IMG/VR virus record: IMGVR_UViG_3300020420_000671
DNA from: a virus
Taxonomy: Duplodnaviria; Caudoviricetes
Length of the DNA stretch: 64,000 bases
Direction: 5' to 3' (one strand)
The translations under genes and the position numbers were made by a program. The notes beneath the pieces were generated by a model. It saw nothing but the letters and a program-made list of their open reading frames with translations. It did no database searches and was not told the origin of the DNA. This document shows, one piece after another, positions 1 through 64,000 of the stretch; positions within the stretch are counted from its first letter, which is position 1; every line of letters starts with the position of its first letter.

Positions 1-125
1 TCCAAGTCCTCAACGAGGTACTCAGACCCAATCTTGAACTTCCAGTAATGATTGCCGGAAGCAAACTTACCGTCTTCAGAGTGTGCTCCGTAATTTTCTA
101 AAACCTGTGTGCTAACTATAAACAT
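1..125 (-). CDS. hypothetical phage protein, 3'-truncated by window edge (MFIVSTQVLENYGAHSEDGKFASGNHYWKFKIG...)
   Basis: Manually translated; ATG at 125 preceded by GAGGGC RBS and TTGACA-17-TATACT promoter (188-160). Confidence 0.7.
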   Translation of the reverse strand, partial: MFIVSTQVLENYGAHSEDGKFASGNHYWKFKIGSEYLVEDL

Positions 126-201
126 TTATTTGCCCTCTTTTTTGTTTAACTATACTTGCAGTATAACACCCCCTTGCGAGGGTGTCAACCTTTTATTTTA
201 A

Positions 202-549
202 TTAATCTGCTCTGCTACCCATGTAGGCCTTAAAGCCATATTTCCTAAGTACCTCGGCATAGGCCTGTGCTCCGACCTCTTTACAGTCCATGCTCTGTCC
301 CGCATGTTTTGCCGGATCCCACATAGTCATCGTCTTGCTCATATGGCTCTTTCTAAAGCCCACGGAAGCAAGTGCCTTAGCCTCTTTCGAATTAGTTCTG
401 CCCACGCTCACGTCTACCCAAGCAAACCCACAATACATCGGCTCGCCATATTCGTTGCCGCCTGTCTTGCTGTTCCAGTCTGTTAAGAATTGTCCCACAG
501 CATTCTTTGCCGCTTGGGTTGCTTCTGTATGGATGTCTAGTATTTGCAT
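202..549 (-). CDS. hypothetical phage protein
   Basis: 115-aa ORF with its own promoter (613-585) and AAGGGC RBS. Confidence 0.8.
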   Translation of the reverse strand: MQILDIHTEATQAAKNAVGQFLTDWNSKTGGNEYGEPMYCGFAWVDVSVGRTNSKEAKALASVGFRKSHMSKTMTMWDPAKHAGQSMDCKEVGAQAYAEVLRKYGFKAYMGSRAD

Positions 550-760
550 TTTTAGCCCTTCTGTTAATGTTTAACTATACTTGCATTATATGATCTAATA
601 TCCTATAAGTCAACCTCTTTTGGAAAAAAAATTTCTACTGGAATTACAGGCATTGGTAGTGTTTGTCTCCGACTCTTACTTGGGAATTCAGCCGCCCTAA
701 CCCTCTAACTATATGCAGTATATGATCTATTGATAGGTCTGTCAACCCCTAATGGAAGAC

Positions 761-838
761 TGGCCTCTCCTGAGGGACTCGAACCCCCGACCCACGGCTT
801 AGAAGGCCGTTGCTCTAATCCAACTGAGCTAAGGAGAG
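761..838 (-). tRNA. tRNA-Arg(UCU)
   Basis: Cloverleaf: acceptor CTCTCCT/AGGAGAG, anticodon stem ACGGC/GCCGT with loop CTTCTAA, T-loop TTCGAGT, encoded CCA. Confidence 0.95.
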
Positions 839-893
839 ATCTCCAGTCATGCTCTGGGGGCGACTTTGCTCTGCCGCCCCCGACATCGATCCC

Positions 894-1232
894 CTATGCC
901 GTTACCGGATCTTTAGTTTCTTCTGTTTGGGTGGTGTTTGATTCGACAGCGTCAGTCACTTCTTTGACGATGTCCTTAGAACAGTTCCTTACCACGAACT
1001 CACTGATCGCACTCTGTTGTTCTTCTGATTGGAACTTAGGGTGGTTGATCAGCATCTGGCAGATCTGTGCCTTGGTCATCTCTTCACCAAGTTCAATCAG
1101 TTCAAGTTCGGTGTGACCGTTCTTAGAAAGGATTTTGATCCTCTGAACGAAGTCCTTTGCGAACCTTACCTTGACTGTACCACTTGGTAGTCTAGATGTT
1201 CCTGCTACTGAGAAAGTTTTAATTGTTGCCAT
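894..1232 (-). CDS. hypothetical phage protein (MATIKTFSVAGTSRL...)
   Basis: Start re-set to ATG 1232 behind GGAGGGC RBS and promoter at 1310. Confidence 0.8.
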   Translation of the reverse strand: MATIKTFSVAGTSRLPSGTVKVRFAKDFVQRIKILSKNGHTELELIELGEEMTKAQICQMLINHPKFQSEEQQSAISEFVVRNCSKDIVKEVTDAVESNTTQTEETKDPVTA

Positions 1233-1281
1233 ATCGTTTAGCCCTCCTTCTGGCTGTGTGTTATTGTTTATCATATAATGA

Positions 1282-1476
1282 TTATACACTCTGAACTGGG
1301 TGGTTGTCAACCTCTTTTTTACCAAAAAGTTGAGCCATCCTAGCTGGAAGAACGATGCCCGAATTACATGAATCGCAACAACGGCCTTCTCTAACAGGCT
1401 CGGCGTTATGTCCGAGATCCCATCCTGTTACTGGGTCCGGGAGGATAGGCCCCCCACATATATCACATTTCTTCAT
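1282..1476 (-). CDS. small zinc-finger-like protein (CxxC...CCxxC)
   Basis: MKKCDICGG...RCCDSCN; ATG overlaps upstream TAA. Confidence 0.7.
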   Translation of the reverse strand: MKKCDICGGPILPDPVTGWDLGHNAEPVREGRCCDSCNSGIVLPARMAQLFGKKEVDNHPVQSV

Positions 1477-1673
1477 TATTTGCTCCCTGCTTGAATTAAC
1501 ATTACGGCGCCTAAGCCCATACTTACAATCGACCCTGCCACTAATAATAGCATAAGCCAAATCGGATTTGCCAGTTCCATACACTTTCCGTCGCAGTCAC
1601 CAGCACTACCTGCCGCAACTACTATGCCTAGGAATATTAAAACTGTTCCGAATATGTTTAAAAATGTTTTCAT
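1476..1673 (-). CDS. small two-TM membrane protein
   Basis: Two hydrophobic helices around a CDGKC loop; own promoter and GAGGGC RBS. Confidence 0.75.
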   Translation of the reverse strand: MKTFLNIFGTVLIFLGIVVAAGSAGDCDGKCMELANPIWLMLLLVAGSIVSMGLGAVMLIQAGSK

Positions 1674-1746
1674 CTTGCCCTCGCTTTCTTATTATGTTTA
1701 TAATATAGCACGGAATTGGATCCTTGTCAACCCCTAATTTGGAGTG

Positions 1747-1962
1747 CTATTCGTAGCACTCCCCAAAGTCCTCCCATTCCTGCTCCCACGTAGGCTGGCC
1801 ATCATCCTCATCCTCTAGGAACCGATCGCTCAGTTCGTTAGCGTCCAGCATCTCGGCGCAGTCGTCTTCCGACATCCACTTGGCGCACATGATCACCATG
1901 TCCTTGGCATCGACCATTCCGTCTTCTACCAACTCGATCATCTTATCTCTTGAAATACCCAT
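1747..1962 (-). CDS. acidic hypothetical protein
   Basis: 71-aa ORF, own promoter and GAGGGC RBS. Confidence 0.75.
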   Translation of the reverse strand: MGISRDKMIELVEDGMVDAKDMVIMCAKWMSEDDCAEMLDANELSDRFLEDEDDGQPTWEQEWEDFGECYE

Positions 1963-2043
1963 TTTGCCCTCTTTCTGTTTCCTTATTATGTTTATACTAT
2001 AGCACAGGTTTGGACCCGTGTCAACCCCTTTTTTTAAAAAACA

Positions 2044-2229
2044 TTAACACACATAATAATGTGTTAACGTAATATCCTCCATGCTTAAATTTAATTGCTT
2101 ACTTAAATTATACTTTGTCATAAATTGCTGTCCCATAGCAAAACGTTTAGTTTTACTTTGCACAACGCATAAGTCCTGCACTTCAGCTCCGTTTACATTG
2201 TAAGTAAAGTGCACTTGTAACTGTTTCAT
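2044..2229 (-). CDS. hypothetical protein, proline-free, UC/CC-free mRNA
   Basis: ATG 2229 behind GAGGGC; promoter TTGCGT-17-TACTAT. Confidence 0.75.
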   Translation of the reverse strand: MKQLQVHFTYNVNGAEVQDLCVVQSKTKRFAMGQQFMTKYNLSKQLNLSMEDITLTHYYVC

Positions 2230-2298
2230 TTTGTAGCCCTCGTTGTTGTATTGTATTTGCATAGTAGCACAAAAAATGCTACTACGCAACCATTTTTT

Positions 2299-2502
2299 TT
2301 ATAAATGTTTAATTTTTGTGTTAGTGCTTTCAAAAACGTTTACACATTTTGCACTTGTTAAATCATAAACTAAATGTGTAGTGTATAATTTATTTTGTAA
2401 CATATACGCATTGCAATCTTGTATGTTTTCAAAAAACTGTAAATGTGTTTTATCATTTACATCTGCATCATTGTGTAGTAAATATTTGTACTGCATTTGC
2501 AT
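2299..2502 (-). CDS. hypothetical protein, proline-free, UC/CC-free mRNA
   Basis: ATG 2502 behind GAGGGC; promoter TTGACT at 2564. Confidence 0.75.
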   Translation of the reverse strand: MQMQYKYLLHNDADVNDKTHLQFFENIQDCNAYMLQNKLYTTHLVYDLTSAKCVNVFESTNTKIKHL

Positions 2503-2599
2503 TTTGCCCTCATTTTTTATTTTTATTATGTTTATAATATAACACAAAAAATCCAAAAAGTCAAGCAAAAAATTAATTTGTTTTTTTGGAAATTAATGC

Positions 2600-2628
2600 T
2601 TTACAAAACGGAAAATGTGTGTTATAGT
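2600..2628 (+). promoter_or_regulatory. sigma70-type early promoter, divergent from the 2564 promoter
   Basis: TTTACA-17-TATAGT upstream of GGAGGG RBS and ORF 2670. Confidence 0.75.
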
Positions 2629-2669
2629 GCATACATAATAAAACTTTAACATACTACGGAGGGTGCAGT

Positions 2670-3017
2670 ATGCAAAACTTTAAAACTATTACTAAAAAAA
2701 CAACTACTAAAGTGGAAAGTGTGCACGTGGATGTGTTGTACGCAGTAATTGAAAATTGCTACAACAGTTTACAAGTAGTGGAAGCAGACGGCACTAGTGC
2801 TAGTTACTTCCTAAATAGTGCTAACATTTTTGCACAACTACAGGAAGTATATGCAGAAAACTGCCATAATAACTATGTTAGTTTAGCAAGTGTTATGGAA
2901 GTTTTTGCTAACAACATAACTTACTACGACGAAGAATACGGCTTGTATGAAAGTGTAGTTGAAAATACTGCACTTGCTAAAGTTAAGTTGCAGGATTATG
3001 CTTGTTTAAGTAACTAA
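2670..3017 (+). CDS. hypothetical protein, proline-free, nearly UC/CC-free mRNA
   Basis: 115-aa ORF with GGAGGG RBS; the only plus-strand gene found in the early region. Confidence 0.8.
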   Translation: MQNFKTITKKTTTKVESVHVDVLYAVIENCYNSLQVVEADGTSASYFLNSANIFAQLQEVYAENCHNNYVSLASVMEVFANNITYYDEEYGLYESVVENTALAKVKLQDYACLSN

Positions 3018-3033
3018 CAAAAACAAAAAACAA

Positions 3034-3063
3034 AAAGACAGCAAAAGAACGCTGTCTTTTTTT
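3034..3063 (+). terminator. intrinsic, probably bidirectional terminator
   Basis: AAAGACAGC/GCTGTCTTT hairpin with T-tract between convergent genes. Confidence 0.75.
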
Positions 3064-3067
3064 GTGG

Positions 3068-3313
3068 CTACTTGCTACGGTGACAGCCGGATCCTCTGTT
3101 GTTGGTATCCAGGGCGTCGTAAGCACAGTCGTACATGTTCGCCACGATGCCATCTTTGGACAGATGCCTAGTAGCGTTAATGATCTTGATAGTGTCTTTA
3201 CCTGACAGGCCACCTACTACACCGGGGCCTCCACATCCGCTTAACATAATACAGAAGCAGATAACAACAAGGATAAACATCATTCCTGGTGGTGGGGTAC
3301 GAGGAGCAAACAT
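3068..3313 (-). CDS. putative lipoprotein
   Basis: Hydrophobic stretch followed by LSGC lipobox; ATG abuts upstream stop. Confidence 0.55.
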   Translation of the reverse strand: MFAPRTPPPGMMFILVVICFCIMLSGCGGPGVVGGLSGKDTIKIINATRHLSKDGIVANMYDCAYDALDTNNRGSGCHRSK

Positions 3314-3520
3314 TTAAGAAGCTACCTCAATCTGGTACCCGTAACTCCAATGTCCGTTGTCCATGTCAAACGTACATCTGTCCTTGTCCGCTACGAATAT
3401 CTTGTCTACGCCGATGCCATACTTCTCACCGTTCTGGCATAGCTCAATACCGGTCACCTTGGCCTCACCCCATCGTGTGTCAACCCTAGTACCGATCTTA
3501 ATGAATTTTCTGTCTGCCAT
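3314..3520 (-). CDS. hypothetical protein
   Basis: 68-aa ORF with GAGGG RBS and promoter at 3581. Confidence 0.75.
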   Translation of the reverse strand: MADRKFIKIGTRVDTRWGEAKVTGIELCQNGEKYGIGVDKIFVADKDRCTFDMDNGHWSYGYQIEVAS

Positions 3521-3698
3521 ATTACCCTCTTTGTTTGTTAATTTATACTTATATTATAACACCCTAATCTGCTCTTGTCAACCCCTCTTTTGCCAATTGC
3601 GATCTCTGTGGACCTGTTTCCGGAGGCCTTACAACGGGGCCTCGCATGTTGTATGCTTTATTATAGCACACAACACACAAGTTGTCAACCGTTTTATA

Positions 3699-4142
3699 CT
3701 ACGCCGCTACAGCCTCCTCTACGCTTAACTCCTCTATGTCCACGCTTAAATAACTTTCGTCATCTCCGTCGTGTCCCTGCATTCCCTGTTCGCTACCGCT
3801 ACAAGTTAAAAGTCCCCCTGTTAGTTCCTCTAACTTGTCTCCTATCATTTTGTCTAATGCTCCCGTGTAAGCAAGTCCGTTAGCATCCGTTCCGCCCTTG
3901 TACTTTAATTGTACAGTTCCTTCTCCACACGCAACTTCCTCGTCGTCGTATATGTTCCCATACACAAAGTGCAAGTACAGTTCGTCATTTGTAATTTCGC
4001 AATCTCCCCAGTAGCCGCCTTCGTAACTACTAGCCCAACCTGTTCCCAAGTTTATTACTACGCTGTAAAAATTAGCATCCTGCTTCTCTATAGTAACAGC
4101 AGTCCCTAGCTTCTCTTGTAGTTTATTTAAAAGTGTAAACAT
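3699..4142 (-). CDS. acidic hypothetical protein, proline-free, UC/CC-free mRNA
   Basis: ATG 4142 behind GAGGGC; promoter at 4208. Confidence 0.8.
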   Translation of the reverse strand: MFTLLNKLQEKLGTAVTIEKQDANFYSVVINLGTGWASSYEGGYWGDCEITNDELYLHFVYGNIYDDEEVACGEGTVQLKYKGGTDANGLAYTGALDKMIGDKLEELTGGLLTCSGSEQGMQGHDGDDESYLSVDIEELSVEEAVAA

Positions 4143-4217
4143 ATTTGCCCTCATGTTTGTTGTTGTTTAGTATAGTTACACTATAGCACAAGTATGCTAT
4201 AGTGTCAAGTGTTTTTT

Positions 4218-4694
4218 TTAATAACTTTCAAAAATCCGTAAACTTAAACTTAACCAGTGTTCTACTTGTTCGTCTACGTCCTTGTTAAGTAAGTTGTCGT
4301 TCCACTTTTCGTAACAAGCACATTCAAACTGTTCCGTAATACTATCCCTGTATTCCGTGTCGTAACTTTTAAGTGCCATGCCTGCATCTTCCAGTGTAAA
4401 AGTCCACTCCGCATGTGTTTCGCCTCGTTGCCAATCACCGTCGTGTTCCTTGTGTTTGCCGTACAACATATCCAAGTGTCCTAGCACTTCTCTCGCATCA
4501 CACATCCTAACAAAGCCGTCGCCTGCACGTCTGCTTTCTGTGTTCATGTTTGTTAAGCCGTCTAGCACACCCGCCATAAAGTCTATAACAAAGTCCTTTT
4601 CTTGTTGTGTAAAGCGTTGCATGTCCTCCACTTTGCTTGTGTCTGTTACAAGTACGTCCCACATGCTGTTTATTTTGCTGTAATCTACTTTCAT
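4218..4694 (-). CDS. acidic hypothetical protein, proline-free, UC/CC-free mRNA
   Basis: ATG 4694 behind GAGGGC; promoter at 4754. Confidence 0.8.
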   Translation of the reverse strand: MKVDYSKINSMWDVLVTDTSKVEDMQRFTQQEKDFVIDFMAGVLDGLTNMNTESRRAGDGFVRMCDAREVLGHLDMLYGKHKEHDGDWQRGETHAEWTFTLEDAGMALKSYDTEYRDSITEQFECACYEKWNDNLLNKDVDEQVEHWLSLSLRIFESY

Positions 4695-4757
4695 ATTTGC
4701 CCTCGCTGTTTTTAAGTTATAATGCATACTAGCACCGTTTTACCAAAATGTCAAGTA

Positions 4758-4895
4758 TTATTTTACAAAATATGTAAAATAATCCTCCATGTGTTCCGCA
4801 ATGTCGTCTGCGTTCTGCAAGTCGCCGCTAGCCTCCATCTGCTCGTATGCTCTGTTTAAAAAGTAAAGTGTAATCTTGTTAAGTAATTTCTGCAA
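4758..4895 (-). CDS. 45-aa hypothetical protein (MQKLLNKITLYFLNRAYEQMEASGDLQNADDIAEHMEDYFTYFVK), not in ORF track
   Basis: TTG start behind GGAGGGC RBS and own promoter at 4955; fills the cassette exactly. Confidence 0.65.
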   Translation of the reverse strand: MQKLLNKITLYFLNRAYEQMEASGDLQNADDIAEHMEDYFTYFVK

Positions 4896-4958
4896 TGTGC
4901 CCTCCTATTGCTTAATTGTTATATGCATATTAACACCGTTTTACCAAAATGTCAACCG

Positions 4959-5144
4959 TTAATTTTCAAAATTGCTATTAAAAATATGTTCCAGTGTTTC
5001 CTGCTCGTCATCATCCAAGTATGTAAAGTCGTCACACACCTTCGTCTCACCCGTGTCCGTGTTAGTAATCTCCAGCCTACAGCTCACGTTGCCGTTGCCC
5101 CATGTTGTAGCCTTCTCGCTTGCCGCCAATTTATAAGTGTACAT
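4959..5144 (-). CDS. hypothetical protein, proline-free, UC/CC-free mRNA
   Basis: ATG 5144 behind GAGGGC; promoter at 5204. Confidence 0.75.
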   Translation of the reverse strand: MYTYKLAASEKATTWGNGNVSCRLEITNTDTGETKVCDDFTYLDDDEQETLEHIFNSNFEN

Positions 5145-5237
5145 ATTGCCCTCTATGTTTTTTAAGTTATAATGCATATTACTACACAACACGCAGTCTG
5201 TCAAGCAAAAAATTCCAAAATAATAATAAAAAACAGG

Positions 5238-5266
5238 TTGACAAATGTGGCAAGAGGTGGTATTAT
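5238..5266 (+). promoter_or_regulatory. sigma70-type promoter firing into the non-coding region
   Basis: TTGACA-17-TATTAT; no downstream ORF. Confidence 0.7.
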
Positions 5267-6040
5267 AATAGTATAACTTGCGTAAGAGGGCAACACTGAG
5301 ACAGGTGTAGAGGGCGAGAAAAACGTAAAAGGGCTACAGGCTGGCCGAATCCTGACTAGATTTCCGCCCAAAAATCTCCAACAAAAACAATGACTTAACT
5401 GGACGAACAGAAGAACACATTCCGCACCCTCCCCGCCAAAACCGTGTTAAAAAAGCCACACCATTTCGCTCCACTAATCCAAAACAATTCCGGACCATCA
5501 CTCCGTCAAATTTCCAACGATTTCCGTCCAAAAAGCACAACGAAATCAAACACATAAAGGAGCTAGTTGAATCAATACATAAGCTCCTAGTGACCCAACG
5601 CCTTAGTTATCTGCATGCACACATAGAGTGACCCAGCTGTTATACTGTAGTGAATCCCCACTTCGAATCTGGAAAGCTGTTAAAGAGGGGCGAGCCAACG
5701 AAGAACGCTCTACGGGAGGCCCCTCAGTAGGACCAGATTAACGGCCCCGAAGGGGCCTCGTGACCACCGCAGATCAGCCTTGAAAATGGTTCAAACCACG
5801 GTGGTGACAGGGGTCTGTAGTGGTGGGTGGTGTTGCGAAAATGCCACACTCTATACGAAAACCAAAAGATCTGTAGCCAAAAAAGAAAAGGTCGAGGCAG
5901 GTGACGAGAGGCATAGTTCAAATACTCTGACCCTTTTGAACACCGTAAGACCCTACCGTGAATATACCGTTCAAACCGTAGGGGCTCATCTATCTAGAGA
6001 CCTTACAGCGGGGCCTATGCTTTATAATGATCTCCTCTAC
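5267..6040. other. long non-coding region with short repeats (possible genome terminus, packaging or origin region)
   Basis: No credible ORF; TTCCG and GGGGCCT repeats, hairpins and strong local strand skew; function is inference only. Confidence 0.45.
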
Positions 6041-6041
6041 A

Positions 6042-6128
6042 TGGTACGAGCAGTGAGACTCGAACTCACACGACCTTTCAGTCTACGGATTTTAAGTCCG
6101 TTGCGTCTACCAATTCCGCCATGCTCGC
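6042..6128 (-). tRNA. tRNA-Leu(UAA)
   Basis: Cloverleaf with ACGGA/TCCGT anticodon stem, loop CTTAAAA, long variable arm, A73 and CCA. Confidence 0.95.
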
Positions 6129-6146
6129 CATGTAAACGAACGCCTC

Positions 6147-6374
6147 TTAACCATCAGAAACGTCCGACCAACTCCTTTGCAACGGGGCCTTTGCCTTTGC
6201 TATTCTATCCACTATTAACTGATAGACATTTACGTTAGGAGTGTCAAGAGGCCAACTCAGGTCAACCGTGTCACTACCGTTCGCTCCGTCCTCTTCGAGG
6301 CTGTAGGATCTACCGCTACCGCTCTCCGAGCTATTAAAATCTATCGTTCCGCTGTCGCGGCTATTGTTATTCAT
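6147..6374 (-). CDS. hypothetical Ser/Gly/Asp-rich protein
   Basis: 75-aa ORF coupled to upstream ORF by ATGA overlap. Confidence 0.5.
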   Translation of the reverse strand: MNNNSRDSGTIDFNSSESGSGRSYSLEEDGANGSDTVDLSWPLDTPNVNVYQLIVDRIAKAKAPLQRSWSDVSDG

Positions 6375-6466
6375 CCTGTTATCCCATACACAATCGCATT
6401 CAGTATCACAGTGACTCCTGCCGCTATCAGCATTATCAATATCAGTGTCTGCCCTTCCGTGGGCAT
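6371..6466 (-). CDS. 31-aa single-TM peptide (MPTEGQTLILIMLIAAGVTVILNAIVYGITG)
   Basis: Manually found; fills gap with ATGA overlap to next ORF. Confidence 0.5.
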   Translation of the reverse strand: MPTEGQTLILIMLIAAGVTVILNAIVYGITG

Positions 6467-6473
6467 CTTAGGG

Positions 6474-6806
6474 TCATTCTCCATTGTCATCCTCCGTGTT
6501 ATCATTTGATATTACTCTGAGAGTCTTTCTCAGCTGATCCTGTGTTAGGGTCTTTCTGTCCTGTGGTTTGAACTTGATCTTAACGATCTTGTTGCCGTCC
6601 TGTTCTTCCGTTTCGTCTATCTCGATCTCAACTTCTGATCTTTCAACTTCGAATCTTTGAGCCAGTTCGTCTATGTCTCGCTGGAGATCCTCATAGGTTT
6701 CGTCATCCATCTGTAGATCAGCATATCGCTGAGCCAGATTCAACACGGTCTCAAATAGGGTCTGTGTCTCCGGATCCAGGGGTCCATATGTGATTTTCTC
6801 TGCCAA
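6474..6806 (-). CDS. acidic hypothetical protein
   Basis: 110-aa ORF, TTG start behind AAGGAG. Confidence 0.7.
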   Translation of the reverse strand: MAEKITYGPLDPETQTLFETVLNLAQRYADLQMDDETYEDLQRDIDELAQRFEVERSEVEIEIDETEEQDGNKIVKIKFKPQDRKTLTQDQLRKTLRVISNDNTEDDNGE

Positions 6807-6825
6807 TCATGTGTCTCCTTTGTTG

Positions 6826-7053
6826 CTACCCTTTGGGGTGTTCTATCCATTGCTCTTCTGGCAGGAAGCCAACGAGCCTATCGTGTGGTAGGGTTGAAAT
6901 AAGTTCTTCTATCGCTGTCTCATCACCACCCTTGATGTCCTTGCGGATCTGTTTCAGCACGGCATCTAAGAGCTTCTGCTGGGGTTCTGATGGCATATTG
7001 TTGAACATCTCCTCCTCAGCGAACTCTGACCACGTTCCCTTTTCACTAGGCAT
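6826..7053 (-). CDS. hypothetical protein (MPSEKGTWSEF...)
   Basis: ATG 7053 overlaps end of upstream gene; the longer ORF-track version is an artefact. Confidence 0.65.
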   Translation of the reverse strand: MPSEKGTWSEFAEEEMFNNMPSEPQQKLLDAVLKQIRKDIKGGDETAIEELISTLPHDRLVGFLPEEQWIEHPKG

Positions 7054-7645
7054 TTTCAACCTCCTCAAACTGATCCTGTTCGTATTCTGCCATTGATTCT
7101 CCAATGCCAAACTGTTCATCCAACTGACCCAACAGGGTGTGCCTTTCAGCATCCAGTAGGTCCGAGCTTTTATAGTCTGAGGGTGCCAAGCAGTCATCTG
7201 CTCCATCTTCCCATTCGCCCATGAAATCACAGCCACCTTCGTAATACATACAACGGATTGACACGTCTGGATTCTTTTCAATGTAGTAATCCAAAGCAGT
7301 CAGTGGGGGTGCCCAAGCTGAATCAAACCAGCCATTTATCTCAGCTTCGTCTGATCCTGCCACGTGATGATTGATCTCCAAGTGATCCACGTCAACGTCC
7401 CATTTTGTACCCCAATTGTTCACGGCCCAGTCATACCAGTTGTCATAGCCATCAACTATGGGTTGTGGCCCTTTGTAGTTGGCTGAACCCTTCTCGGGTG
7501 TGGGTGAAGTGGTTTCTCTCAGTGATTGTGGCATGGGTCTAAGTATGTCCAGCATCTTGCCCTTGCCTTTCACTTCCTGATAAAGAGCTTCGATCTTAGC
7601 CTTCGGACCCTTTATCGTTATTGAATTGTTACACCAATTTGGCAT
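7046..7645 (-). CDS. DUF1281/YubB-like ferredoxin-fold protein
   Basis: MPNWCNN start, WYDW...NWGTKWD and FDSAWAPP motifs typical of the family. Confidence 0.75.
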   Translation of the reverse strand: MPNWCNNSITIKGPKAKIEALYQEVKGKGKMLDILRPMPQSLRETTSPTPEKGSANYKGPQPIVDGYDNWYDWAVNNWGTKWDVDVDHLEINHHVAGSDEAEINGWFDSAWAPPLTALDYYIEKNPDVSIRCMYYEGGCDFMGEWEDGADDCLAPSDYKSSDLLDAERHTLLGQLDEQFGIGESMAEYEQDQFEEVENA

Positions 7646-7717
7646 ATTGCCCTCGCTTTCTTTGTTGTTTATAATACTATTATAAGACCTATAGGGGTAA
7701 AAGTCAACCCCTAATGG

Positions 7718-8230
7718 CTAACCTATGAACTGACCTTTCTTCTTCATGTCTAAAACTCTTTTCAGCATATCGATATGATCCTGTACCGCAACCTCAAACA
7801 GTGGCTTGATAGTCTCAGGCTCATTTTCATCTACATAGAACCATTCGAACTTCTCTTCATCTGCCTTCTTGCTCACATCCTTGAGAACATATAGATATTC
7901 TTCACCGCATTTGAAAGCCTCGTCCAACAGGACCACCCCATTCAGGTGCTTGTGGTATCCCACATCCTTTTCGCCTCGGTCACGGCCATAATAGACATTC
8001 TGTATGTCATAGTCCTTAGCCTTGCGATCGTCGAAGTCAATCTTTGATCCTACGGTATAGGCCCACTTGGAAGCATCTCCCAATTCAATTGCTTCTTGAA
8101 CCTTGTCGTAGTTGGTCCAATGATCGATCAGGATATAACCTAGTCCTCCTGGATAACCGTCCCAATGTTGATATGATGAAATAAATGAACCGTCTTTCAG
8201 TTCCAATGCTATTCTTGCCCTTGTTGCCAT
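7718..8230 (-). CDS. conserved phage hypothetical protein
   Basis: MATRARIA...YQHWDGYP motif; own promoter. Confidence 0.8.
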   Translation of the reverse strand: MATRARIALELKDGSFISSYQHWDGYPGGLGYILIDHWTNYDKVQEAIELGDASKWAYTVGSKIDFDDRKAKDYDIQNVYYGRDRGEKDVGYHKHLNGVVLLDEAFKCGEEYLYVLKDVSKKADEEKFEWFYVDENEPETIKPLFEVAVQDHIDMLKRVLDMKKKGQFIG

Positions 8231-8274
8231 CTTTGTGCCTTTCCTTGTTGCCTTATTATGTTTATATTATATGA

Positions 8275-8592
8275 TCAATTGAGAACTTTGTCAACCTGTT
8301 TCGACTGACTAGTTTCACCAATGATCAATGCCAATTTTAATAGTATGCCCTCCACATTCATAGGAGATAGGTTGTGAATAACATCATCAACCCAGTCCAT
8401 TTCGTTCAGTGGGTCAGGGTGGATCCCAGGTAATTGAACAAAACGACCATCCTTGAAAATAGCCAATTCATAGTGATTACCTTTGCCTGTAAGATCAACA
8501 ACGGACACTTCATATGGTCCCATTTGAACTTTGGCTTGGATCCCACCTGCCTTCACTGGGTGGGGCAAAAATTGTAAATCTGTAAATCTCAT
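8275..8592 (-). CDS. hypothetical protein
   Basis: 105-aa ORF in operon. Confidence 0.7.
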   Translation of the reverse strand: MRFTDLQFLPHPVKAGGIQAKVQMGPYEVSVVDLTGKGNHYELAIFKDGRFVQLPGIHPDPLNEMDWVDDVIHNLSPMNVEGILLKLALIIGETSQSKQVDKVLN

Positions 8593-8594
8593 AT

Positions 8595-8954
8595 CTAGCT
8601 CCCTGTCACAAGTTCTAGTTCGCCATTGTCTAGCATGGTGAAATCTTCGACAAAATAGTGCCAGTCACCTTTGGCCTTCTTTGCCTGTTGAAAGCAGTCT
8701 TCCGCCGCCTTCCATAAAGCACCTAGGGTACCGTCTTCTGCTACGGCTTTGAAAGTCACCCAGGTTGTGTCGTCAAAGGACGGACCCATCTCATCGATGA
8801 TCTTGTAGGAAACCGTTCTAGGCTTGTCTGTGAAAATCTTGAAGTCCAAAGGCATACAGCCTTGTAGATCCATATCGAACACGGTGTCATAACCTAACTG
8901 ATCCTTTAGACCATCATAATGATTACGTTCTTTAATAAAATTATCTTCTAGCAT
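8595..8954 (-). CDS. hypothetical protein
   Basis: ATG 8954 behind GGAGGG; promoter at 9022. Confidence 0.75.
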   Translation of the reverse strand: MLEDNFIKERNHYDGLKDQLGYDTVFDMDLQGCMPLDFKIFTDKPRTVSYKIIDEMGPSFDDTTWVTFKAVAEDGTLGALWKAAEDCFQQAKKAKGDWHYFVEDFTMLDNGELELVTGS

Positions 8955-9029
8955 ATAACCCTCCAAAGTTTTGTTTGCCCTAATTACTCATTTATTATAT
9001 GATCATTTTGAAGCCTTGTCAACCCCTAA

Positions 9030-9638
9030 TTAACAAGAAACTGCATTTAATCTCTTATTAATTGACTCTTTTTCTTCATCAGGTAGAACGTCCCAATATT
9101 CCATCAGTATCTTGTACGCCACTTCATATTTGTTTTCGCTCTTATATCCTGACTCTGGATCTATGTTCCAATCTCTATTTCTAGTGGTAATGGTCATCTG
9201 ATCTGGGTTTTCATAATCCTCTGTATCATACTCAATAACATCCTGCCATTCATTCATAATTTGAAATAGATATTCATTGGCATGATCGTAGTCATCACCT
9301 ATCCAGTCATATTCATTGACAGCAATATAGTCTGCCACTTCACTGTCACTCATGTTCATAAGTTCGTTCAGTTTCTTTTCGTCATTGATCTTATACATTC
9401 CGTGATCGTGAAACTCTATACAATTATAGAACCTATTGTCCTCTTGCCCAAGTTCATATTGCTTTGGCTTTTCAGAATAATTATCCCCTGGCGACATCTC
9501 TATAGTTGCTAGGATATATCTCATTCTCTGAGTGTCTTCTTGATACCAATCCTGATTGTTATAGACATATTCGCCAATGTTCTTTACATCACTGACGAAT
9601 GCTTTTTTGATTTGTTCTCTTTGTTTTATAGTAGTCAT
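9030..9638 (-). CDS. acidic hypothetical protein
   Basis: 202-aa ORF with GAGGGC RBS and long leader. Confidence 0.75.
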   Translation of the reverse strand: MTTIKQREQIKKAFVSDVKNIGEYVYNNQDWYQEDTQRMRYILATIEMSPGDNYSEKPKQYELGQEDNRFYNCIEFHDHGMYKINDEKKLNELMNMSDSEVADYIAVNEYDWIGDDYDHANEYLFQIMNEWQDVIEYDTEDYENPDQMTITTRNRDWNIDPESGYKSENKYEVAYKILMEYWDVLPDEEKESINKRLNAVSC

Positions 9639-9797
9639 TTAAGCCCTCTTTCTTTTTGTTATAAACCTGGCGTTTAGATCTCGGCATGCATCTGTTTTAA
9701 TCTAATACCTTAGCTCACCCTTATCAACCGACGGTAGCCTCTGTGAGTACCAAGTTTCTTATTATGTCTTTATAATAACATCATCTGACATAGTTGT

Positions 9798-10727
9798 CTA
9801 CCCCTGTTTCTGCCAAATGTAAATTTTATCCTGCTTTTTCTTGCCCTTTTGTTGACCTAGTTGTTGAAGCAGATTCTCTTCGCTGTCACACTCGGGTAGG
9901 CCATGCTTAAGAGCATCTTCATACATCTTAGGAGATATGTTAAAGCAGACGTTCCCACCTATCTTAATATGTTTCAAACATTTTTCAAACAGAGGCAAAA
10001 AGAAATCCTTGTAAAATAGTTCATCACTCTGCCATGGCTTCATGTGTTCATACAATTCTAAGTTGATGTAGGGCGGACTTGTAAGAACCATGTCATAGGG
10101 TATCTTTGAAAAGTCCACATCAAGACAGCTCTTGTAGATCATCTTTAATTTACTTGTCTGGGTCTCGAATAGTTCGTTATCAAGCTCTTGTTCTTTGTTT
10201 AGAAAGTCTATCATACCGTCATAGGCAGTTTTAAGTTCTTTGTTCGTGTCTATGCCTGTGTAATCTATATCAAGAGCCCAAGCACCTAGCATCCTGCCAC
10301 CCCAACCTGCTGTCGGATCTAATACATGGCTGGCTCCATATTTCTTGTAGAGATATTTTGCCGTTGTGCTTTTGAACATCACAATGGATCCAAGATTGAT
10401 ACGGAAACATTCATAGACATTACCAGCGGCAGTTCTGCCACCTCTGTTTCTCTTTCGAGTGTTTTCGATCAGCTTCTTTCGTTCTTTTGGATCATTCCAG
10501 ATGTCATAGATAGTCTTGCCCTTTTCTCTACGGCAGTTCAATAAATTCTTAAATTGAAAGTGATATAGAAATGGATTGCCATAGAAGTTATTCTTATTCT
10601 GTACGGCTTCAAACTTTCTTAAATTTTCTAAATCTTTTTGAAGTTCTCTAGTGGAGATGATTTTATGATTCTCAATGTCATTTATAGTCACCGAACTCAA
10701 ATGTCTATTTACTGGCTTCAACTTCAT
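9798..10727 (-). CDS. DNA amino-methyltransferase (N4-C/N6-A type)
   Basis: SAM-binding motif VLDPTAGWGGR and catalytic motif TSPPY. Confidence 0.85.
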   Translation of the reverse strand: MKLKPVNRHLSSVTINDIENHKIISTRELQKDLENLRKFEAVQNKNNFYGNPFLYHFQFKNLLNCRREKGKTIYDIWNDPKERKKLIENTRKRNRGGRTAAGNVYECFRINLGSIVMFKSTTAKYLYKKYGASHVLDPTAGWGGRMLGAWALDIDYTGIDTNKELKTAYDGMIDFLNKEQELDNELFETQTSKLKMIYKSCLDVDFSKIPYDMVLTSPPYINLELYEHMKPWQSDELFYKDFFLPLFEKCLKHIKIGGNVCFNISPKMYEDALKHGLPECDSEENLLQQLGQQKGKKKQDKIYIWQKQG

Positions 10728-10758
10728 ACTAATATATTATAATCAAAACCCCTTTTTG

Positions 10759-10965
10759 TCAACCAGTATTGGCCAACCCGTAATGAGTGTACCACATCTC
10801 CTTGTGATCGACATAAAAGTCAGTATCACGATCGTAATACTTTCCTTCTTGCGGATCATAATACAGAACCTTGCCTGATTCAAACATATATGGACCTTCC
10901 AATCCTTGATCACTCAAGTCCGTGTATCTTTCACGGTCAATCTGTCCTAGCACCTTATACCCCAT
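10759..10965 (-). CDS. hypothetical protein
   Basis: 68-aa ORF in coupled operon. Confidence 0.7.
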   Translation of the reverse strand: MGYKVLGQIDRERYTDLSDQGLEGPYMFESGKVLYYDPQEGKYYDRDTDFYVDHKEMWYTHYGLANTG

Positions 10966-11176
10966 TAAGAAATCCTCCTAAAAAATCTGGTTTACGGTTT
11001 CTACCCTTGCGGATCTTGATAAAGTTTCTTTCAGTGACCACACTCGGCATACCATGCCTGCCACCCATGTTCACCACCCAACCAATAGGGCCCTTCATCA
11101 CTGCCTTGCCCTTCAACTCTTTTGAGTGTGGGGTAGAAAAATAAACTGTATCACCTACCATAATATCATTAAACAT
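10955..11176 (-). CDS. hypothetical protein
   Basis: 73-aa ORF in coupled operon. Confidence 0.7.
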   Translation of the reverse strand: MFNDIMVGDTVYFSTPHSKELKGKAVMKGPIGWVVNMGGRHGMPSVVTERNFIKIRKGRNRKPDFLGGFLNGV

Positions 11177-11376
11177 TATTTGATCTCCTTTATTTCATAA
11201 AAGATTGCGTCTTTAAGGTCGTCCGTGTCGAAACTATATTCTTCACCTGAGTCCTCATCGTGAACATAAAGTTTCTGCTCTTCAGGATCGAACCCATCTA
11301 CCCTTGACCAATCGTCTCCGGGCAGTTTGATGAAAGAAGCTCTCTTACATTTTTCAAACATTACCTTGTCCATCAT
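11176..11376 (-). CDS. hypothetical protein
   Basis: 66-aa ORF in coupled operon. Confidence 0.7.
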   Translation of the reverse strand: MMDKVMFEKCKRASFIKLPGDDWSRVDGFDPEEQKLYVHDEDSGEEYSFDTDDLKDAIFYEIKEIK

Positions 11377-11600
11377 AATGATTCCTCCTCTCGCATATTC
11401 GCAAAGAGCATCAACTCTATTGAAAGTTCCTTTGCCTGCTCCCTTGTGAGTGATATGTAATCGAAGTGATTGTCTGCGGTTGTCCTAGGTGTTTTACCTG
11501 TTCTAGGTAGTGTTATTTGAACGCAGGAGCCTTTGTCTTTCCCACCAAAGAATCTAGTGAGCCAAAATGCTTCTGAATTAGTTTTAAGATCTGTTGCCAT
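11373..11600 (-). CDS. hypothetical protein
   Basis: 75-aa ORF, GAGGGC RBS, promoter at 11660. Confidence 0.75.
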   Translation of the reverse strand: MATDLKTNSEAFWLTRFFGGKDKGSCVQITLPRTGKTPRTTADNHFDYISLTREQAKELSIELMLFANMREEESL

Positions 11601-11656
11601 GTCGCCCTCTCTGTTGCCTTATTATGTTTATATTATATGATCAGTTGATCTTCTTG

Positions 11657-12025
11657 TCAACCCCTAATCATGCCCTGTTCAATTGCGGCCGCTCGAACTA
11701 TGGGTGTGAATGCTTCACTTACTAAAAATTCAACCCTGTCCCAGTTGCCTGGAAAATATTGATCTCTGCCGTAGTATTCTGGCAATGGAAGATCATCTCT
11801 TTTGAGGCCTAGTACCTTAAGACTCTTACCTCTATTGATAAGACCATTGTTAAAAATGTCATAGGTGACATTCTGTGCCTTTCGGAACTTTTCAAGACAT
11901 CTGTTCTTGTTGGCATTCTTTACCATGCCCATTGCTGGTAATTTGTCTTGGAGTGCGTCTACCAAATGTTTGACATCGTTTCTGACGCCCCATTCACTTG
12001 TGAATAATTCTGCTTGTTTGTCCAT
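11657..12025 (-). CDS. hypothetical protein
   Basis: 122-aa ORF, GAGGG RBS, promoter at 12085. Confidence 0.75.
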   Translation of the reverse strand: MDKQAELFTSEWGVRNDVKHLVDALQDKLPAMGMVKNANKNRCLEKFRKAQNVTYDIFNNGLINRGKSLKVLGLKRDDLPLPEYYGRDQYFPGNWDRVEFLVSEAFTPIVRAAAIEQGMIRG

Positions 12026-12105
12026 AATACCCTCTTCTTGTTTAAGTTATAATTGCATTATATGATCAATAAACTCTCTTGTCAACCCCTAATGAAAAAT
12101 AAAGT

Positions 12106-12199
12106 TGGTGGTCCCGGGGAGATTCGAACTCCCATCGCTCTCTAATCTGGAGACTTTGCCGAGTATAAGCCGGGTGTTTTACCATTAAACTACAGGACC
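12106..12199 (-). tRNA. tRNA-Ile(UAU) with atypical long variable arm
   Basis: Acceptor GGTCCTG/CGGGACC, loop CTTATAC, 24-nt variable region, T-stem GGGAG/CTCCC, A73 and CCA; 94 nt. Confidence 0.8.
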
Positions 12200-12207
12200 A
12201 CGGAACT

Positions 12208-12441
12208 TTAATTTAGGACAGGATCGTTAGGGCGTTCTTCTTGATCCGGATGCCAATGAGTGACATCACCGGTTAGAAAGCCATAATCATTATAAAAGAT
12301 AGACATTCCTCTCCACATTCTTCCTTCTTCATCTTCGTATAGTCCTCCATAGAAACCTCTATGGGTTCCTACGATATCAAAATGATACCAACAGGGTTCT
12401 CCTACCTCAGGTAGTCTTTCGTCAACATGAATCCATTCCAT
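12208..12441 (-). CDS. DUF551-like protein
   Basis: MEWIHVDERLPE start and VTHW end. Confidence 0.7.
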   Translation of the reverse strand: MEWIHVDERLPEVGEPCWYHFDIVGTHRGFYGGLYEDEEGRMWRGMSIFYNDYGFLTGDVTHWHPDQEERPNDPVLN

Positions 12442-12483
12442 AATAAACTCCTTTCAAATAGATTATCTTGTGTTTGATGTTTA

Positions 12484-12909
12484 TTATGATATTCGAAATT
12501 CTTCTTTGACGTATCTCTTTAGTTCGTGATCACCTACATCATCGGGCAGTTCTTTCTTGAAGAACAGCCGATAAGAATCGGAGCCGTATTTTCCAATGCC
12601 ATATAGTTTGGTGGCATCGTCTCCGTCCCAAGACATAAAGTCTTCGGTCATGCGTCGAAGTGTTCTTTCGCGTCGATTGTAGAATCCACATTCTCTAATC
12701 ACTTCTATTACATCCTCCGTCTTGCTATTTAAGAACTTCCGGGGCGTAGGCCATTTGTTTAGAAAAGCCGGTAAAGTTCTTTTCACTTGTTTTCTTCCTG
12801 TTTGGTTTAGGAAGATGACCCCCACCATATGTTGCCAGGGGCCACTTATCTGTTGTTGAACCATTCTATCCTCTTTAAGAGGAATAGACAATTTCTTTCG
12901 CTTTGGCAT
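12484..12909 (-). CDS. HhH-GPD DNA glycosylase, MBD4-like (G:T/G:U mismatch)
   Basis: PWQHMVGVIFLNQTGRKQV, KWPTP and LYGIGKYGSDSY motifs. Confidence 0.8.
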   Translation of the reverse strand: MPKRKKLSIPLKEDRMVQQQISGPWQHMVGVIFLNQTGRKQVKRTLPAFLNKWPTPRKFLNSKTEDVIEVIRECGFYNRRERTLRRMTEDFMSWDGDDATKLYGIGKYGSDSYRLFFKKELPDDVGDHELKRYVKEEFRIS

Positions 12910-13384
12910 ATAAGGTTTTATCTCCTTTGGTCAAAACTTCTAACAAGGCTTTCATCTCTTCGATGTAAACCTTTGCGAAGCTCGGATCGTTTGCCTTGAT
13001 GTCCTGTGAATTAGATATGACATCTGCCAATTTGATAGTTTGAACTTCGGCATTTTGTTTCGCCAAATGATCTTTGTCAATGGCCTTCCTTGCTTTTCTG
13101 TTGCCATCTTCTGGCTTAGAAACATCAGTCAAACCTTCTACCAAGTCGGCTACCTTTTGTGAAGTCTTATCAGCGATATCCTCTAAGGTAAAATCAGTAT
13201 CCTCCACCACGTCATGTAATAAAGCGGCGGCGATCATTTCATCTGTATGATCAACTTCCTGAACGATAGTGGCTACCTCAATAGGATGAACAATGTAAGG
13301 CAATTTAGAATATTTTCTAAACTGACCTTCATGTGCCTTGCCAGCCAACATCTTCGCTTCATTTATTAATGGTGTGTCTTTCAT
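12875..13384 (-). CDS. stand-alone RelA/SpoT-type HD hydrolase (Mesh1/SAH-like)
   Basis: AHEGQFRK...PYIVHP...AALLHDVVEDT...IKLAD motifs. Confidence 0.85.
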   Translation of the reverse strand: MKDTPLINEAKMLAGKAHEGQFRKYSKLPYIVHPIEVATIVQEVDHTDEMIAAALLHDVVEDTDFTLEDIADKTSQKVADLVEGLTDVSKPEDGNRKARKAIDKDHLAKQNAEVQTIKLADVISNSQDIKANDPSFAKVYIEEMKALLEVLTKGDKTLYAKAKEIVYSS

Positions 13385-13690
13385 TTACTCACTCGCTAAA
13401 GGATCTTTCCATTCAATCTCGTCCACGTCCCATAGATCCTCAAATGGAACAACGAATTCTCTTTTGGACTTTTCGTCCTGAAGTTTTACCAACTTCTTTT
13501 CTGTATCTCTTTGAAGCAGAATACCAAGTCCTTCATAGGTGCCTGTCTTCGCAATAGGTAAGTCGGATAAACTATATTGGCCACCTAAACGACCGAATTC
13601 GTCGATAGGCATATTTTCTAATTTGAATTTGGCCGCATAGCTCTTGCCCGGCTCAATAGTTTCGATTGTCAACATTGTTTTCTCCTTCAT
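13385..13690 (-). CDS. hypothetical protein
   Basis: 101-aa ORF behind promoter at 13728. Confidence 0.7.
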   Translation of the reverse strand: MKEKTMLTIETIEPGKSYAAKFKLENMPIDEFGRLGGQYSLSDLPIAKTGTYEGLGILLQRDTEKKLVKLQDEKSKREFVVPFEDLWDVDEIEWKDPLASE

Positions 13691-13736
13691 TGTCCTTATA
13701 TTATAAGGTCAATTATTTTAGATGTCAACTATTATT

Positions 13737-13886
13737 TTAATTATCTGAAGTTAGATCTGCCAATCCCTGTGCCGCTTGGTTAGTAAAAGCCTTCGCGGTG
13801 TTGATAAGGCCGGAAAAATCTCCGCCTGTATCATAGAGATAGTAGATACCAAAACCAATCGCAATATAGATCGCAATCTTGATCAT
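13737..13886 (-). CDS. 49-aa membrane peptide (MIKIAIYIAIGFGIYYLYDTGG...)
   Basis: Manually found; ATGA overlap with upstream stop. Confidence 0.6.
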   Translation of the reverse strand: MIKIAIYIAIGFGIYYLYDTGGDFSGLINTAKAFTNQAAQGLADLTSDN

Positions 13887-14107
13887 GCCATCGCTCCTTC
13901 CACTTGTTTCAAAACCTTTTTGGAATGCTTACAATAGCCATGCCAGCCAAAGCCGATACAATCACACTCAAAGCCTTTGTCTGTCAATTCAACAGAATAT
14001 TGATTTCCTGTTGAGCCTGTCACTGGCCATGTTATTCCTACCCAACAATGATCTTTAGGATCAAATAGATTAGGTTTTAGATATTTTTTTTGATATTTTT
14101 TAGACAT
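13883..14107 (-). CDS. SWIM zinc-finger protein
   Basis: FECDC...YCKH motif. Confidence 0.8.
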   Translation of the reverse strand: MSKKYQKKYLKPNLFDPKDHCWVGITWPVTGSTGNQYSVELTDKGFECDCIGFGWHGYCKHSKKVLKQVEGAMA

Positions 14108-14309
14108 TCCATTCAATTAAAGGCTTTCTATTCATGTTCGAATAAATTGCCTTCACCCTGTAATTATATGTGGTTTCATTTAGAGCCAGATTGGATAAAT
14201 GTTTCTTCCAAATAGATTTGTAATCTTCCGGAAGAGTTGGATTGTTCTCGAGCAGAAACCTAATGGCCTCTGCTCTTTGAAGTTGTTTATCCTCGGAATA
14301 AGGACCCAT
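14100..14309 (-). CDS. hypothetical protein
   Basis: 69-aa ORF in coupled operon. Confidence 0.7.
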   Translation of the reverse strand: MGPYSEDKQLQRAEAIRFLLENNPTLPEDYKSIWKKHLSNLALNETTYNYRVKAIYSNMNRKPLIEWNV

Positions 14310-14602
14310 TATGCTATCTCTCTAAGATGAGTGAGCATAGAAGCAGGAACTCTCCACTTCTCTCCACCAATGTGGGTCGAAACGATAACATATTTCCTAT
14401 TCACCTTTTCAACGGTAGCATTTACCTTGCCACCAGTCCTACGAGATTTGAATTGAACCATATCGCCGATTGTGAATTGTTTGATAGCCTGCTTGGCTAG
14501 ATATTGTCTTTTGAGTTGGACGGCTTCGATAACCTCTTGTAGTTGAGTGCCTTCCATTTGATAGATAAGTTCTACCGCCTTTGTAACCAAATTGTTTGCC
14601 AT
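14309..14602 (-). CDS. hypothetical protein (SH3/KOW-like C-terminus)
   Basis: FTIGDMVQF...VEKVNRKYVIV; promoter at 14665. Confidence 0.7.
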   Translation of the reverse strand: MANNLVTKAVELIYQMEGTQLQEVIEAVQLKRQYLAKQAIKQFTIGDMVQFKSRRTGGKVNATVEKVNRKYVIVSTHIGGEKWRVPASMLTHLREIA

Positions 14603-14653
14603 TGTTCGCCCTTTCTGTTTGCCTAATTATGTTTATATTATACGATCTAAAAT

Positions 14654-14872
14654 TTACTTTGTCAAGATATTTTGGTTCTTTTCATCTAACTTTATTATCA
14701 TATCAAAGAAACTTTGAAAAAACCTATCCACATCATCTACGGGTTGACCCGCAGGAATACATACTGCCTTAGGATCTTGTTCTTTCAATCCTTCCAATGC
14801 CTGTTTACAGACATCCTCACTAGGATATAATAATTGTAGATTCATGGCTGTCGCTATCAATAAAAATTTCAT
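14654..14872 (-). CDS. hypothetical protein
   Basis: 72-aa ORF in coupled operon. Confidence 0.65.
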   Translation of the reverse strand: MKFLLIATAMNLQLLYPSEDVCKQALEGLKEQDPKAVCIPAGQPVDDVDRFFQSFFDMIIKLDEKNQNILTK

Positions 14873-15051
14873 TGTTCATTCCATTTCATAATTTCTATTT
14901 CACCTTTGTGGCTTTTCTTTGTTTTAAGAAAGCCTTGATGAATTAGATTATCGATTGTTTCTTCGATAATTTTTTTAACCTTTGCCTTGGCAAAGACGAA
15001 ACCCATATAGGTTCCTAAAACATAAGACAAAAATATAAATGTCTCAGCCAT
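14869..15051 (-). CDS. small membrane protein
   Basis: N-terminal TM; coupled overlaps. Confidence 0.65.
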   Translation of the reverse strand: MAETFIFLSYVLGTYMGFVFAKAKVKKIIEETIDNLIHQGFLKTKKSHKGEIEIMKWNEQ

Positions 15052-15227
15052 TATATCTCCATCTCCATTTGAGCTTGTCTCTCCTGCTGGGTCACGAATA
15101 TATAACTTCCTAAATCATCTACTAGATTAGGAAATCTTTTATCCATCTCCTCAATGAATGTCTGCCTTTCCTCAGCAGTCATTCTAGCGATCATTTCTAT
15201 CAGCATTCTGCTCTGCATTGTGTTCAT
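15051..15227 (-). CDS. 58-aa hypothetical protein (MNTMQSRMLIEMIARM...)
   Basis: Manually found; fills gap with stop/start overlaps. Confidence 0.6.
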   Translation of the reverse strand: MNTMQSRMLIEMIARMTAEERQTFIEEMDKRFPNLVDDLGSYIFVTQQERQAQMEMEI

Positions 15228-15479
15228 TTATTTCTCCACTATGTCCATAGACCATTGGTCCCATGGCTCTGTTTCAGTTGCCTTTAGTAAATTAAAGTCA
15301 ACGGTTAAGTTTTGGTTTAGCACCTCGTCCTCCATGACCTCTTTGATTATTCTAAGGTCATCTGTGTCTTCAGTGTCGATCCACATCGTTCCATGTTGCC
15401 AAAACATATTTGGAACATCTTTGCCTATCTTGTGATAACGTTCTCTAATTTCGACGGTTGATAAAGTTTCTAATCCCAT
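15228..15479 (-). CDS. hypothetical protein
   Basis: ATG 15479 overlaps upstream TAA. Confidence 0.7.
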   Translation of the reverse strand: MGLETLSTVEIRERYHKIGKDVPNMFWQHGTMWIDTEDTDDLRIIKEVMEDEVLNQNLTVDFNLLKATETEPWDQWSMDIVEK

Positions 15480-15805
15480 TACATACTCCAGTAGGTTTCT
15501 GATGATGGTGAACAATAATATGGAGTATTGACCTTCTCCATAAACTCTTTGCCGTTCATAGCATTTTTCTTCTTAACGGACTTTTCAATAGTATTATGAA
15601 ATTTTTCTGCCTCACAGATGCTATATCTATAGAGCGGATAATTTGGATCAGTCTGTAGTAATCCGCTCGCCTTAGCAATTCTTGTGAGTCCTGCTTTGGC
15701 TGATGCCATAGTCTTATAAGATTGACTGTGGTCTGGTCTAGCAACACCATTTCTATCTGGCTTGCCTATTATATAAGTTGATGAATTTTCGTAAATGTAA
15801 AACAT
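15479..15805 (-). CDS. conserved phage hypothetical protein
   Basis: C-terminal NTPYYCSPSSETYWSM motif; promoter at 15876. Confidence 0.8.
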   Translation of the reverse strand: MFYIYENSSTYIIGKPDRNGVARPDHSQSYKTMASAKAGLTRIAKASGLLQTDPNYPLYRYSICEAEKFHNTIEKSVKKKNAMNGKEFMEKVNTPYYCSPSSETYWSM

Positions 15806-15903
15806 ATTTTAACCCTCTTGCCTTTCTGTTTGCCTAACTATATGCATATAATATAGTCACCAGAGATAATTGTCAACCTTTTTTGGTAATTTTTTTTGAA
15901 AGA

Positions 15904-16155
15904 TTAATACTGAGGAGCGATACCTGTCTTCGCTCCATATTCCCAGGTCCAATTTTGGTTTCTCTTTAATGACCTCATCGCACCGTTAGGTTCATTAGCA
16001 ATAAAGATCCAGTCACCATTCGGTGGATCATAAGGCTTCACACCTGGTTTAGTGACCCGGTCCATAAACCATTCATTAGTGATATTCATATTAGAGTGGC
16101 CACTACATGCCGTCAAAGAAATACATAGTAAGGATAATGAAACAAACTTCTTCAT
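15904..16155 (-). CDS. putative lipoprotein
   Basis: MKKFVSLSLLCISLTAC lipobox. Confidence 0.7.
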   Translation of the reverse strand: MKKFVSLSLLCISLTACSGHSNMNITNEWFMDRVTKPGVKPYDPPNGDWIFIANEPNGAMRSLKRNQNWTWEYGAKTGIAPQY

Positions 16156-16156
16156 T

Positions 16157-16252
16157 TTATCCTCCTATGGTGATCATGAAAGGTTCGCCTGTGACAGCGA
16201 TATGAATTAAATTAAAAGCAAATGCCATTGTCAAAATTTCTAGATAGCCCAC
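16157..16252 (-). CDS. 31-aa hydrophobic peptide
   Basis: GTG start behind AGGAG and promoter at 16317. Confidence 0.4.
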   Translation of the reverse strand: MGYLEILTMAFAFNLIHIAVTGEPFMITIGG

Positions 16253-16299
16253 GTGTGTCTCCTGTGTTGAGTGCCTAAGTTCCTACATATAATATAGTC

Positions 16300-16545
16300 T
16301 TAATTTTCGTTTGTCAAGTGTTTTTGGAGATGTTCTTGTAAATTATTGTCTGTACCTAACCTTTTGTTAAGGTTTTGGCATATTCTAGCCGCGAGAGCCA
16401 TAGTGGATACCTTAGCCAAAATCTGGGCATACCAGGTATCGACTATAAGAAACTTACCAATGTCATCGTTGAGTAATTGGTACCTCATAAAAGTATTTAC
16501 CTGGTATATAACAGCGGGGCCTGAGTCATAAATATTATTGTCCAA
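16300..16545 (-). CDS. hypothetical protein (start uncertain, possibly 16488)
   Basis: ORF track. Confidence 0.45.
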   Translation of the reverse strand: MDNNIYDSGPAVIYQVNTFMRYQLLNDDIGKFLIVDTWYAQILAKVSTMALAARICQNLNKRLGTDNNLQEHLQKHLTNEN

Positions 16546-16801
16546 AGTACAAATGAAAGGACAACATCACATCATGGAGAATCCAATGAAAATGCGACAC
16601 CTAGATCTTAGCCTAGCGATAGGCGATGAAATCCTTGTTGGCCAAAACAAGGCAAAAGCAAGAATCACCAAGATTGAGTTCTTTGAAAAGTCTGGAGAAG
16701 TGGTTATAGGCACCACTAGAGGTCCTAGAAAGGCCTTGACCTTCAGCATACCTACCACCAGAGAGGAGGAGTTGATGTGCACCGCAGATAAATATAGATA
16801 G
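16538..16801 (+). CDS. hypothetical protein (start uncertain)
   Basis: First plus-strand gene after a TAAATA element. Confidence 0.65.
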   Translation: MSKVQMKGQHHIMENPMKMRHLDLSLAIGDEILVGQNKAKARITKIEFFEKSGEVVIGTTRGPRKALTFSIPTTREEELMCTADKYR

Positions 16802-16802
16802 C

Positions 16803-17054
16803 ATGAAGATAGTAGAACTAAACACAGAATTAGACAGTGAGATAAACAATGAGTGGCAGGCCTCTAAGAAGCTCTGTCGCTCATCACGTCCTAACGACTC
16901 ACTAGGAGCAAGTGCCCTTGCTTCTTGTAAGTCACAAGGATTAAGAAAGAGAGAAGGAAAGAAGAGTCATAAGATTGGGAAAAGACGAGTTACCGTAGGA
17001 GGCAAAAAGATCAAAGGCAGAGATCACGGTGGCCCATTGCCTGACTGGAGTTAA
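16803..17054 (+). CDS. basic hypothetical protein, possible internal head protein
   Basis: MKIVE N-terminus, K/R-rich. Confidence 0.7.
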   Translation: MKIVELNTELDSEINNEWQASKKLCRSSRPNDSLGASALASCKSQGLRKREGKKSHKIGKRRVTVGGKKIKGRDHGGPLPDWS

Positions 17055-17055
17055 A

Positions 17056-17595
17056 ATGGAATCTAACTTCAAGGGCAAGATGCTCGTAGCAAAACCCCAT
17101 TTCTTGCGAGATCCCCACTTCTCCAACAGCGTCATCTATATCTACGAACAGCAGGAGCAAGTTGTCCTAGGATTGTGTTTAAACAAACCATCTAACCTTA
17201 CACTTGCTGATATACATTCGATGAGAGGCTACCATAACAGCGGGGCCACAGGCAAATTGTATAAGGGCGGTCCTGTAAACGAACAGTCATTACTATTACT
17301 ACACACAGATGATTGGAGCAGTTCAAACACTTTTAGGTCAAGTCATGGCAACTGTGTATCATCAGACGAGCTTATGCTTGAGAAACTTTTGTCAGGCAAT
17401 ATGCCTAGGTGTTGGAGAATGATGAGTGGAATGAGTACATGGGTAGTTCCACAACTACAAGACGAGATATACAAACGAAATGCTTGGTTACTTATAGAAC
17501 CAAGTGAGTCTATATTTTACACGACTGACGGCGATGCCCAATGGAAGTCGGCTATTGAACTTGCTAGTACCAGAATGTTAGAAACCTATTTCTAA
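17056..17595 (+). CDS. YqgE/AlgH (DUF179) family protein
   Basis: GKMLVAKP...DPHFSNSVIYI...GLCLNKP...YKGGPV motifs. Confidence 0.85.
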   Translation: MESNFKGKMLVAKPHFLRDPHFSNSVIYIYEQQEQVVLGLCLNKPSNLTLADIHSMRGYHNSGATGKLYKGGPVNEQSLLLLHTDDWSSSNTFRSSHGNCVSSDELMLEKLLSGNMPRCWRMMSGMSTWVVPQLQDEIYKRNAWLLIEPSESIFYTTDGDAQWKSAIELASTRMLETYF

Positions 17596-17633
17596 ACAGC
17601 TAAATACTTTTAACACACATAGAGGAACTTAAA

Positions 17634-18038
17634 ATGAAATTACTTTCACTCCTATTCGCGGCCCTTATCTTTTGTTCTAGTGTTACCTACGCAGAACATC
17701 TTGGAGAAGGCGCACCTAAAGAGCCTGAGACACTTACACCAGACAACAAAATCTTTGAAGACATGTTTAGATTGCCGTCTCTGATAGACTGTGGTCCACC
17801 TGAAAAAATACAGAAGATGGTAGATGACTATGGTGAAGTGCCTATAGCAGAAGGAAATACATTTATAATTAGACCTGATCTAATGATACAACCAGGACCG
17901 TTTACTTTGTATGTTAACCCAAATACAAAGACTTGGACAATGGTTGTCAAGTTCAAACCAGGTGGCTATCCTGAAATGTGGTGTATAGTTGGCGCCGGTA
18001 CAGAATTTGGTCCATCGGTCCAAAAAACATCTATCTAA
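17634..18038 (+). CDS. exported hypothetical protein
   Basis: Signal peptide; two Cys. Confidence 0.7.
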   Translation: MKLLSLLFAALIFCSSVTYAEHLGEGAPKEPETLTPDNKIFEDMFRLPSLIDCGPPEKIQKMVDDYGEVPIAEGNTFIIRPDLMIQPGPFTLYVNPNTKTWTMVVKFKPGGYPEMWCIVGAGTEFGPSVQKTSI

Positions 18039-18106
18039 CCAAAATAGGTTGACTTTTATTTGTTCTGCTCTTATAGTTAAGAGAAAGGCAACAGATAGAG
18101 GAAAAA

Positions 18107-18358
18107 ATGAACATTAAAGATAACTTACCACAATTATTCATTATATTGGTAGTAGCGTTTTCGTTTTTGTTAGTTATTAATCACGCCAAAGCAGATGAAA
18201 ACAAGATCACAACATGGTTAGTAAATGAAAAGAATGAAATCATTCAATTCCAAAAAGATAGTTGGCAGGATAGTAAAGATCAATTTGCTAGAAACAAAGA
18301 ACAAATTGGAAACTTGTTTAACAAAGTTACATCGTTTTTAAATAGCAAAACAAACTAA
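18107..18358 (+). CDS. exported hypothetical protein
   Basis: Signal peptide ending AKA. Confidence 0.7.
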   Translation: MNIKDNLPQLFIILVVAFSFLLVINHAKADENKITTWLVNEKNEIIQFQKDSWQDSKDQFARNKEQIGNLFNKVTSFLNSKTN

Positions 18359-18361
18359 ACA

Positions 18362-18369
18362 TATAAATA
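18362..18369 (+). promoter_or_regulatory. T4-type late promoter TATAAATA
   Basis: Exact consensus upstream of GGAG RBS and ORF 18401. Confidence 0.65.
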
Positions 18370-18400
18370 AAGATACACACAAACACAGAAGGAGAAGTAT

Positions 18401-18700
18401 ATGTTTAAAACACCACAAGAAATGACTGAATTCATGAAGTCATTTGCCCCACAAGTAAAATACAATAAAAACGGATATGAAATCCGTACTAAGATCCTGG
18501 AGATGGCACAGAACGAAATGTGGAACGATTACCACGCGAAGTTTGGTGCTTGGTCAACTTCTATTGCGAAGGATGGCGAAGAGATTGTTACCAAGGTAGA
18601 ATTACCTACGGTACCGGGTGTAGAAGCAGTACTTGAAACGGCTGAAAAGTTTTACAGTTTCGTTGAAGGTAAAAGCAAAAAGGATGAGAATCCGGCATAG
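18401..18700 (+). CDS. conserved phage hypothetical protein
   Basis: KNGYEIRTKILEMA...AEKFYSFV. Confidence 0.75.
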   Translation: MFKTPQEMTEFMKSFAPQVKYNKNGYEIRTKILEMAQNEMWNDYHAKFGAWSTSIAKDGEEIVTKVELPTVPGVEAVLETAEKFYSFVEGKSKKDENPA

Positions 18701-18768
18701 CCGATACATAGAACAAAAAAGTTTATAAAAGGCAACCCCTAGTGTTAGAAATGATGCTGGGGGTTAAT

Positions 18769-19026
18769 CTATTTAGGAGTGTTAATTGTATCCATTTGCT
18801 CCTGTGTCCATTTATTTGCTTTGCGATCACGTTCTTTCCAAGGTAATGGTTCGCGGTCAACATATAGGACACGTGGACACTGATATTCTTTTAAGGTACT
18901 AGCAAACTCTTTGGTCGTATCAGCACATTGATAAAAGCAATTTATATCTTCTTCTACTATTGTTTTGTGAGCTATAAAGCATTGTAACATGCCAGCCATG
19001 GCCAACTCAATTACCATTAGGTCCAA
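18769..19026 (-). CDS. hypothetical protein (Cys-containing)
   Basis: ORF track. Confidence 0.6.
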   Translation of the reverse strand: MDLMVIELAMAGMLQCFIAHKTIVEEDINCFYQCADTTKEFASTLKEYQCPRVLYVDREPLPWKERDRKANKWTQEQMDTINTPK

Positions 19027-19496
19027 GGTCTCCCTGTTACAAGTCCTCCTGAATTAGCATTGTCTATTCTATTAGCAGTTACATTATCTCCTGCCTTATA
19101 CAATGTAGGAAGGTTTGCTTTGGATTTTGTGTTAGCAGTTCTGTAATAGTTGGCATTTGTATCTGCCGCGGCCAAGCCTTTACGTTTGGTGACTGCTATT
19201 TTAAGTATTGATTCTTGTCGTTGCCTTTTGGTTCTAGTTGTTGTTCTACCTAATGGCACACATTGTACCATATCACCTTCAACTAAACCTGCGGCTGTTA
19301 GTGTATCACCGCCATTATTTGTTTGATTGATTGTTAAATTTTTAGTAGCGGCAATGTTCTCATACTCGGCTGTGGTGATCTCTTGTCCTTCTATTGCCTG
19401 TGCTAGGGCAGTTAATTGATTCATAGTTGTTGATCCCATTGTTACAGTTAAATCAAACACTACACCTGTTAGTCCTTTACATTTAATAGTTGCCAT
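19017..19496 (-). CDS. putative virion protein
   Basis: T/A/N-rich, C-terminal GLVTGRPWT; preceded by a late-type ATAAATA on the minus strand. Confidence 0.6.
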   Translation of the reverse strand: MATIKCKGLTGVVFDLTVTMGSTTMNQLTALAQAIEGQEITTAEYENIAATKNLTINQTNNGGDTLTAAGLVEGDMVQCVPLGRTTTRTKRQRQESILKIAVTKRKGLAAADTNANYYRTANTKSKANLPTLYKAGDNVTANRIDNANSGGLVTGRPWT

Positions 19497-19539
19497 ACCA
19501 AAATCCTTTTCTAATTGTATTTATCTGATAAGTAATAGC

Positions 19540-19731
19540 ATGTTTAAAAAGATCAAAGAGTGGCTCAACATGATAAACGAGTTAGAATCTGAATCAGCAA
19601 GGGCAGGAATAATTACAGTTATACACCCTTTCATGGGAGCATATACACATATTGATCAAGCAACCTATAAGAAGTATATAAATGATAGACAAAAAGCCAT
19701 TCGAAAAGATAATACAAAATCTAAAAGATGA
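19540..19731 (+). CDS. hypothetical protein
   Basis: 63-aa ORF overlapping hemA start. Confidence 0.5.
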
Positions 19732-20887
19732 AGGAAAATATCGTGTCTTTAATGACATATTGAGGGAAAGAGGTAACTTTCCTAAAGCTATCTGGTATTC
19801 ACAGTATGCTATCAAAAATATTGTAAACTGGTGCTCTAATGATTACTTGGGTATGGGACAGAACAAAGTAGTCCTTGATGCCATGCACACAGCACTAGAT
19901 CAAACAGGAGGAGGTTCAGGAGGTACTAGAAATATAGGTGGTACTAGTCATTACCACGTAGCTCTTGAACACCAATTAGCAAAATTACATAAGAAAGAAA
20001 CTTCTTTATTGTATACGTCCGCCTATGTCGCAAACGAATGGACGCTTGTCGCCTTAAGCAAGATCATTCCCGACATTGTGTTTTTAAGTGACAGCAAAAA
20101 TCATGCTTCACTTATCCAAGGCATAAGACACAGTGGTGCTAAAAAGGTTATCTGGAAGCACAATGACATGGACGACTTGGAGCAGAAACTTAAAAACGTG
20201 TCAGGTACGCCTTGTATCGTTTTTGAATCCGTGTATAGCATGGATGGAGACGTTAGTCCTATGCTCGAAGTTTGCGACTTGGCAGACAAATATAGTGCTA
20301 TGACTTATATTGACGAAGTACATGCTGTGGGGCTCTATGGTAAACATGGAGCAGGCAAACTGGAAGAGTGTGGACTTCAAGATAGAGTTGATATAGTAAA
20401 CGGCACATTAGGTAAAGCCTTTGGTGTTCAAGGTGGTTATATCGCCGGGGATAGCATTGTCATAGACGCAATTAGATCTGTTGCCTCTGGCTTTATCTTT
20501 ACCACAAGTACGTCTCCAGTAATTTGTGCTGGTGCTTTGGCCAGTATCAAATATGTTATGGATCACAATGAACTGAGGATACAGCATCAAGAACGAGCAA
20601 ACAAGTTAAAAGCTATGTTGAGAGAACAAGACATAGAAGTTCTTGATTGTGCTACAACACATATAGTTCCTGTGATGATAAGGGATGCCAAGCTCTGTAA
20701 AAAAATGAGTGACCTTCTGCTTACCGACTATAACATTTACATACAACCTATCAATTGGCCTACAGTAGACGTAGGCACTGAAAGGTTGCGTGTAACACCA
20801 ACTCCTCTTCATTCAGATGCTTTAATGCATGAGTTGGTAGATTCTTTAAGAAAAACATTTAAACGCAACCAAGAGGGGTGCGTATAA
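19682..20887 (+). CDS. hemA: 5-aminolevulinate synthase (Shemin/C4 pathway)
   Basis: [29 protein letters not shown] and PLP-lysine GTLGKAFG motifs. Confidence 0.95.
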
Positions 20888-20900
20888 TGAAAGGTATTAA

Positions 20901-21320
20901 ATGAGTAAATTTAAAAAATATATATGGATGGGGTTAGGCTTTTTATCATTAGGCATGGCATACGTTGGAGTTATCTTGCCAGGCATTCCTTTCTCTATCT
21001 TCTTAGTGTTTGCGGCATATTGCTTTGCGAAAAGCAGTAAACGTATGCATGATTGGTTGTACAATCACAAATACTTTGGCCCATTCTTAACCAATTGGGT
21101 ACAAAAGAAAGTGTTTCCTACTAAAGGAAAATATCTTATGTTAGCCGTGATGGCATCATCTCTAGCCTTTTTATGGTTCACTACAGAAAACATAAAAGCA
21201 GTTATGTGGAGTGGTGGCTTTATGGCATTGGTTGCCATATGGGCATGGAGATTTCCAGGCTCTGTAGAAGAACATAAACGCAGAGTAAAAGCTGGTGAAA
21301 AGATAGCATGGCTGAAATAA
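20901..21320 (+). CDS. ybaN: YbaN (DUF454) family membrane protein
   Basis: GVILPGIP...AAYCFAKSSKRMHDWL...FGPFL motif. Confidence 0.85.
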   Translation: MSKFKKYIWMGLGFLSLGMAYVGVILPGIPFSIFLVFAAYCFAKSSKRMHDWLYNHKYFGPFLTNWVQKKVFPTKGKYLMLAVMASSLAFLWFTTENIKAVMWSGGFMALVAIWAWRFPGSVEEHKRRVKAGEKIAWLK

Positions 21321-22067
21321 TTGTTTTTTATTTCCGCACCCTTTGGGAACTATCTTAAATTCAAGAACGCAATTAGTGTTACCGGCACTTGGACATTTAA
21401 GCCAAGGCCGGGACTCACTAAACAAATAATCAAAACATTACGGTACGTAAAGACAGACGCAGGTTGGTCTTGGCGAAACAAAATTGGCCTAAGAAACGCA
21501 GGCTTACATGAAGGTTTGCTTAGAACTTCATATGATAATGTTTTAAGCATAGCCGCATTGGAACCATTAGATTGGCACAAAATAAAATTGGCAATAAGTC
21601 CAGATAGGAATATTGAACTAAACATTAGTTGTCCTAACTTAGACACACACCAAGACACAACATCATTCGATGGCTTTGACAAGTTTCCTAATCATATGCG
21701 TGGTAAGTGGTGTATAGTAAAAATACCTCCTACTTCGAGCAACAAACTTGTTGACAAAATAGTAGATGCGGGTTATAATACAATACATGCTAGTAATACA
21801 TTAGCCACTGATAAGGGAGGACTGAGCGGTTACATACTTACTTCTTATACTCTACAATTAATAAGGTATATCAAGAAGACACATCCTCACGTTGAAGTTA
21901 TTGCAGGCGGCGGAGTATCAAAAAAATGGCATGCGGAATACTATTTAGATGAAGGAGCAGATCATATAAGCATAGGCTCGGCTTGTTTTACCCCTTGGAA
22001 AGTTAAGCCAATTTTATCTGCTACAAAGACTGTACAAGATCAGACGGAAATAAATATAATATCATGA
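21321..22067 (+). CDS. pyrD: dihydroorotate dehydrogenase-like flavoprotein (class 1, short)
   Basis: NKIGLRNAG, ELNISCPN (catalytic Cys), SNT and IAGGGV motifs; TTG start. Confidence 0.75.
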   Translation: MFFISAPFGNYLKFKNAISVTGTWTFKPRPGLTKQIIKTLRYVKTDAGWSWRNKIGLRNAGLHEGLLRTSYDNVLSIAALEPLDWHKIKLAISPDRNIELNISCPNLDTHQDTTSFDGFDKFPNHMRGKWCIVKIPPTSSNKLVDKIVDAGYNTIHASNTLATDKGGLSGYILTSYTLQLIRYIKKTHPHVEVIAGGGVSKKWHAEYYLDEGADHISIGSACFTPWKVKPILSATKTVQDQTEINIIS

Positions 22068-23215
22068 GAGCTAACGAAGTTGAAAAGATAAACACCACAG
22101 CATTTAAAGAACTGATGACTCCTGAACTTAAAAAGTTAGGCTCAGTATTCAATAAAGCTGGACATGAAATACGTTTGGTAGGTGGTGTGGTAAGAGACCT
22201 TGCTCTTAAAAAATTTCCCAAAGATGTTGACTTGGCTACTGATGCTAATCCTAAAGATGTAGTAGAACTTTTAGATAAAAACAATATAAAAAATAAGCCA
22301 ACTGGAATAGAACACGGCACCATAACCGCTATCATAAACAAAACTCCATACGAGATTACAACTTTACGAGCTGACAAAGAAACAGACGGCAGACGAGCAA
22401 AAGTACAATTTGTTAAGAATTGGAAACAAGATGCTGAGCGTAGGGATCTAACCTACAATGCTATGAGCCTTGACTTTAAGGGCAAACTATACGATTACTT
22501 TGGAGGAATGGACGACTTACAGGATAAGGTAAGTGCCTTTGTTGGAGATCCAGATGAAAGAATAAAAGAAGATTTCCTTAGGATTCTTAGATATTTCAGA
22601 TTCCAAAGCAAACTGGAAGATCCTAAATGGGATAAAAATACTATAGAAGCCATAACAAACAACGCAAATGATCTTAAAAGAATAAGTGTAGAACGCATAT
22701 GGTCTGAACTTAAAAAGATGCTAGTAAGTAGAAATGTAGAGGAAAGTTTACGTTACATGGGAGAAACAGGAGTAGCAAAAGCAATTCAACTTCCTGTTGA
22801 TAATGCACGATCTATAAAAAAATTAGCAAAGACTGACAATCCTATTGTTCCTTTGGCGGTGCTTGTGAATGATGTGACTCTTGCTGACACTTGGAAAATG
22901 AGTAACGAAGAAACACAATTATTAAGATTTTTAGTACAAAACAAAAAGAATTCATTATCAAAAGATAGTGCTATTGATTTAATACACGACGGCTATCCAA
23001 AGGAAATGGTCCTTCATTTAATTAGTTTACAGGGTAAGAAATCGTTAGATGATGTAATAAGAAATTATGAAGCACCTGATTTTCCTGTACAAGGAAGAGA
23101 TCTAATAGCAAAAGGCATGAAGCCAGGAGTTGATGTTGGAAGACAACTTGCTCAACTAAGAGACAAATGGAAAGCAAGTGGATACAAACTTTCTAAAGAT
23201 CAACTTTTAAGGTAA
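22064..23215 (+). CDS. cca: CCA-adding enzyme / poly(A) polymerase family nucleotidyltransferase
   Basis: VGGVVRD...DVDLAT, DAERRDLTYNAM and EDFLRILRYFRF motifs. Confidence 0.9.
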   Translation: MRANEVEKINTTAFKELMTPELKKLGSVFNKAGHEIRLVGGVVRDLALKKFPKDVDLATDANPKDVVELLDKNNIKNKPTGIEHGTITAIINKTPYEITTLRADKETDGRRAKVQFVKNWKQDAERRDLTYNAMSLDFKGKLYDYFGGMDDLQDKVSAFVGDPDERIKEDFLRILRYFRFQSKLEDPKWDKNTIEAITNNANDLKRISVERIWSELKKMLVSRNVEESLRYMGETGVAKAIQLPVDNARSIKKLAKTDNPIVPLAVLVNDVTLADTWKMSNEETQLLRFLVQNKKNSLSKDSAIDLIHDGYPKEMVLHLISLQGKKSLDDVIRNYEAPDFPVQGRDLIAKGMKPGVDVGRQLAQLRDKWKASGYKLSKDQLLR

Positions 23216-23282
23216 AGTTCAGTGTTGCTAAAAACGCAAGACAGCCATGCCACCTATTTCAGTGGTAGTTTTTAACCTAGCA

Positions 23283-23290
23283 TATAAATA
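23283..23290 (+). promoter_or_regulatory. T4-type late promoter TATAAATA
   Basis: Exact consensus in front of a structured non-coding segment. Confidence 0.65.
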
Positions 23291-23450
23291 CAACTGAACG
23301 CAATGTTCACACACATAGACACTAGGAAAGACTAGGGCACGGCATCAGTGCCTTACAAGCGATTGACGGGTACCAAAGGTACACGCACCGCCGGGGAAGT
23401 TCCGGGGTATTGCTTTCCTCAAGCATCCAAAACAAAAATACTTTTCTAAG
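23291..23450 (+). ncRNA. candidate structured RNA or 5' leader
   Basis: Six tandem hairpins, e.g. GGCAC/GTGCC, GTACC/GGTAC, CCGG/CCGG, TGCTT/AAGCA; no plus-strand ORF. Confidence 0.45.
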
Positions 23451-23458
23451 GAGTAAAA

Positions 23459-23635
23459 ATGGCAAAAGTTCTGAGCGACAGCCTTATGAGATTTGTTGAA
23501 TGGATGACATATAGTAATCCTGATACTGAACTCAGAAGATGGGCACAAGTAGAATATGGTAAGCAGTGGGAACTAGCTTACGAATTTATAAAATACAACC
23601 CAGGTAAAGTTCCAGTAGTAGGGAAGCACATATGA
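23459..23635 (+). CDS. 58-aa hypothetical protein (MAKVLSDSLMRFVEWMTYSNP...)
   Basis: Manually found; AAGGAG RBS. Confidence 0.7.
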   Translation: MAKVLSDSLMRFVEWMTYSNPDTELRRWAQVEYGKQWELAYEFIKYNPGKVPVVGKHI

Positions 23636-23781
23636 TGGCTTCTTTATTAAAAACTATCACTGAATTCTTTAGCTACAATCATTATAGGCAAAGAATGGTA
23701 GAGGATTATCTAGGACAATCATCTAGTTTACAAGAACTAGAAAGAAGACAACAACATTTAGCAAGGAAAGGAATATATTAA
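23632..23781 (+). CDS. 49-aa DUF3563-like small protein
   Basis: EDYLGQSSSLQELERRQQHL motif; ATGA overlap. Confidence 0.6.
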   Translation: MMASLLKTITEFFSYNHYRQRMVEDYLGQSSSLQELERRQQHLARKGIY

Positions 23782-23966
23782 TGAACGCGATTACGTTAAC
23801 TTATTGTGCATTCTGCGAGTGGCTAGCAGGTGTAGGAAGAGGCATTGTAAAATTTGCCGAAATAGCCAGTTATGCTAGAGCGGCGGCAGAGCTTACTAGA
23901 CAAGGTATGCATGCCGAAGCAAAAGCATTAATGATCGAAAAAACTAAATTACAAGGAGAGAAGTAG
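23781..23966 (+). CDS. small hypothetical protein
   Basis: ARAAAELTRQG motif; coupled. Confidence 0.7.
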   Translation: MNAITLTYCAFCEWLAGVGRGIVKFAEIASYARAAAELTRQGMHAEAKALMIEKTKLQGEK

Positions 23967-23968
23967 CA

Positions 23969-24403
23969 ATGAAGAGCTTGATTACATTAGTAGTAACAGT
24001 ATTTGCAGTAGTTTTTGTATCTAGTATGGCGTATTCCGCCGATATGTCGATTGACATGTTGAATAAACTTGGAAAAGAAAAGATGGTTTATTCAGTTGAT
24101 GTTGCTGAGATCGACGCAGGAGATACTATCACTTGGTTGCCAGCATCAAAAGGACACAATGTCCATTTCATAGCTGGTCCAGACGGATGGGATTTACCAA
24201 AGAAAAGTAAGAACAACAAAGAAGTTGCTATTACTTTTGACACACCAGGCATTTACCTGTACCAGTGTACACCACATGCTTCAATGGGCATGATAGCACT
24301 TGTGATAGTAGGTGGAGATACATCAAACCTAGATGCTATTGCGAAGGCAAAGGTAAGAGGTAAAAGTAAAAAGAAACTTAAAAAGTTACTTGGAGAACTT
24401 TAA
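23969..24403 (+). CDS. pseudoazurin (type-1 blue copper protein)
   Basis: Signal peptide; KGHNV and YQCTPHASMGM copper ligands (H, C, H, M). Confidence 0.9.
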   Translation: MKSLITLVVTVFAVVFVSSMAYSADMSIDMLNKLGKEKMVYSVDVAEIDAGDTITWLPASKGHNVHFIAGPDGWDLPKKSKNNKEVAITFDTPGIYLYQCTPHASMGMIALVIVGGDTSNLDAIAKAKVRGKSKKKLKKLLGEL

Positions 24404-24456
24404 TGTGGCCTTACACCGATGAAGAATGGGAGTTCATCAGCGGTAAACGTAAATAA
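24403..24456 (+). CDS. 17-aa peptide MWPYTDEEWEFISGKRK
   Basis: TAATG overlap with pseudoazurin stop, GGAG RBS, followed by terminator. Confidence 0.4.
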   Translation: MWPYTDEEWEFISGKRK

Positions 24457-24460
24457 ATTA

Positions 24461-24486
24461 AGCCAGGGAAACCTGGCTTTTTTTTT
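24461..24486 (+). terminator. intrinsic terminator
   Basis: AGCCAGG-GAAA-CCTGGCT followed by a T run. Confidence 0.85.
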
Positions 24487-24577
24487 GAATAAGATAAATA
24501 CCTCGACAAAAGAATAAGGTCGAATTTTTTTTGACCGAAATTTTTTTTGACTTGACAAAAGCAAAAAGGAAAAAGAA

Positions 24578-25426
24578 ATGACGCAACTAATATCCCCAAG
24601 TAAATTTACAAAAACAGTTGGCCTTTTAAGGTCATTTTTTTTGGACAAAGGATTTGAAGAAGTCCATACACAAAACAGACTATCAATACTTGCCGCATGT
24701 GAAGATCCATTCAATGTAGCAACCTACAATTACGCAGGCCAAGTGTGGCCGTTGCCGCAAACAGGCCAAATGTGGCTAGAACACGAATTACTTTCCAAGC
24801 CCGATTCAAAGGGCTTTTTTTGTGTCTCCACATCCTATAGACAGGAACCAAACGCAATACCAGGAAGGCACGATATAATATTTCCAATGTTTGAATTTGA
24901 AATGCCAGGTGACATCGATGATCTTAAAAAGATGGAATACGAACTATGTCAACACTTAGGTTTTAGGATGCCAACAGAAAAGACTTATTCCGAATGGCAA
25001 GAGGAATACGAAGTAGATGGAGAACTAACAGCTGAACATGAAACAAAGATGTTCAATGACTATGTAACAACAATGATAACCGACTTTCCGGAATTTACAA
25101 GTCCATTTTGGAACATGAGTAGATACGAAGGCGGTGCTACAAGTAAGAAGATAGATGTTATCTTAGGCGGAATGGAAACAATAGGATCAGCAGAACGTTC
25201 ATGTGATGTTAATATGATGCGTGATACATTTCATACTATCACAGGCGGAGAATATAGCGAACTACTATATAAATTGTTTGGTAAAGAAAGAGTAGAAGCA
25301 GAACTTGAAAAGTTTTTAGAGTTTGATTTCTTCCCAAGAGTTGGCGGAGGAATAGGAATGACAAGAATGATAAGTGCTTTGGATACAATACCACAATACG
25401 ATCCAAACGTACCTCCTAGCATCTAA
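24578..25426 (+). CDS. AsnRS/AspRS-like class II catalytic domain without anticodon-binding domain (AsnRS2 / asparagine synthetase-like)
   Basis: LPQTGQMWLE, SYRQEPN..PGRH...FPMFEFE (motif 2), GMETIGSAERS and RVGGGIGMTR (motif 3); only 282 aa. Confidence 0.8.
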   Translation: MTQLISPSKFTKTVGLLRSFFLDKGFEEVHTQNRLSILAACEDPFNVATYNYAGQVWPLPQTGQMWLEHELLSKPDSKGFFCVSTSYRQEPNAIPGRHDIIFPMFEFEMPGDIDDLKKMEYELCQHLGFRMPTEKTYSEWQEEYEVDGELTAEHETKMFNDYVTTMITDFPEFTSPFWNMSRYEGGATSKKIDVILGGMETIGSAERSCDVNMMRDTFHTITGGEYSELLYKLFGKERVEAELEKFLEFDFFPRVGGGIGMTRMISALDTIPQYDPNVPPSI

Positions 25427-25432
25427 TAATAG

Positions 25433-25533
25433 TCTGGGGTGGTGAAATTGGTAGACACGCACGATTGTTTCTCGTGTGATAGGTATTCCGCAAAATATTT
25501 ATCGTGGAGGTTCGAGTCCTCCCCCCAGAGCCA
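25433..25533 (+). tRNA. non-canonical tRNA(GUU), Asn-like, with 10-bp variable arm
   Basis: Acceptor TCTGGGG/CCCCAGA, G73, CCA; CACGA/TCGTG stem with loop TTGTTTC; 29-nt variable region; T-stem GGAGG/CCTCC. Confidence 0.8.
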
Positions 25534-25618
25534 ACTATTACACAATAGACAATAGCTATTAGACTTTGCTGTCTTTGTATGTTATTATAAATTAAATAGC
25601 ATTAGACAGGAGATACAC

Positions 25619-26674
25619 ATGCCACCTCGTAATCACAAGAATTGGTTGAAACAACCTAAAGTAGAATCAATACGTAGTACGGCCTATAACAGTCCAGAAA
25701 TATTTGAACAAGAACAAAAACAAATCTTTAGTAAGGTTTGGGTACCAATGTGTCACACCAGTGAGATGTATCACATTGATGACTATCGCACCACACAGAT
25801 AGCAGGTGTAAACGTAATAGCAATAAACAAAAGCAAAGGTATTGAAGCATATATAAACAACAATCCTTATATAACATCACCCTCAGGAACCATAACAGAC
25901 TATCAAGGTACACAGTTACATTGTGAAGTCAAGCACGGAGGTATGGTATGGGTAACACTTGATTCTAATCCAACGCAGAGTGTTGAACAATGGACAGCAG
26001 GTGCGTTTGATTGTATCGCAGATGCTATTGATACAGAAGAACTAGAAGTATTTCATTATCATAAAGCAGTGATAGATACAAACTATAAACTGTGGCACGA
26101 CACAAACAGTGAATTCTATCATGACTTCATGCACTACTTCAATCGTGTAACAGGATTCAACGATGAATACTTTGCTCGTAAGAACATTGCTTTTGATAAC
26201 GGACATGTAAACGTGAGTTCGTTCACAGTGAACTACACAGAGTTTGACAAAGCAGGTGACAGAGGAGAGTTAAGTTTTCCTAACCTACCACCCAACCAAT
26301 GGTACATGGTAGACCTGTTTCCAGGATTCAATTTTAATCTACGTGGAAGTGCCTATCGTTCGGATAGCGTAACGCCCTTAGGTTGTAACAAGGTCCTAAT
26401 TGAGTTTAGAGGATATGGATTGAGGAAAGACACGCCCGAAGAAAGGCAAACAAGAATCAAACACCACAACACAATCTGGGGACCATTCGGTCGTAACCTA
26501 CACGAAGACCTCATAGGTGTAACAGGACAAGGTGTTACCATGCGAGAAGGAACTGAGAACAGACACATACTACATGGTAGACATGAGAACAGAACCATAC
26601 ATGATGAAGTTGGTATGCGTCATTACTACAGCGAATGGGGAAAGTATTTGGATATGGATCCTTACTGTGGATAA
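25619..26674 (+). CDS. Rieske-oxygenase alpha-subunit homolog lacking the [2Fe-2S] motif
   Basis: YNSPEIFEQEQKQIFSKVW start and NYKLWHDTNSEFYHDFMH / EDL iron-site region; no CxH..CxxH. Confidence 0.75.
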   Translation: MPPRNHKNWLKQPKVESIRSTAYNSPEIFEQEQKQIFSKVWVPMCHTSEMYHIDDYRTTQIAGVNVIAINKSKGIEAYINNNPYITSPSGTITDYQGTQLHCEVKHGGMVWVTLDSNPTQSVEQWTAGAFDCIADAIDTEELEVFHYHKAVIDTNYKLWHDTNSEFYHDFMHYFNRVTGFNDEYFARKNIAFDNGHVNVSSFTVNYTEFDKAGDRGELSFPNLPPNQWYMVDLFPGFNFNLRGSAYRSDSVTPLGCNKVLIEFRGYGLRKDTPEERQTRIKHHNTIWGPFGRNLHEDLIGVTGQGVTMREGTENRHILHGRHENRTIHDEVGMRHYYSEWGKYLDMDPYCG

Positions 26675-26710
26675 CTTTTTTCTTGACAAGCAGATAAAAC
26701 TGTGTTAGTC

Positions 26711-26718
26711 TATAAATA
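26711..26718 (+). promoter_or_regulatory. T4-type late promoter TATAAATA
   Basis: Exact consensus. Confidence 0.6.
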
Positions 26719-26812
26719 AACTTGTAACAATAATGTTACACGCCAGGCAGTAGTCGAGCCTGGTCTAATTTGTGAGCGATGTGGTAAAGACATCAAGCAG
26801 AGGAGATAAAAA

Positions 26813-27772
26813 ATGGACGCACTCACCTTATGGATGGCTGTAGGATTCCTTTTCGCAGGATACGCAGTTATCGCAAACGATTCAGTACAAACTCTCGGTA
26901 CATGGATAGCATCAAACAATGAGAGATTCAATTGGAAAATTATGTGGGGAGCGGCTTCGGCCGTTTTGTTATGGACACTATGGTATGGTTGGTACACCAA
27001 TGGCGGTGACATCAGCTATGGCAGACTGAATAAGATTCCATTTGAAGAAATTAAGTGGTATCATGCTATGGCGCCTGGAATATTATTAATACTTACACGT
27101 ATAGGTGTACCTGTATCAACATCTTTCCTAGTGTTATCAGCATTTGCTTCTACGTTTGTTTTAGAGAAAATGCTTATGAAATCAATGATGGGATATGCTG
27201 TCGCGGCTGTGGCGGCTTATGCTATTTGGATAGTAGTAAGTAAGATACTAGATGAAGCAAAACCAGTTAAAGAAGAACACAAATCATATTGGCGTGTAGG
27301 TCAGTGGGTAACAACAGGCTTTCTGTGGTTCACCTGGCTATCACATGACATGGCAAACATAGCAGTATTTCTACCAAGAGAAATACCTTGGGATCTAATG
27401 ATTATGATCAGTGTCGTGTTTATAGCAGGACTTGCCTATATGTTTAGAGAGGGTGGAGGTAAGATTCAAAAGATTGTTTTGGAGAAACATAATACTCGTT
27501 ATGTAAGATCTGCTACAATTATTGATTGTGTATACTTCCTAATACTTTGGTTCTTCAAAGAACTAAATGACATTCCAATGTCAACAACATGGGTGTTCGT
27601 TGGATTACTATGCGGACGTGAACTTGCTATGGCAACCATTACAGGAAAAGAGAAATTTAGATCTGTGTTTCCTTTGGTTACCAAAGACTTCTTTAAGATG
27701 ATGATCGGACTTGGAGCATCAGTAGGAGTTGTATTAGCAATTCATTATGTAATAGTTCCAAACGGACTATAG
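26813..27772 (+). CDS. PiT/PHO4-like multi-pass transporter (putative phosphate permease)
   Basis: About 9-10 TMs; repeated signatures ANDSVQTLGT and SHDMAN; PMSTT. Confidence 0.65.
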   Translation: MDALTLWMAVGFLFAGYAVIANDSVQTLGTWIASNNERFNWKIMWGAASAVLLWTLWYGWYTNGGDISYGRLNKIPFEEIKWYHAMAPGILLILTRIGVPVSTSFLVLSAFASTFVLEKMLMKSMMGYAVAAVAAYAIWIVVSKILDEAKPVKEEHKSYWRVGQWVTTGFLWFTWLSHDMANIAVFLPREIPWDLMIMISVVFIAGLAYMFREGGGKIQKIVLEKHNTRYVRSATIIDCVYFLILWFFKELNDIPMSTTWVFVGLLCGRELAMATITGKEKFRSVFPLVTKDFFKMMIGLGASVGVVLAIHYVIVPNGL

Positions 27773-27871
27773 AAGGTGGGGGTGATGTGTTGACTAGCAT
27801 CACCTTTTCACTTGACAACGATATGAATTTGTTATATACTGTTACAAAATTCACCAGGAGGAAGGCTTACT

Positions 27872-28831
27872 TTGAGAATGAAAATAATCACAGGAAATGC
27901 TAATCCAAAATTAGCAACAGAGATTGCGGAACATTGTTTCGCAACACTTGTCCCTGCCAACATCAGCACCTTTGCTGACGGCGAGTCAAGTGTAGAGTTT
28001 TTGGAAAACATCAGAGGAGAAGATGTTTTTATTGTTCAAAGCACATGCACACCTGTTAATGATAGCTTGATGGAACTAATGATAATGATAGATGCGGCCA
28101 AACGTAGCTCGGCATCTAGGATTACTGCGGTGCTACCTTACTATGGCTATGCTAGACAGGATCGTAAGAGTGCTTCACGTACACCTATCACGGCAAAGTT
28201 AGTTGCCAACCTTATTACAAAATCAGGAGCAGATAGGATCTTAACTATGGATCTTCATGCTGGTCAGATACAAGGGTTCTTTGATATCCCGGTAGACGAT
28301 CTGACAAGCAGGGTGGTCTTTGCCAAGGACATTAAAAAGACAATTGGCATAATAGATGAACCTGATGTAGAACAGGTTGGTACTGTGTTTGTTTCACCAG
28401 ACGCAGGAGGAGTTGTTCGTGCTAGAAAGTTTGCGGACATGTTCAACGGAGACATCTGTGTTGTAGATAAACGTAGACCAGAAGCAGGCAAATCAGAAGT
28501 AATGAATCTAATAGGAGATGTAAAAGGCAAACATGCTATCCTAGTAGATGACATCGTTGACAGTGGTGGCACACTTTGTAATGCCGCACAGGCAATCAAG
28601 GACGCAGGTGCTTTAAGTGTTAGAGCTTACATCACACACGGAGTACTATCTGACGATGCTTGTCAAAAGGTTGAAAAGAGTGTGCTAGAAGAACTTGTTG
28701 TTACTGATAGCATTCCTGATCGGTGTCCTAAGAACTGTAAGAAAACTAGACAGGTTTCTGTTTCACAACTGTTTGGTGAAGCAATACGTAGAGTGACAAA
28801 CGAAGAGTCAGTGAGTAGTTTATTTGTGTAG
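27872..28831 (+). CDS. prs: ribose-phosphate pyrophosphokinase
   Basis: FADGES, PYYGYARQDRK, DLHAGQIQGFF and VDDIVDSGGT motifs. Confidence 0.95.
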   Translation: MRMKIITGNANPKLATEIAEHCFATLVPANISTFADGESSVEFLENIRGEDVFIVQSTCTPVNDSLMELMIMIDAAKRSSASRITAVLPYYGYARQDRKSASRTPITAKLVANLITKSGADRILTMDLHAGQIQGFFDIPVDDLTSRVVFAKDIKKTIGIIDEPDVEQVGTVFVSPDAGGVVRARKFADMFNGDICVVDKRRPEAGKSEVMNLIGDVKGKHAILVDDIVDSGGTLCNAAQAIKDAGALSVRAYITHGVLSDDACQKVEKSVLEELVVTDSIPDRCPKNCKKTRQVSVSQLFGEAIRRVTNEESVSSLFV

Positions 28832-28859
28832 GTAAATATTATTATTATGGAGAAAGTAA

Positions 28860-28967
28860 ATGAAAGTTGATAGTTTTTTAGTAGGAGCAATTATCTATCC
28901 TGCGATATTTTTTATTTTAGTAATAACAGTATTTGTTATTCTACCACTTATGGAGAAGTCTTTGTGA
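28860..28967 (+). CDS. 35-aa membrane peptide
   Basis: Manually found; GGAG RBS; single TM. Confidence 0.45.
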   Translation: MKVDSFLVGAIIYPAIFFILVITVFVILPLMEKSL

Positions 28968-29128
28968 CGGAAGTAGGCTGGTGGTATACCGGTTTATTCT
29001 TTGTTATAATCATAACTTTCTATGCAGTTGGTTTCTATTGCGGAAAAGGTTGGGAACGTACAACTTGGGAAGATAAAATAGAAGCAGAAAAGAAAAAAGA
29101 AAAAAATACTAAAAGAGCAAGAGCATAA
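28964..29128 (+). CDS. 54-aa membrane peptide with basic tail
   Basis: Manually found; GTGA and TAATG overlaps. Confidence 0.5.
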   Translation: MTEVGWWYTGLFFVIIITFYAVGFYCGKGWERTTWEDKIEAEKKKEKNTKRARA

Positions 29129-29451
29129 TGGAATTTTTACTTAAAACATTAATAGGTGGATTGATAATAGCAACTGTTAGCACGGTAAGTCAGAAATATC
29201 CTACCATTGGTGCTTTTATATTAGGGATACCGTTAGCTAGTTTTGTATCATTTATATTTCTGTATTATGCTGGAGTTGATGTACAAACATTTAAAACTTT
29301 GAGTATTCAAACTATCTATTTTGTTTTGGTCAGCTTGTTATTTTTTCCTATATTTGTTTATCTTTTACCCTCTTACGGTTTTTGGATAGCAATGGCAATA
29401 GGAACTGCGATAACAGGATCACTCATGCTGGGTTTGTACAGATTCTTGTAG
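29128..29451 (+). CDS. DUF3147-like four-TM membrane protein
   Basis: K..IGGLIIATVS...GAFILGIPL. Confidence 0.65.
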   Translation: MEFLLKTLIGGLIIATVSTVSQKYPTIGAFILGIPLASFVSFIFLYYAGVDVQTFKTLSIQTIYFVLVSLLFFPIFVYLLPSYGFWIAMAIGTAITGSLMLGLYRFL

Positions 29452-29607
29452 ACATACAAAAGTTTTATTTAAAGAGTGAGGAAAGTATAATTTCCTTGCT
29501 TTACCAGAGGTTTCACATTGAGGCAGATATTCATAAGACGCAACATGCTCTGTTTTAATAGATCCATCAGCCAAGGCTGTCACAAGTATTAGTAACCATT
29601 CTTTCAT
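29419..29607 (-). CDS. hypothetical protein
   Basis: 62-aa ORF with GGAG RBS and two Cys. Confidence 0.55.
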   Translation of the reverse strand: MKEWLLILVTALADGSIKTEHVASYEYLPQCETSGKARKLYFPHSLNKTFVCLQESVQTQHE

Positions 29608-29616
29608 TAGGAGATT

Positions 29617-30102
29617 TTATATATTGTTTTCTGTAGGTACAATTGAACTATTACCAAATAGATCAACTGCTTTCCAAGATGAATATATTTTCCAACCTGA
29701 TATTTTAGGGTCAGCATCTTTCATAGCCAACTTAAAAACTTTATCAGACGCAATTTTGGCTTCTTTGATTAACTGTTTATCTTCTTTGTCTTTCATTTTC
29801 CAACGATATTGTCTAATGCTTTTATACAATAAATCGTGGATAATTGCCGCTCTTGCTACATCAAATGGTGCTATTGCCCACCACAAAGCTCTTGGCACAG
29901 ATGCTAGATCTGTAACAAATCCTGTAGGTACTTTGATAGTTTCTGTTTTATTAGTGTCTCTTTTGACTTTTACACCAACACCTTTCAATGCTTTAATGTC
30001 TTCTACTGATAGATCTTTTGTTGTGTATGATAAATCTCTGCCCAAAATCCACTTACGTGGTGGATTAAATTCTGCCATAATCTTGGCGTTAAACTGTCCC
30101 AT
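29617..30102 (-). CDS. DUF1353 family protein
   Basis: VPTGFVTDLASVPR...AAIIHDLLY motif. Confidence 0.85.
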   Translation of the reverse strand: MGQFNAKIMAEFNPPRKWILGRDLSYTTKDLSVEDIKALKGVGVKVKRDTNKTETIKVPTGFVTDLASVPRALWWAIAPFDVARAAIIHDLLYKSIRQYRWKMKDKEDKQLIKEAKIASDKVFKLAMKDADPKISGWKIYSSWKAVDLFGNSSIVPTENNI

Positions 30103-30176
30103 GTTAAACTTTCCCCTTTGTCATTGTTTAAATATTTATCTTAAGCCAAGCTAAATACGTAGTAAGGAATATTATC

Positions 30177-30437
30177 ATGAAAAAAGTTACTAGAAGCATA
30201 CTTGATGAACTTAATAACCTTAATCTACACAAGGATAAACAGTCCCTAATAGAGAGTACAGGTAATAATCTCATCCAAAGCACAATAAATTTGTTTAGAC
30301 AGATCAACGAACAATATGATGCTGATACTGCTCTAGAACTAGAAAGACGCTTTTTGAATAGCATTAGATCAGGTGATCCAAAAAAGTTTAAAAGAGGCAT
30401 CGCAAAATTAAAAGAGAGCAAAAAGAATGATACTTAA
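30177..30437 (+). CDS. conserved phage hypothetical protein
   Basis: TRSILDELN...ELERRFLNSIRSGDPKKF. Confidence 0.75.
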   Translation: MKKVTRSILDELNNLNLHKDKQSLIESTGNNLIQSTINLFRQINEQYDADTALELERRFLNSIRSGDPKKFKRGIAKLKESKKNDT

Positions 30438-32793
30438 AGAAGGCGGTAATATATTCAAGGATGCCGATGGCAAACCTACAACGACTAGAATAAGCCGTGA
30501 CGCAGTTGATCCCACACTAGACTGGGTAGAAAAGATTACTGGACTATCATTGAAAGATGCCAAGTTAGGTAGCACAGGAATCAAAGCATCTAGTGGAGAC
30601 ATAGATGTGGCTGTAGACGCTTCGAAAATAGATAAGGAAGCAACATATCAAAAGTTGGTAGCATGGGCACAGAAGAATCATCCTAATGATAGTGCCAGAC
30701 AATGGACAGCCAAATCAGGAACTAACGTTCATTTTAAAACACCAATTAACGGAAATCCTGCTAATGGATTTGTACAAACAGATTTGATGTTTGGCAATCC
30801 ACAATGGATGAAGTTTGCTCTTAAAGGCAGTGGCGATGGAACCATTTACAAAGGAGCACACAGAATGATCATGTTGGCCAGCATAGCAAAAGCACAAGGC
30901 ATGCAATGGTCACCAACAAAAGGATTAGTCAACAGAGAAACAAAAGAAGTCATTACAGCGGATCCAGAAGAAATAGCCAGAAGACTAATTGGACCTTCAG
31001 CTAATAAACAGGATTTAGATAGTGTTGAAACAATTAACAAAGCAATAAAAATAAGAAAAGATTATAACGAATTAGTAGCAGACTTCAAAAAGAATATTGA
31101 AGCACAAGGATTGCCAATGCCAGAAAGTAGAAATATTAGAGCAGGATTATTACTTGTTGAAAAAGAAGTAGAGCCTAATTTTATACAAAGAGGAATAAAA
31201 GGATTAACAAATATAGCAAAAACTAGTAAGGCTGGTTTTGATGCTGGTAGAGCCGCAGGTGGTGGGTTTGGAGCAATGGCCCAAGCATACAAGAAAGCAG
31301 GCGGTAGTCAAACAGCGATTGGAGCAATAGCTGATAAAGGTAAAGCCTTAGGTGATAAGCTCACAGGTAATCAAATAATGATGGTTCTCAACCCGGACAT
31401 GGAAAAGCCTTTTAAAAAATTTAAGAAGGTTCCTAAAAGTCAAGTCAAAAGGTTTCAGCAGGCAAAATGGCAAGTGTATGATCCTAAGAAACATAGCACA
31501 GCCGCAGATAGAGTTGGTACAAAACAACAAAGAGTCGATGTGTATAGAAGATTTCCTACAAAGGACGGATCAGTTGCTTACGATAAAAGAACTGTTACAA
31601 AAGGAGATTTACCTAGATGGATTAAACAGGGTTGGTCAAGTAAAAAGCCAGCAGATGCTATTGAAAGCACATTAGAAAATATTAATGAAAATGCTAGGAT
31701 ACAGCATATAGAAGATTTAGTATTTTATGAAGGTTCCAGAGGTGCTATGAGAGCATTATCAAGTTTAAGAAATATGGCAAGTGGAGGACATAAAGATGTT
31801 ACTATCAAATGGGATGGATCTCCCGCAGTCATTTTTGGCCGCGATGAAAATGGAGAGTTCATACTTACAGACAAATCAGGCTTTGGAGCTGTCAAAACAG
31901 ATGGTAGAGCCAAAAGCCCAGAACAACTTAAAGACATTTTACTTAACAGAGGCGGAGGAAAAAACAAGGACGATCCAGGACGCATAGCATTCGCTGATAA
32001 CATGGCAGGTATATTTGATATTTTTAAACGTGCTGTTCCAAAAGATTTTAAAGGATTTTTCAAAGGAGATTTATTATATTATAAGACTCCTAAAGTAATT
32101 GATAATAATTTTGTGTTTAAGCCTAATCCAGGGGGTGTTGAATATGCTGTAGATGTGTCAAGTGATTTAGGAAAACGTATTGCTAATTCACAAACAGCAG
32201 TGGTCATTCATAGAATGGTAGACATAGATGGAACTGAATCAGCATTAAAAGACTTAGGTATGTTCCAAGGAAATGATTTATTAGTAGTACCTCCAATGAG
32301 TGTAGAAACTCCACCAGAAGTTCCTAATGCTGAAATAGATAGATTAGCACAAATAATAAAAAGTGATAGTTCTGATCTTGATAGTTTGTTAGATAAAAAT
32401 AAATTAAGAACAATGAAGCTAACTAATTTTTCAGATATTTTATATAACTATGTAAACCAAAGTGTAGATAGAGGTACTTTAGATAGTATCGGAAGAGATT
32501 TTATGAAATGGTTGATGAGCCACGAAAAGATAAGTGATGTAAAGAAAAACAAAATAGCAGATTATATTAAACAGAACATGAAAGCATTTAAAAGTTTATG
32601 GGAAGTAGTTGGTGGTATTATGAAAGTAAAGAATAATATAATAGCACAACTAGATTCACAGTCAGGATCCGTAAAGGCAACCACAGCTGGTAAGCCTGGT
32701 GGAGAAGGTTATGTCCTAGCACACCCTGGTGGGGATATGAAACTAGTAAATAGAGCAGGGTTTACAGCGGCCAACAGAGCCGTACAACGATAG
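30427..32793 (+). CDS. two-domain protein: Pol-beta-like nucleotidyltransferase plus ATP-dependent RNA-ligase-like domain
   Basis: LGSTG...SGDIDVAV and VQTDLM; C-terminal TIKWDGSP, KGDLLY, GEGYVL and MKLVNR ligase-type motifs. Confidence 0.65.
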   Translation: MILKEGGNIFKDADGKPTTTRISRDAVDPTLDWVEKITGLSLKDAKLGSTGIKASSGDIDVAVDASKIDKEATYQKLVAWAQKNHPNDSARQWTAKSGTNVHFKTPINGNPANGFVQTDLMFGNPQWMKFALKGSGDGTIYKGAHRMIMLASIAKAQGMQWSPTKGLVNRETKEVITADPEEIARRLIGPSANKQDLDSVETINKAIKIRKDYNELVADFKKNIEAQGLPMPESRNIRAGLLLVEKEVEPNFIQRGIKGLTNIAKTSKAGFDAGRAAGGGFGAMAQAYKKAGGSQTAIGAIADKGKALGDKLTGNQIMMVLNPDMEKPFKKFKKVPKSQVKRFQQAKWQVYDPKKHSTAADRVGTKQQRVDVYRRFPTKDGSVAYDKRTVTKGDLPRWIKQGWSSKKPADAIESTLENINENARIQHIEDLVFYEGSRGAMRALSSLRNMASGGHKDVTIKWDGSPAVIFGRDENGEFILTDKSGFGAVKTDGRAKSPEQLKDILLNRGGGKNKDDPGRIAFADNMAGIFDIFKRAVPKDFKGFFKGDLLYYKTPKVIDNNFVFKPNPGGVEYAVDVSSDLGKRIANSQTAVVIHRMVDIDGTESALKDLGMFQGNDLLVVPPMSVETPPEVPNAEIDRLAQIIKSDSSDLDSLLDKNKLRTMKLTNFSDILYNYVNQSVDRGTLDSIGRDFMKWLMSHEKISDVKKNKIADYIKQNMKAFKSLWEVVGGIMKVKNNIIAQLDSQSGSVKATTAGKPGGEGYVLAHPGGDMKLVNRAGFTAANRAVQR

Positions 32794-32802
32794 GAGAACG
32801 TT

Positions 32803-33222
32803 ATGAAAATGACAGAAATGATGGACAGCGATCAGTTTGGTACAATAAAAGCTGATATGCCGTTAGAGGCTATGCCTGCTAAAGGTGGCAGTCCATACGA
32901 TATGACAGATAGTCAAAAAAAATACGCAAAGATGGGTCAACAAATTAAAGCATCATTGAGTCCAAGAAGCAGTGATATAAAATGGCCTGATGATCAACAA
33001 TGGTTAGATGCTTTGAAGTTTTCAGAAGCATTGATAGACGCAGGACCAGAAGATAAAATCGCAGATATTATGCGAAAAGTTCCACAGTTAAGTCCTGAGG
33101 GAGCAAACGAAATCATTGAAAAAGTAAAAGCAGGTAATGTTGATATAACTAAATCAGTTCCAGATCCAGATGGAGATTCAGATGGAATTGACAAATTGGC
33201 ACAAGCGATTAAAAAAGCCTAA
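32803..33222 (+). CDS. hypothetical protein
   Basis: 139-aa ORF, AGGAG RBS. Confidence 0.7.
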   Translation: MKMTEMMDSDQFGTIKADMPLEAMPAKGGSPYDMTDSQKKYAKMGQQIKASLSPRSSDIKWPDDQQWLDALKFSEALIDAGPEDKIADIMRKVPQLSPEGANEIIEKVKAGNVDITKSVPDPDGDSDGIDKLAQAIKKA

Positions 33223-34094
33223 TGGATTTTATCAAAGAGATACACGAAGCACGTCTGACAAGAGGTAACGGAGTAAGATCCCTAACCTATACAGACTGTT
33301 GTGAGAGAGCTTATCTTACAATGTTAGTGCTGGAAGTTCTTAGAAAGTTTCCAGGTACTACTCCTATCGTACAGCAATACGCAAGGAATACTTCAGGATA
33401 TGATAGTTACAAACATTTTAGATTAAGTGGCTCAGACTTATATAACTTCGTGTATTTCATTGTAGGTGATGAAGACGCACATAAAAAACTAAAGGATCCT
33501 GGTGCGGCAAGAAAAATGAGAGAACGTACACAATTTCCTTTGATGAACTTTAATCGTTATATTGAAAGATTAAGATATAACAGATCTCCTCAAGCCGATG
33601 ATCAAAATCTTTTTATAAGACTAGAAGGTGTTCTGAGAATTACCAACTCTGATTACAAAACTGTAAGAAGAAATATTTTTTCTTTTCAAAGAATCTCTAC
33701 TAGAGAAAAACAAAGTACCATTACTAGATTACTATTAGCCGCAAGAGCTAAACTTAGAACCAGTGACGTGATAGGTTATATAGAAGAATTAAGTGCACTT
33801 AAAGACTTAGAAATATTTAAGGTAACAGATCCTGAACCTAAAGTTAGTGTGCCTGATATTGATGTTACAGGTAAAGACTTAGGTGGATATCGCTACCTTG
33901 TAGGTGCTAAGAACCTTTTGTTAACAAAAAAGTTTTTAGAATTAGCAAAAGATAATAAAAGTATACCCGCTAATGTGGTACAAGCATACATTCCTGCTAT
34001 AGCAACTATAGATAATATAGTTAAAGCAGGCCCTGGTTTCGTACAAATGCTTAGAACACTAGAAAATCGAGCCAAAAAACACCCTAAAAGCTAG
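33222..34094 (+). CDS. conserved phage hypothetical protein
   Basis: 290-aa ORF, MDFIKEIHEAR start. Confidence 0.75.
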   Translation: MDFIKEIHEARLTRGNGVRSLTYTDCCERAYLTMLVLEVLRKFPGTTPIVQQYARNTSGYDSYKHFRLSGSDLYNFVYFIVGDEDAHKKLKDPGAARKMRERTQFPLMNFNRYIERLRYNRSPQADDQNLFIRLEGVLRITNSDYKTVRRNIFSFQRISTREKQSTITRLLLAARAKLRTSDVIGYIEELSALKDLEIFKVTDPEPKVSVPDIDVTGKDLGGYRYLVGAKNLLLTKKFLELAKDNKSIPANVVQAYIPAIATIDNIVKAGPGFVQMLRTLENRAKKHPKS

Positions 34095-34175
34095 TTATTT
34101 TCCTGTTTTGGTAAATACATATAACAACTTCTTAGAGTAAAGAAGTATGTCATTAAGAGAAAATAGGAGAAAACA

Positions 34176-34520
34176 ATGGCAGGAATAACAAAAGTAAACC
34201 CAACAGCAACTACATTGGGTTATGAAGTAATTGGTAAAGACGCTCAGTTCTTTACAGTTGATTACATTAACGCAATCAATGGTTCAGCAGGACCAAACGG
34301 CGCACAAAAAGCAGTATTAGACACAATCTCTACTACAGCTACAATTTTGTCAGCAGGTCCATTAGGTAACTCAAACACAGAGCAGACTTTCATGACTGAA
34401 GGTACAGACTCAGTGGTTGCGGCTACTTTACAAGCGGCTATCAGAGCATTAGGTACAGTTGACTCAGTTGACTTATCAGGCGCTACTGTAACAGCAAAAA
34501 CTTTATACATTGCTGTATAA
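34176..34520 (+). CDS. putative virion structural (head decoration-like) protein
   Basis: A/T/G-rich, follows a late-type promoter and AGGAG RBS, strong terminator downstream. Confidence 0.6.
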   Translation: MAGITKVNPTATTLGYEVIGKDAQFFTVDYINAINGSAGPNGAQKAVLDTISTTATILSAGPLGNSNTEQTFMTEGTDSVVAATLQAAIRALGTVDSVDLSGATVTAKTLYIAV

Positions 34521-34553
34521 TAACAGTAATTAAGTTTTTTACTAAAACAATTA

Positions 34554-34588
34554 AAAGGGCTCATTCACATTGTTTGAGCCCTTTTTTT
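34554..34588 (+). terminator. intrinsic terminator
   Basis: AAAGGGCTCA/TGAGCCCTTT hairpin with T tract. Confidence 0.8.
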
Positions 34589-34606
34589 ATGACCGGTAAA
34601 TAGAGT

Positions 34607-35014
34607 ATGCTCAAAGTATACACATTAATAGACATCACCGAAACAAAGAGCTATAGAAGTGCTGATCAAAAATTAAATCACCAGCAGGCAAACTTTATGA
34701 CTTTTCTACAGACTTTGATGTTGACAATGAACTTTTTTTATGATAAAGCACCTACTTTAATTGAGTGCGATGAAAAAAAATTAAAGGAGCTAGGCTTTGG
34801 TTCAGATTACAAAGGAAGCCATAACGTGTGGTGCCTAGAAGCAAGGGTTGACGAAGGCAGACAGATACCTGATGTCGAAACTTTACAAAATGATTTTGAT
34901 TTAGTACCGGTGATACCAAACCTTAATGAGACTATATTGATAAATAATAATGTATTTAGAGCAAAAGATAAAAAGGCAACGAACATAACATTTAACAAGG
35001 CAAACATTACATAA
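34607..35014 (+). CDS. hypothetical protein
   Basis: 135-aa ORF, YTLIDITET start. Confidence 0.7.
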   Translation: MLKVYTLIDITETKSYRSADQKLNHQQANFMTFLQTLMLTMNFFYDKAPTLIECDEKKLKELGFGSDYKGSHNVWCLEARVDEGRQIPDVETLQNDFDLVPVIPNLNETILINNNVFRAKDKKATNITFNKANIT

Positions 35015-35069
35015 TCAGGCAGAGATTAAAGGCCCCTTCCGAGAGACAAGAGGAATGGAGATTTAGATT

Positions 35070-35306
35070 ATGGCAAGAGCCACAAAATTAGAGCGTGAGA
35101 GCTTAGAAGCACATGTTGATTTGTGTGAACAGCGTTACATTAATTTAGAAACACGCTTAGAAAAGATTGAAGTAAAAGTTGAACACATTCATGCTGATAT
35201 TACCAGCGGTAATAAAGCAATGATGAAGGTAGTTCTTGGTGCTACCGGTACCATCGTAGCTGGTTTGTTGTCAACTATAGTAGTCCTCTTAATATCATTT
35301 AACTAA
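35070..35306 (+). CDS. coiled-coil protein with C-terminal TM
   Basis: ESLEAHVDLCEQRY coiled coil then a TM. Confidence 0.65.
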   Translation: MARATKLERESLEAHVDLCEQRYINLETRLEKIEVKVEHIHADITSGNKAMMKVVLGATGTIVAGLLSTIVVLLISFN

Positions 35307-35315
35307 AACAATCTA

Positions 35316-35323
35316 TATAAATA
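35316..35323 (+). promoter_or_regulatory. T4-type late promoter TATAAATA
   Basis: Exact consensus 5 nt before ATG 35329. Confidence 0.6.
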
Positions 35324-35328
35324 CTGTT

Positions 35329-35613
35329 ATGCTAGTAACAGACATCACATCTACGGACCTAAACGAAAAACAGATCTGGGGCAGACGAGGTAAAAAACTT
35401 GTCAGAAAGTATAGATGTACCTCTGGACGTCGTAAAAATAGGATCGTCGCTAACATGTCTCAGTGCTTTGCCGCACCTAATATGAAGGCAAGGATGTCAA
35501 TGAAAAGAACCAGAGCTAGACTAGGCGCAAGGATTGTTAGAAAAGCACAGAGAACGAAAAGAACAAACCCAGCATCAATAGCATTAAAAAGACTTAACAG
35601 GAGAATCAAATGA
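35329..35613 (+). CDS. highly basic protein, paralog 1
   Basis: QIWGRRGKKLVRKYRCTSGRRKNRIVA..SQC. Confidence 0.75.
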   Translation: MLVTDITSTDLNEKQIWGRRGKKLVRKYRCTSGRRKNRIVANMSQCFAAPNMKARMSMKRTRARLGARIVRKAQRTKRTNPASIALKRLNRRIK

Positions 35614-35930
35614 TAATTTCCGAAATAGTTGATGAAGGTGCTGTACAGATATTCGGTAGGAAAAAAGGAAAAGTTGTTCGTAAATATAGATGTACCAGTG
35701 GACAGAAAAAAGGCAGAATTGTCGCAAAACCACAAACCTGTAGTAATCCTATAAGGGTTTCGAGCAGGATAAGTATTAAAAAGGCAAAAGCTAGACGTAG
35801 TCCGTTAATTAAAGTAAAAACAAGATTCACTAAAAGGACAAGTCCTACAAGTCAAAGGTTACAAAGATTAAATGTATCTAGACTTAAACCAACAAAGCGT
35901 TCTATCAAAAAAACAAAGAGAATGAAATGA
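35610..35930 (+). CDS. highly basic protein, paralog 2
   Basis: QIFGRKKGKVVRKYRCTSGQKKGRIVA..QTC. Confidence 0.75.
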   Translation: MIISEIVDEGAVQIFGRKKGKVVRKYRCTSGQKKGRIVAKPQTCSNPIRVSSRISIKKAKARRSPLIKVKTRFTKRTSPTSQRLQRLNVSRLKPTKRSIKKTKRMK

Positions 35931-36418
35931 GATTGAAAGAATTCAAAATAGATGAAAGACAATATCTAAAAGAAAAATATCCTCATTTGACTGAAGAACA
36001 ATTGGACGAAATACTTCCGGCAATAGGAGCCGCGGCAGGAATGGCAGGAAGATTAGCTGTCAAGGGTGGCATGGCCGCAGGCAGATTGGGAGCTAAAATG
36101 GGTAAAGGAGCTCTTTCATATGCTACAAAAGGAGCCGGTAAGTTACTTACAAAAGGAACTAACCTAGCCAAACAAGTAACAAAAAATGTTACCAAGGCTG
36201 GACAACAAATTGCCACTGATGTAGCAGACAAAGCCGGACAAACTATGCTTAAAGTTGGATCACAGATACCTATCGGAGGACAGACTGTCAAAGTTGATAA
36301 GTTACAAGGTGACGAAGTAACCTTTGCTGATCCTAAAAAACCAGATGCTCCTAAAACCGTAGTAAAGAAAAATAGTCCTATTGTAAAAGCGGCGTTGAAC
36401 GCCTTGATTCCAAGATGA
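35927..36418 (+). CDS. G/A/K-rich hypothetical protein, possible internal head protein
   Basis: MRLKEF...LDEILPAIG. Confidence 0.7.
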   Translation: MRLKEFKIDERQYLKEKYPHLTEEQLDEILPAIGAAAGMAGRLAVKGGMAAGRLGAKMGKGALSYATKGAGKLLTKGTNLAKQVTKNVTKAGQQIATDVADKAGQTMLKVGSQIPIGGQTVKVDKLQGDEVTFADPKKPDAPKTVVKKNSPIVKAALNALIPR

Positions 36419-36624
36419 AAATAAACGAATTAATTACAAGTTTCGAAATACAAAGAAGCAACGAAGAAAAAAGAGTATTAGAAAAATGCTCAAAACAACC
36501 AATACCAATACGTAATTTCGCTGAGAGAGATAGATTCATATTAGATGGCCTAATCCGAAAGGCATTAGTAAGTAAAATAATAGAAGATGATGGATCTGTA
36601 TTGGTAATTGTTAATGAAATATAA
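36415..36624 (+). CDS. hypothetical protein
   Basis: MKINEL start; coupled. Confidence 0.7.
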   Translation: MKINELITSFEIQRSNEEKRVLEKCSKQPIPIRNFAERDRFILDGLIRKALVSKIIEDDGSVLVIVNEI

Positions 36625-37042
36625 CCCACTTTACGTAAAACAGCTAGAAGAAATAATTAGTGCTGGATTAAAAGAAGTTCCTATTCCTTATCAAAAGGGG
36701 AACAGTATTAGAATAAAGCATATGATTGTTAGAAAACATACGAATGGATACAGAGTGTTTGATTGTAGATGTAATAAACATATTGAGACAGTATTCTGTA
36801 AAACTGCGGCTGTTGCTATAGCAAAAGGCCTAGCTGAAAACAAGAATTATCGCATTGATCCTGTGTTATCATTAGATCATCAAGTATCTAAACACTACAA
36901 TGACGCTTTATATGCCAAAAGATCTATGAAAAACGCCGAAAATGAAGATACTAAAACTACAGCAGAGATTAAATACGATATAGCTGTTGATAAGGCTTGG
37001 TCCTGTTTAGACCAATTAGAAAAGTTTATCTTTGATAAATAA
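36614..37042 (+). CDS. hypothetical protein
   Basis: IPYQKGNSIRIKHMIVRK. Confidence 0.7.
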   Translation: MKYNPLYVKQLEEIISAGLKEVPIPYQKGNSIRIKHMIVRKHTNGYRVFDCRCNKHIETVFCKTAAVAIAKGLAENKNYRIDPVLSLDHQVSKHYNDALYAKRSMKNAENEDTKTTAEIKYDIAVDKAWSCLDQLEKFIFDK

Positions 37043-37071
37043 ATATGTAGTTGCAATACAAGGAATAAAAC

Positions 37072-37857
37072 ATGCTAATAAATGAGTTTTCAAAACCAGT
37101 CACGCTTGAATCCTTAAATGAGAATCTAGCACAAAGATTTGGACAAAAAATAGATGTATCTAAGTTCACACGTGAGCAACTTGAAGATGCCCGTAACAAA
37201 CTTAGAACACAAATATCACAAATAGAAACTAACGAAAGTTATGAAGCTGTAAACACAGACTCATATCAGAAAAGCAAACTATTCCTTGATATCATAAATC
37301 AAGCAATTGATGAAATGGACAGCTCATCAGAAAACACAACTCCTGAAACAGAAGAAAAAATAGTTGAAGGCGCAGAGGAACAATCAGCTCTTGTTATGGC
37401 CGCAAAGGACATGGTAGACAGAGTTACAGGCTGGATGGAAGACACAGCAGAAATGCAGACTGAATCTATGCTAGAAATAGGCGATAAGATTAGAGATGAA
37501 TATGGCATTGACAAATCCGAAGAGTTTATTAATACGGTAAAACCGGCACTCGAAGGATTGTTTACTTCATTGGAAAGCACTAGAGACTCCTTGACAGGTG
37601 GCGTAGCTATTTTGACAGGAGAAGGCGCACCACAAACAATGGGCGATGAAGTTCCTGCGGAGGAACCAGAGATGGAACCTACAGTAGATGATGAAGCAGG
37701 AGCGGAAGCAGAAGACCCAGTAGGCGACGAGTTTGGAGCATCAGGCCCAGCGGCAGGTGAGGACGAAGAGGCGGATAGGCCCAAACGAGAAAGTGTAGAA
37801 TTAAGTAAAAGATTAGGTTTGCTCTTAGCAGACTCAAAAAAAAAGGCTATAGATTAA
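37072..37857 (+). CDS. acidic coiled-coil protein (scaffold/core-like), frameshift-upstream product
   Basis: 261 aa, E/D-rich, ends just after an A9 run. Confidence 0.75.
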   Translation: MLINEFSKPVTLESLNENLAQRFGQKIDVSKFTREQLEDARNKLRTQISQIETNESYEAVNTDSYQKSKLFLDIINQAIDEMDSSSENTTPETEEKIVEGAEEQSALVMAAKDMVDRVTGWMEDTAEMQTESMLEIGDKIRDEYGIDKSEEFINTVKPALEGLFTSLESTRDSLTGGVAILTGEGAPQTMGDEVPAEEPEMEPTVDDEAGAEAEDPVGDEFGASGPAAGEDEEADRPKRESVELSKRLGLLLADSKKKAID

Positions 37858-38150
37858 GCGAAGACGTCAAAGACAATCTTACCCAGATATTACATCTTAA
37901 GCACAAAGAAGGCGCAACCAGTATAAGCTGGGATGACCTAAATAATTTCCTAGACAACGTAGGCAGTGAACATTACGACAGAGAAAGTTTTGTCAAGGCT
38001 TATAACAATGATCCAAGAGTACAGGAATTGGTATCAAGTTTTGATGAAAATGGTGTGGTGCTTAAAGGGGGCGAAGCACCACAGTCAGAACCAGAAGACG
38101 ATACAGTGGACCAAATGGCTTCAAGAGCCGCAAAATCAGCTTTAAAATAA
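37845..38150 (+). CDS. start-less -1-frame ORF (GYRLSEDVKDNL...SRAAKSALK), probable frameshift extension of 37072
   Basis: 101 open codons; no ATG/GTG/TTG between the in-frame stop upstream and the slippery A AAA AAG at 37839-37845. Confidence 0.7.
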   Translation, partial: GYRLSEDVKDNLTQILHLKHKEGATSISWDDLNNFLDNVGSEHYDRESFVKAYNNDPRVQELVSSFDENGVVLKGGEAPQSEPEDDTVDQMASRAAKSALK

Positions 38151-38199
38151 CACTTGACAATTAAGATAAATTAGTGTAGTATCTTAAAAGAGAAATATA

Positions 38200-38487
38200 A
38201 TGAGCGAACGAACAAAAGAAGAAATAGTAGAAAATATTAATTTCATTGTAGATAAACATATTCAACCTGCTGTAGCACAGCATGGAGGAGTGGTCAAGCT
38301 AGAAGATTTTGATTTGGAAACAGGCGATGCCCTTATGCTTTTATCAGGTGCCTGCTCTGGTTGTGCCAGTAGCAGTATCACACTCAAGTTAGGTGTTGAA
38401 AATATGTTGAAGCATTACATTCCAGAAGTTCAAAAAGTCACTGGTATGGACGATCCAAATTCTACAGTAGATCCTTATTATGTTTAG
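38200..38487 (+). CDS. NifU/NfuA C-terminal domain protein
   Basis: IQPAVAQHGGVV...LSGACSGCASSSITLK. Confidence 0.9.
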   Translation: MSERTKEEIVENINFIVDKHIQPAVAQHGGVVKLEDFDLETGDALMLLSGACSGCASSSITLKLGVENMLKHYIPEVQKVTGMDDPNSTVDPYYV

Positions 38488-38501
38488 AAGTAGGAACATA
38501 A

Positions 38502-39110
38502 ATGGCTTTAATAAACAAAGTAAATGACATAGAGTTTTATGCCGTGCCAAATCAGCATTGGGTGGTATCGGCTTTTTATCCTGACTATAAGGATTTAGAA
38601 AAGTTTTTTGATTTCACAGATATAGATATCAGTGAAAAGACTGCTACAGTAAATGGCCTACAGCGTCCTATCAAGAACGAAGAATGGACCGAAGAAAGAT
38701 CCAAATATATGGATTGGATCTTAGATACATGTAAACAAGCACAAATTCCTGTAACTGCTATTAAAGAAAGACAAAGCAAAGACCAAAGTGGTTGGAACTC
38801 TGCTTGGACTATTAATTATTTTCCAGGCGGTTGGCAGGCAGGACATTTTCATTCTACAGATAGAGCGGCACAATCTAACAAACGTTTTATATCAACAGTT
38901 ATGTTTTTTGATGACATAAAACCTACAAAAGATAATCGTTGGAATGGATGCTTGTATACCTTATTACAAAATCCTTATGGATATACATATGATCATAAGT
39001 TTCACCCAAAAGCAGGACAAGTAATAATGATGGATGATAGGGTATGGCATGGAACTTATCCTACAGAAGACAATCGTAGAGTTTTTGTAAGCGATTTTGA
39101 TGTAGAATGA
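38502..39110 (+). CDS. 2OG-Fe(II) oxygenase-like protein
   Basis: WQAGHFH...VWHGTYP double-stranded beta-helix motifs. Confidence 0.7.
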   Translation: MALINKVNDIEFYAVPNQHWVVSAFYPDYKDLEKFFDFTDIDISEKTATVNGLQRPIKNEEWTEERSKYMDWILDTCKQAQIPVTAIKERQSKDQSGWNSAWTINYFPGGWQAGHFHSTDRAAQSNKRFISTVMFFDDIKPTKDNRWNGCLYTLLQNPYGYTYDHKFHPKAGQVIMMDDRVWHGTYPTEDNRRVFVSDFDVE

Positions 39111-39289
39111 CAAAATTAGTTTTTATATTGATGCTTATGAATGGAACCGAAGTTGAAGGGGAAAAGCAATATCCCAGTATGCAAAAGTGTAGTTGGTATG
39201 CTAAAAGTATTAATCAAGAAAGTGATAGATTAGCAGGAAGATATTCTGCTTGGTGTAAACCAAAAATAGTAACAGTGAATGAAAATTAG
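39107..39289 (+). CDS. hypothetical protein
   Basis: 60 aa, two Cys, coupled. Confidence 0.6.
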   Translation: MTKLVFILMLMNGTEVEGEKQYPSMQKCSWYAKSINQESDRLAGRYSAWCKPKIVTVNEN

Positions 39290-39527
39290 ATATTACAAAG
39301 ATTTAAGTGGTTTAAGATGGGTTGGATTTGCTTTGGCAATGATCGGTGCTTTTATCTTATCAAACGCAGATGTGAATACACAATGGATGGGTTGGGCAAT
39401 AGCAACTATGTCTTGCTCCATTTGGGTTTACATGGGAATGAGAGACGGAGACATTCCAAGAGCATTAATGGAATTTTGTTATCTCTGTCTTGCTCTTAGA
39501 GCAATTTATAACTGGGTGTTAGCATGA
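39279..39527 (+). CDS. three-TM membrane protein
   Basis: Hydrophobic helices, Trp-rich. Confidence 0.65.
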   Translation: MKIRYYKDLSGLRWVGFALAMIGAFILSNADVNTQWMGWAIATMSCSIWVYMGMRDGDIPRALMEFCYLCLALRAIYNWVLA

Positions 39528-40201
39528 CATTAATTAAAAACAAATATGACTATCAAGAGATCAAAAAGAAAAGTGTTGAAGGCAAAAGACTATATGCTTG
39601 TCCAGATGGCAATGCAGTCGCGAGTGTCACAACAATATTAGATGCTACTAAAGATAAAACACATCTTATAGCATGGCGAAAGAGAGTGGGCGAACAGAAA
39701 GCTAAGGAAGTAGTTACAGAAGCATCTGGGGTTGGTACAAGAATGCACAAGTACCTAGAAGATTATGTTGAATCAGGAAACTGGGGGCAACCAGGATCTA
39801 ATCCTTATGCGAAACAAGCACACAGTATGGCAAAACAAATTAAAGATAATGTAATGAGTGATGTAGAAATATGGGGGAGTGAAGTACAGCTTTATCATCC
39901 AAAGATTTATGCTGGCACTACAGATTTAGTTGGTACATATAAAGGACAACCAGCAATAATGGATTTCAAACAAACAAACAAACCTAAGAAAGAAGAATGG
40001 GTTGAGGATTATTATCTACAGCTTACAGCATACGCCCTGGCTCATAATGAGCTCTATGGTACAGAAATAAAAGAAGGACATGTATTCATGTGTTCTAGAG
40101 ACTTACAGTACCAGCAATTTGATCTATTGCCAGAAGACTTTGCTAAATGGGAGTCTAAATGGTGGGATAGGGTTTATGAGTATTACGACAAATACGCATA
40201 A
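39524..40201 (+). CDS. PD-(D/E)xK exonuclease (phage exonuclease V/Cas4-like)
   Basis: SVTTIL, GTRMH, YAGTTDLVG..IMDFKQT and YYLQLTAYA motifs. Confidence 0.85.
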   Translation: MTLIKNKYDYQEIKKKSVEGKRLYACPDGNAVASVTTILDATKDKTHLIAWRKRVGEQKAKEVVTEASGVGTRMHKYLEDYVESGNWGQPGSNPYAKQAHSMAKQIKDNVMSDVEIWGSEVQLYHPKIYAGTTDLVGTYKGQPAIMDFKQTNKPKKEEWVEDYYLQLTAYALAHNELYGTEIKEGHVFMCSRDLQYQQFDLLPEDFAKWESKWWDRVYEYYDKYA

Positions 40202-40226
40202 ATACTATTGAATTAAGGAGTATACA

Positions 40227-41846
40227 GTGGCAGTCGTACAGATATCCAGAATACAAGTAAGAAGAGGACAAAAGAATCAAGGTTCAGGTGTCCCTCAACT
40301 ATCTGGCGGTGAATTTGGTTGGGCAGTAGATTCAAGAGAGTTATATATAGGAAATGGATCAGTTGCTGAAGGATCACCAGCGGTAGGTAACACAAAAATA
40401 ATTACAGAGCACGATGATCTTTTTACATTAGCTAATACATACACGTATTTAGGAGGACAGACTGTACAAACAGGACTTACTTCTACATCACCTGTAAAAA
40501 GAACATTACAACAAAGATTAGATGAACTTGTATCTATAAAATCATTTGGAGCTCCTGGTGATGGTTCAGACCAAACCATAGCAATTCAACGTGCTATAGA
40601 CCAACTGTATATTAATAGCTCTACAAAAGGCACAGAAGAAAGCAGAGCGACACTTTACTTTCCTCCAGGAATATACAAAATTACAGCAACTATTTACATA
40701 CCACCGTTTGCTACGATAGTAGGAGCAGGTAAAGATAAAACAAAATTTAATGTAACAAACAACGTTGTAGCATTTCAGACAGTAAATGAATCAAGCACAC
40801 CTGGTAACTATGCTAACGATAGTTCTAGCACAACAGTAAACCAACCAAGACAAATTGTATTGAAAGACTTTACAGTTGCCACTACACAAACAACACAACC
40901 CGTATTAAAATTACAGAGTTGTAAAATGAGTAATTTTGAAAATATAAGAATCACAGGACCTTGGACGACAGGAACAGCTATTACCCGAGCAAACGCAGGT
41001 TTAGAATTAAGTTCATTAAGTACAGTGGTTTGTACACAAGAAAATAAATTTGATCATGTAAGTGTAAATGGAATGAGTGTTGGTGTTGTCAGCGACGATG
41101 ATGCTTACAATAATCATTTCCATTGTTGTTACTTTACAAACTTAGGACAAGGTGTTCAATTTGGACAAAACACTACACTTGGTTCCCAAGGACAAACAAC
41201 AGGTCCAAGTAAAAATAAATTTGGATTCAGTGAATTTAAGAACATAGATAGAGAAGCCATTGCTATTCAAAATGGCTCAAACAATTTCAGCACCCATAAT
41301 AATTTTGAAAGCGTGGGTAATGTTGGAGGCACAGAAGGCAACGCTCAATATAGTGTTATTGATTTTGTTGTTCCTGGTAATTCTTCAGTTGAAGATTCAT
41401 TTACAAGGACAGCAGATCTTTCCTATGGACAAACTTTTATAACAAACAAACCGTACATTTCTGAAATAAAAGGTTATGTCAACGCAACTTTAGGCGGGTT
41501 TCATAACTTGGAAGTATCAGAAACTTCTAGCTACACATACTTTTTCAGGCTACCAGGCGACTATACTAGGACTTATGAAGTGGATTACTTTTACAACAGC
41601 TCATTGGTAAACGCACAACGAAGTGGTAAAATGACTTTTCAACTAGATCAATCTACTAGTTCTGTAAATTTTATAGATGACTACGATTACCAAGGAGATA
41701 GCAATTACGAAACTGCTATGAAGTTTCAAGCTAGTTTGGTAAACACAGATGGCATATCTTCGGTTGACACAATCGTGGTTTCTGTGTTAAACTCTGTTAC
41801 AAATGATACAGGAAGATTCACTTTTAAGATCAAAGTATTGGGATAG
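40227..41846 (+). CDS. virion structural protein with beta-helix (pectate-lyase-like) region
   Basis: MAVVQISRIQVRRG, QLSGGEFGWAVD and VSIKSFGAPGDG...LYFPPGIYKIT motifs. Confidence 0.7.
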   Translation: MAVVQISRIQVRRGQKNQGSGVPQLSGGEFGWAVDSRELYIGNGSVAEGSPAVGNTKIITEHDDLFTLANTYTYLGGQTVQTGLTSTSPVKRTLQQRLDELVSIKSFGAPGDGSDQTIAIQRAIDQLYINSSTKGTEESRATLYFPPGIYKITATIYIPPFATIVGAGKDKTKFNVTNNVVAFQTVNESSTPGNYANDSSSTTVNQPRQIVLKDFTVATTQTTQPVLKLQSCKMSNFENIRITGPWTTGTAITRANAGLELSSLSTVVCTQENKFDHVSVNGMSVGVVSDDDAYNNHFHCCYFTNLGQGVQFGQNTTLGSQGQTTGPSKNKFGFSEFKNIDREAIAIQNGSNNFSTHNNFESVGNVGGTEGNAQYSVIDFVVPGNSSVEDSFTRTADLSYGQTFITNKPYISEIKGYVNATLGGFHNLEVSETSSYTYFFRLPGDYTRTYEVDYFYNSSLVNAQRSGKMTFQLDQSTSSVNFIDDYDYQGDSNYETAMKFQASLVNTDGISSVDTIVVSVLNSVTNDTGRFTFKIKVLG

Positions 41847-42272
41847 ATGCTAGGAAACAAGTTAGAAGATAAGATAAAAGTCTGGAAAAATCTAAGAAAC
41901 AAATTAGAAGACCATCCAAGACCATTTGATGCTTTGGTACAATATTGTAACAAGCTACATGTTTCTGCTAAGAAAACTAATGCCTGGGATCCAAAGGCGA
42001 AGATAGAACCTTGGCACTTGATAGAGAAAGATGAATTTACTGAGTATGAAATCGCACAACTTATGGCATATACTTTACAGTTAACCGATAGGTTTAGTAG
42101 TGCGAACATTGAGATACATATCAGTAAGGATACACAAAAAGACAAATTGGTGTACCTTGTATATCTAGACAGAGGAATTATTTTGGGATACTACAACGAA
42201 GCAATTACTGTTGATGAACTTCCAAAACATGTTGTCTCACAAAAGATATACAAGTTGCCACCGCTCCACTAA
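41847..42272 (+). CDS. hypothetical protein
   Basis: 141-aa ORF. Confidence 0.7.
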   Translation: MLGNKLEDKIKVWKNLRNKLEDHPRPFDALVQYCNKLHVSAKKTNAWDPKAKIEPWHLIEKDEFTEYEIAQLMAYTLQLTDRFSSANIEIHISKDTQKDKLVYLVYLDRGIILGYYNEAITVDELPKHVVSQKIYKLPPLH

Positions 42273-42298
42273 ATATTTTTTATTATGAAGGAAGTATA

Positions 42299-44638
42299 AT
42301 GAAGGAAGATATACATATCAAAAAGCGAGACGGAAGCAGAGTTCCGTTAGATATACAAAAGATTCACAAGGTTGTAAATTTTGCCTGCGAAGGATTAGCA
42401 GGAGTATCAAGCAGTTTAATACAAATGAACGCAGGTATACAATTTGCTGACGGAATGACATCAAGAGAAATACAAGATTTATTAATAAGATCAGCAAACG
42501 ATCTAATCACATTAGAAAATCCCAACTATCAATATGCCGCGGCAAGATTATTATTGTACGGAATTTATAAAGATGTGTTTGGTGGATTCGAAAAGATTAC
42601 ATTATATGAAATGGTTACAAGAAATATAGAAAGAAAAGTTTACGACTCAGCTATTCTTGATATGTACACAGAAGAAGAGTTTGACAAGATGGAAAAATAT
42701 ATCCATCACGGAAGAGATGAAAACTTTACCTATGCTGGACTTAGACAGATAGTAGATAAGTATCTTTGCCAGGATAGAAGTTCATCAGAGATATATGAAT
42801 CACCGCAACACATGTATATGATGATTGCCGCTACATTATTTGCTAGGTATCCTAAGGAGGATAGGTTACACTATGTAAGGAGATATTATGACGCGACCTC
42901 ACTTTTTAAAATTAATATCCCAACGCCAGTCATGGCCGGTGTCAGAACGCCTATTAGACAGTTTGCTTCGTGTGTCCTTGTTGACAGTGACGATACCCTT
43001 GATAGTATCTTCGCAAGTGATATGTCGATTGGTAGATACACGGCACAGAGAGCAGGCATTGGAATCAACGCAGGGCGTATCAGAGGAATCAACTCTAAGA
43101 TCAGGGGAGGAGAAGTAGCACACACAGGAGTAGTCCCGTTCCTAAAAAAGTTCGAAGCTACTGTAAGGTGTTGTACTCAGAATGGTGTACGTGGAGGAAG
43201 TGCTACAACTCATTTTCCTTTTTGGCATCAAGAAATTGAAGACATCCTAGTCTTAAAAAATAACAAAGGCACTGAAGATAATAGAGTACGTAAGTTAGAT
43301 TATTCTATTCAGCTTAATAAAACTATGTATGAGAGGTTGCTCAACCAGGGCGACATTACTCTTTTCTCGCCACACGATGTGCCAGGCTTGTACGAAGCAT
43401 ACTTTGGAGATGCTGATGAATTTAAAATTTTATACGAAAAGTATGAAAAAAATACAAAGATAAAGAAGACAAAGATCAGTGCTATGAATTTGTTTTCAGC
43501 ATTGGTAAAAGAACGTGCTGAAACAGGACGTATCTATATTATGAATGTTGATCATGCCAACAACCATAGTTCATTTAAAGATACTGTATACATGAGTAAT
43601 CTTTGTCAAGAGATTACACTTCCAACCAAACCCTTACAACACATCGACGATGAGCAAGGTGAAATAGCACTTTGTATTCTATCAGCAATCAATGTAGGTG
43701 TAATTAAAGAGTTAGATGACATGGAGGATCTTTGTGATCTAGCAGTAAGAGCATTAGATGAAATTATTGATTATCAAAAATATCCTGTAAAAGCCGCAGA
43801 AATATCTACAAAGGCAAGAAGAAGTCTTGGGGTAGGATACATTGGTTTAGCACACTATCTTGCGAAGCATGGATGTAAGTATTCAGATAAGAAAGCATTA
43901 ACAAAAGTACATGAGCTTACAGAAGCATTTCAATACTATTTGTTGAGAGCAAGTAATCAATTAGCACAGGAAAAAGGTCAATGTGAGTATTATGATCGCA
44001 CTAAATATAGTGATGGCATACTGCCTATTGATACATACAAAAAAGAATTAGATGATATATGTTCTATAACATTAAAATATGACTGGGATGATCTTCGCAA
44101 GAGCATTGGACTTTACGGCCTTAGGCACTCAACATTGTCCGCACAAATGCCATCGGAGAGCAGTTCCATTGTGTCGAACGCAACCAACGGAATCGAACCA
44201 CCTAGAGGGTTCTTGTCCGTTAAGAAGTCAAAAAAAGGGCCTCTTAAGCAGATTGTTCCACAGTATACTACGTTAAAGAATAACTACACATTACTTTGGG
44301 ACATGCCAAGCAACGATGGTTATATCAATATAGTAGCAGTAATGCAAAAGTTCTTTGATCAAGCTATTTCAGGAAACTGGAGTTATAATCCTACACATTT
44401 TGATAATAATGAAGTGCCTATGAGCATAATGCTCAAAGACTTGTTAAATACATACAAGTACGGTTGGAAAACTTCTTACTATCAAAACACTTACGATTAT
44501 AAGACTGATGGTGATGTAGAAGAACCACAACATCCTTTGGGCTGGCACGACAACGTGAAAGAGAATCCAGTTGAAAGGACAGAATTTAACGGTACCGATG
44601 AGGAGTATGAAGAATATTGTGACAGTTGTGCTATTTAG
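42299..44638 (+). CDS. nrdA: class Ia ribonucleotide reductase alpha subunit with ATP cone
   Basis: IKKRDG ATP cone, FASCVL, SNLCQEI, AQMPSESSS; uninterrupted. Confidence 0.97.
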   Translation: MKEDIHIKKRDGSRVPLDIQKIHKVVNFACEGLAGVSSSLIQMNAGIQFADGMTSREIQDLLIRSANDLITLENPNYQYAAARLLLYGIYKDVFGGFEKITLYEMVTRNIERKVYDSAILDMYTEEEFDKMEKYIHHGRDENFTYAGLRQIVDKYLCQDRSSSEIYESPQHMYMMIAATLFARYPKEDRLHYVRRYYDATSLFKINIPTPVMAGVRTPIRQFASCVLVDSDDTLDSIFASDMSIGRYTAQRAGIGINAGRIRGINSKIRGGEVAHTGVVPFLKKFEATVRCCTQNGVRGGSATTHFPFWHQEIEDILVLKNNKGTEDNRVRKLDYSIQLNKTMYERLLNQGDITLFSPHDVPGLYEAYFGDADEFKILYEKYEKNTKIKKTKISAMNLFSALVKERAETGRIYIMNVDHANNHSSFKDTVYMSNLCQEITLPTKPLQHIDDEQGEIALCILSAINVGVIKELDDMEDLCDLAVRALDEIIDYQKYPVKAAEISTKARRSLGVGYIGLAHYLAKHGCKYSDKKALTKVHELTEAFQYYLLRASNQLAQEKGQCEYYDRTKYSDGILPIDTYKKELDDICSITLKYDWDDLRKSIGLYGLRHSTLSAQMPSESSSIVSNATNGIEPPRGFLSVKKSKKGPLKQIVPQYTTLKNNYTLLWDMPSNDGYINIVAVMQKFFDQAISGNWSYNPTHFDNNEVPMSIMLKDLLNTYKYGWKTSYYQNTYDYKTDGDVEEPQHPLGWHDNVKENPVERTEFNGTDEEYEEYCDSCAI

Positions 44639-44696
44639 AGATTGACATATAAGTCTTATGATAGTATAGTAGTTACACACGTAGAGGAAAATAAAA

Positions 44697-45800
44697 ATGG
44701 CAAAAACAGTATTTAATAAAGAAAAAGTGGATTTCACAAAGAGCACGATGTTCTTTGGTCCTGACCAGAACACACAGAGATATGACGTATTCAAGTTTCC
44801 AGAGTTTGATAAACTTAACCAAACCATGTTAGGTTACTTTTGGAGACCTGAAGAAGTTTCATTACAAAAGGATAGAGCAGACTTTGCTAACTTTAGACCG
44901 GAACAAAAACATATCTTTACTGCCAACTTGAAATACCAAACTTTATTGGATAGTGTACAAGGAAGAGGACCTAGTCTAGCATTCCTACCTTATGTTTCAT
45001 TGCCTGAGTTAGAAGGTTGTATTGTTACTTGGGACTTCTTTGAAACAATCCATTCACGTTCATATACACATATTATAAAAAATGTATACTCAGACCCAAG
45101 TGAAGTATTTGATACAATATTAGATGACAAAGAAATTTTGAAACGTGCTCAGTCAGTAACTAAAAACTATGACAGTTTCACCCTAGCGGCTGATGATTGG
45201 TTTCATCGTAAACAAGGAACTATGTATGATGTTAAGAAAAAACTTTTCTTAGCTATGATGAATGTAAACATACTAGAAGGTTTACGTTTTTATGTATCAT
45301 TCGCTTGTACATTTTCTTTTGCTGAATCAAAAAATATGGAAGGCTCAGCTAAAATTGTTTCACTCGTAGCTAGAGACGAAGCAACACATCTAAATTTATC
45401 AACACATGTTCTTAAGAACTGGATCAAAGGAAACGATGACCCAGACATGAAAAAAATTGCTCGTGAATGCGAAGACGAAGTTTTAGAAATGTGGAGAACC
45501 TGCGTTGATGAAGAAAAGGCCTGGGCAAATTATCTTTTCAAAGACGGAGCAATAATTGGTTTGAACGAAGAACTATTACATCATTATGTAGAGTTCATTG
45601 CTAACAAAAGACTGAAAGCATTAGGATACAAAACCATTTATGACCGTCCACTTAACAACAACCCGTTACCTTGGACACAACATTGGCTTTCGAGCTCAGG
45701 ACTTCAAGTAGCACCACAGGAAACAGAAGTAGAAAGTTATATCATTGGTGGTATTAAACAAGATGTTGACAAGGATGTACTGAAAGGTTTCAAATTGTGA
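44697..45800 (+). CDS. nrdB: class Ia ribonucleotide reductase beta subunit
   Basis: FWRPEEV, ETIHSRSY, LEGLRFY, RDEATH and APQETEVESY motifs. Confidence 0.97.
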   Translation: MAKTVFNKEKVDFTKSTMFFGPDQNTQRYDVFKFPEFDKLNQTMLGYFWRPEEVSLQKDRADFANFRPEQKHIFTANLKYQTLLDSVQGRGPSLAFLPYVSLPELEGCIVTWDFFETIHSRSYTHIIKNVYSDPSEVFDTILDDKEILKRAQSVTKNYDSFTLAADDWFHRKQGTMYDVKKKLFLAMMNVNILEGLRFYVSFACTFSFAESKNMEGSAKIVSLVARDEATHLNLSTHVLKNWIKGNDDPDMKKIARECEDEVLEMWRTCVDEEKAWANYLFKDGAIIGLNEELLHHYVEFIANKRLKALGYKTIYDRPLNNNPLPWTQHWLSSSGLQVAPQETEVESYIIGGIKQDVDKDVLKGFKL

Positions 45801-46072
45801 TGAAAGCATTAATCTATAGTAAAACTCATTGCCCTAGTTGTTTAAAGGCAAAGGCAGAGTTTAAGAAATTGGGTGTCGAATATGATGAAAAACTTATTGG
45901 AACTGACATCCAACCTCAAGAATTGTTTACCATTTTCGAGGAAAAAGGATTAGCACAGCCAAGAACAGCACCGCAGATCTTTATAAGTGATACTTATATA
46001 GGAGGATATGAAGCATTGTTGAAATATATTGAAGATACAGGCTTCAACGGAACAGGAGCGTCAGTAGGCTAA
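45797..46072 (+). CDS. glutaredoxin
   Basis: CPSC active site and RTAPQIFI. Confidence 0.9.
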   Translation: MMKALIYSKTHCPSCLKAKAEFKKLGVEYDEKLIGTDIQPQELFTIFEEKGLAQPRTAPQIFISDTYIGGYEALLKYIEDTGFNGTGASVG

Positions 46073-46365
46073 TGTTAATTGAAAAACCATACGGTATTGG
46101 AGATACCGTTACGTTTAAGACTGGGGCCGGCGAAGAAGTAGTAGCCAGAGTCACAGAAGTAAAAGATGATTCTATAAAGGTTAGAAAGCCCATGGTATTG
46201 ACTATGACGGAGAAGGGAATTGGAATGGTTCCTTATGCTTTGACAGTCAGCATGGATACTGAGATGCTTATTAATTTAGCTAACATAGTATTCATTGCTA
46301 AGACAAGTCCAACAACCTCCAAGCAATATGTAGAATCAACGACAGGACTAAAGGTAGTCAACTAA
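46072..46365 (+). CDS. conserved phage hypothetical protein (small beta-barrel)
   Basis: GDTVTFKTGAGEEVVAR...QYVESTTGL. Confidence 0.7.
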   Translation: MLIEKPYGIGDTVTFKTGAGEEVVARVTEVKDDSIKVRKPMVLTMTEKGIGMVPYALTVSMDTEMLINLANIVFIAKTSPTTSKQYVESTTGLKVVN

Positions 46366-46375
46366 AGGAGATAAT

Positions 46376-46555
46376 ATGTCAGATATACACGAACAAATAA
46401 AAGCTCATTACGAAGCATACTTGGCTGAGGCAGAGTCTTTTGATACAAAAGGTGTAAAGGCCGCGGCCGCTAGAGCAAGAAAAGCTCTTGGCGAAATGGG
46501 CAAATTGGCAAAAGCTCGAAGAGCTGAGATCCAAGAAAAAAAGAATAATATGTAA
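46376..46555 (+). CDS. histone H1-like (Hc1-like) 59-aa protein
   Basis: Manually found; KGVKAAAARARKAL motif; AAGGAG RBS. Confidence 0.65.
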   Translation: MSDIHEQIKAHYEAYLAEAESFDTKGVKAAAARARKALGEMGKLAKARRAEIQEKKNNM

Positions 46556-46606
46556 ATAAATATAGTTAAGGAGGAGAAATCCTCCTTAATCTTAGAAGGG
46601 CAAACT

Positions 46607-46825
46607 ATGGCACAACAAGGTAAGCTAAAATGGTATAATCATGTCAAGGGGTACGGCTTCATTTCAAGAGAAGAAGACCAGAAAGACCTCTTTTGTCACG
46701 TGTCTGAATTTAGAAAGTCAGGCATCAAGAAAGTTAAAGAAGGTATGATTATTGAATATGAACTTTCAGACCATAATGGCAAACCAGTAGCAGTCGATAT
46801 CAAAGTAGTTCACATTCCAGAATAG
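46607..46825 (+). CDS. cold-shock domain protein
   Basis: GKLKWYNHVKGYGFI...LFCHVSE RNP motifs. Confidence 0.9.
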   Translation: MAQQGKLKWYNHVKGYGFISREEDQKDLFCHVSEFRKSGIKKVKEGMIIEYELSDHNGKPVAVDIKVVHIPE

Positions 46826-46834
46826 GAGAGGTAG

Positions 46835-47203
46835 ATGGCGGAAGCCATGTTGTTATTCATGTTGGTTATAAAACATGCCCTAGCTGATCTGGTACTACAG
46901 AGCAGACTTACTTCTGGAGACAAAAGCAATCTAAAGAGTTGGAAAGGTTACATACACGCAGGAGACCACGGCCTTCTTACGTTCGTTGTTCTCTTGTTCT
47001 TTACTACCTTTGAAAATTCTGTAATCATAGGCATGTTGGATTACGTGCTTCATTTCCTTATAGACTATATCAAAACTGTATTAGTAAGACGTTTTGGTGT
47101 AGTACAGAATAGCCGAACATTTTGGATTGTACAAGGTGTTGATCAAATAGCACATTATTCTTGTTATTTTCTTTACGTTCTTCTCTTGACAAATCTATTA
47201 TAA
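46835..47203 (+). CDS. DUF3307 family membrane protein
   Basis: KHALADLVLQ...HFLIDYIK...DQIAH. Confidence 0.8.
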   Translation: MAEAMLLFMLVIKHALADLVLQSRLTSGDKSNLKSWKGYIHAGDHGLLTFVVLLFFTTFENSVIIGMLDYVLHFLIDYIKTVLVRRFGVVQNSRTFWIVQGVDQIAHYSCYFLYVLLLTNLL

Positions 47204-47216
47204 GATGCTATAAATA
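47186..47216 (+). promoter_or_regulatory. overlapping sigma70 (TTGACA-17-TATAAA) and late (TATAAATA) promoter for tmRNA
   Basis: Both consensus elements visible. Confidence 0.7.
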
Positions 47217-47220
47217 ATAC

Positions 47221-47283
47221 TACAACGTTGAAGCAATTCAAACGCTGGACAGGACCTGGGGGCAGTACCCAGCAGGTCCACCA
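47221..47283 (+). ncRNA. ssrA: two-piece tmRNA, acceptor piece
   Basis: T-arm CTGGG-GGCAGTA-CCCAG (alphaproteobacterial-type T-loop), 3' acceptor strand CAGGTCC-A-CCA; 5' end approximate. Confidence 0.85.
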
Positions 47284-47296
47284 TAAGGACATTGCT

Positions 47297-47485
47297 ATGG
47301 AAGTCATTTGGCATATTCTACTTACGGTTTGTTTAGGTTCGACCTGCCTAGAGCAAGACGTACAAAGGTTTGAGTCCAAGGTAGAATGTTACAAAGTATT
47401 GAAATACTATGAAACAACACCAGCAGATGGTCGTTGGGACACAGTAGAATATATTTGTAAGCCAGTTGGCTCAGTGTCTTTATGA
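47297..47485 (+). CDS. 62-aa hypothetical protein inside the tmRNA intervening segment
   Basis: AAGGA RBS, MEVIWHILLTVCLGSTC..., four Cys; stop just before the coding piece. Confidence 0.65.
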   Translation: MEVIWHILLTVCLGSTCLEQDVQRFESKVECYKVLKYYETTPADGRWDTVEYICKPVGSVSL

Positions 47486-47486
47486 T

Positions 47487-47706
47487 GGGCCTGAAATAGG
47501 ATCGACTGACGGATTAGTAGAAGAGTGGAGTTGTCCGGATGTAAGCTCGGTTAACGCGAACAAACGTTATAAATGCAAACGATAATGCATCAAACGTATT
47601 TTCTTTCGTAGATTTTTCTAACGCGAGAAAGTACGTGAATGAGGATTTCGCCTTAGCGGCTTAATCGCTCGGGGTTGGCAACTTACCTAGCAACAGAAAA
47701 GTTGCT
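47487..47706 (+). ncRNA. ssrA: two-piece tmRNA, coding piece (tag ANDNASNVFSFVDFSNARKYVNEDFALAA)
   Basis: 5' GGGCCTG pairs with CAGGTCC giving G3:U70; AAATAGGATCGAC D-region; TAAAT-GCA resume codon at 47575, stop at 47664. Confidence 0.9.
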
Positions 47707-47723
47707 TTTTTATGGGAGCTAGT

Positions 47724-48554
47724 ATGAATATTGGAGTTAGAGGTAGCAAACTAGCAATTGAATATGCTAAACAAGTAGAAGCACAATGTTTTAACAGTTT
47801 CCATACCAATCTCATTACAATCAAAACAGACGGTGATATCTTTGAGAATAAAAGCATACAAGACATAGGCGGCAAAGGTGTTTTTGTTTCTGCTATTGAA
47901 CAGCAATTATTAGATAAAAAGATAGATGTTGCTGTACACTCTTTCAAAGATCTTCCTGCGGTAATGGATTCAAGATTAGAAATATCAGCAGTATTAGAAC
48001 GCAATGATCCGAGAGATTGTTATATTGGAACGTTGTTTCCGAAAGCTAAAGTAGGTACAGGTAGTCCTAGACGTATTGCCCAACTACAAACAAACTTCAA
48101 TGTAGACTTTGATATACAGCACATAAGAGGCAATATAGATACTAGAATAAAAAAGCTAGAACAAGGAAAGTATGACGCTATTGTTTTAGCAGTAGCAGGA
48201 CTAGAAGCATTGGGTTTACAACACAAAATTACAAAGATATTTCCATTTGATAAAATGTTGCCTTGTGTAGGACAAGGAGTAATAGCAATACAAACTAGAA
48301 AAGGATCATCGCATAGTGAGGTTGCGAAACTAAATAATCACTGGAATACATACTATTCTGTGATGGCTGAACGTGCTATGTTACAAGAGATAGACGGAGA
48401 CTGCCATACTGCCGTAGGTGCTATTTCTACTCTAGTTGGAGGCTGTATAAATTTAAAAGCAATAAATTATAATACAGGAAAACAGTTTGAGTCAACCAGT
48501 AAACTGTTAGAGTATAAATTATTAGGTGAGGAAGTAGGTAAACAGTTAAAGTGA
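47724..48554 (+). CDS. hemC: porphobilinogen deaminase
   Basis: GVRGSKLA, KTDGD, GGKGVFV, AVHSFKDLP, VGTGSPRR and IRGNIDTRIKKL motifs. Confidence 0.92.
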   Translation: MNIGVRGSKLAIEYAKQVEAQCFNSFHTNLITIKTDGDIFENKSIQDIGGKGVFVSAIEQQLLDKKIDVAVHSFKDLPAVMDSRLEISAVLERNDPRDCYIGTLFPKAKVGTGSPRRIAQLQTNFNVDFDIQHIRGNIDTRIKKLEQGKYDAIVLAVAGLEALGLQHKITKIFPFDKMLPCVGQGVIAIQTRKGSSHSEVAKLNNHWNTYYSVMAERAMLQEIDGDCHTAVGAISTLVGGCINLKAINYNTGKQFESTSKLLEYKLLGEEVGKQLK

Positions 48555-49531
48555 ATAAAAAATTTGAAAACGCCTGTAATAGGAAGAGCCAAAAAGTTCC
48601 TCCTATTTGGTTTATGCGACAAGCAGGTAGATATCATTCTCATTATAGAGATCTTAAAAAAGTAAACACATTCGAACTTTTATGTAAAACTCCGGAACTA
48701 GCCGCTGAAGTGGCATTAGGTCCTATAAAAGAATTTGATTATGATGTTTCAATATTATTTTCTGATATACTATTTCCTTTGGAGGGACTAGGCTTACCAT
48801 TAAGATTCGATCCAGGACCTAAGTTTCAGTTTAATCTTAGCAAAGATAATGTTAAACATCTGAGAGATGTTGATAAAGCAATTGAATTCCTTTCGTTTCA
48901 GAGAGATGCTCTTATAACAACAAGAGCAATACTGCCCAAAAGAAAAAGTCTAATTGGTTTTGTTGGAGGACCTTGGACATTAATGAACTATGCTTGTGGA
49001 AAAGCAAAAGTAACAGATAAGTTTAAATTAGATTATATGAAGTCTACTCTTATACCGTTACTAAAAAGAAATATAGAGTTACAGATAAATGCTGGTGCTG
49101 AGAAGGTTATGATTTTCGATAGCGGACTTCAAAACATGACGACTAAATTTTTTAATTCTAAATATTCTCCTTTATTGATGTCTTTGGCCATGCCACAAAC
49201 TGCTTACTATAGCAGAAACCTGCCCAGAAAATGTATCAATAAAGTAGTAGAAGGAGACTGGGGTGGCATAGGCGTTGATAGTAAGATAGACATAATAGAC
49301 TGTTTAGAAACTGTAGATAAAGGTTTTGTTCAAGGAAACTTTGATGAACGTAAAATGCTTTTACCTAAGTACAAGTTTATGTATGAAATAGAAAGATACT
49401 GTGACGATATTAGAAAATCAAAAGTTGACACAACAGGTTGGGTATGTGGATTGGGACATGGTATAGATAAGACGACTCCGGAAGAACACGTACATTTATT
49501 CATAGAAACTGTTAGAAACAGATTCTCATAA
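48551..49531 (+). CDS. hemE: uroporphyrinogen decarboxylase
   Basis: PIWFMRQAGRY, ILFSDIL, IGFVGGPWT, VQGNFD and LGHGI motifs. Confidence 0.92.
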   Translation: MNKKFENACNRKSQKVPPIWFMRQAGRYHSHYRDLKKVNTFELLCKTPELAAEVALGPIKEFDYDVSILFSDILFPLEGLGLPLRFDPGPKFQFNLSKDNVKHLRDVDKAIEFLSFQRDALITTRAILPKRKSLIGFVGGPWTLMNYACGKAKVTDKFKLDYMKSTLIPLLKRNIELQINAGAEKVMIFDSGLQNMTTKFFNSKYSPLLMSLAMPQTAYYSRNLPRKCINKVVEGDWGGIGVDSKIDIIDCLETVDKGFVQGNFDERKMLLPKYKFMYEIERYCDDIRKSKVDTTGWVCGLGHGIDKTTPEEHVHLFIETVRNRFS

Positions 49532-49660
49532 TTTCTTTTTTTTATTCATGCCCATGTAATGCTCAGATGGTTCGTAATCCCATCTTTTGCCATGGTGGCC
49601 ACGTATGTCTGCGTACCACATTCTCATTCGGACAATGAACTTTCTAAGTCCAAGACTCAC
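49526..49660 (-). CDS. 44-aa basic peptide (..MRMWYADIRGHHGKRWDYEP..)
   Basis: Manually found; GTG overlaps upstream TAG. Confidence 0.45.
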   Translation of the reverse strand: MSLGLRKFIVRMRMWYADIRGHHGKRWDYEPSEHYMGMNKKKKL

Positions 49661-49857
49661 TAGATGCTCCTATAAGATTTAGGAATACCATCCCTTCCGC
49701 GTATCATTTCACCTGTATCAGAATAAGCACCACACATTCTACCGTTTGCTCCAGGTCCATAATATCTTACTGGCTTTACTTCAATCGCTTCTCCATCTCT
49801 CATTGCTGTCTTTTTATGATTGACGGATATTACTCCTCTTTGCTTTATGCCAGCCAT
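49660..49857 (-). CDS. hypothetical protein
   Basis: 65-aa ORF. Confidence 0.65.
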   Translation of the reverse strand: MAGIKQRGVISVNHKKTAMRDGEAIEVKPVRYYGPGANGRMCGAYSDTGEMIRGRDGIPKSYRSI

Positions 49858-49858
49858 A

Positions 49859-50062
49859 TTACTTTCCTATCTTCTTAGATCTTCCTAATGGCAACTTTAT
49901 CTTCTTAGTCATGTCTTTACCTTTTTTACCGATCCAGCTTACAACAGTTTCAGTAGCTTTGGCTCCTCCTTGGAATGACTTTACAGCCTTCTTCCAACCA
50001 AGAGCTGTGACTTCCTTGATTTCTTCCCCATTAGTGAATTTAAATATACGTTTTTTGGACAT
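49859..50062 (-). CDS. basic hypothetical protein
   Basis: 67-aa ORF behind late-type ATAAATA. Confidence 0.65.
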   Translation of the reverse strand: MSKKRIFKFTNGEEIKEVTALGWKKAVKSFQGGAKATETVVSWIGKKGKDMTKKIKLPLGRSKKIGK

Positions 50063-50128
50063 AGTATTTCCTTTTGGGTTTATTTATATGTATTTAATAA
50101 ATATACGTATATAATATGGAGGAATACA

Positions 50129-50272
50129 ATGGCAAAGATGTTCACTACGTCAACTCATGAAACTACCAAGAAGAAAACCAGCATTGGTAATAAGAAATCC
50201 ATGACGAAGACTAGCTCTATGAATAAGAGCAAACGCAGAAGCTATAAAGTATATCGCGGACAAGGGAGATAA
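50129..50272 (+). CDS. 47-aa basic protein ending YRGQGR
   Basis: Manually found; GGAGG RBS. Confidence 0.6.
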   Translation: MAKMFTTSTHETTKKKTSIGNKKSMTKTSSMNKSKRRSYKVYRGQGR

Positions 50273-50274
50273 AG

Positions 50275-50706
50275 ATGTATGAGTATAAATGTAAAATATT
50301 AAGAGTGGTCGATGGTGATACAGTAGATGTTGATATAGATCTAGGATTTGGTATGTGGATGCATAAGGAAAGAGTACGCATCATGGGAATTGATACACCA
50401 GAGTCTAGAACGAGAGATAAGATAGAAAAGAAGTTTGGTTTGGCAAGCAAGGCAAGACTAAAAGAACTTTTACCCATAGGATCTAAACAGGTTTTACACA
50501 CTCAAATAGATAAGTCTGGAGAAGATAAAAAAGGAAAGTTTGGACGCATTCTAGGAGACTTCATGATAGACACAAAATTTGCTACTAGCATTATGATAGA
50601 TGAAGGATATGCTGTAGCTTATAACGGCCAAAACAAAGACGCAGTTGAACAAGCTCACTTAAATAATAGGGAACGTCTTATAAAGGAAGGAAAGGTCCAA
50701 GTATGA
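50275..50706 (+). CDS. thermonuclease (SNase-like) family protein
   Basis: RVVDGDTVD...VRIMGIDTPESR...GKFGRILG. Confidence 0.85.
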   Translation: MYEYKCKILRVVDGDTVDVDIDLGFGMWMHKERVRIMGIDTPESRTRDKIEKKFGLASKARLKELLPIGSKQVLHTQIDKSGEDKKGKFGRILGDFMIDTKFATSIMIDEGYAVAYNGQNKDAVEQAHLNNRERLIKEGKVQV

Positions 50707-50999
50707 ATGTAGCATACATTTTTCTAGCAACAATTTTTTATATCGCAACTCCAAACATTCAAGAAAACTTATACAGTTGGCAAATATCGTTTAATAGTTT
50801 TGAAAAGTGTGAACAGTTTTTTGATCTATATGGAGCTAGTTTGATGAATGGTGTCATAGATCACGGAACAAACAAATATGGACAACAAGTAGGATTGGAT
50901 TATCTAGCTTGTGCCAAAGTAACAATAGATCCTCAATCTTTAATAGATGGAGATACACATCCAAAAATTTTAGATCAACGGGTCATGTATAAAAGGTAA
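50703..50999 (+). CDS. exported hypothetical protein
   Basis: Hydrophobic N-terminus, two Cys. Confidence 0.6.
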   Translation: MNVAYIFLATIFYIATPNIQENLYSWQISFNSFEKCEQFFDLYGASLMNGVIDHGTNKYGQQVGLDYLACAKVTIDPQSLIDGDTHPKILDQRVMYKR

Positions 51000-51005
51000 A
51001 AATAA

Positions 51006-51266
51006 ATGAAAGTACTAATAGTAGCTTTAATGGCAATAACTATGACAGACGGAAGTAGAGATATTTTCGTATTTACAAAACCACAATTCCAAAATACAAC
51101 TCAATGTGTCGAATATGTACAACAAAACTCACGAGCATTGATGTATAGATTGTATAAAGAGTATCCTGGAGATAAATTGGACAGAATTATGTGTATTCCT
51201 GAAGAGAATGTAGAGAAGATACTTGAGATGTCTGTGCCAAAATCCAAACCTGAACTAGGTGCTTAA
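51006..51266 (+). CDS. exported hypothetical protein
   Basis: Hydrophobic N-terminus, two Cys. Confidence 0.6.
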   Translation: MKVLIVALMAITMTDGSRDIFVFTKPQFQNTTQCVEYVQQNSRALMYRLYKEYPGDKLDRIMCIPEENVEKILEMSVPKSKPELGA

Positions 51267-51379
51267 CCAAAACACTTGACAGAACCTGCACTTTATTATA
51301 TAGTGTTACTATGTTTATAAAAGATAAACTTAAAACAACTAGAGTTCTTTTGAGCTCTATTTTCAATAAAGGAGGCCCA

Positions 51380-51640
51380 ATGATGGCAACAATAAACAAA
51401 GGTTCTACTTACTATAGAGTAGGTTCACAAAACCAACAAATCCTAGCAAACTACTGGGGTACTGGTAAAACTTTCACCTTAGAAGGTTTGAAGGCTAAAT
51501 TAGACATAGCATCGCCAGGTGCTAGAATCTCTGAATTAAGAGAAAATGGTTTCAACGTAAAAGCAAAACCACAAAATGATGGTAACGTTGGAAGACCAGT
51601 TCTTGAATACCAAATTTCAAGAAGAAGAACTTTTGCGTAA
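51380..51640 (+). CDS. winged-HTH DNA-binding protein
   Basis: SPGARISELRENGF; ATG behind GGAGG. Confidence 0.7.
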   Translation: MMATINKGSTYYRVGSQNQQILANYWGTGKTFTLEGLKAKLDIASPGARISELRENGFNVKAKPQNDGNVGRPVLEYQISRRRTFA

Positions 51641-51714
51641 TTAACCAAAAGAACTTGACATTTGCGCCTGTGAGTGCTATAATATTATATATTAATTAGG
51701 CAGGAGCAGGCGCA

Positions 51715-52164
51715 ATGACAATGCATTTACAAAGAGGACTTACGACTCTTAATACAAAAAAACGTAAAGCATCTAAAAGAAAGCCAGACAGTCACTATAT
51801 GGATGGCTGGCGTAAACAAAATAAGTTTTACAAACAAAAAAATCTTCCTACAATGACACTTACAGAATATATTGATTATGTTCACGGTGTGTACAAACCT
51901 AAGACTGAGCCTCGTGCGATATCTACGCCATGGCATCATGTGGATTCAACCTACAGAAGAGAAACTCCTAATGTTCCTAGTTCTAATAGTGAACATAGTT
52001 TTGCTCCTGCTACAAAGAAAGAGTCATTACAATACACGGGAGAGAGACGACTTGTTGGTATAGCAATGATGCATAAGAGTAATTTGGTTCCTGTATTTGC
52101 TGATGATGACGATAAGACTGGTTCAAAGCAGGCAACAGAGATAGCACAGATGAGGAGAAACTAA
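51715..52164 (+). CDS. conserved phage hypothetical protein
   Basis: YTGERRLVGIAMMHKSNLVPVF; sigma70 promoter upstream. Confidence 0.75.
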   Translation: MTMHLQRGLTTLNTKKRKASKRKPDSHYMDGWRKQNKFYKQKNLPTMTLTEYIDYVHGVYKPKTEPRAISTPWHHVDSTYRRETPNVPSSNSEHSFAPATKKESLQYTGERRLVGIAMMHKSNLVPVFADDDDKTGSKQATEIAQMRRN

Positions 52165-52784
52165 TGTTGGAGTATTACAATCTCATTAACCAATTTAAAT
52201 ATTATATGAAACTAGTATCTAAATTCTTTCTTACTTTAAGTTTAATCTTCATAAGCATTCCTATGTCGTTTGCTTCTGCTATTACATTACAGAACGCAGT
52301 TGAAGGTGAATTATACACAGAAAAATCACAACCAGAATTATATTGTATGGCTATGAACATTTACTTTGAAGCCAAATCAGAACCAAAGGCAGGACAATAT
52401 GCTGTCGCTGACGTTACTTTAAATCGTGTAAATGATAGTAGATATCCTAATTCTATCTGTGAAGTTGTATTACAAGGACCTACTCGTGAGAGTTGGAAAA
52501 CAAGACAAAACGAAACTCTAACAGAAGACGAAAGAAAATTTTATCCTGTAAAACACAGATGTCAGTTTTCCTGGTATTGTGACGGTAAAGCTGATAAAGT
52601 TAGAGATGGAGATGCTTGGAGGAAAGCACAGGAGTATGCCTATAGAATTGTTGTAGAAGGCAAGTATAGAGGTATTACTGAAGGAGCGACTCACTACCAT
52701 GCCACTTATGTTAGTCCCAAATGGGCACCGCAATTGGATTTGGTTGGAAGAGTAGGAAGGCATATATTTTATAGATGGCCATAA
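52164..52784 (+). CDS. cell-wall hydrolase, SleB/CwlJ family
   Basis: CMAMNIYFEAK, VTLNRVNDSRYPNSICEVV, CQFSW, ATHYHA and HIFY motifs. Confidence 0.9.
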   Translation: MLEYYNLINQFKYYMKLVSKFFLTLSLIFISIPMSFASAITLQNAVEGELYTEKSQPELYCMAMNIYFEAKSEPKAGQYAVADVTLNRVNDSRYPNSICEVVLQGPTRESWKTRQNETLTEDERKFYPVKHRCQFSWYCDGKADKVRDGDAWRKAQEYAYRIVVEGKYRGITEGATHYHATYVSPKWAPQLDLVGRVGRHIFYRWP

Positions 52785-53458
52785 AACTTTGGAAAAAAAT
52801 TCCGCAAAGAATAAGAACCATATTTTTATTGACCTTATTTTGGCTCGTTACGGTTAGTGGAGCCTACATGATAGGCACTACCCAACCCAATAAATGGGTA
52901 GTAGCTGATATTACCAAAGCAGTTCAAAATGATGTTCAGTCTGAATGGAAAGAGTACGGATTCTTTGAACCAGACATGAGTTATAGTAATAATACTAGCT
53001 TTATAAAAGCAGTTACAAAATGTATTGACTATGTGAATCTTACAACTCCTGTTGAACTACGAGTACCACGTGAAATAATAGTAGCAATGGCTGTATTAGA
53101 AACTGGGTACGGATCAAGTAGATTTGCTCTAAAAGGAAATAATCTCTTTGGGATTAGAACTTGGAACAAAGATGAAGCACAACTGAAACCAAAAGACAAT
53201 CCTGACGTAGAATGGGGCGTAAAACAATACATTACTAAATGCCAATCTGTAAAGGATATGGTTTCTATTATTAATAGGTTACCAGTTTATGCTGATTTCA
53301 GAGAAGCAAGAGCAGAACAATTGAAGACCGGTGATCGTGATGTGTTTGCTCTTGTGCCTCTTTTGAGTGAATGGAGTACCAATCCAAACTACTCAAACCT
53401 AATAATATCAAAGGTTAAAAAGATTCAAAAGATTTTGGCAAAAAAAGTTTCCAAATAG
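52775..53458 (+). CDS. glucosaminidase (GH73-like) with N-terminal TM
   Basis: AMAVLETGYGSSRFA..GNNLFGIR and WSTNPNY motifs. Confidence 0.85.
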   Translation: MAIKLWKKIPQRIRTIFLLTLFWLVTVSGAYMIGTTQPNKWVVADITKAVQNDVQSEWKEYGFFEPDMSYSNNTSFIKAVTKCIDYVNLTTPVELRVPREIIVAMAVLETGYGSSRFALKGNNLFGIRTWNKDEAQLKPKDNPDVEWGVKQYITKCQSVKDMVSIINRLPVYADFREARAEQLKTGDRDVFALVPLLSEWSTNPNYSNLIISKVKKIQKILAKKVSK

Positions 53459-53541
53459 TCTTGACATTTGCACTTTATTATCGTATAATGTAATTATAAA
53501 TGTAACTCGTTCACAATGAACGCAATGAAATGGAGGCTTTG

Positions 53542-54054
53542 ATGAAAGGCATTTTAAAAATAGGCGCATTAGTAACAATAGTAGGTATGCTACAGGCATG
53601 TTCAGGTATGGTTACAATCGCTGAACGTGAAGACTATGCTCAACCAAAATGGTACGCCAACTGTGTTGAGAGTGGAACTACTGGCTGGTTCTGGTGGAAA
53701 GAAGAATATGCTTATGCTTGTGGAGCAGGTGAAAGTGTTTTCCAACAAGCCGCAGAAGAGCAGATGTATGCTATAGCAATGAATAATTTTGCTAAAAGAA
53801 TTAACAGTGAAGTAAATTCTAACACTAAACTAAAGTTTGTAGATAATAACGGCAAAGAATCTAGAGCAACAAGCACTACGATTTCTTATGTAGTTAAAGA
53901 CACAACTATTAGAGAGCATATTGCTAAAGAAACAGGTACTTTTAAATACCAAGGTAAAATGTTTACCTTTGTAAAACTAAGGATGCCAAAGACTATCTTT
54001 GACGAACTCATCCAGGAGGCAAAAAGTGCGAAAGTTTCAGTGGCAACTAATTAA
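53542..54054 (+). CDS. lipoprotein
   Basis: LQAC lipobox, QPKWY. Confidence 0.7.
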   Translation: MKGILKIGALVTIVGMLQACSGMVTIAEREDYAQPKWYANCVESGTTGWFWWKEEYAYACGAGESVFQQAAEEQMYAIAMNNFAKRINSEVNSNTKLKFVDNNGKESRATSTTISYVVKDTTIREHIAKETGTFKYQGKMFTFVKLRMPKTIFDELIQEAKSAKVSVATN

Positions 54055-54379
54055 TCCAATAATTATCGTAGGAGCAGTCATGGCTTTGAGTGCCTGCTCT
54101 TCGCACAACAAACCTGTGATGTCACAGTTCCAACCACAGTATTGCCATACAGATAGCAATCACACATTGGTTGACGGGAACAAAGCATCTAGCAGAGTGG
54201 ATGTCAGATGTACTGATAATCCTAAGGATAAACACTTCTTGGCTTACAGTGGTATTGCCAAGACATGTAGGGAGCATTATTATGAAATTTGGCTTAACGG
54301 AAAGGCTGTTAAACAACGTGGCTTTGTATGTCAAAAACTCGACGGTAGTTGGGAAATCGTTAATCATCCTTACAATTAG
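54026..54379 (+). CDS. lipoprotein
   Basis: GTG behind GGAGG; LSAC lipobox; several Cys. Confidence 0.7.
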   Translation: MRKFQWQLINPIIIVGAVMALSACSSHNKPVMSQFQPQYCHTDSNHTLVDGNKASSRVDVRCTDNPKDKHFLAYSGIAKTCREHYYEIWLNGKAVKQRGFVCQKLDGSWEIVNHPYN

Positions 54380-54782
54380 TTTATTTTTGACTGCTTGTGG
54401 GGCGACATCCCAACAATATTCGTCCACAAGTATAAGCACAGGAGCAAGTACGGCTCAATACTATCATTCAAAAAACAGTATGCTAGGATTGGGTATAAAT
54501 TATTTTAAATGGACCTATCATATGATGGAACCTTATGATAGGGAGCAACAACAACATGCGATATTCTTCGCACTTAACAATCTACAAAACGGCGAAACAA
54601 CACGTTGGTATAATGGAAATACTGGCGCCAAAGGTGCGGTTCAAGTAGCAATGACTTATCCGCAAGGAAGTGGTTATTGTAGGGTTTTAATGAGTCAAAT
54701 CTACTATAAAGGTAAGCAAAGAGACTTTAAAGAGACAGCTTGTATTAACTCTGTTGATAACACCTGGCGTTTCGTCCGATAA
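54318..54782 (+). CDS. lipoprotein with 17-kDa surface antigen-like domain (start uncertain)
   Basis: LTAC lipobox; TTRWYN...GYCR...ETAC. Confidence 0.65.
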   Translation: MALYVKNSTVVGKSLIILTISLFLTACGATSQQYSSTSISTGASTAQYYHSKNSMLGLGINYFKWTYHMMEPYDREQQQHAIFFALNNLQNGETTRWYNGNTGAKGAVQVAMTYPQGSGYCRVLMSQIYYKGKQRDFKETACINSVDNTWRFVR

Positions 54783-54806
54783 ATATTAAATTAATAAAGG
54801 ACGATT

Positions 54807-56807
54807 ATGGCATTAGGTATATTAGTATTATTATCTGCTTTAAGTATTTCAGCAGTAGCGATTTATTACAGTATAGCAGGACTCGTAGCAATATTTGCCG
54901 CGGCCGCTATTCCCATCATGGTTATGGGAACTGTATTAGAAGTAGGTAAACTTGTAACCGCGGTATGGTTACATAAGTATTGGGGTAAGGCAGTATGGTG
55001 GCTGAAAACTTATTTAAGTGTTGCCGTTGTCGTCCTTATGTTTATTACAAGTATGGGTATCTTTGGATATCTATCAAAAGCACATATCGAACAAACATCA
55101 GCAAGTATTGAAACAACTGAAAAAATAACACAACTAGAAACAGAGATTGCTCGTTATACAGGAATTGTTGAAAGAGCAGAACAAAAGATTGATAAGGCTG
55201 AAAACGCCGGTGCCAATAAAAATGATACAATACAGGATCAAATAGATAGAGAACAAAAACGTATTGATACTGCCTACGATAGAATACAACCTTTAGTACA
55301 AGAACAACAAAACCTAATACAACAGGAAATTATTAGAAAAGATAAGAAAATAGAACCTTATCTTGCCCAAGTGTCTAATATAGATGCTGACTTACAAACA
55401 CTTTCAGATTTGCTTAATAGACGTGATAGGGAAAGTATTAGACGTTTACAAAGTATTGTTGGAACTAGAGTGGATGGCACATATGGTAGTAGAACTGCTA
55501 AACAGGTTGAAAATTATAGAGATGGCCTTATCGCTAAACGTGAAAGCATACTAGAAACAATAGCCCAATTAGAAGAAAAAGATTCTCCTATTATTACTGC
55601 GGCAAACGAAGAAATAAAAAGATTACGTAACATTGCTGAACAGGAAATAGCAGATTCAAATAAAGTTATTAACAAATTAAGAAGTGAGATTGGCAATGTT
55701 GTTACTACTGACAGCACAGATTTTATAGATGCTGAATTACTTAAAATTAAAAATGCTAACGTAGAAATAGAACTTCTTACAGAAGAAAAGTATAAAATAG
55801 AAGCTGAGTATAGGAAACTAGAAGCTGAAGTAGGTCCTATTAAGTACATAGCTGAATTTGTATACGGTGAAGAAGCCGATAGAGATTTATTAGAAGAAGC
55901 CGTAAGATGGGTAATAATTTTAATTATATTTGTATTTGACCCATTGGCTGTTTTGTTGTTAATCGCAAGTCAATATACATTTGACTTTGCTAACCCTAAA
56001 CGCAGGGGGTTAGCCTGGCGTGAGTACGAACAAGCCAGGGCTAAAAAAATTATGGAGAATGTAAATGATACATCAGATACTACAGTACCAGTTCAAGAAT
56101 CTACAGATGATGGACCAGATGATGGGGACGAAAAACGAAATGATCTACAAGAAATTAATGTGGCAGATAATGAACGAGATGGAGAAGCCGGTAATGAAGC
56201 AGATATTCAGTCAGGGCCGGAAGTGGAGAAGATTGAAGAACAAGTTCCTGACACCGAAGTAGAATCAGACACTATCGAAAAAAAAGATACCGCATCATCG
56301 GAAGAGTCAAAAACAGATTTAGATAATTGGAATGAATGGGTAGAGGCCGCAAATAAAGAAGCTGAAAAAGAAGTAGAAAAAGAACCAGAAGTAATCACAG
56401 GTATAGGAGCAGTGAAAGGTACTTTCAAACAAGCAGAAGTAGAAAAACAAAAACAAGAGGAGATGTTGGCCGGTGACGACAATCCTAAAAAGACAGAAAT
56501 AAAAGAACGGGCTTCACTTGTACAAAAGTATGATCAAGATAATGCTTGGTCTGAGGCGAAAAGAATATGGAAATCTAAGAATCCAGAACAAAACATTAAA
56601 GATTGGAAACATGCTTTCATTTCAGGCAGGATACATGAATTACCATGGCAACAATACTTAGATTATCAAGATAAAGAAGTACAAGACGCATTAGAAAGTA
56701 GAATCAAGCCCGATTTAACCGAAGTAATTGAACCAGATGGATACAAACAAAATGCTGAACAAAGTGATAAGTCAGTATGGAGCAAGATACGTGACAATGA
56801 AAAATAA
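54807..56807 (+). CDS. large membrane-anchored coiled-coil protein with peptidoglycan-binding-like motif
   Basis: Three N-terminal TMs, long coiled coil, LQSIVGTRVDGTYGSRT, a further TM, acidic tail. Confidence 0.7.
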   Translation: MALGILVLLSALSISAVAIYYSIAGLVAIFAAAAIPIMVMGTVLEVGKLVTAVWLHKYWGKAVWWLKTYLSVAVVVLMFITSMGIFGYLSKAHIEQTSASIETTEKITQLETEIARYTGIVERAEQKIDKAENAGANKNDTIQDQIDREQKRIDTAYDRIQPLVQEQQNLIQQEIIRKDKKIEPYLAQVSNIDADLQTLSDLLNRRDRESIRRLQSIVGTRVDGTYGSRTAKQVENYRDGLIAKRESILETIAQLEEKDSPIITAANEEIKRLRNIAEQEIADSNKVINKLRSEIGNVVTTDSTDFIDAELLKIKNANVEIELLTEEKYKIEAEYRKLEAEVGPIKYIAEFVYGEEADRDLLEEAVRWVIILIIFVFDPLAVLLLIASQYTFDFANPKRRGLAWREYEQARAKKIMENVNDTSDTTVPVQESTDDGPDDGDEKRNDLQEINVADNERDGEAGNEADIQSGPEVEKIEEQVPDTEVESDTIEKKDTASSEESKTDLDNWNEWVEAANKEAEKEVEKEPEVITGIGAVKGTFKQAEVEKQKQEEMLAGDDNPKKTEIKERASLVQKYDQDNAWSEAKRIWKSKNPEQNIKDWKHAFISGRIHELPWQQYLDYQDKEVQDALESRIKPDLTEVIEPDGYKQNAEQSDKSVWSKIRDNEK

Positions 56808-56815
56808 GTATTAGG

Positions 56816-57205
56816 ATGACTGATACTCTTATTAATTTGATCACATATCCAGATAAACTTTTTAATGATAACAAAAGTCTAATATTTGTTAACCCTAGCG
56901 ATATTTTAAAAAACCATTTTAACGAATTAGCTAAAGATCTAAAAAGTCCTATAAATGTATATCTATATGAAAACAATAAGGACGAAATAGAATGGTTACT
57001 AGATGTAAGCCAAAACGTAGATAATATCATATTAGATATTGATAATACCAAAATAGAACAATGGGTAATTGGTTATCTACTTAACTTTGGCAAAACTTTT
57101 TACTTGACAAACCAGGTGAGTATGCCTTATAATATAATTAATTCAAATAGAATATATGAGTTAAAACAATTTATGGAAGGAGTAAAATATTTTGAGATAC
57201 AATAA
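56816..57205 (+). CDS. hypothetical protein
   Basis: 129-aa ORF. Confidence 0.7.
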   Translation: MTDTLINLITYPDKLFNDNKSLIFVNPSDILKNHFNELAKDLKSPINVYLYENNKDEIEWLLDVSQNVDNIILDIDNTKIEQWVIGYLLNFGKTFYLTNQVSMPYNIINSNRIYELKQFMEGVKYFEIQ

Positions 57206-57458
57206 ATTTAATAGAAGGCATGACAGGAATAAAGAAAAAGAAATTGGTAAAGGCATATATGTAGAAGTACGTGGCGGTGATGCTACAAAAGCTATTAGAA
57301 TTTTTAAAAAGAAAGTTCAAGACGCAGGCATTATACAAGAATATAGAGAACGACAGTATTATGTCAAGCCCAGCGAGAAGAAGAGAAAAGCCAAACAAGC
57401 TGGTAGAAAACGTTGGGAAAAGAAACAAGAAAAAGATAAATTAGAGCGAGGATATTAA
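57192..57458 (+). CDS. rpsU: ribosomal protein bS21
   Basis: VEVR..DATKAIRIFKKKV..AGIIQEYRERQYYVKPSEKK. Confidence 0.9.
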   Translation: MRYNKFNRRHDRNKEKEIGKGIYVEVRGGDATKAIRIFKKKVQDAGIIQEYRERQYYVKPSEKKRKAKQAGRKRWEKKQEKDKLERGY

Positions 57459-57461
57459 TCA

Positions 57462-58037
57462 ATGCCACTAAAGGCAGAAGCATGGTTTCCTAGTCTTATC
57501 TGGTCTGGATTACTAGACAATACTCATAACGACAAAATCAAAAAATTTGCTTATGAAAGAAAAGAGCAAGACGAAGGGGTTGAGTTATCTAACTACATAG
57601 GCTGGCAAAGCAGTTCTATTAGGCAAGGAGATAATGAAACATTTGATAGACTAGTTGAATCCATATCTTCTAATGTTGAAGATTGTAGAAACCTAGTTGA
57701 ACTTCCTGAATTACAACTTTATAATATTTGGATTAACATTAACACACCTGGAGCATATAATGCCTTACACAATCACCCAGGAAGTGTTTTAAGTGGTGTT
57801 TACTATGTAGAGAGTACTGAAGAACAAGGTAACATATTTTTTGAAAGAGGTGATAATGCTGAATATTTTTTACCTCCCGTGAAACAAACTAATTACTTCA
57901 ATGGTACTGCTACGTCATATAAAGCTATAACAGGTGCTATGTATGTGTTTCCTAGCTGGTTAAAGCATAGTGTACAACCTAATAAAACAGATAAAGATAG
58001 AATATCAATATCATTTAACTACGGAGTGAAAAAATGA
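57462..58037 (+). CDS. 2OG-Fe(II) oxygenase (TIGR02466-like)
   Basis: HNHPGSVLSGVYYV, FPSWLKHSV and RISISFN motifs. Confidence 0.85.
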   Translation: MPLKAEAWFPSLIWSGLLDNTHNDKIKKFAYERKEQDEGVELSNYIGWQSSSIRQGDNETFDRLVESISSNVEDCRNLVELPELQLYNIWININTPGAYNALHNHPGSVLSGVYYVESTEEQGNIFFERGDNAEYFLPPVKQTNYFNGTATSYKAITGAMYVFPSWLKHSVQPNKTDKDRISISFNYGVKK

Positions 58038-59083
58038 GAATCGAACAGGATATTAAATTAGATTACCAAGACGTGCTTTTTAAGCCAAAGCGATCTACTT
58101 TAACATCAAGAAAAGATGTAGATCTTACAAGAACATTTAAATTTTACAATAGCGGAAAAGAATGGACAGGCATTCCTATCATGTCAAGCAACATGGACGG
58201 AGTAGGAACATTCGCTATGGCTAAAGTTTTACAAGAACAAAAGATGATTACTGTGTTGAGAAAACACTACACACTAGACGATTGGAAAGTAGCCATAGGT
58301 GACGGTGTAAAGATGAAGTATCTTTCTGTGTGTACAGGTACAGGCGTGATATGGGATAAAGATGCTTTAGATTATAACACTATGAAAAAGGTATTAGAAA
58401 AATATCCAGATGTGCCTTTTATCTGTGTTGACGTAGCAAATGGCTATCATGAAAATTACGGTGACTTTATAGAAAAATTAAGATACGAATACCAAGATAA
58501 AACAATTATTGCTGGCAATGTAATCACAGCCGAAATGACTGAGGAACTGATCCTACGAGGTGCTGATATTGTTAAATGCGGAATTGGTCCTGGATCTGTA
58601 TGTACAACTAGATTAATGACTGGTGTTGGTGTTCCACAATTATCTGGTATTATTGAATGTGCTGATGCGGCCAATGGCGTAGGAGGACACATTATTGCTG
58701 ACGGTGGTTGTGTGTATCCAGGAGATGTAGCAAAGGCATTTGGAGCAGGAGCACACTTTGTAATGCTAGGAGGCATGTTAGCAGGACATGATGAAGCAGA
58801 AGGTGAAGTTGTTAATGGCAAGGTACAGTTTTATGGCATGAGTTCAAATGCGGCAATGTCCAAGCACGGATCACGTAAAGACGGTTATAGAGGTGCTGAA
58901 GGTAAAGTTGTAGAGTTGCCACATAAAGGACCAGTAAGAGATACAGTTACAGAAATACTAGGCGGTGTTAGATCAGCGGCAACATATATTGGTGCTAAAC
59001 GTATAAAAGACATGCCAAAATGTACTACCTTTGTACGTGTGAACAATGTAGTAAATCAGGTATACAAATCATTTGAAGCATAA
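58034..59083 (+). CDS. guaC: GMP reductase
   Basis: KLDYQDVLFKPKRS, SSNMDGVG, VDVANGY and GIGPGSVCTTR motifs. Confidence 0.95.
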   Translation: MRIEQDIKLDYQDVLFKPKRSTLTSRKDVDLTRTFKFYNSGKEWTGIPIMSSNMDGVGTFAMAKVLQEQKMITVLRKHYTLDDWKVAIGDGVKMKYLSVCTGTGVIWDKDALDYNTMKKVLEKYPDVPFICVDVANGYHENYGDFIEKLRYEYQDKTIIAGNVITAEMTEELILRGADIVKCGIGPGSVCTTRLMTGVGVPQLSGIIECADAANGVGGHIIADGGCVYPGDVAKAFGAGAHFVMLGGMLAGHDEAEGEVVNGKVQFYGMSSNAAMSKHGSRKDGYRGAEGKVVELPHKGPVRDTVTEILGGVRSAATYIGAKRIKDMPKCTTFVRVNNVVNQVYKSFEA

Positions 59084-59246
59084 ATTGGTTAAAAACATAG
59101 GAAAAATCACTTGACTTTTAGCCTAATCATGCTTATATTAGTATTAGTATGATAAATACTATTGTTGAAGATATGCCAGGGTTGGGTATTTTCAATAGGG
59201 CATGTAGCCCAAATAACGTTAACTTGCTTAATATAAGGAGAAAACA

Positions 59247-59687
59247 ATGACAAGAGTAACTACACTAAACCTACCCACTTTTCACAGATCAATGATTGGC
59301 TTCGACAGCTTGTTCGATGAGATGGACAGAATGTTCGAAAACAGTTCTAATGGATCAGGTGGATACCCTCCATACAATATTGCTAAAATCAACGAAGATG
59401 AGTTTATGATCTCAATCGCAGTTGCTGGCTTTGGTATGGATAACCTAAAGATTGAAAAGGACAAGAATGTGCTTACAATCGAAGGAACACAGCCTAAAGG
59501 CGTTGATGAAGTAAACTATGTTCACAGAGGTATTGCTGGACGTAACTTTACTAGACAATTTACATTAGCAGAACACGTTGATGTAAAATCAGCTAAACTA
59601 GAAAAGGGCATGTTAAATGTTCACCTAGTTAGAGAAGTTCCAGAAGAACTTAAACCAAAAACAATTGATATTGTTGAGGCTGAGTAA
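59247..59687 (+). CDS. small heat-shock protein Hsp20 (IbpA-like)
   Basis: IGFD..FD, YPPYNI, IAVAGF, HRGIA.RNF and GML motifs. Confidence 0.95.
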   Translation: MTRVTTLNLPTFHRSMIGFDSLFDEMDRMFENSSNGSGGYPPYNIAKINEDEFMISIAVAGFGMDNLKIEKDKNVLTIEGTQPKGVDEVNYVHRGIAGRNFTRQFTLAEHVDVKSAKLEKGMLNVHLVREVPEELKPKTIDIVEAE

Positions 59688-59736
59688 CAGAGGTAAGTTT
59701 AGGGGGTGAAAACCCCCTAGACAGACAGGATTTATT

Positions 59737-60051
59737 ATGACTGAGATTATTTTAGAAAAAGAAATAAACGTAAAAGAGCAGATTGAAGAAGTTACTAAAG
59801 AACCTTCAAAGTATAAGGTCATATTTATGAATGATAACGAAACTCCTATGGACTTCGTTGTTGCTCTTTTAATAGAAATATTCAAACATTCAGAAAAAAC
59901 CGCCCAAGAGTTGACCATGAAAATACATGCTGATGGTCAGGCAATAGTAGGTATATACTCGTTCGAAATAGCAGAACAAAAGGCAGTAGAGGCCACTAAA
60001 TTATCACGTGAAAATGGCTATCCACTACAGATAGCAATAGACAAAGAATAG
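59737..60051 (+). CDS. clpS: ClpS N-degron adaptor
   Basis: YKVIFMNDNETPMDFVV..L and IHADG..IVG motifs. Confidence 0.9.
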   Translation: MTEIILEKEINVKEQIEEVTKEPSKYKVIFMNDNETPMDFVVALLIEIFKHSEKTAQELTMKIHADGQAIVGIYSFEIAEQKAVEATKLSRENGYPLQIAIDKE

Positions 60052-60094
60052 CATAAATACTTTGTTGAATGATAATTTTTACAAGGAGTAAAGC

Positions 60095-60676
60095 ATGAGT
60101 TTAGAATCTTTAACACAAGCGGCAAAACAAAATGCTGACAGAACGGAATTTGCTCGAGTAATGACAGCAGGTAATCTATCAGAGGACAAGTATAAAACTT
60201 TCCTTTGGAATGCTTATTTGGTGTACGATATCCTAGAAGATGTTGCGGCAAGTATGGGTGCATTTGCGCCTATGGATCCTTCAATGCCAGCTGATGATTT
60301 ACCACTTGATGGACTTAAACAAGCAGATGATATATTAGCAGACTTTGTTGAACTAGGTGGCGATCCAGATAATCCTCCAGCAGTAGTACAAGCTACTGAG
60401 GATTACAGAAGTCACGTCGTGAAAAATATACAACACGACAAGCAGAAGCTTATAGCTCACTTATATGTTAATCATATGACGGACTTAACTAACGGACCAA
60501 CATTAGAGAAAAAAGTACCAGGTTCAGGAAAAATGTACAAGTTTGAAGAAATGTCTCACTCTATCGAGGAGATGAAAGAACTTGTTTCAAGACGTTTTTC
60601 TGATGATGATGCTATTGAAGCTAACATTGGTTTTGGTTACAGAACACAACAGTACGAACAGTTAAACGCACTATAA
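60095..60676 (+). CDS. heme oxygenase (HemO)-like protein with divergent active site
   Basis: HO-type layout (KLIAHLYV, KKVPGSGKMYKF) next to pcyX; proximal His and GDLSGG are not conserved. Confidence 0.7.
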   Translation: MSLESLTQAAKQNADRTEFARVMTAGNLSEDKYKTFLWNAYLVYDILEDVAASMGAFAPMDPSMPADDLPLDGLKQADDILADFVELGGDPDNPPAVVQATEDYRSHVVKNIQHDKQKLIAHLYVNHMTDLTNGPTLEKKVPGSGKMYKFEEMSHSIEEMKELVSRRFSDDDAIEANIGFGYRTQQYEQLNAL

Positions 60677-60677
60677 G

Positions 60678-61361
60678 ATGATTTGGGACAAACTGGTTGA
60701 ATGCCAGGACCAAATCATTAAACTGTTCGATCATCATGGGACTGAGATAAATGAACCAGGAATGGATCATTTTAATCAACCCGGAAGCGGATGGATTAAC
60801 AGAGTCTGGGCAAACGACGACATCAGAAGAGCTCACATAGACGTGGTAGATGCTAGAGATACAAAAGGTCTCTGGATGATGCACGTTTGTGTTTTACCTC
60901 AACTTAACAACGATGGACCTATATACGGCTTTGATGTTATAGCAGGTAAAACAAAAATGACAGGAGCATTCCACGATTTTTCAGCAAGTTCAGGTGGCGA
61001 AGACCATCCAATGGTTCAATGGTATCAGGATGAGGTAAAAGATTTTATTCCGGAGAAAAAAAGAGAACTTCCGGAATGGGCAACAAATATTTTTACTCCT
61101 AGCATGATTGCGGCAAGTAATGTCAAGGAAGAAGAAGCATCAGTTATCATTCAAATAGCTCTTGATAATCTTTTCGAGTATCTTGATACCATTGGTGAAT
61201 ACACAGGACAAGGCGATAGAGATCTAACTCTAGCAAGCCAAAATTATTATTGTCATAATCAGCAACAGAACCCACATACGCCTAGAGTTATGAAATCCTT
61301 AGGATTAAATGAAGCTGACGTAGAAAAGTTCTGTACTGATATGTTATTTCCGAAAAGTTAA
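60678..61361 (+). CDS. pcyX: ferredoxin-dependent bilin reductase, PcyX-like
   Basis: RRAHIDVVD, MMHVC, PIYGFDVIAG, GAFHDFS, RELPEWA..IF and QQQNPHT motifs. Confidence 0.85.
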   Translation: MIWDKLVECQDQIIKLFDHHGTEINEPGMDHFNQPGSGWINRVWANDDIRRAHIDVVDARDTKGLWMMHVCVLPQLNNDGPIYGFDVIAGKTKMTGAFHDFSASSGGEDHPMVQWYQDEVKDFIPEKKRELPEWATNIFTPSMIAASNVKEEEASVIIQIALDNLFEYLDTIGEYTGQGDRDLTLASQNYYCHNQQQNPHTPRVMKSLGLNEADVEKFCTDMLFPKS

Positions 61362-61870
61362 TTAGCCTTTACAGGATTATTCAATGGATTGTCTAATGCT
61401 CTCTGTATCTTAAGATCTAACTGTTCTTCAAGTTCATCGATCTTCTTATCCAGTCTATCTAGTTTGCTATCCATTCTTAATTCAAATGTATTGATAACAC
61501 CTCTAACTGTGTCAACATTAGCCCTGTTTCTTTCGTCCTGTTTGTCCATGCTGTCATGTAAATCTCCTACATCATCTTTGAGTTCTATCTTTATATCATG
61601 AACATCACTTTTTGTATCACCTAAAGTCTCTTTGAACATACCTATTTCGTCTTTCATTAAGATATAGTCCTCTTTAAGTATTGCTAGGTTTTTATCAAAT
61701 TCGCTAAGGTCGGGAGCCACATAAGCATCTATCTTTTTCTCCATCATAAGATATCTGTTATAAAGTTCAAAGCCTCCCCAAAGTCCACCGATAATGGTAC
61801 CCACTAAAGGAATGACAAGTAACAATTTACTGCCGCCTACTTTGATACCTTTATATTCTATTTCTGCCAT
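61358..61870 (-). CDS. membrane-anchored coiled-coil protein
   Basis: N-terminal TM then heptad repeats; ends ALDNPL. Confidence 0.7.
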   Translation of the reverse strand: MAEIEYKGIKVGGSKLLLVIPLVGTIIGGLWGGFELYNRYLMMEKKIDAYVAPDLSEFDKNLAILKEDYILMKDEIGMFKETLGDTKSDVHDIKIELKDDVGDLHDSMDKQDERNRANVDTVRGVINTFELRMDSKLDRLDKKIDELEEQLDLKIQRALDNPLNNPVKAN

Positions 61871-61893
61871 GTGTTTCTCCTATTAAATAGTAT

Positions 61894-64000
61894 TTATTGT
61901 AAACCAAGTCCATATCCTGGTTTATACTGTTCATTTATCATATCGTTCATCAGGTTGTCCTGTGCTGAACCAAATAAAGCACCGTATGGATCGCCCAACA
62001 TCTGTTGATCTCTGTACACTTGTTCATCAGAATACCACATCAAAGCGTCTTCATTCTGTTTTTGTATGTATTTTTTGTAGTTTTCTGTATCGGCTAAAGA
62101 CTGTATTAGGGCTATTTTAGTTGTTTCATTAATAGCACTATAAGTATCAGCCATAGCACTTAAAATTCTGTTGGCTATTTTTTGTTTAGCCTTTGCTATT
62201 TCGGTCTTAATTCTTTCCTTAGTCTGCTTCGATTTTGTGCCGGACTTAGATTTTTTATTTCCTCCTTTTTCTTTAGCATCTGTTTTTTCTCCTCCAGACT
62301 CTTCTCTCCCGACATCATCTCCATCTTCCGCATTGGTCTCATCTGTTCTGCTATCTCCGGCTTCGGATTCGGCTTCTGATTCACTGGTATTTTCTCCAGA
62401 ATCAGAGTCTCCATCGGACTCTGTCCTAGATTCTGTTTCAGTGTTATTTTCTTCCACTGACTGTTCAGCATTACTATCGGACTCTTGTACACTTTCTTGG
62501 TTAGACTCAGAAGTGGACGAATCTGTACTGCTTTCGGTTTCGGAAACTTCCGCTTCCACACTGGCATTTTCTGTTGCTCCCTCTTCTACAGTATTTACTT
62601 CAATATCAACTGTGGCTTCTGTTGTTGGCTCTACGTTAACTTCCATTTCAACGTTTGTAGAACCTGCGTCAGCAACCTCTATGTTAGTGTCTGGCATATC
62701 TATTTCTATTTCTATTTCACCAACAGCATCTGCTACCGCTGTATCAATTTGTGAACCAATGTCTGCTTCTATTTCTGCTACAGTAATTTCTGGAAGTTCT
62801 GTTGGACCTACATCTAAGTCAAAGTTTAGATCTATTTCAGCAATAGTTTCTACTTGTACAACTCCTGTGTCTAAGTTTGTTGAAGCCATTTCAACTGTAG
62901 TAACATTTGATGTTTCGTCTACTTCTACTGTAAACTCCATTTCAATACCGCCGCCTGTTTCTTCGTTTACTATTTCTATCTCGAATGAATCAACTTCTGT
63001 GTAATCTATAGGCTCAACTACTATTGTGTCTTGTATAGGATCACCTATGAACACACTTGTTAATGTATCTTCGCTGGTATTATAAACTGTTGTTTGGTTG
63101 CTTAATATAATTTGTGTTATTGTTTCTGTAATAGTTGTTATAGCATCATAAGTAAGTGTCATAAAAGGATTACTAAACACAGGACCATAATAACCTGAGT
63201 GGTATCCTGCATCAACTCCCCACAGTTCCATCTGTCCCCATACTTCTGTTATAGAATTGGTGCTTAATGTTTGTGCCAAGATATCCTGCGTGAATGAATG
63301 TGTTTGTGTGCCGTTGTAAGTAAGTGTTACGGTATTTGAATATTCAGCAAAGTTGGTTATATTATTACTTGGACCGCCATAAAGTCTTGTAGTGATTCTA
63401 AATACATCTTTACAGTCACCATTGGTGTTGGCACATAAAGGCACAGAAGTATTTGATTTGTGTGATTGTACATCAACACCATAGTTTAGTGTCATGCCTG
63501 ATTGTATCTCCGCTATGGTCAAGTCGTGTGTCATTTCAAATCGTTCTGAAGTTATTTGTCCGCCACCCAATGCCGTGAAGTTATAATTATTACCATCTTG
63601 GATAAGACTGTTATTGTTATTGTGTTGGTAACCTGTACAGGCTTGACCTGCACCAACAGTTGCATTTGATCCGCCTGTTCTACATTGTGTTTGACCTTCT
63701 AACTTTATTCTACCTTCAGTTGACCAATCACTTGAATTAATAGTTGGCACAAAGTTTGAAGTTGTTGTGGCTGTTATCTGTGATGTTTGTTGTGTAGTAG
63801 TTGTAGATGTGGCAATCTCTTCAACCACTGTTTCAGTCCAGTTAGTTGTAACTGTCGTATCTTCGAAGCCACCATTGAGTGTTACCTCTGTATTTGTAAC
63901 AACAGATGTGACTGTGCTGGAGGTTACAGTACCTCCGTTAGGTCCAGTATCGCCAACGTTATATTGTTGTGTGTATGCTTCTAATGGATTAGAGTAAGAA
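61894..64000 (-). CDS. large acidic T/E/S-rich protein, probably exported; 5'-truncated by window edge
   Basis: Frame stays open from 63828 to the edge (...SYSNPLEAYTQQYNVGDTGPNGG...). Confidence 0.75.
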   Translation of the reverse strand, partial: SYSNPLEAYTQQYNVGDTGPNGGTVTSSTVTSVVTNTEVTLNGGFEDTTVTTNWTETVVEEIATSTTTTQQTSQITATTTSNFVPTINSSDWSTEGRIKLEGQTQCRTGGSNATVGAGQACTGYQHNNNNSLIQDGNNYNFTALGGGQITSERFEMTHDLTIAEIQSGMTLNYGVDVQSHKSNTSVPLCANTNGDCKDVFRITTRLYGGPSNNITNFAEYSNTVTLTYNGTQTHSFTQDILAQTLSTNSITEVWGQMELWGVDAGYHSGYYGPVFSNPFMTLTYDAITTITETITQIILSNQTTVYNTSEDTLTSVFIGDPIQDTIVVEPIDYTEVDSFEIEIVNEETGGGIEMEFTVEVDETSNVTTVEMASTNLDTGVVQVETIAEIDLNFDLDVGPTELPEITVAEIEADIGSQIDTAVADAVGEIEIEIDMPDTNIEVADAGSTNVEMEVNVEPTTEATVDIEVNTVEEGATENASVEAEVSETESSTDSSTSESNQESVQESDSNAEQSVEENNTETESRTESDGDSDSGENTSESEAESEAGDSRTDETNAEDGDDVGREESGGEKTDAKEKGGNKKSKSGTKSKQTKERIKTEIAKAKQKIANRILSAMADTYSAINETTKIALIQSLADTENYKKYIQKQNEDALMWYSDEQVYRDQQMLGDPYGALFGSAQDNLMNDMINEQYKPGYGLGLQ

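Follow-up and report, generated by a model that had tools for sequence, protein, structure and literature searches.

A near-absolute sense-strand ban on TC and CC follows gene orientation in a subclass of predicted early-gene cassettes of an uncultured marine phage

At a pair of divergent promoters in an uncultured giant marine phage, the DNA strand that lacks two particular dinucleotides changes over, and this raises the question of whether such an exclusion belongs to a strand, to a position or to the genes themselves, and of what could be reading it. The window analyzed here, a stretch of 64,000 nucleotides, is part of this phage and contains genes for ribonucleotide reductase, haem and PRPP, along with tRNAs and a tmRNA. 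The tmRNA is permuted and of the alphaproteobacterial type (47182-47708, plus strand; RF01849, 91.5 bits), which is a useful host clue and makes the alphaproteobacteria the likely host class. The phage family is abundant in seawater, and the stretch was detected in the sequencing runs of 12 studies. The first 9 kb of the window form an array of small genes, every one of them preceded by a near-consensus sigma-70 promoter and by a GAGGG ribosome-binding site; the exclusion is found in this array.

We use YC for 5'-TC or 5'-CC on the sense strand, the complement of which on the template strand is GA or GG (GR). A subclass of small cassettes of predicted early genes bears an almost absolute ban on TC and CC in the sense strand. 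In the 64-kb window, plus-strand runs of at least 150 nt without GA or GG occur only at 2014-2588 (575 nt, block A) and 3639-5236 (1598 nt, block C), both made up of minus-strand cassettes, and the longest plus-strand runs without TC or CC, 2562-2809 and 2865-3055, bracket the only exceptions in the YC-poor plus-strand block B (2562-3055). From the blocks' own base composition 29.8 hits would be expected in block A, 29.6 in block B and 95.4 in block C; the observed numbers are 0, 3 and 0 (Poisson P of 1e-13, 7e-10 and 4e-42, respectively). For 14 control dinucleotide pairs, the longest free runs in the same window are 52-157 nt. Our literature searches found no published description of this ban.

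The ban follows each gene's orientation and changes DNA strand at the divergent promoters (2536-2628), a switch that acts as an internal control. On the minus strand, block A begins with a sigma-70-type promoter (2564-2536, TTGACT-17-TATATT) with a YC-free spacer, continues with two small genes encoding 67 amino acids (2299-2502) and 61 amino acids (2044-2229), and ends in a terminator-like hairpin with a T run that is itself YC-free (2041-2070). Each of the two genes has a GAGGG Shine-Dalgarno sequence, contains no TC or CC, encodes no proline and belongs to no known family. In the other direction, a second sigma-70-type promoter (2600-2628, TTTACA-17-TATAGT), its spacer also free of YC, precedes a gene of 115 amino acids (2670-3017) from a very large marine family of 430 or more proteins, which has no proline and encodes serine by AGY only; the sequence between the promoters (2562-2588) is free of both YC and GR. 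The exceptions in block B are all in this gene and comprise TTC-CTA at 2808-2811 and TGC-CAT at 2853-2855, the TCC of the former being paired in a predicted local RNA stem (ACUUCCU/AGGAAGU, 2806-2849). The block closes with a bidirectional terminator hairpin (3032-3061), whose 3' arm holds the first TC after block B, at 3055. Block C, again on the minus strand, contains the cassettes 4959-5144, 4758-4895, 4218-4694 and 3699-4142 with a promoter each, and the first YCs after it lie in a conserved AGGCCCCGTTG hairpin element (3615-3642, minus strand) about 15 nt behind a promoter at 3688-3660.

Cassettes of the same promoter type that lie next to these blocks served as internal negative controls. 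The minus-strand genes 1476-1673 and 1747-1962 contain 8 and 13 sense-strand YCs, and 3068-3313 and 3314-3520, directly downstream of block C on the same strand, contain 30 and 9, all of which is normal content. The initial annotation had described a lack of plus-strand GA and GG across 2015-2587, back-to-back promoters at 2559-2628, one TC and two CC in the plus-strand gene, and neighbors at 1282-1962 and 3068-3520 that stand outside the rule; each of these descriptions agrees with the runs, promoters and exact counts given above.

In a YC-free cassette, a single short ORF stands behind a consensus sigma-70 promoter and a GAGGG ribosome-binding site, and the ban reaches from about 60 nt upstream of the predicted transcription start to the terminator. 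It applies to all three phases of the coding sequence and to codon junctions, as well as to 5' leaders, promoter spacers and most of the terminators. The spacers contain no YC in all 7 YC-free cassettes of the window, compared to a mean of 2.9 in 9 normal cassettes. None of the seven proteins encoded contains proline and all take serine from AGY codons only; written with normal-class codon usage, the same proteins would be expected to carry 7-25 YCs per gene, compared to the 0 to 3 found in the cassettes. C itself is not avoided, as TAC, CAC, AAC, GAC, AGC and GGC are in free use, and AC and GC are enriched in the YC-free blocks (O/E 1.78 and 1.49), which together indicate that reading takes place at the level of the dinucleotide and is not a general avoidance of C. 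Two simpler origins were rejected: a cause at the level of codons or tRNAs, because codon junctions, untranslated regions and promoters also obey the ban, and a purely mutational one, because the ORFs are intact, the neighbors are undepleted and compensation is present.

We surveyed about 20 zones of more than 10 metagenomic lineages, among them inverted arrangements of the same gene families. The homologue zones in the fetched contigs (L001-L011, L017-L022, L037, L039 and the IMG/VR records G1 and G2) are YC-free over 0.57 to 4 kb, and metagenomic homologues are numerous for the three larger families. Without exception the sense strand of the gene itself carries the ban, both in the 40 genes tabulated and in further ones in L037 and L039, and homologues with 55-90% identity keep it in more than 10 lineages whether they are co-directional, convergent or divergent to their neighbors. 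Members of the 2670-3017 family lack YC where they run in the same direction as the 4218-4694 homologue (L004, L020, L037) and also where they lie on the strand opposite to it (the window, L017, G1, G2). Homologues of 2299-2502 are YC-free in L037 and L039 and that of 2044-2229 in L039, where the former is inverted relative to the latter and the exclusion flips along with it; the strand flip at a divergent pair recurs in G1. Co-directional, opposite-strand and inverted cases thus all comply with the expectation that homologues keep the exclusion wherever they are placed. The initial annotation had worded this as a rule that follows the direction of transcription, and this wording stands for gene orientation, as inverted homologues keep the sense-strand ban, while transcription itself is only the likely reason for the orientation rule.

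The comparison with relatives also bears on how the ban is maintained. YC content per gene is bimodal among the relatives, at either 0% or 3-13%, and cassettes that are normal in the window mostly have normal homologues in the relatives as well. Sequences of the 4218-4694 family from four lineages diverge at 122-193 of about 470 aligned nucleotide positions (26-42%). If substitutions fell at random, about 20% of them would give rise to a YC, yet none is present in any of the four. Purifying selection holds the ban in place across these lineages. All full-length members of this family, down to 46% identity, are without proline, the sole exception being P0024, which matches only 67% of the query. 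As for the exceptions in 2670-3017, TTC-CTA is common to the window and its nearest lineage (L017) only and TGC-CAT is confined to the window, and both sites are without YC in six other lineages, a distribution which marks all three leftover YCs as derived, in keeping with the earlier idea that they are recent substitutions.

The ban is nevertheless not tied to particular proteins. The 1476-1673 family is normal in the window and YC-free in L020 and L037, the L037 member of the 2670 family has relaxed to 5 YCs, and among distant relatives of 3699-4142 the state varies between YC-free and normal. One of these relatives (L012, 468-893) has YC almost only at five prolines, all of them T-CCG, and is an intermediate between the normal and the YC-free state. 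Gain and loss within families indicate that the ban belongs to the expression unit and not to the protein. The suggestion that the exclusion marks a gene subclass is therefore correct in that the window's cassettes split into two classes, but the state is gained and lost and is no fixed property of a family.

Such an expression unit appears to be mobile. Cassette order and orientation vary among lineages, and RNA-library contigs of two studies join promoter to promoter, at 4957->5207 and 2550->4749, with either the precise loss of the 4959-5144 cassette or the linkage of the block A promoter to block C; in related contigs such joints run from -35 to -35. These joints show that cassettes are shuffled at promoter modules among strains. 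Metatranscriptome contigs cover both cassette classes and carry no information on start, end, strand or level. The promoters of YC-free cassettes in L002, L004, L020, G1 and G2 mostly combine the -35 hexamer TTGCAT with TGn-TACATT; TTGCAT contains no YC or GR on either strand, and the normal cassettes use TTGACA.

The products of the YC-free genes are small and mostly, not always, acidic. None of the window's YC-free proteins could be placed in a family with Pfam or PHROGs. AlphaFold models of 3699-4142 and 4218-4694 reached pLDDT values of 89 and 84, and with these models the fold search matched nothing, as the best Foldseek E-value was 0.05 and the best VIA Z 4.7-5.3, which is the range of noise; no match was found in the ESM Atlas. 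When cultured phages were searched at DNA and protein level with the block and the proteins it encodes, nothing useful came up, and no cultured model was found.

Several further sequence signals occur in the window. TGCA is present 71 times in the window compared to 271 expected (O/E 0.26; GCGC 0.33, AGCT 0.62), and 27 of the 71 fall within the 2.64 kb of YC-free blocks (2014-3055 and 3639-5236), which amounts to 10 per kb compared to 0.7 per kb elsewhere; the contrast is the same, though weaker, in related loci. The YC-free blocks are exempt from the driver of TGCA avoidance. A conserved motif, AGGCCCCGYTG(T/C)AAGG, is repeated along the early region's sense strand, with 6 matches compared to 0.9 expected, minus-strand copies at 3632-3642, 3220-3230, 6006-6016, 6180-6190 and 16512-16522 and many more in L004, L017, L020, L023 and L034. 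Frequently it either follows a conserved promoter by about 15 nt where a YC-free block ends or lies next to tRNA-Leu, and in many cases it is contained in a hairpin; no Rfam family matches it, and it could be a processing, antitermination (nut-like) or protein-binding site. An Rfam scan of 3500-6500 found no known RNA apart from a tRNA. Divergent from block C, a strong plus-strand promoter (5238-5266) leads into a stretch without a convincing ORF (5238-5800), which is 73% identical to L017 over about 800 nt, fairly rich in YC (15%) and carries four TTCCG repeats; this stretch may be a non-coding RNA.

The YCs that remain in the YC-free zones give an indication of what kind of nucleic acid is read. 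They lie in the 3' arms of terminators (window 3055, L002, L004, L017) and in the recurrent hairpin element, and the TCC of 2670-3017 falls within a predicted perfect 8-bp stem, both arms of which changed together in the clade of the window and L017. Across seven zones, the median predicted probability of being unpaired is 0.21 for leftover YC compared to 0.46 for RC (one-sided Mann-Whitney P of 1.3e-4, adjacent sites not being independent). This tendency of leftover YCs towards predicted RNA stems suggests a reader that is specific for single strands. In L020 (7926-8179), YCs are present in the promoter spacer and absent from the -10 element onward. In three small genes (L004 5714-5956, and 19381-19623 and 19878-20129 in G2, L034/L035) the sense strand has no TC, CC, GA or GG, where about 15 GR would be expected in each, and the products are without Asp, Glu, Gly and Pro; here the ban acts on both strands. 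These doubly free genes and the YC-free promoter spacers speak against a purely RNA-level reading. Shuffling promoter modules that are homologous and mostly read through may explain the spacers, though not the doubly free genes.

Taken as a whole, the ban would keep these genes out of reach of a factor recognizing pyrimidine-C in sense-polarity single-stranded nucleic acid, and among the candidates for this reader we rank the termination factor Rho first. This is a tentative assignment that falls somewhat short of probable, and our argument is at its weakest in preferring Rho to another YC reader. Alphaproteobacteria possess Rho. Each subunit of its primary binding site binds one UC or CC of the nascent RNA, so that a transcript without YC would not load Rho and could be made to full length even with ribosomes trailing the polymerase loosely. 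Loose coupling of this kind is perhaps common in the first minutes of infecting a slow-growing marine alphaproteobacterium, and ordinary early cassettes with the same promoters would still need coupling or a phage antiterminator. On nascent RNA, Rho recognizes up to six CC or UC dinucleotides, and in Bacillus its avoidance by means of sense-strand composition has been shown experimentally (PMC13323073). A sense strand depleted of Rho ligands in step with gene orientation is what we find in 40 or more genes. A graded dependence on YC density, as expected from cooperative loading, is not what we find, as the distribution is bimodal.

Further points count against Rho, the main one being quantitative. 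Cooperative binding to several YCs within about 80 nt should spare a lone YC, yet isolated unpaired YCs occur at about 1 per several kb, a handful in about 20 kb of YC-free sequence, which is far rarer than a cooperative reader should tolerate. The loss of every proline is a high price for dodging a degenerate signal, the YC-free promoter spacers, untranscribed from their own promoter, need read-through or module shuffling, and Rho offers no explanation for the genes that are YC-free on both strands or for the protection of only some of the cassettes with identical promoters.

It is therefore necessary to consider other readers. The ban could be a stealth code against an undiscovered single-strand-specific enzyme acting on pyrimidine-C, be it a nuclease or a deaminase, of host defence or injected by the phage, with the cassettes as counter-defence first responders and the doubly free genes the most exposed of them; we hold this to be possible, if on the unlikely side. 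Set at the level of RNA, the transcripts would be proof against a single-strand-specific endoribonuclease cutting UC and CC, which might belong to the host, as an abortive-infection or collateral RNase, or be carried in by the phage for host shutoff, and the YC-free genes would be those first responders that need translation while it is active. As one cut kills an mRNA, the near-absolute ban and the sacrifice of proline fit, its sharpness fitting better than with Rho, and so do the leftover YCs, which in prediction are preferentially base-paired or within terminator arms, the end of the ban soon past the last stop codon though transcription continues, and the small, mostly acidic products without known family or fold, which are like many anti-defence proteins. 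However, no candidate for such an RNase was found within the window, some products are not acidic, and the YC-free promoter spacers and doubly free genes would be left over; we know of no bacterial or phage RNase with plain YC specificity, and consider RNase evasion unlikely. An attack on the displaced sense DNA strand would accommodate the promoter DNA, and the doubly free genes as well if both strands were exposed. An APOBEC-like single-strand DNA deaminase of TC and CC, or a C-specific single-strand nuclease, would hit the non-template strand exposed by very strong early transcription, and genes that need their integrity would carry no target. TC and CC together are the APOBEC-type target set, hairpins would shield DNA too, and AID/APOBEC enzymes expressed in E. 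coli attack in a transcription-dependent manner biased to the non-template strand. Yet neighbors with the same promoter, partly in the same read-through units, are undepleted, the promoter spacer from -35 to -12 is YC-free although unmelted, and no anti-phage single-strand DNA deaminase with such a preference came up in our literature search. Nor is TC and CC loss accompanied here by a matching gain of TT and CT without compensation, as in an APOBEC footprint: in the YC-free blocks the O/E is 1.07 for CT and 1.38 for TT, and RC dinucleotides rise from 11.8% to 14.2%, which along with the AGY serines indicates recoding by selection and not the footprint of decay. We regard this mechanism as quite unlikely.

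Two alternatives remain. With a DpdA-type modification, the strand free of GA and GG would be a template without modified guanine, kept for the first genes and the unmodified host polymerase; such a DNA-level mechanism would naturally take in promoters and permit doubly free genes. To our knowledge, neither 7-deazaguanine nor a glucosylated base is known to stop RNA polymerase. The banned template-strand words GA and GG nearly coincide with published DpdA motifs, the enzyme of phage iggy replacing G in 5'-GA and that of phage CAjan in GA and GGC (PMC10484667, PMC7544227). Against this, most early genes with the same promoters are rich in template-strand GR, the sense strand, including the GA in the -35 element TTGACA, would still be modified, and a duplex-acting mechanism gives no reason for leftover YCs to lie in RNA stems. 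On these grounds we find the DpdA explanation improbable; a search for TGT in three related IMG/VR fragments, which are 9-29% complete, found none. A one-strand YC ban also does away with all palindromes having a GA/TC or GG/CC step, among them GATC, GGCC, CCGG and TCGA, and so might be a blanket avoidance of palindromic restriction sites in which the sense strand is picked only because Pro can be given up at less cost than Asp, Glu and Gly. Coupling to orientation would then need no transcription and the inclusion of promoters would be explained, and the early-entering DNA of T5 is indeed free of restriction sites. But no set of sites comes close to the breadth of the ban, 155 other palindromic tetramers are present in the blocks compared to about 180 expected, and TGCA is abundant there though the rest of the genome avoids it four-fold. 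The doubly free genes would moreover pay a cost that this model does not require, and the pairing of leftover YCs would be left over, so that palindrome avoidance seems to us barely credible.

A complete ban kept by selection is an unusually clean signal, pointing to a dinucleotide-reading factor that decides gene expression at the start of infection. If Rho is the reader, the cassettes would be natural Rho-proof transcripts, by which phages beat the barrier to foreign genes through recoding, and would provide a simple design rule for insulated expression. If it is not, an unknown nuclease, deaminase or modification-dependent process would be implied, and the cassettes would flag the genes that the phage most needs to protect.

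Several known systems resemble this arrangement in part. ACA-less mRNAs survive MazF, and here too a short motif is absent from the whole transcript, untranslated parts included, so that a single-hit enzyme would be evaded; the motif here, however, is a degenerate dinucleotide without a known matching nuclease. APOBEC3 footprints in viral genomes involve the depletion of the same two dinucleotides and a strand asymmetry, but they are partial and genome-wide, whereas the bacteriophage ban described here is complete, specific to a class of genes, and maintained by selection that has recoded the genes. With DpdA systems the likeness is that the complement of the banned words nearly equals the modification motifs of other phages; the difference is that no link from such modification to transcription or to strand-specific motif avoidance has been described. 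The immediate-early and delayed-early genes of T4 would resemble the proposed split between YC-free and ordinary cassettes. The Rho-driven purine bias of Bacillus, described under runaway transcription as a code that acts as a barrier for foreign and phage genes (PMC13323073, Nat Microbiol 2026), shares with our cassettes an effect that is tied to orientation and a sense strand depleted of exactly UC and CC, the ligands of Rho. That bias is graded, statistical and genome-wide, whereas the phage ban is near-absolute and limited to a subclass of cassettes, costs all prolines, includes promoter DNA and adjoins unconstrained genes with the same promoters. In the PeSL promoter-terminator cassettes of T4-type phages, which shuffle as modules (PMC2839356, PMC4122927), we recognize the same arrays of small ORFans, the same early sigma-70 promoter for each gene and the same shuffling at promoter sequences, and the small ORFs, own early sigma-70 promoters and recombination at promoter modules that define PeSL are all found in our array; the PeSL papers cover shuffling and no dinucleotide ban (PMC2839356, PMC4122927). 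The compositional logic of the cassettes is closest to the published Rho-driven purine bias, and their architecture matches that of the PeSL modules.

Follow-up and report, generated by a model that had tools for sequence, protein, structure and literature searches.

Why a group of neighbouring phage genes should be written without a single proline codon is the question raised by the segment 2044–5144 of a viral DNA of 64,000 nucleotides (the whole stretch that was analysed, called here the window). According to the first-pass annotation, seven open reading frames (ORFs) of this segment, about 650 residues together, have no proline and encode serine by AGY only. This was confirmed: in 654 residues there is no proline, and 35 of 35 serine codons are AGT or AGC. 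In the window's other ORFs (13,034 residues), proline accounts for 3.64% of residues and UCN for 57% of serine codons, and relative to these ORFs the chance probability is about 3e-11 for zero proline and about 2e-13 for all-AGY serine. The seven ORFs are real, conserved proteins, predicted to be early, of an uncultured marine T4-like giant phage, and their lack of proline is very probably a by-product of selection that excludes one type of dinucleotide from the transcripts.

The genes and their products

The excluded dinucleotide, designated YC, is TC or CC (C preceded by T or C), read on the sense strand. The features of the locus are as follows.

2014..2588, minus strand: YC-free block A with ORF1, ORF2, their promoters and UTRs; sense (minus) strand without TC/CC
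2044..2229, minus strand: ORF1, 61 aa, no Pro, pI 8.7, ATG start, GAGGGC ribosome site; three homologues with 74–80% identity; dN/dS 0.30
2041..2070, minus strand: terminator after ORF1, hairpin and T-run, composed of allowed dinucleotides only
2299..2502, minus strand: ORF2, 67 aa, no Pro, pI 6.4; six homologues, YC = 0 in all; dN/dS 0.29
2536..2628: divergent promoter pair, TTGACT-17-TATATT for ORF2 (minus) and TTTACA-17-TATAGT for ORF3 (plus); the exclusion swaps strand here
2562..3055, plus strand: block B, plus-strand sense, 494 nt, nearly YC-free (3 YC)
2670..3017, plus strand: ORF3, 115 aa, no Pro, pI 4.5; dN/dS 0.28
3032..3061: bidirectional hairpin terminator, end of block B
3600..3688, minus strand: perfect sigma-70 promoter TTGACA-17-TATAAT, then GAGGCCCCGTTGTAAGGCCTC hairpin
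3639..5236, minus strand: YC-free block C, 1,598 nt, sense strand without any TC/CC
3699..4142, minus strand: ORF4, 147 aa, no Pro, pI 4.05
4218..4694, minus strand: ORF5, 158 aa, no Pro, pI 4.5
4758..4895, minus strand: ORF6, 45 aa, TTG start, ribosome site AGGAGGGC; dN/dS 0.14
4959..5144, minus strand: ORF7, 61 aa, no Pro, pI 4.1
4180–4208, 4726–4754, 4927–4955 and 5176–5204, minus strand: four sigma-70 promoters, one per cassette

Each ORF has its own sigma-70 promoter and a GAGGG-type ribosome site 6–9 nt upstream, and block C consists of four promoter–ribosome site–ORF cassettes with no terminator in between. The promoter and hairpin unit at 3600..3688 is conserved and ends YC-free arrays in several relatives; it has no match in Rfam, a scan of which over positions 1–8000 gave two tRNAs and nothing else.

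Marine homologues exist for every ORF, and dN/dS values across the seven are 0.14–0.30. The unannotated TTG-start frame that had been proposed as a gene, ORF6, proved genuine, with homologues whose start, ATG or TTG, falls on the same codon and whose N-terminus is conserved, and with the dN/dS value given above. In some relatives the entire ORF7 cassette is absent, position 4957 being joined to 5207. Metatranscriptome contigs from four studies match parts of ORF2 to ORF6 and neighbouring genes, which indicates presence in RNA libraries rather than transcription, as carried-over DNA is possible and the uncovered parts are uninformative. Near and distant DNA searches of a phage collection found no relative of the island, and a single-protein pattern scan of viral contigs gave no match; the alignment-based scan of contigs gave matches.

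The annotation had also considered most of these proteins acidic and, for this reason, candidates for anti-defence or DNA-mimic functions. The acidity holds for five of the seven (pI 4.05–4.54), with ORF1 and ORF2 as exceptions, but the functional assignment was not borne out, as basic YC-free cassette families occur in relatives (for example, K+R 17.6% vs D+E 9.6%) and no Pfam, PHROG or fold match was obtained. Scanned against Pfam and PHROG, none of the seven proteins had a hit above noise. The structure prediction that had been suggested yielded confident models of ORF4 (alpha/beta, pLDDT 85, with an invariant GSEQGMQG motif) and ORF5 (a bundle of five helices, pLDDT 92), neither matching a known anti-defence or DNA-mimic fold. 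In Foldseek searches of the PDB neither model had a match at E<=0.001; the best Z was 4.9 in a wide VIA search with ORF4, atlas comparisons of ORF5 stayed at TM<0.4, and an ESM atlas feature search found no matches. Thus, both proteins are predicted to fold confidently, with no known-fold match in these searches. The likeness to the acidic DNA-mimic anti-restriction proteins Ocr, ArdA and T4 Arn lies in being small, acidic, predicted-early phage proteins, whereas no similarity in sequence or fold was found between these and the helical bundle of ORF5 or the alpha/beta domain of ORF4.

The dinucleotide rule and its borders

Sense strands of the seven ORFs contain three TC/CC in 2,640 nt vs about 160 expected; the three lie at 2809, 2810 and 2864, so that the plus-strand ORF3 is nearly, not fully, clean. 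In terms of the plus strand, GA and GG are absent from 2014–2588 (575 nt) and 3639–5236 (1,598 nt), while elsewhere in the 64-kb window no run of more than 400 nt is free of any dinucleotide. The proposed cause of the proline and UCN-serine deficit, a TC/CC ban, was upheld, since normal genes have 19–23 YC per kb in each codon phase vs none in all three phases of the island, and the 657 nt of island non-coding sequence are equally clean (0 YC, vs 63/kb in other early intergenic sequence). The exclusion spans approximately the transcription start to the terminator: in strict cassettes YC is present in the spacers between the −35 and −10 boxes, including beside the −10 box, and reappears within or just past the terminator hairpin, and the clean strand switches with gene direction. 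The rule is therefore confined to the transcript and tracks the sense strand; it is the exclusion of UC and CC from the transcripts, between about +1 and the terminator, that leaves no proline and no UCN serine. Among 104 kb of strict blocks no other absolute exclusion was found, and GCGC and CGCG were moderately depleted.

The rule is conserved across hundreds of marine contigs. On the same contigs, the seven families have 0–9 YC per kb vs 35–125 in seven neighbouring control families, and YC remains 0 in homologues at saturated synonymous sites (dS about 1–1.6), in agreement with the earlier suggestion of strong selection rather than drift. Codons ending in C were lost mainly in favour of those ending in A, not T. 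In one ORF5 clade the numbers of YC are graded (15, 8, 2, 0), and relaxation is common to those ORF3, ORF5 and ORF6 homologues that lie on the same contig; the rule is gained or lost jointly by all cassettes of a phage lineage.

An alignment to homologues had been recommended as a check for replacement of conserved prolines, and such replacement was indeed found: where relatives outside the rule keep proline, Asn/Asp, Ala/Ser/Gly or Cys stands in the strict clade. The 120 database homologues of ORF4 (17,869 aa) have no proline, the site that reads xPLG in distant relatives in normal DNA being INLG or VDLG in this clade; one such distant relative (83 YC/kb) has four prolines. At column 151 of ORF5, 13 of the 14 relaxed members have proline, whereas strict members have Ala, Ser or Gly; in the near-strict genes L036, L053 and L056 the proline codon of this column is the sole YC or one of the last two. 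The ORF3 motif EADCT of the strict clade corresponds to EQDPT in relaxed relatives. Equally proline-free homologues outside such regions would have spoken against the constraint, an objection that fails because the outside relatives carry proline. As the relatives keep the rule and the outsiders regain proline, the nucleotide rule sets the permitted amino acids, and in the seven ORFs amino-acid preference gives way to selection on the nucleic acid.

The rule comes in variants: no YC, YC only as YCT followed by a purine, and YC only as TCCG. In sister lineages 374 of 436 YC are YCT followed by A or G, inside YCR-free runs of 1–2.2 kb, and therefore their proline is always CCT (38 of 38); TCT serine is also used freely there if a purine follows. 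On another contig, L096, all six YC (6/6) are TCCG. YC-free runs reach 1.6–1.8 kb, and two cassette families in relatives have no YC on either strand and no visible antisense promoter. In related cassettes the rule removes four amino acids, namely Pro, Gly, Asp and Glu.

Possible readers of pyrimidine-C

In our opinion, the YC-free messages, or the DNA strand displaced during their transcription, would be invisible to a single-strand factor that reads YC. Our preferred, still tentative, candidate for this reader is a sequence-specific endoribonuclease, and the combined explanation, a by-product of transcript-level exclusion driven by such an enzyme, has slightly better than an even chance. Such an enzyme could serve abortive infection in the host, or the phage could bring or make it in order to shut the host off. 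That the exclusion is near-absolute suggests a cost of even one YC site, and the lineage-specific escape contexts resemble the changeable specificity of nucleases. The seven proteins would be those still needed during the activity of the factor. Neighbouring early genes with the same type of promoter are unprotected, which argues against the endoribonuclease unless, as the model assumes, they are expressed at another time or are not needed during the action of the factor. Nor do the two families of cassettes YC-free on both strands follow from purely RNA-level reading. We know of no bacterial or phage endoribonuclease with YC specificity.

The main rival to a single-strand nuclease is the termination factor Rho, to our knowledge the sole well-characterised bacterial RNA reader with exactly the YC dinucleotide specificity. 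The 5'-YC dinucleotide is the ligand of the primary-site clefts of Rho (PMC12360218), and it is just this dinucleotide that is absent from the transcripts, all the way from transcription start to terminator; without it Rho could not load, and early messages would be finished even without ribosome cover. In T4, moreover, Rho limits transcription to immediate-early RNA, in vitro and under a translation block (PMC2988021). Nevertheless, Rho evasion seems rather unlikely, because several YC are needed per 60–80 nt, one or two being harmless, and yet runs of 1.6–1.8 kb have none. A conserved dinucleotide pocket would not predict the escapes at YCT plus purine or TCCG, and translation from strong ribosome sites already shields the messages. 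Reading on the displaced non-template strand, where heavy early transcription would expose YC to a dC-specific single-strand DNA nuclease or cytosine deaminase of the host or of the T4 endonuclease IV type and YC-less cassettes would escape, appears less probable still. T4 endonuclease IV cuts single-stranded DNA at dC with a preference for dTdCdA (PMC2095790), which resembles the variant rule with YCA and YCG excluded and YCT tolerated; a methylated, protected C could account for TCCG-type escapes, with a DNA reader but not with an RNA one, and the cassettes clean on both strands suit a DNA-level target better. But YC is allowed in promoter spacers, even beside the −10 box that melts in the open complex, codon use has no deamination-type enrichment in T, and tblastn with T4 DenB found no homologue in the window and fetched loci, a small part of the genome.

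The template strand offers another reading, considered improbable, in which a 7-deazaguanine derivative takes the place of G in the phage DNA and a template free of GA and GG presents no modified base to the unmodified host RNA polymerase on the injected genome. G followed by a purine is a documented, lineage-variable DpdA specificity, with GA plus GGC as the motifs in phage CAjan (PMC7544227) and GA alone in phage iggy (PMC10484667), and the excluded GA and GG match the published motifs GA and GGC in part. However, the DpdA3 type replaces all G in any context (10.1101/2023.04.13.536721), template strands of all other phage genes contain GA and GG, and 7-deazaguanines retain Watson–Crick pairing; a search for the TGT family and DpdA in two related IMG/VR fragments (13% and 29% complete) gave no match. 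A pure mutational footprint, that is, repeated C-to-U deamination of YC on an exposed strand, without benefit and tolerated by the proteins, is very improbable. APOBEC-type and some bacterial deaminases classically act at TC and CC, and the graded ORF5 clade would agree with stepwise loss of YC, but it is A-ending codons that gain most, the residues that stand in for proline are Ala, Ser(AGY), Gly, Asn or Cys, not the Leu, Ser or Phe that deamination would produce, and the borders are sharp at transcript ends, adjoining equally strong promoters whose genes retain YC. Selection at the codon level, sparing tRNA-Pro, tRNA-Ser(NGA) and EF-P, for example, under attack by a host anticodon nuclease, can hardly be the cause. 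The independence from all three, pointed out in the annotation, is true of the seven ORFs, but it is not a selected trait, as out-of-frame positions and non-coding nucleotides are equally clean and variant lineages freely use CCT proline and TCT serine before a purine.

Two further candidates were rejected. Unstructured mRNA is not a property of the island, whose windows (mean MFE −22.4 kcal/mol) are as stable as GC-matched control early RNA (−23.4 kcal/mol), and avoidance of restriction sites is ruled out by an exclusion that is strand-specific and transcript-bounded.

Relation to known systems and significance

Suppression of CpG and UpA in vertebrate RNA viruses is linked to ZAP and RNase L. 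It is also a dinucleotide avoidance in viral RNA, driven by host readers and constraining codon choice, but it is statistical and genome-wide, whereas the exclusion described here is essentially absolute, is limited to a few transcription units and alters protein composition. Purging of short motifs under nuclease pressure is known from restriction-site avoidance in phages, and GCGC and CGCG are depleted here, too; restriction, however, acts on double-stranded sites, equally on both strands, with no transcript borders and no flip with gene direction. Messages lacking ACA escape the endoribonuclease MazF, which is the principle of single-protein production (PMC9102682, PMC5408214). As in that case, the transcripts are free of the motif in all frames and in the UTRs (0 YC in 575 and 1,598 nt, 3 in 494 nt) and would be translatable while other messages are cut. 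The ACA-less case is mostly engineered, concerns a trinucleotide and costs no amino acid, while the present one is natural, concerns a dinucleotide, costs proline (in some families also Gly, Asp and Glu) and is conserved in a phage lineage. The immediate-early units of T4 are likewise driven by strong sigma-70 early promoters in a T4-like phage and form a subset of early RNA made regardless of Rho and translation (PMC2988021), but no dinucleotide exclusion has been described for T4 early genes.

A possible, though doubtful, wider reading is that these phages use or face an endonuclease cutting single-stranded nucleic acid at pyrimidine-C, perhaps delivered from the capsid with the DNA for instant host shut-off, and that the proteins needed meanwhile, perhaps including its inhibitor, come from "immune" cassettes that form a small mobile pool. 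The specificity of the enzyme would have drifted by lineage (YC; YC except YCT-purine; YC except TCCG), the cassettes being recoded each time. On this drifting-endonuclease reading, natural proteins are forced into an alphabet of 19 amino acids, and of 16 in two families.

The locus presents a natural case in which a group of functional proteins is deprived of one amino acid by a rule on two adjacent bases, and the occurrence of the same families inside and outside the rule is a ready-made experiment on folds under a reduced alphabet. Being near-absolute and transcript-bounded in abundant ocean phages, the rule points to a strong interaction by which pyrimidine-C of single-stranded RNA or DNA is recognised early in infection. 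The identity of the reader could reveal a new mechanism of defence or host shut-off and could show how to design messages that withstand it.

Missing proline and a dinucleotide rule

The window belongs to an uncultured marine phage, and its only DNA relatives in the phage collection are tRNA genes. The seven early ORFs that a first-pass annotation had described as free of proline were all recovered in it; together they encode 654 residues with no Pro, and Ser is written as AGT or AGC in 35 of 35 codons. The remaining ORFs of the window (13,034 residues) contain 3.64% Pro and use UCN for 57% of Ser codons; at these frequencies, the chance of finding no Pro is about 3e-11 and that of all-AGY Ser about 2e-13. 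A ribosome site of the GAGGG type lies ahead of each of the following ORFs, and the cassettes are preceded by near-consensus sigma-70 promoters (TTGACA-17-TATAAT class).

2044-2229 (-), ORF1, 61 residues
2299-2502 (-), ORF2, 67 residues
2670-3017 (+), ORF3, 115 residues
3699-4142 (-), ORF4, 147 residues
4218-4694 (-), ORF5, 158 residues
4758-4895 (-), ORF6, 45 residues
4959-5144 (-), ORF7, 61 residues

The TTG start proposed for ORF6 was upheld, as homologues use ATG or TTG at this very codon, and the stretch before the first internal Met is conserved.

GA and GG are absent from the plus strand at 2014-2588 and 3639-5236, so that the minus-strand genes lack TC and CC (together YC) on the sense strand. 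The block of plus-strand ORF3 holds just three TC/CC; among these exceptions is one TTCCTA, which fits a variant rule permitting YCT before a purine. No run of >400 nt missing any other dinucleotide was found within the 64-kb window. In normal window genes, every codon phase has 19-23 YC per kb, and in the island all three have 0; its non-coding sequence (657 nt) has no YC either, the value for other early intergenic sequence being 63 per kb. The clean strand changes over at a divergent promoter pair near 2560-2600. The cause of the missing Pro lies in the nucleic acid and not in the protein. The island is interrupted by genes of normal composition, whose homologues have 35-125 YC per kb on contigs whose island genes have none:

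3068-3520 (-), two genes (81 and 68 aa) with their own perfect promoter at 3553-3581

Transcript ends and early-gene layout

Borders of the exclusion were mapped in relatives having one clean cassette amid normal genes. At the 5' border, YC is permitted in the -35/-10 spacer and immediately beside the -10 box and is gone further downstream (loci L019, L078, L087, L088); at the 3' border, it reappears within the terminator hairpin, on its descending arm, or directly past the T-run (L027-L029, L088, L039). Both arms of hairpins within clean blocks are made solely of allowed dinucleotides. The exclusion follows transcripts.

YC-free arrays end in a conserved closing unit, in which a perfect sigma-70 promoter is followed, after about 25 nt, by a GAGGCCCCGYTGTAAGG hairpin. 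It takes the same position in several relatives (L010 10400-10470; also L017, L024, L025, L032 and L044), has no Rfam match, and could represent a small RNA or an insulator. In the window it is found at the end of the block 3639-5236:

3600-3688 (-), closing unit, perfect promoter and GAGGCCCCGTTGTAAGGCCTC hairpin

Early genes of the window (1-16400, minus strand) and of related loci consist of many promoter-RBS-ORF cassettes in which TTAGGGG lies immediately 5' of TTGACA and the GAGGGC ribosome site is common to them, and this architecture is shared by relatives spanning 34% to 52% GC. A further feature of the window lies on the plus strand:

5217-5560 (+), promoter at 5238-5266, leader YC-free up to 5345 and bearing orphan GAGGGC motifs, then a C/A-rich, G-poor geneless tract with TTCCG repeats

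The C/A-rich tract looks like a Rho-utilisation site, and TCCG within its repeats is the escape motif of a GC-rich relative, L096.

Variant rules and candidate readers

Homologues of all seven ORFs were found on metagenome loci by local tblastn. Clean blocks over about 100 loci amount to 120.7 kb and encode no fewer than 21 protein families of at least three members, seven of which the window contains. Two cassette families of relatives, missing from the window, have neither TC, CC, GA nor GG on the sense strand, and their proteins therefore contain no Pro, Gly, Asp or Glu; their dN/dS values are 0.25 and 0.43, and no antisense promoter was seen:

L010 11512-11754 (-) and 12009-12260 (+), both-strand-clean cassettes
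L051 8628 (+), both-strand-clean cassette
L092 12355 (+), both-strand-clean cassette

In relaxed islands, which keep some YC, stretches of 1-2.2 kb are devoid of TCA, TCG, CCA and CCG. YC stands there as YCT before A or G in 374 of 436 cases (the remainder mostly TCCT), and because it is allowed only in this context, Pro is always CCT (38/38 codons) and four-box Ser nearly always TCT (30/32). The YCR-free run is confined to the island inside an 11.8-kb contig.

L047, L048, L050, L061, L076, L077, L079, L082, L085, L089, L090, islands with the YCT-purine variant

In L096 (468-893), the ORF4 homologue has YC solely as TCCG (6/6). Relaxation hits the ORF3, ORF5 and ORF6 homologues of one contig jointly, and the ORF5 tree requires at least 3 or 4 state changes, with a graded series of 15, 8, 2 and 0 YC. 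By these comparisons, the YC rule is a lineage trait having variants.

Several explanations were rejected. Less structured RNA as the purpose was contradicted by an RNA folding comparison, and restriction-site avoidance was ruled out since the rule is strand-specific and keeps to the limits of transcripts. Doing without tRNA-Pro, tRNA-Ser and EF-P is not the driver: all codon phases and non-coding sequence are equally clean, and the variants use CCT for Pro. Simple C-to-T erosion does not apply either, as A-ending codons rise most and Pro gives way to Ala, Ser, Gly, Asn or Cys.

In our opinion, the preferred reader of YC is a sequence-specific endoribonuclease, host- or phage-derived, given that the exclusion is all but absolute and that its escape contexts vary by lineage in the manner of nuclease specificities. 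Rho remains a candidate, as 5'-YC is exactly what its primary clefts bind (PMC12360218) and it confines T4 to immediate-early RNA if translation is blocked (PMC2988021); however, it requires many sites, and its YC pocket leaves the escape contexts unexplained. An enzyme attacking the displaced non-template DNA strand is also retained: T4 endonuclease IV cleaves single-stranded DNA at dC with a preference for TCA (PMC2095790), and both-strand-clean cassettes would fit such an activity, as would the escape motifs, if methylated. The rule may also serve to keep modifiable G out of the template strand, DpdA motifs being reported as GA and GGC (PMC7544227) or as GA alone (PMC10484667); in the DpdA3 type, all G are replaced (10.1101/2023.04.13.536721). 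No published description of a comparable YC-exclusion rule was found in literature searches.

Proteins, replaced prolines and selection

Confident AlphaFold models show five helices for ORF5 (pLDDT 92) and an alpha/beta domain for ORF4 (pLDDT 85). Family searches with all seven proteins and fold searches with ORF4 and ORF5 gave no match. The suggestion that these proteins, being mostly acidic, serve in anti-defence or as DNA mimics was not supported; five of the seven are acidic, which is insufficient alone, and basic families stand beside acidic ones in the clean-block pool. Metatranscriptome assemblies of four studies contain fragments of ORF2 to ORF6, which fits expression but may also represent carried-over DNA. 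In contigs of two such studies, 4957 is fused to 5207 with a single additional base; the exact ORF7 cassette is therefore missing in some relatives, and cassettes are thus gained and lost as units.

ORF4 has 339 homologues, and the 120 of these listed comprise 17,869 residues with 0 Pro. Its distant relatives, from a profile search over 1.8 billion representatives, contain 1-7 Pro, with recurrent xPLG against the nearly invariant INLG/VDLG of the strict clade; one of them lies in fully normal DNA (83 YC per kb, all contexts). ORF5 has 31 database homologues and relatives on 80 metagenome loci, about a fifth of these relatives having YC and 1-5 Pro. In the column of residue 151, Pro is found in 13 of 14 YC-carrying members, and among strict members the residue is Ala (39), Ser (7) or Gly (5); in the near-strict genes of L036, L053 and L056, this Pro codon is the sole remaining YC or one of the final two. 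Relaxed ORF3 members read EQDPT versus EADCT in strict ones. Thus, the replacement of Pro for which the first-pass annotation had proposed to search is seen in ORF3, ORF4 and ORF5, and homologues outside the rule carry Pro, so that the refutation proposed there, equally Pro-free outside homologues, does not apply.

The seven ORFs are genuine genes, and their homologues conserve the rule. Pairwise dN/dS is 0.14-0.30 in 7/7 families, which indicates purifying selection on the seven proteins, and dS is about 0.7-1.6. The island families have 0-9 YC per kb versus 35-125 in seven control families that neighbour them on these contigs. YC exclusion has been maintained through saturating synonymous change. 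With YC still excluded at such dS and Pro replaced, the original proposal that protein sequence is subordinate to a selected nucleotide rule is supported.

What the first reader, a model, noticed from the sequence alone, without database searches (positions are those of the whole stretch)
3640..5236. 1.6-kb block whose template strand has zero GA and zero GG dinucleotides (mRNA has no UC or CC)
Seen: reading line by line from 3640 to 5236, every G on the plus strand (roughly 200 or more by eye) is followed by C or T. GA and GG are common in the flanking DNA and in the rest of the window. The rule covers four minus-strand genes, their codon junctions, RBSs, promoters and spacers, so it acts at nucleotide level and is not codon bias. 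The opposite strand has abundant GA/GG, so it is not ordinary restriction-site avoidance. Established: DpdA-type 7-deazaguanine insertion in coliphage CAjan occurs at GA and GGC motifs; UV damage and some cytidine deaminases act at TC/CC. Inference: (a) virion DNA carries modified G at GA/GG that impedes host RNA polymerase, so these sigma70 genes keep a clean template; (b) the mRNAs evade a UC/CC-specific ribonuclease or modifier, from the host or from the phage for host shut-off; or (c) the exposed non-template strand is under selection against TC/CC damage. Any of these would be a sequence-encoded privileged-gene system that I do not recognise as described.
Basis: partly seen in the sequence, partly recalled or inferred. 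Interest (0 to 1): 0.95.

Follow-up and report, generated by a model that had tools for sequence, protein, structure and literature searches.

The report
Phage early genes banning TC/CC
Seven small first-expressed genes of a widespread marine giant phage are written, proteins included, so that their message strand never contains TC or CC. Selection keeps this in relatives, so something in the infected cell reads exactly these steps on one strand, but what it is remains unproven.

Summary
On the + strand, 3639-5236 holds 240 G and no GA or GG (P about 1e-76).

- **It follows gene direction.** A second block (2013-2588) obeys the same rule. The + strand gene 2670-3017 obeys the mirror rule.
- **It is nucleotide-level.** It covers UTRs, internal promoters, spacers and codon junctions, and it removes proline from all seven proteins.
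- **Selection keeps it.** Relatives at 75-99% nucleotide identity, and homologous genes down to about 47% protein identity, keep the ban. 94 of 101 homologues have no proline.

The motif matches two known readers: phage DpdA-type guanine modification (GA/GG on the template strand) and the Rho termination factor (YC in the RNA).

I rank the phage's own guanine modification first (about 0.35), Rho evasion second (about 0.28), and a YC-specific RNase or RNA modifier third (about 0.15). Reasons for this order:
- no site is tolerated, even in 3' UTRs;
- one conserved gene family bans all four dinucleotides;
- the jumbo phage PA5oct, reported to carry modified G at GA and/or GG, has short zones free of all four;
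- T4 and T5, which infect an E. coli host that has Rho, show nothing.

Against the first-ranked reading, CAjan and VH7D, which encode DpdA, also show nothing.

This scan had already found the same phenomenon on other giant-phage DNA.

The parts
3639..5236 (-). Main block. The sense (minus) strand has no YC and the template (+) strand has no GR. It holds four genes with their promoters, UTRs and spacers.
4959..5144 (-). Privileged gene, 61 aa, acidic, no proline
4758..4895 (-). Privileged gene, 45 aa, TTG start behind GGAGGGCA, no proline
4218..4691 (-). Privileged gene, 157 aa, very acidic all-helical protein with no known fold. About 100 marine homologues, 94 of 101 without proline.
3699..4154 (-). 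Privileged gene, 151 aa, acidic, no proline, no family
5176..5204 (-). First promoter of the main block (TTGACA-17-TAATAT). Its template strand is free of GR, but its sense strand has GA in the -35 box.
4927..4955 (-). Internal promoter, TTGACA-17-TAATAT
4726..4754 (-). Internal promoter, TTGACA-17-TAGTAT
4180..4208 (-). Internal promoter, TTGACA-17-TATAGT
3660..3688 (-). Promoter-like site (TTGACA-17-TATAAT) behind the last gene. The ban ends about 20 nt further on, inside the hairpin GAGGCC...GGCCTC (3617-3641).
2013..2588 (-). Second block with the same rule: genes 2044-2229 (61 aa) and 2299-2505 (68 aa), with promoter 2536-2564
2561..3055 (+). Mirror block. The + strand lacks TC/CC except at 2809-2811 and 2864. 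It holds promoter 2600-2628, gene 2670-3017 (115 aa) and an intrinsic terminator whose last stem pair carries the first TC.
5217..5345 (+). Divergent promoter (5238-5266) and a leader of about 75 nt that is free of YC. It is almost invariant in relatives and has a hairpin with compensatory changes and three GAGGGC-like boxes.
5345..5545 (+). Untranslated tract behind that leader. It is C-rich, G-poor and dense in YC, so it looks like a rut site on the RNA, or like a GR-dense template.

Best explanation
What is shown (confidence about 0.97): seven small genes form a privileged class of immediate-early transcription units, each with its own near-consensus sigma70 promoter. They are kept by purifying selection in a form where the transcribed (template) strand contains no 5'-GA or 5'-GG. 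Equivalently, the message contains no UC or CC. The ban holds from the promoter to the terminator stem.

What is inferred (the mechanism I rank first):
- The ban keeps the template strand free of the target motif of the phage's own guanine hypermodification, a DpdA-type 7-deazaguanine derivative inserted at GA/GG.
- Virion DNA would then be modified everywhere except on the template strand of these units.
- A naive host RNA polymerase, arriving before any phage protein exists, would read them without meeting a bulky base. It would also escape any lesion that host enzymes make at such bases.
- Adducts and lesions on the transcribed strand stall RNA polymerase, while those on the other strand are passed. 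That would explain the strict strand rule. Each remaining site costs transcripts, which would explain why none is tolerated.
- The products are small acidic proteins of unknown fold and would act first, in take-over or counter-defence.
For: The ban is real, follows gene direction and includes non-coding parts. It is selected:
- Relatives at 75-99% identity show 5 forbidden dinucleotides among more than 1000 informative bases, although about 19% of neutral substitutions would create one.
- Homologous genes on distant contigs are YC-free, with 61-213 C each.
- 94 of 101 homologues lack proline.

Points that favour a DNA-level, one-hit reader:
1. No site is tolerated. The ban costs proline and holds in 3' UTRs up to the last terminator base pair, where Rho would not matter.
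2. A conserved basic 79-aa gene family inside the blocks of L002 and L012 bans GA, GG, TC and CC together, so the duplex there has no GR step on either strand (36 G and 56 C).
3. Virion DNA of the jumbo phage PA5oct is reported to carry modified G at GA and/or GG (PMC12191111). PA5oct has 100-310 bp promoter and intergenic zones of 30-47% GC free of all four dinucleotides.
4. DpdA enzymes with GA or GA+GGC motifs are established (PMC10484667, PMC7544227).
5. T4 and T5, whose early genes are read by the RNA polymerase of an E. coli host that has Rho, have no such run.
6. A PTPS/QueD-like gene lies about 16 kb past the window end in a relative that shares identical copies of the proteins looked up. 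First-stage notes e1-5401423 and e1-5401419 describe a TGT/DpdA-like, QueD, FolE and QueE cluster in this genome. I did not check them.
Against: - The DpdA cluster and the motif of this phage are not verified here. My walk along the genome stopped about 27 kb past the window end.
- CAjan, with nearly every GA/GGC site modified, and the DpdA2 phage VH7D have no GA- or GR-free run beyond chance. So 7-deazaguanine as such does not hinder host polymerase. A bulkier derivative has to be assumed.
- Most early genes of this phage have the same promoters and RBS but normal GR on their template. They would have to be read anyway, or later.
- The privileged promoters carry GA in the -35 box on the sense strand. 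A modified promoter must therefore still work.
- Why one gene family also needs a clean sense strand is not explained in detail.
- The C-rich, G-poor tract at 5345-5545 looks more like a Rho loading site than like anything this model requires.
Confidence: 0.35

Rival explanations
1. Rho evasion. The six primary binding clefts of termination factor Rho each bind a 5'-YC dinucleotide of nascent RNA. A transcript without any UC or CC, and with fewer C than G, offers no loading site. These early units then cannot be terminated prematurely, even when ribosomes lag behind the polymerase.
For: - The banned set (UC plus CC) is exactly the specificity of the Rho binding site (PMC12360218, PMC6144790, PMC13323073).
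- The sense strand has 15% C, 26% G and 60% purine.
- Avoidance of Rho through coding-strand composition is documented for cellular genes.
- The host is probably an alphaproteobacterium, since the phage tmRNA is of the alpha type. That group has Rho as a rule (my own knowledge).
- Next to the block, an early promoter drives a YC-free conserved leader followed by a 200-nt C-rich, G-poor, YC-dense untranslated tract. Its composition, not its sequence, is conserved, as expected of a rut site.
Against: - Rho binding is cooperative. A few scattered YC should be harmless, yet none is tolerated in 1.6 kb, proline is given up, and 3' UTRs obey the ban.
- The model does not explain the gene family that also bans GA/GG, or the PA5oct zones free of all four dinucleotides, promoter DNA included.
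- T4 and T5 early genes face Rho in E. coli and show no trace of the ban.
- Neighbouring early genes with the same promoter and RBS carry 7.4 YC per 100 nt. No reason is seen why only seven genes need protection.
Confidence: 0.28
2. Escape from an enzyme that cuts or modifies single-stranded RNA at pyrimidine-C steps. It could be a host defence nuclease, or a phage take-over RNase delivered or made at once. Only YC-free messages survive while it is active. One of the small acidic products could be its inhibitor.
For: - One-hit logic fits the zero tolerance and the ban in 5' and 3' UTRs.
- The only YC near the 3' ends sit in terminator stems, which are double-stranded.
- The principle is known: ACA-less messages and MazF, UA/UU depletion and RNase L, CmdT acting on GA in RNA (my own knowledge, and note e1-5341439).
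- The products are small acidic proteins without relatives of known function.
Against: - I know of no RNase or RNA modifier with YC specificity.
- A second enzyme with the reverse-complement specificity would be needed for the gene family that also bans GA/GG.
- The model does not explain the clean promoter DNA in PA5oct.
- No nuclease of this kind was seen in the window. An SNase-like gene near 50.3 kb, seen, has no such specificity.
Confidence: 0.15
3. Attack on the exposed non-template DNA strand at TC/CC, by an APOBEC- or DddA-like deaminase or by a dC-specific single-strand endonuclease such as T4 endonuclease IV. The pattern would be either a mutational footprint or selection against damage.
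For: - The banned context equals the usual context of cytosine deaminases (my own knowledge).
- The ban follows the non-template strand.
Against: - The ORFs are intact, tightly packed and conserved. Substitutions in relatives avoid creating YC about four times more often than neutral change would. This is selection, not erosion.
- Other strongly promoted early genes are not affected.
- The model does not explain the four-dinucleotide ban.
Confidence: 0.04

Closest known systems
DpdA-type 7-deazaguanine DNA modification of phages (CAjan: GA and GGC; iggy: GA; PA5oct: modified G inferred at GA and/or GG)
   Same: The target dinucleotides equal those banned from the template strand. The window's genome is said, in unchecked notes, to carry a DpdA-like cluster. 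PA5oct has short zones free of the motif on both strands.
   Different: No motif-free genes have been described for these phages. CAjan and VH7D have none. Here the avoidance is strand-specific and covers whole genes.
Rho loading sites, and avoidance of Rho by purine-rich coding strands (Nat Microbiol 2026, PMC13323073)
   Same: The dinucleotides (UC, CC) are the same and the strand (the RNA) is the same. The coding strand has more G than C.
   Different: The known cases are mild statistical biases over whole genomes. Here the ban is absolute, limited to a few genes, and costs an amino acid. Some relatives ban GA/GG as well.
Motif-depleted messages that escape sequence-specific RNA attack (ACA-less mRNAs and MazF; UA/UU and RNase L; CpG and ZAP; GA and CmdT)
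   Same: The logic is the same: a privileged transcript is written without the target word.
   Different: No YC-specific enzyme is known. The word here has only two letters, so the proteins themselves had to change.
T4 hydroxymethylcytosine with Alc (transcription that depends on the modification state of the template)
   Same: A T4-like phage couples base modification to which DNA the host polymerase can read.
   Different: T4 modifies every C and uses a protein factor. Here a sequence code would decide which units stay unmodified on one strand.
Restriction-site avoidance in early-entering phage DNA
   Same: Short words are avoided in the DNA that acts first.
   Different: Restriction avoidance is symmetric on both strands and concerns words of 4-8 bp. 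Here the opposite strand is full of the banned words.

Membership tests
Rho-proof (rut-less) transcripts | Nascent RNA lacks 5'-YC dinucleotides and has no excess of C over G | tested here: met
   0 YC among 240 C over 1.6 kb of sense strand. C 15%, G 26%.
Rho-proof (rut-less) transcripts | Only the RNA strand needs the bias, and scattered single YC are tolerated because Rho binds cooperatively | tested here: not met
   No site is tolerated, 3' UTRs included. A conserved gene family bans GA/GG as well.
Rho-proof (rut-less) transcripts | The host has Rho, and expression of recoded genes depends on Rho | not testable with these tools
   The host is unknown. An alpha-type tmRNA points to an alphaproteobacterium.
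Avoidance of the phage's own DpdA modification motif | The genome encodes DpdA and a 7-deazaguanine pathway | tested here: inconclusive
   Only unchecked notes e1-5401423 and e1-5401419 say so. A PTPS/QueD-like gene was seen about 16 kb past the window end in a relative that shares identical copies of the proteins looked up. The walk stopped before the cluster. Pfam TGT misses even the known DpdA2 of VH7D.
Avoidance of the phage's own DpdA modification motif | Virion G is modified at GA and GG | not testable with these tools
   This needs LC-MS/MS or nanopore signal data. Only the inference for PA5oct is in the literature.
Avoidance of the phage's own DpdA modification motif | Phages with a proven or inferred GA/GG modification show motif-free DNA | tested here: inconclusive
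   CAjan: none. VH7D: none. PA5oct: short zones free on both strands, but no gene-scale block.
Restriction-site avoidance | The word is avoided on both strands of the duplex | tested here: not met
   The + strand has 132 TC and 113 CC where it has 0 GA and 0 GG.
Deaminase hypermutation footprint | Mutational erosion of YC with decaying genes | tested here: not met
   Intact conserved ORFs. Relatives avoid creating the words: 20 observed against 67 expected in the main block.
Codon-usage bias | The bias is confined to codons | tested here: not met
   47 G in non-coding parts with no GR. No T|C at codon junctions.

The most novel reading that the evidence does not exclude
Giant phages with a bulky guanine modification directed at GA/GG use a sequence code to decide, strand by strand, which DNA stays unmodified. 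A handful of immediate-early units have a clean template, and a few genes and promoters are clean on both strands. The modification state of the incoming genome would then itself set the order of gene expression and shield the first genes from modification-directed host attack. This would be a cis-encoded clean-template code that rewrites protein composition.
Probability: 0.3. Interest if true: 0.9.

Novelty: new variant of a known kind. Interest (0 to 1): 0.82.

Why it matters
Avoiding a short word to escape a reader is a known principle. An absolute, strand-specific ban on two dinucleotides is not: my literature searches found no description of one that spans whole transcription units, is kept over deep divergence, and strips an amino acid from a set of proteins.

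- a purely computational marker for the very first genes of a large, uncultured and globally distributed group of marine giant phages (12 studies hold this DNA);
- a pointer to seven or more protein families likely to act in take-over or counter-defence;
- a sharp, testable question: does a modified template, Rho, or an unknown nuclease decide which phage genes are read first?

Tried and rejected
- **DNA and protein searches for relatives.** blastn and megablast of the block and of 20 kb of the window against cultured phages found nothing. tblastn of the 157-aa protein found nothing. So no cultured carrier of such a block is known. Pattern scans of IMG/VR with the 151-aa and 157-aa proteins and with a 46-mer found nothing.
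- **Function of the privileged proteins.** Pfam gave only sub-threshold hits for all seven. The ESM Atlas gave no usable hit. A confident AlphaFold model (pLDDT 91) had no match in PDB or AlphaFold DB.
- **Does the ban reach untranscribed promoter DNA?** The block-initial promoters have 0 YC among about 17 C between -55 and -1, against 41% in ordinary early promoters. The numbers are small and the promoters share ancestry, so this is inconclusive.
- **RNA libraries.** Metatranscriptome contigs cover privileged and ordinary parts in patches and cannot rank expression. No support in either direction.
- **Verifying the DpdA cluster.** No whole genome is held for this window. ENA records cannot be searched by handle. 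Walking with exact proteins reached about 27 kb past the window end and stopped at a 2628-aa gene cut by the locus end. Pfam TGT finds no DpdA in PA5oct or VH7D, so that family search is not sensitive enough.
- **More examples in IMG/VR.** Five related contigs of 48-75 kb have no block, but by synteny they do not cover the early region. This says nothing either way.
- **Explanations rejected.** Chance, codon bias, restriction avoidance and deaminase erosion are rejected for the reasons given in the membership tests.
- **Not used.** No complex prediction was run, because no binding claim is made.
Full report
**1. The observation**

A direct count confirms the finding.
- Between the GR dinucleotides at 3638 and 5236, the + strand holds 240 G: 81 are followed by C, 158 by T, and none by A or G.
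- In the window as a whole, 52% of G are followed by a purine. The longest GR-free gaps elsewhere are about 99 bp. The probability is about 1e-76.
- The same strand has 132 TC and 113 CC, so the rule is strand-specific.

Two further blocks belong to it.
- 2013-2588 is also GR-free on the + strand and holds two minus-strand genes.
- 2561-2809 and 2864-3055 are free of TC/CC on the + strand, where the gene 2670-3017 runs on the + strand. There are three exceptions, at 2809-2811 and 2864.

Stated properly, the rule is that the sense strand of seven small genes has no pyrimidine-C step.

**2. Anatomy**

The seven genes are 3699-4154, 4218-4691, 4758-4895, 4959-5144, 2044-2229, 2299-2505 and 2670-3017.
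- Each has its own near-consensus sigma70 promoter (mostly TTGACA-17-TAnnnT) and a GAGGGCA-type ribosome-binding site.
- The ban covers 5' UTRs, internal promoters, spacers and 3' UTRs. The 344 non-coding bases of the main block hold 48 G, and none is GR apart from the boundary base.
- At the two clear intrinsic terminators (window 3024-3062 and L003), the first YC is the last base pair of the stem, directly before the T run.
- Inside genes, all 35 serines use AGY. NTC and NCC codons are absent apart from one TTC. No codon junction reads T|C.
- None of the 665 residues is proline, against 3.1% in neighbouring early genes.
- The products are mostly acidic and have no Pfam family.

Ordinary early genes lie between and beside the blocks, for example 3314-3520 and 1747-1962. 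They have the same kind of promoter and RBS but 7.4 YC per 100 nt. Their promoters often carry a TTAGGGG box before the -35 hexamer. The privileged promoters lack it.

**3. What the window is**

The window is part of a very large phage.
- It encodes ribonucleotide reductase, a CCA-adding enzyme, PRPP synthetase, tetrapyrrole enzymes, heme oxygenase and a bilin reductase, ribosomal protein S21, several tRNAs and a permuted tmRNA.
- The tmRNA matches the alphaproteobacterial model at 91.5 bits. The host is therefore probably an alphaproteobacterium. This is an inference.
- No cultured phage is similar at DNA level.
- The DNA is found in seawater metagenomes of 12 studies.

**4. Conservation**

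- The 157-aa protein has about 100 homologues in marine metagenomes, down to about 47% identity. 94 of 101 have no proline.
- On the contigs that encode them, the homologous genes are again YC-free on the sense strand.
  - L001 has runs with 199 and 93 C.
  - L002 has four runs with 65-213 C.
  - L003-L005 carry a single gene, with its promoter and terminator, between ordinary genes and a tRNA gene.
- Closer relatives (75-99% nucleotide identity, L006-L013) differ from the window at 355 positions in the main block. Their aligned sequences contain only 5 forbidden dinucleotides among more than 1000 informative bases.
- About 19% of neutral substitutions would create a forbidden dinucleotide.

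This is purifying selection, not chance, and not a mutational footprint.

**5. Two known readers match the word**

The banned set read on the RNA (UC, CC) is exactly what the primary binding clefts of termination factor Rho bind.

The same set read on the template strand (GA, GG) is the target of phage DpdA guanine transglycosylases:
- GA in iggy;
- GA and GGC in CAjan;
- modified G at GA and/or GG, inferred for the jumbo phage PA5oct.

Unchecked first-stage notes say this genome has a TGT/DpdA-like, QueD, FolE and QueE cluster about 73 kb past the window end. I could not reach it. I did see a PTPS/QueD-like gene about 16 kb past the window end in a relative that shares identical copies of the proteins looked up.

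**6. Tests between the readers**

a. Whole-genome scans.

| Phage | Relevant property | Result |
|---|---|---|
| T4, T5 | host polymerase, E. coli host with Rho | no run beyond chance |
| CAjan | nearly every GA/GGC site modified | no run beyond chance |
| VH7D | encodes DpdA2 | no run beyond chance |
| PA5oct | modified G inferred at GA and/or GG | no gene-scale block, but short zones free of GA, GG, TC and CC |

The PA5oct zones are 100-310 bp long, 30-47% GC, and lie in promoter and intergenic DNA. One example is 267252-267563, with TTGCAA-17-TATAAT promoters before tRNA genes. Neither Rho exposure nor DpdA as such produces the pattern. It belongs to a lineage of giant phages.

b. A basic 79-aa gene family sits inside the blocks of L002, and of L012 with one exception. 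It bans all four dinucleotides from just behind its RBS to the next RBS (36 G and 56 C). Its protein has no Asp, Gly, Pro or Trp, and no Glu in L002 (one in L012). Two RNA readers with reverse-complement specificities would be an odd coincidence. A reader of the duplex step explains it simply.

c. Zero tolerance, the loss of proline, and the ban in 3' UTRs fit a one-hit process: a stalled polymerase or a cut RNA. They fit cooperative Rho loading less well.

d. In favour of Rho, a divergent early promoter (5238-5266) drives a YC-free leader of about 75 nt that is almost invariant among relatives. A 200-nt C-rich, G-poor, YC-dense untranslated tract follows, and its composition is conserved while its sequence drifts. 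This looks like a deliberate Rho loading site. On the other model it would be a tract of dense template modification.

e. The privileged promoters keep GA in the -35 box on the sense strand. If GA is modified, promoters work when half-modified. The constraint is then on reading the template, not on promoter recognition.

f. Whether the ban reaches untranscribed promoter DNA could not be settled.

**7. Ranking**

| Rank | Reading | Probability |
|---|---|---|
| 1 | Clean template for the naive host polymerase on a genome modified at GA/GG | about 0.35 |
| 2 | Rho evasion | about 0.28 |
| 3 | A YC-specific RNase or RNA modifier | about 0.15 |
| 4 | Attack on the exposed non-template strand | about 0.04 |
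| - | Something not yet thought of | remainder |

Three of its premises are untested:
- that this phage modifies GA/GG;
- that the modification hinders polymerase or draws host attack;
- that ordinary early genes can wait.

**8. Function of the genes**

The function is unknown. The 157-aa protein folds with high confidence (pLDDT 91) into a helical domain with a small hairpin. It has no match in PDB or AlphaFold DB. Acidic small early proteins are typical of take-over and counter-defence functions. This is inference only.

**9. Novelty**

Six literature searches found no description of dinucleotide-free phage genes. This scan has met the same phenomenon on other giant-phage DNA, and earlier agents leaned either to Rho or to guanine modification. 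Those notes gave me leads: PA5oct, the 2026 purine-bias paper and the four-dinucleotide variant. I re-tested these leads here. The notes are not independent evidence.

Noticed in passing
window 5238-5345 (+): A promoter plus a leader of about 75 nt is almost 100% conserved in eight metagenome contigs whose flanks are only about 80% alike or are different cassettes. A 4-bp stem changes ACAC/GUGU to UAGC/GCUA around an invariant loop UGAGACAG. It is flanked by GAGGGC, GAGGGC and AAGGGC boxes without start codons. This is a candidate small RNA, perhaps a decoy for whatever binds the early RBS.
   Followed up: partly
window 5345-5545 (+): A 200-nt untranslated tract with about 35% C and 10% G and very dense YC. 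It is the top C-minus-G window on the + strand. The composition is conserved in relatives while the sequence drifts, so it looks like a rut site.
   Followed up: partly
window, early promoters 160-16300 (-): Ordinary early promoters often carry TTAGGGG or a similar G run directly before the -35 box (7 of 21 listed). None of the eight privileged promoters does. This suggests two promoter classes with different regulation.
   Followed up: partly
L002 11639-11878 (+); L012 4256-4511 (-): A conserved basic 79-aa protein family written without GA, GG, TC or CC. It has no Asp, Gly, Pro or Trp, and Glu is absent in L002 and present once in L012.
   Followed up: partly
window 47182-47708 (+): A permuted tmRNA of the alphaproteobacterial type (Rfam RF01849, 91.5 bits). 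It is a clue to the host.
   Followed up: partly
window 4957-5207: RNA-library contigs of relatives join 4957 to 5207, and 4943 to 5213, skipping gene 4959-5144. Early cassettes are gained and lost between the repeated promoter sequences.
   Followed up: no
window 47700-49500 and 58000-61400: An unusual set of metabolic genes for a phage: porphobilinogen deaminase, uroporphyrinogen decarboxylase, heme oxygenase, ferredoxin-dependent bilin reductase, GMP reductase, ClpS, HSP20 and ribosomal protein S21.
   Followed up: no
PA5oct (MK797984) 27590-27697, 239310-239498, 264905-265149, 267252-267563, 277054-277232: Short promoter and intergenic zones of a cultured jumbo phage are free of GA, GG, TC and CC on the + strand, and so on both strands, at 30-47% GC. 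This is a possible laboratory model for the phenomenon.
   Followed up: partly
L168 18394-18843 (+): A PTPS/QueD-like gene about 16 kb past the window end, in a relative that shares identical copies of the proteins looked up. Further on lie a phosphomannomutase, a UvdE-like nuclease and a 2628-aa protein.
   Followed up: no
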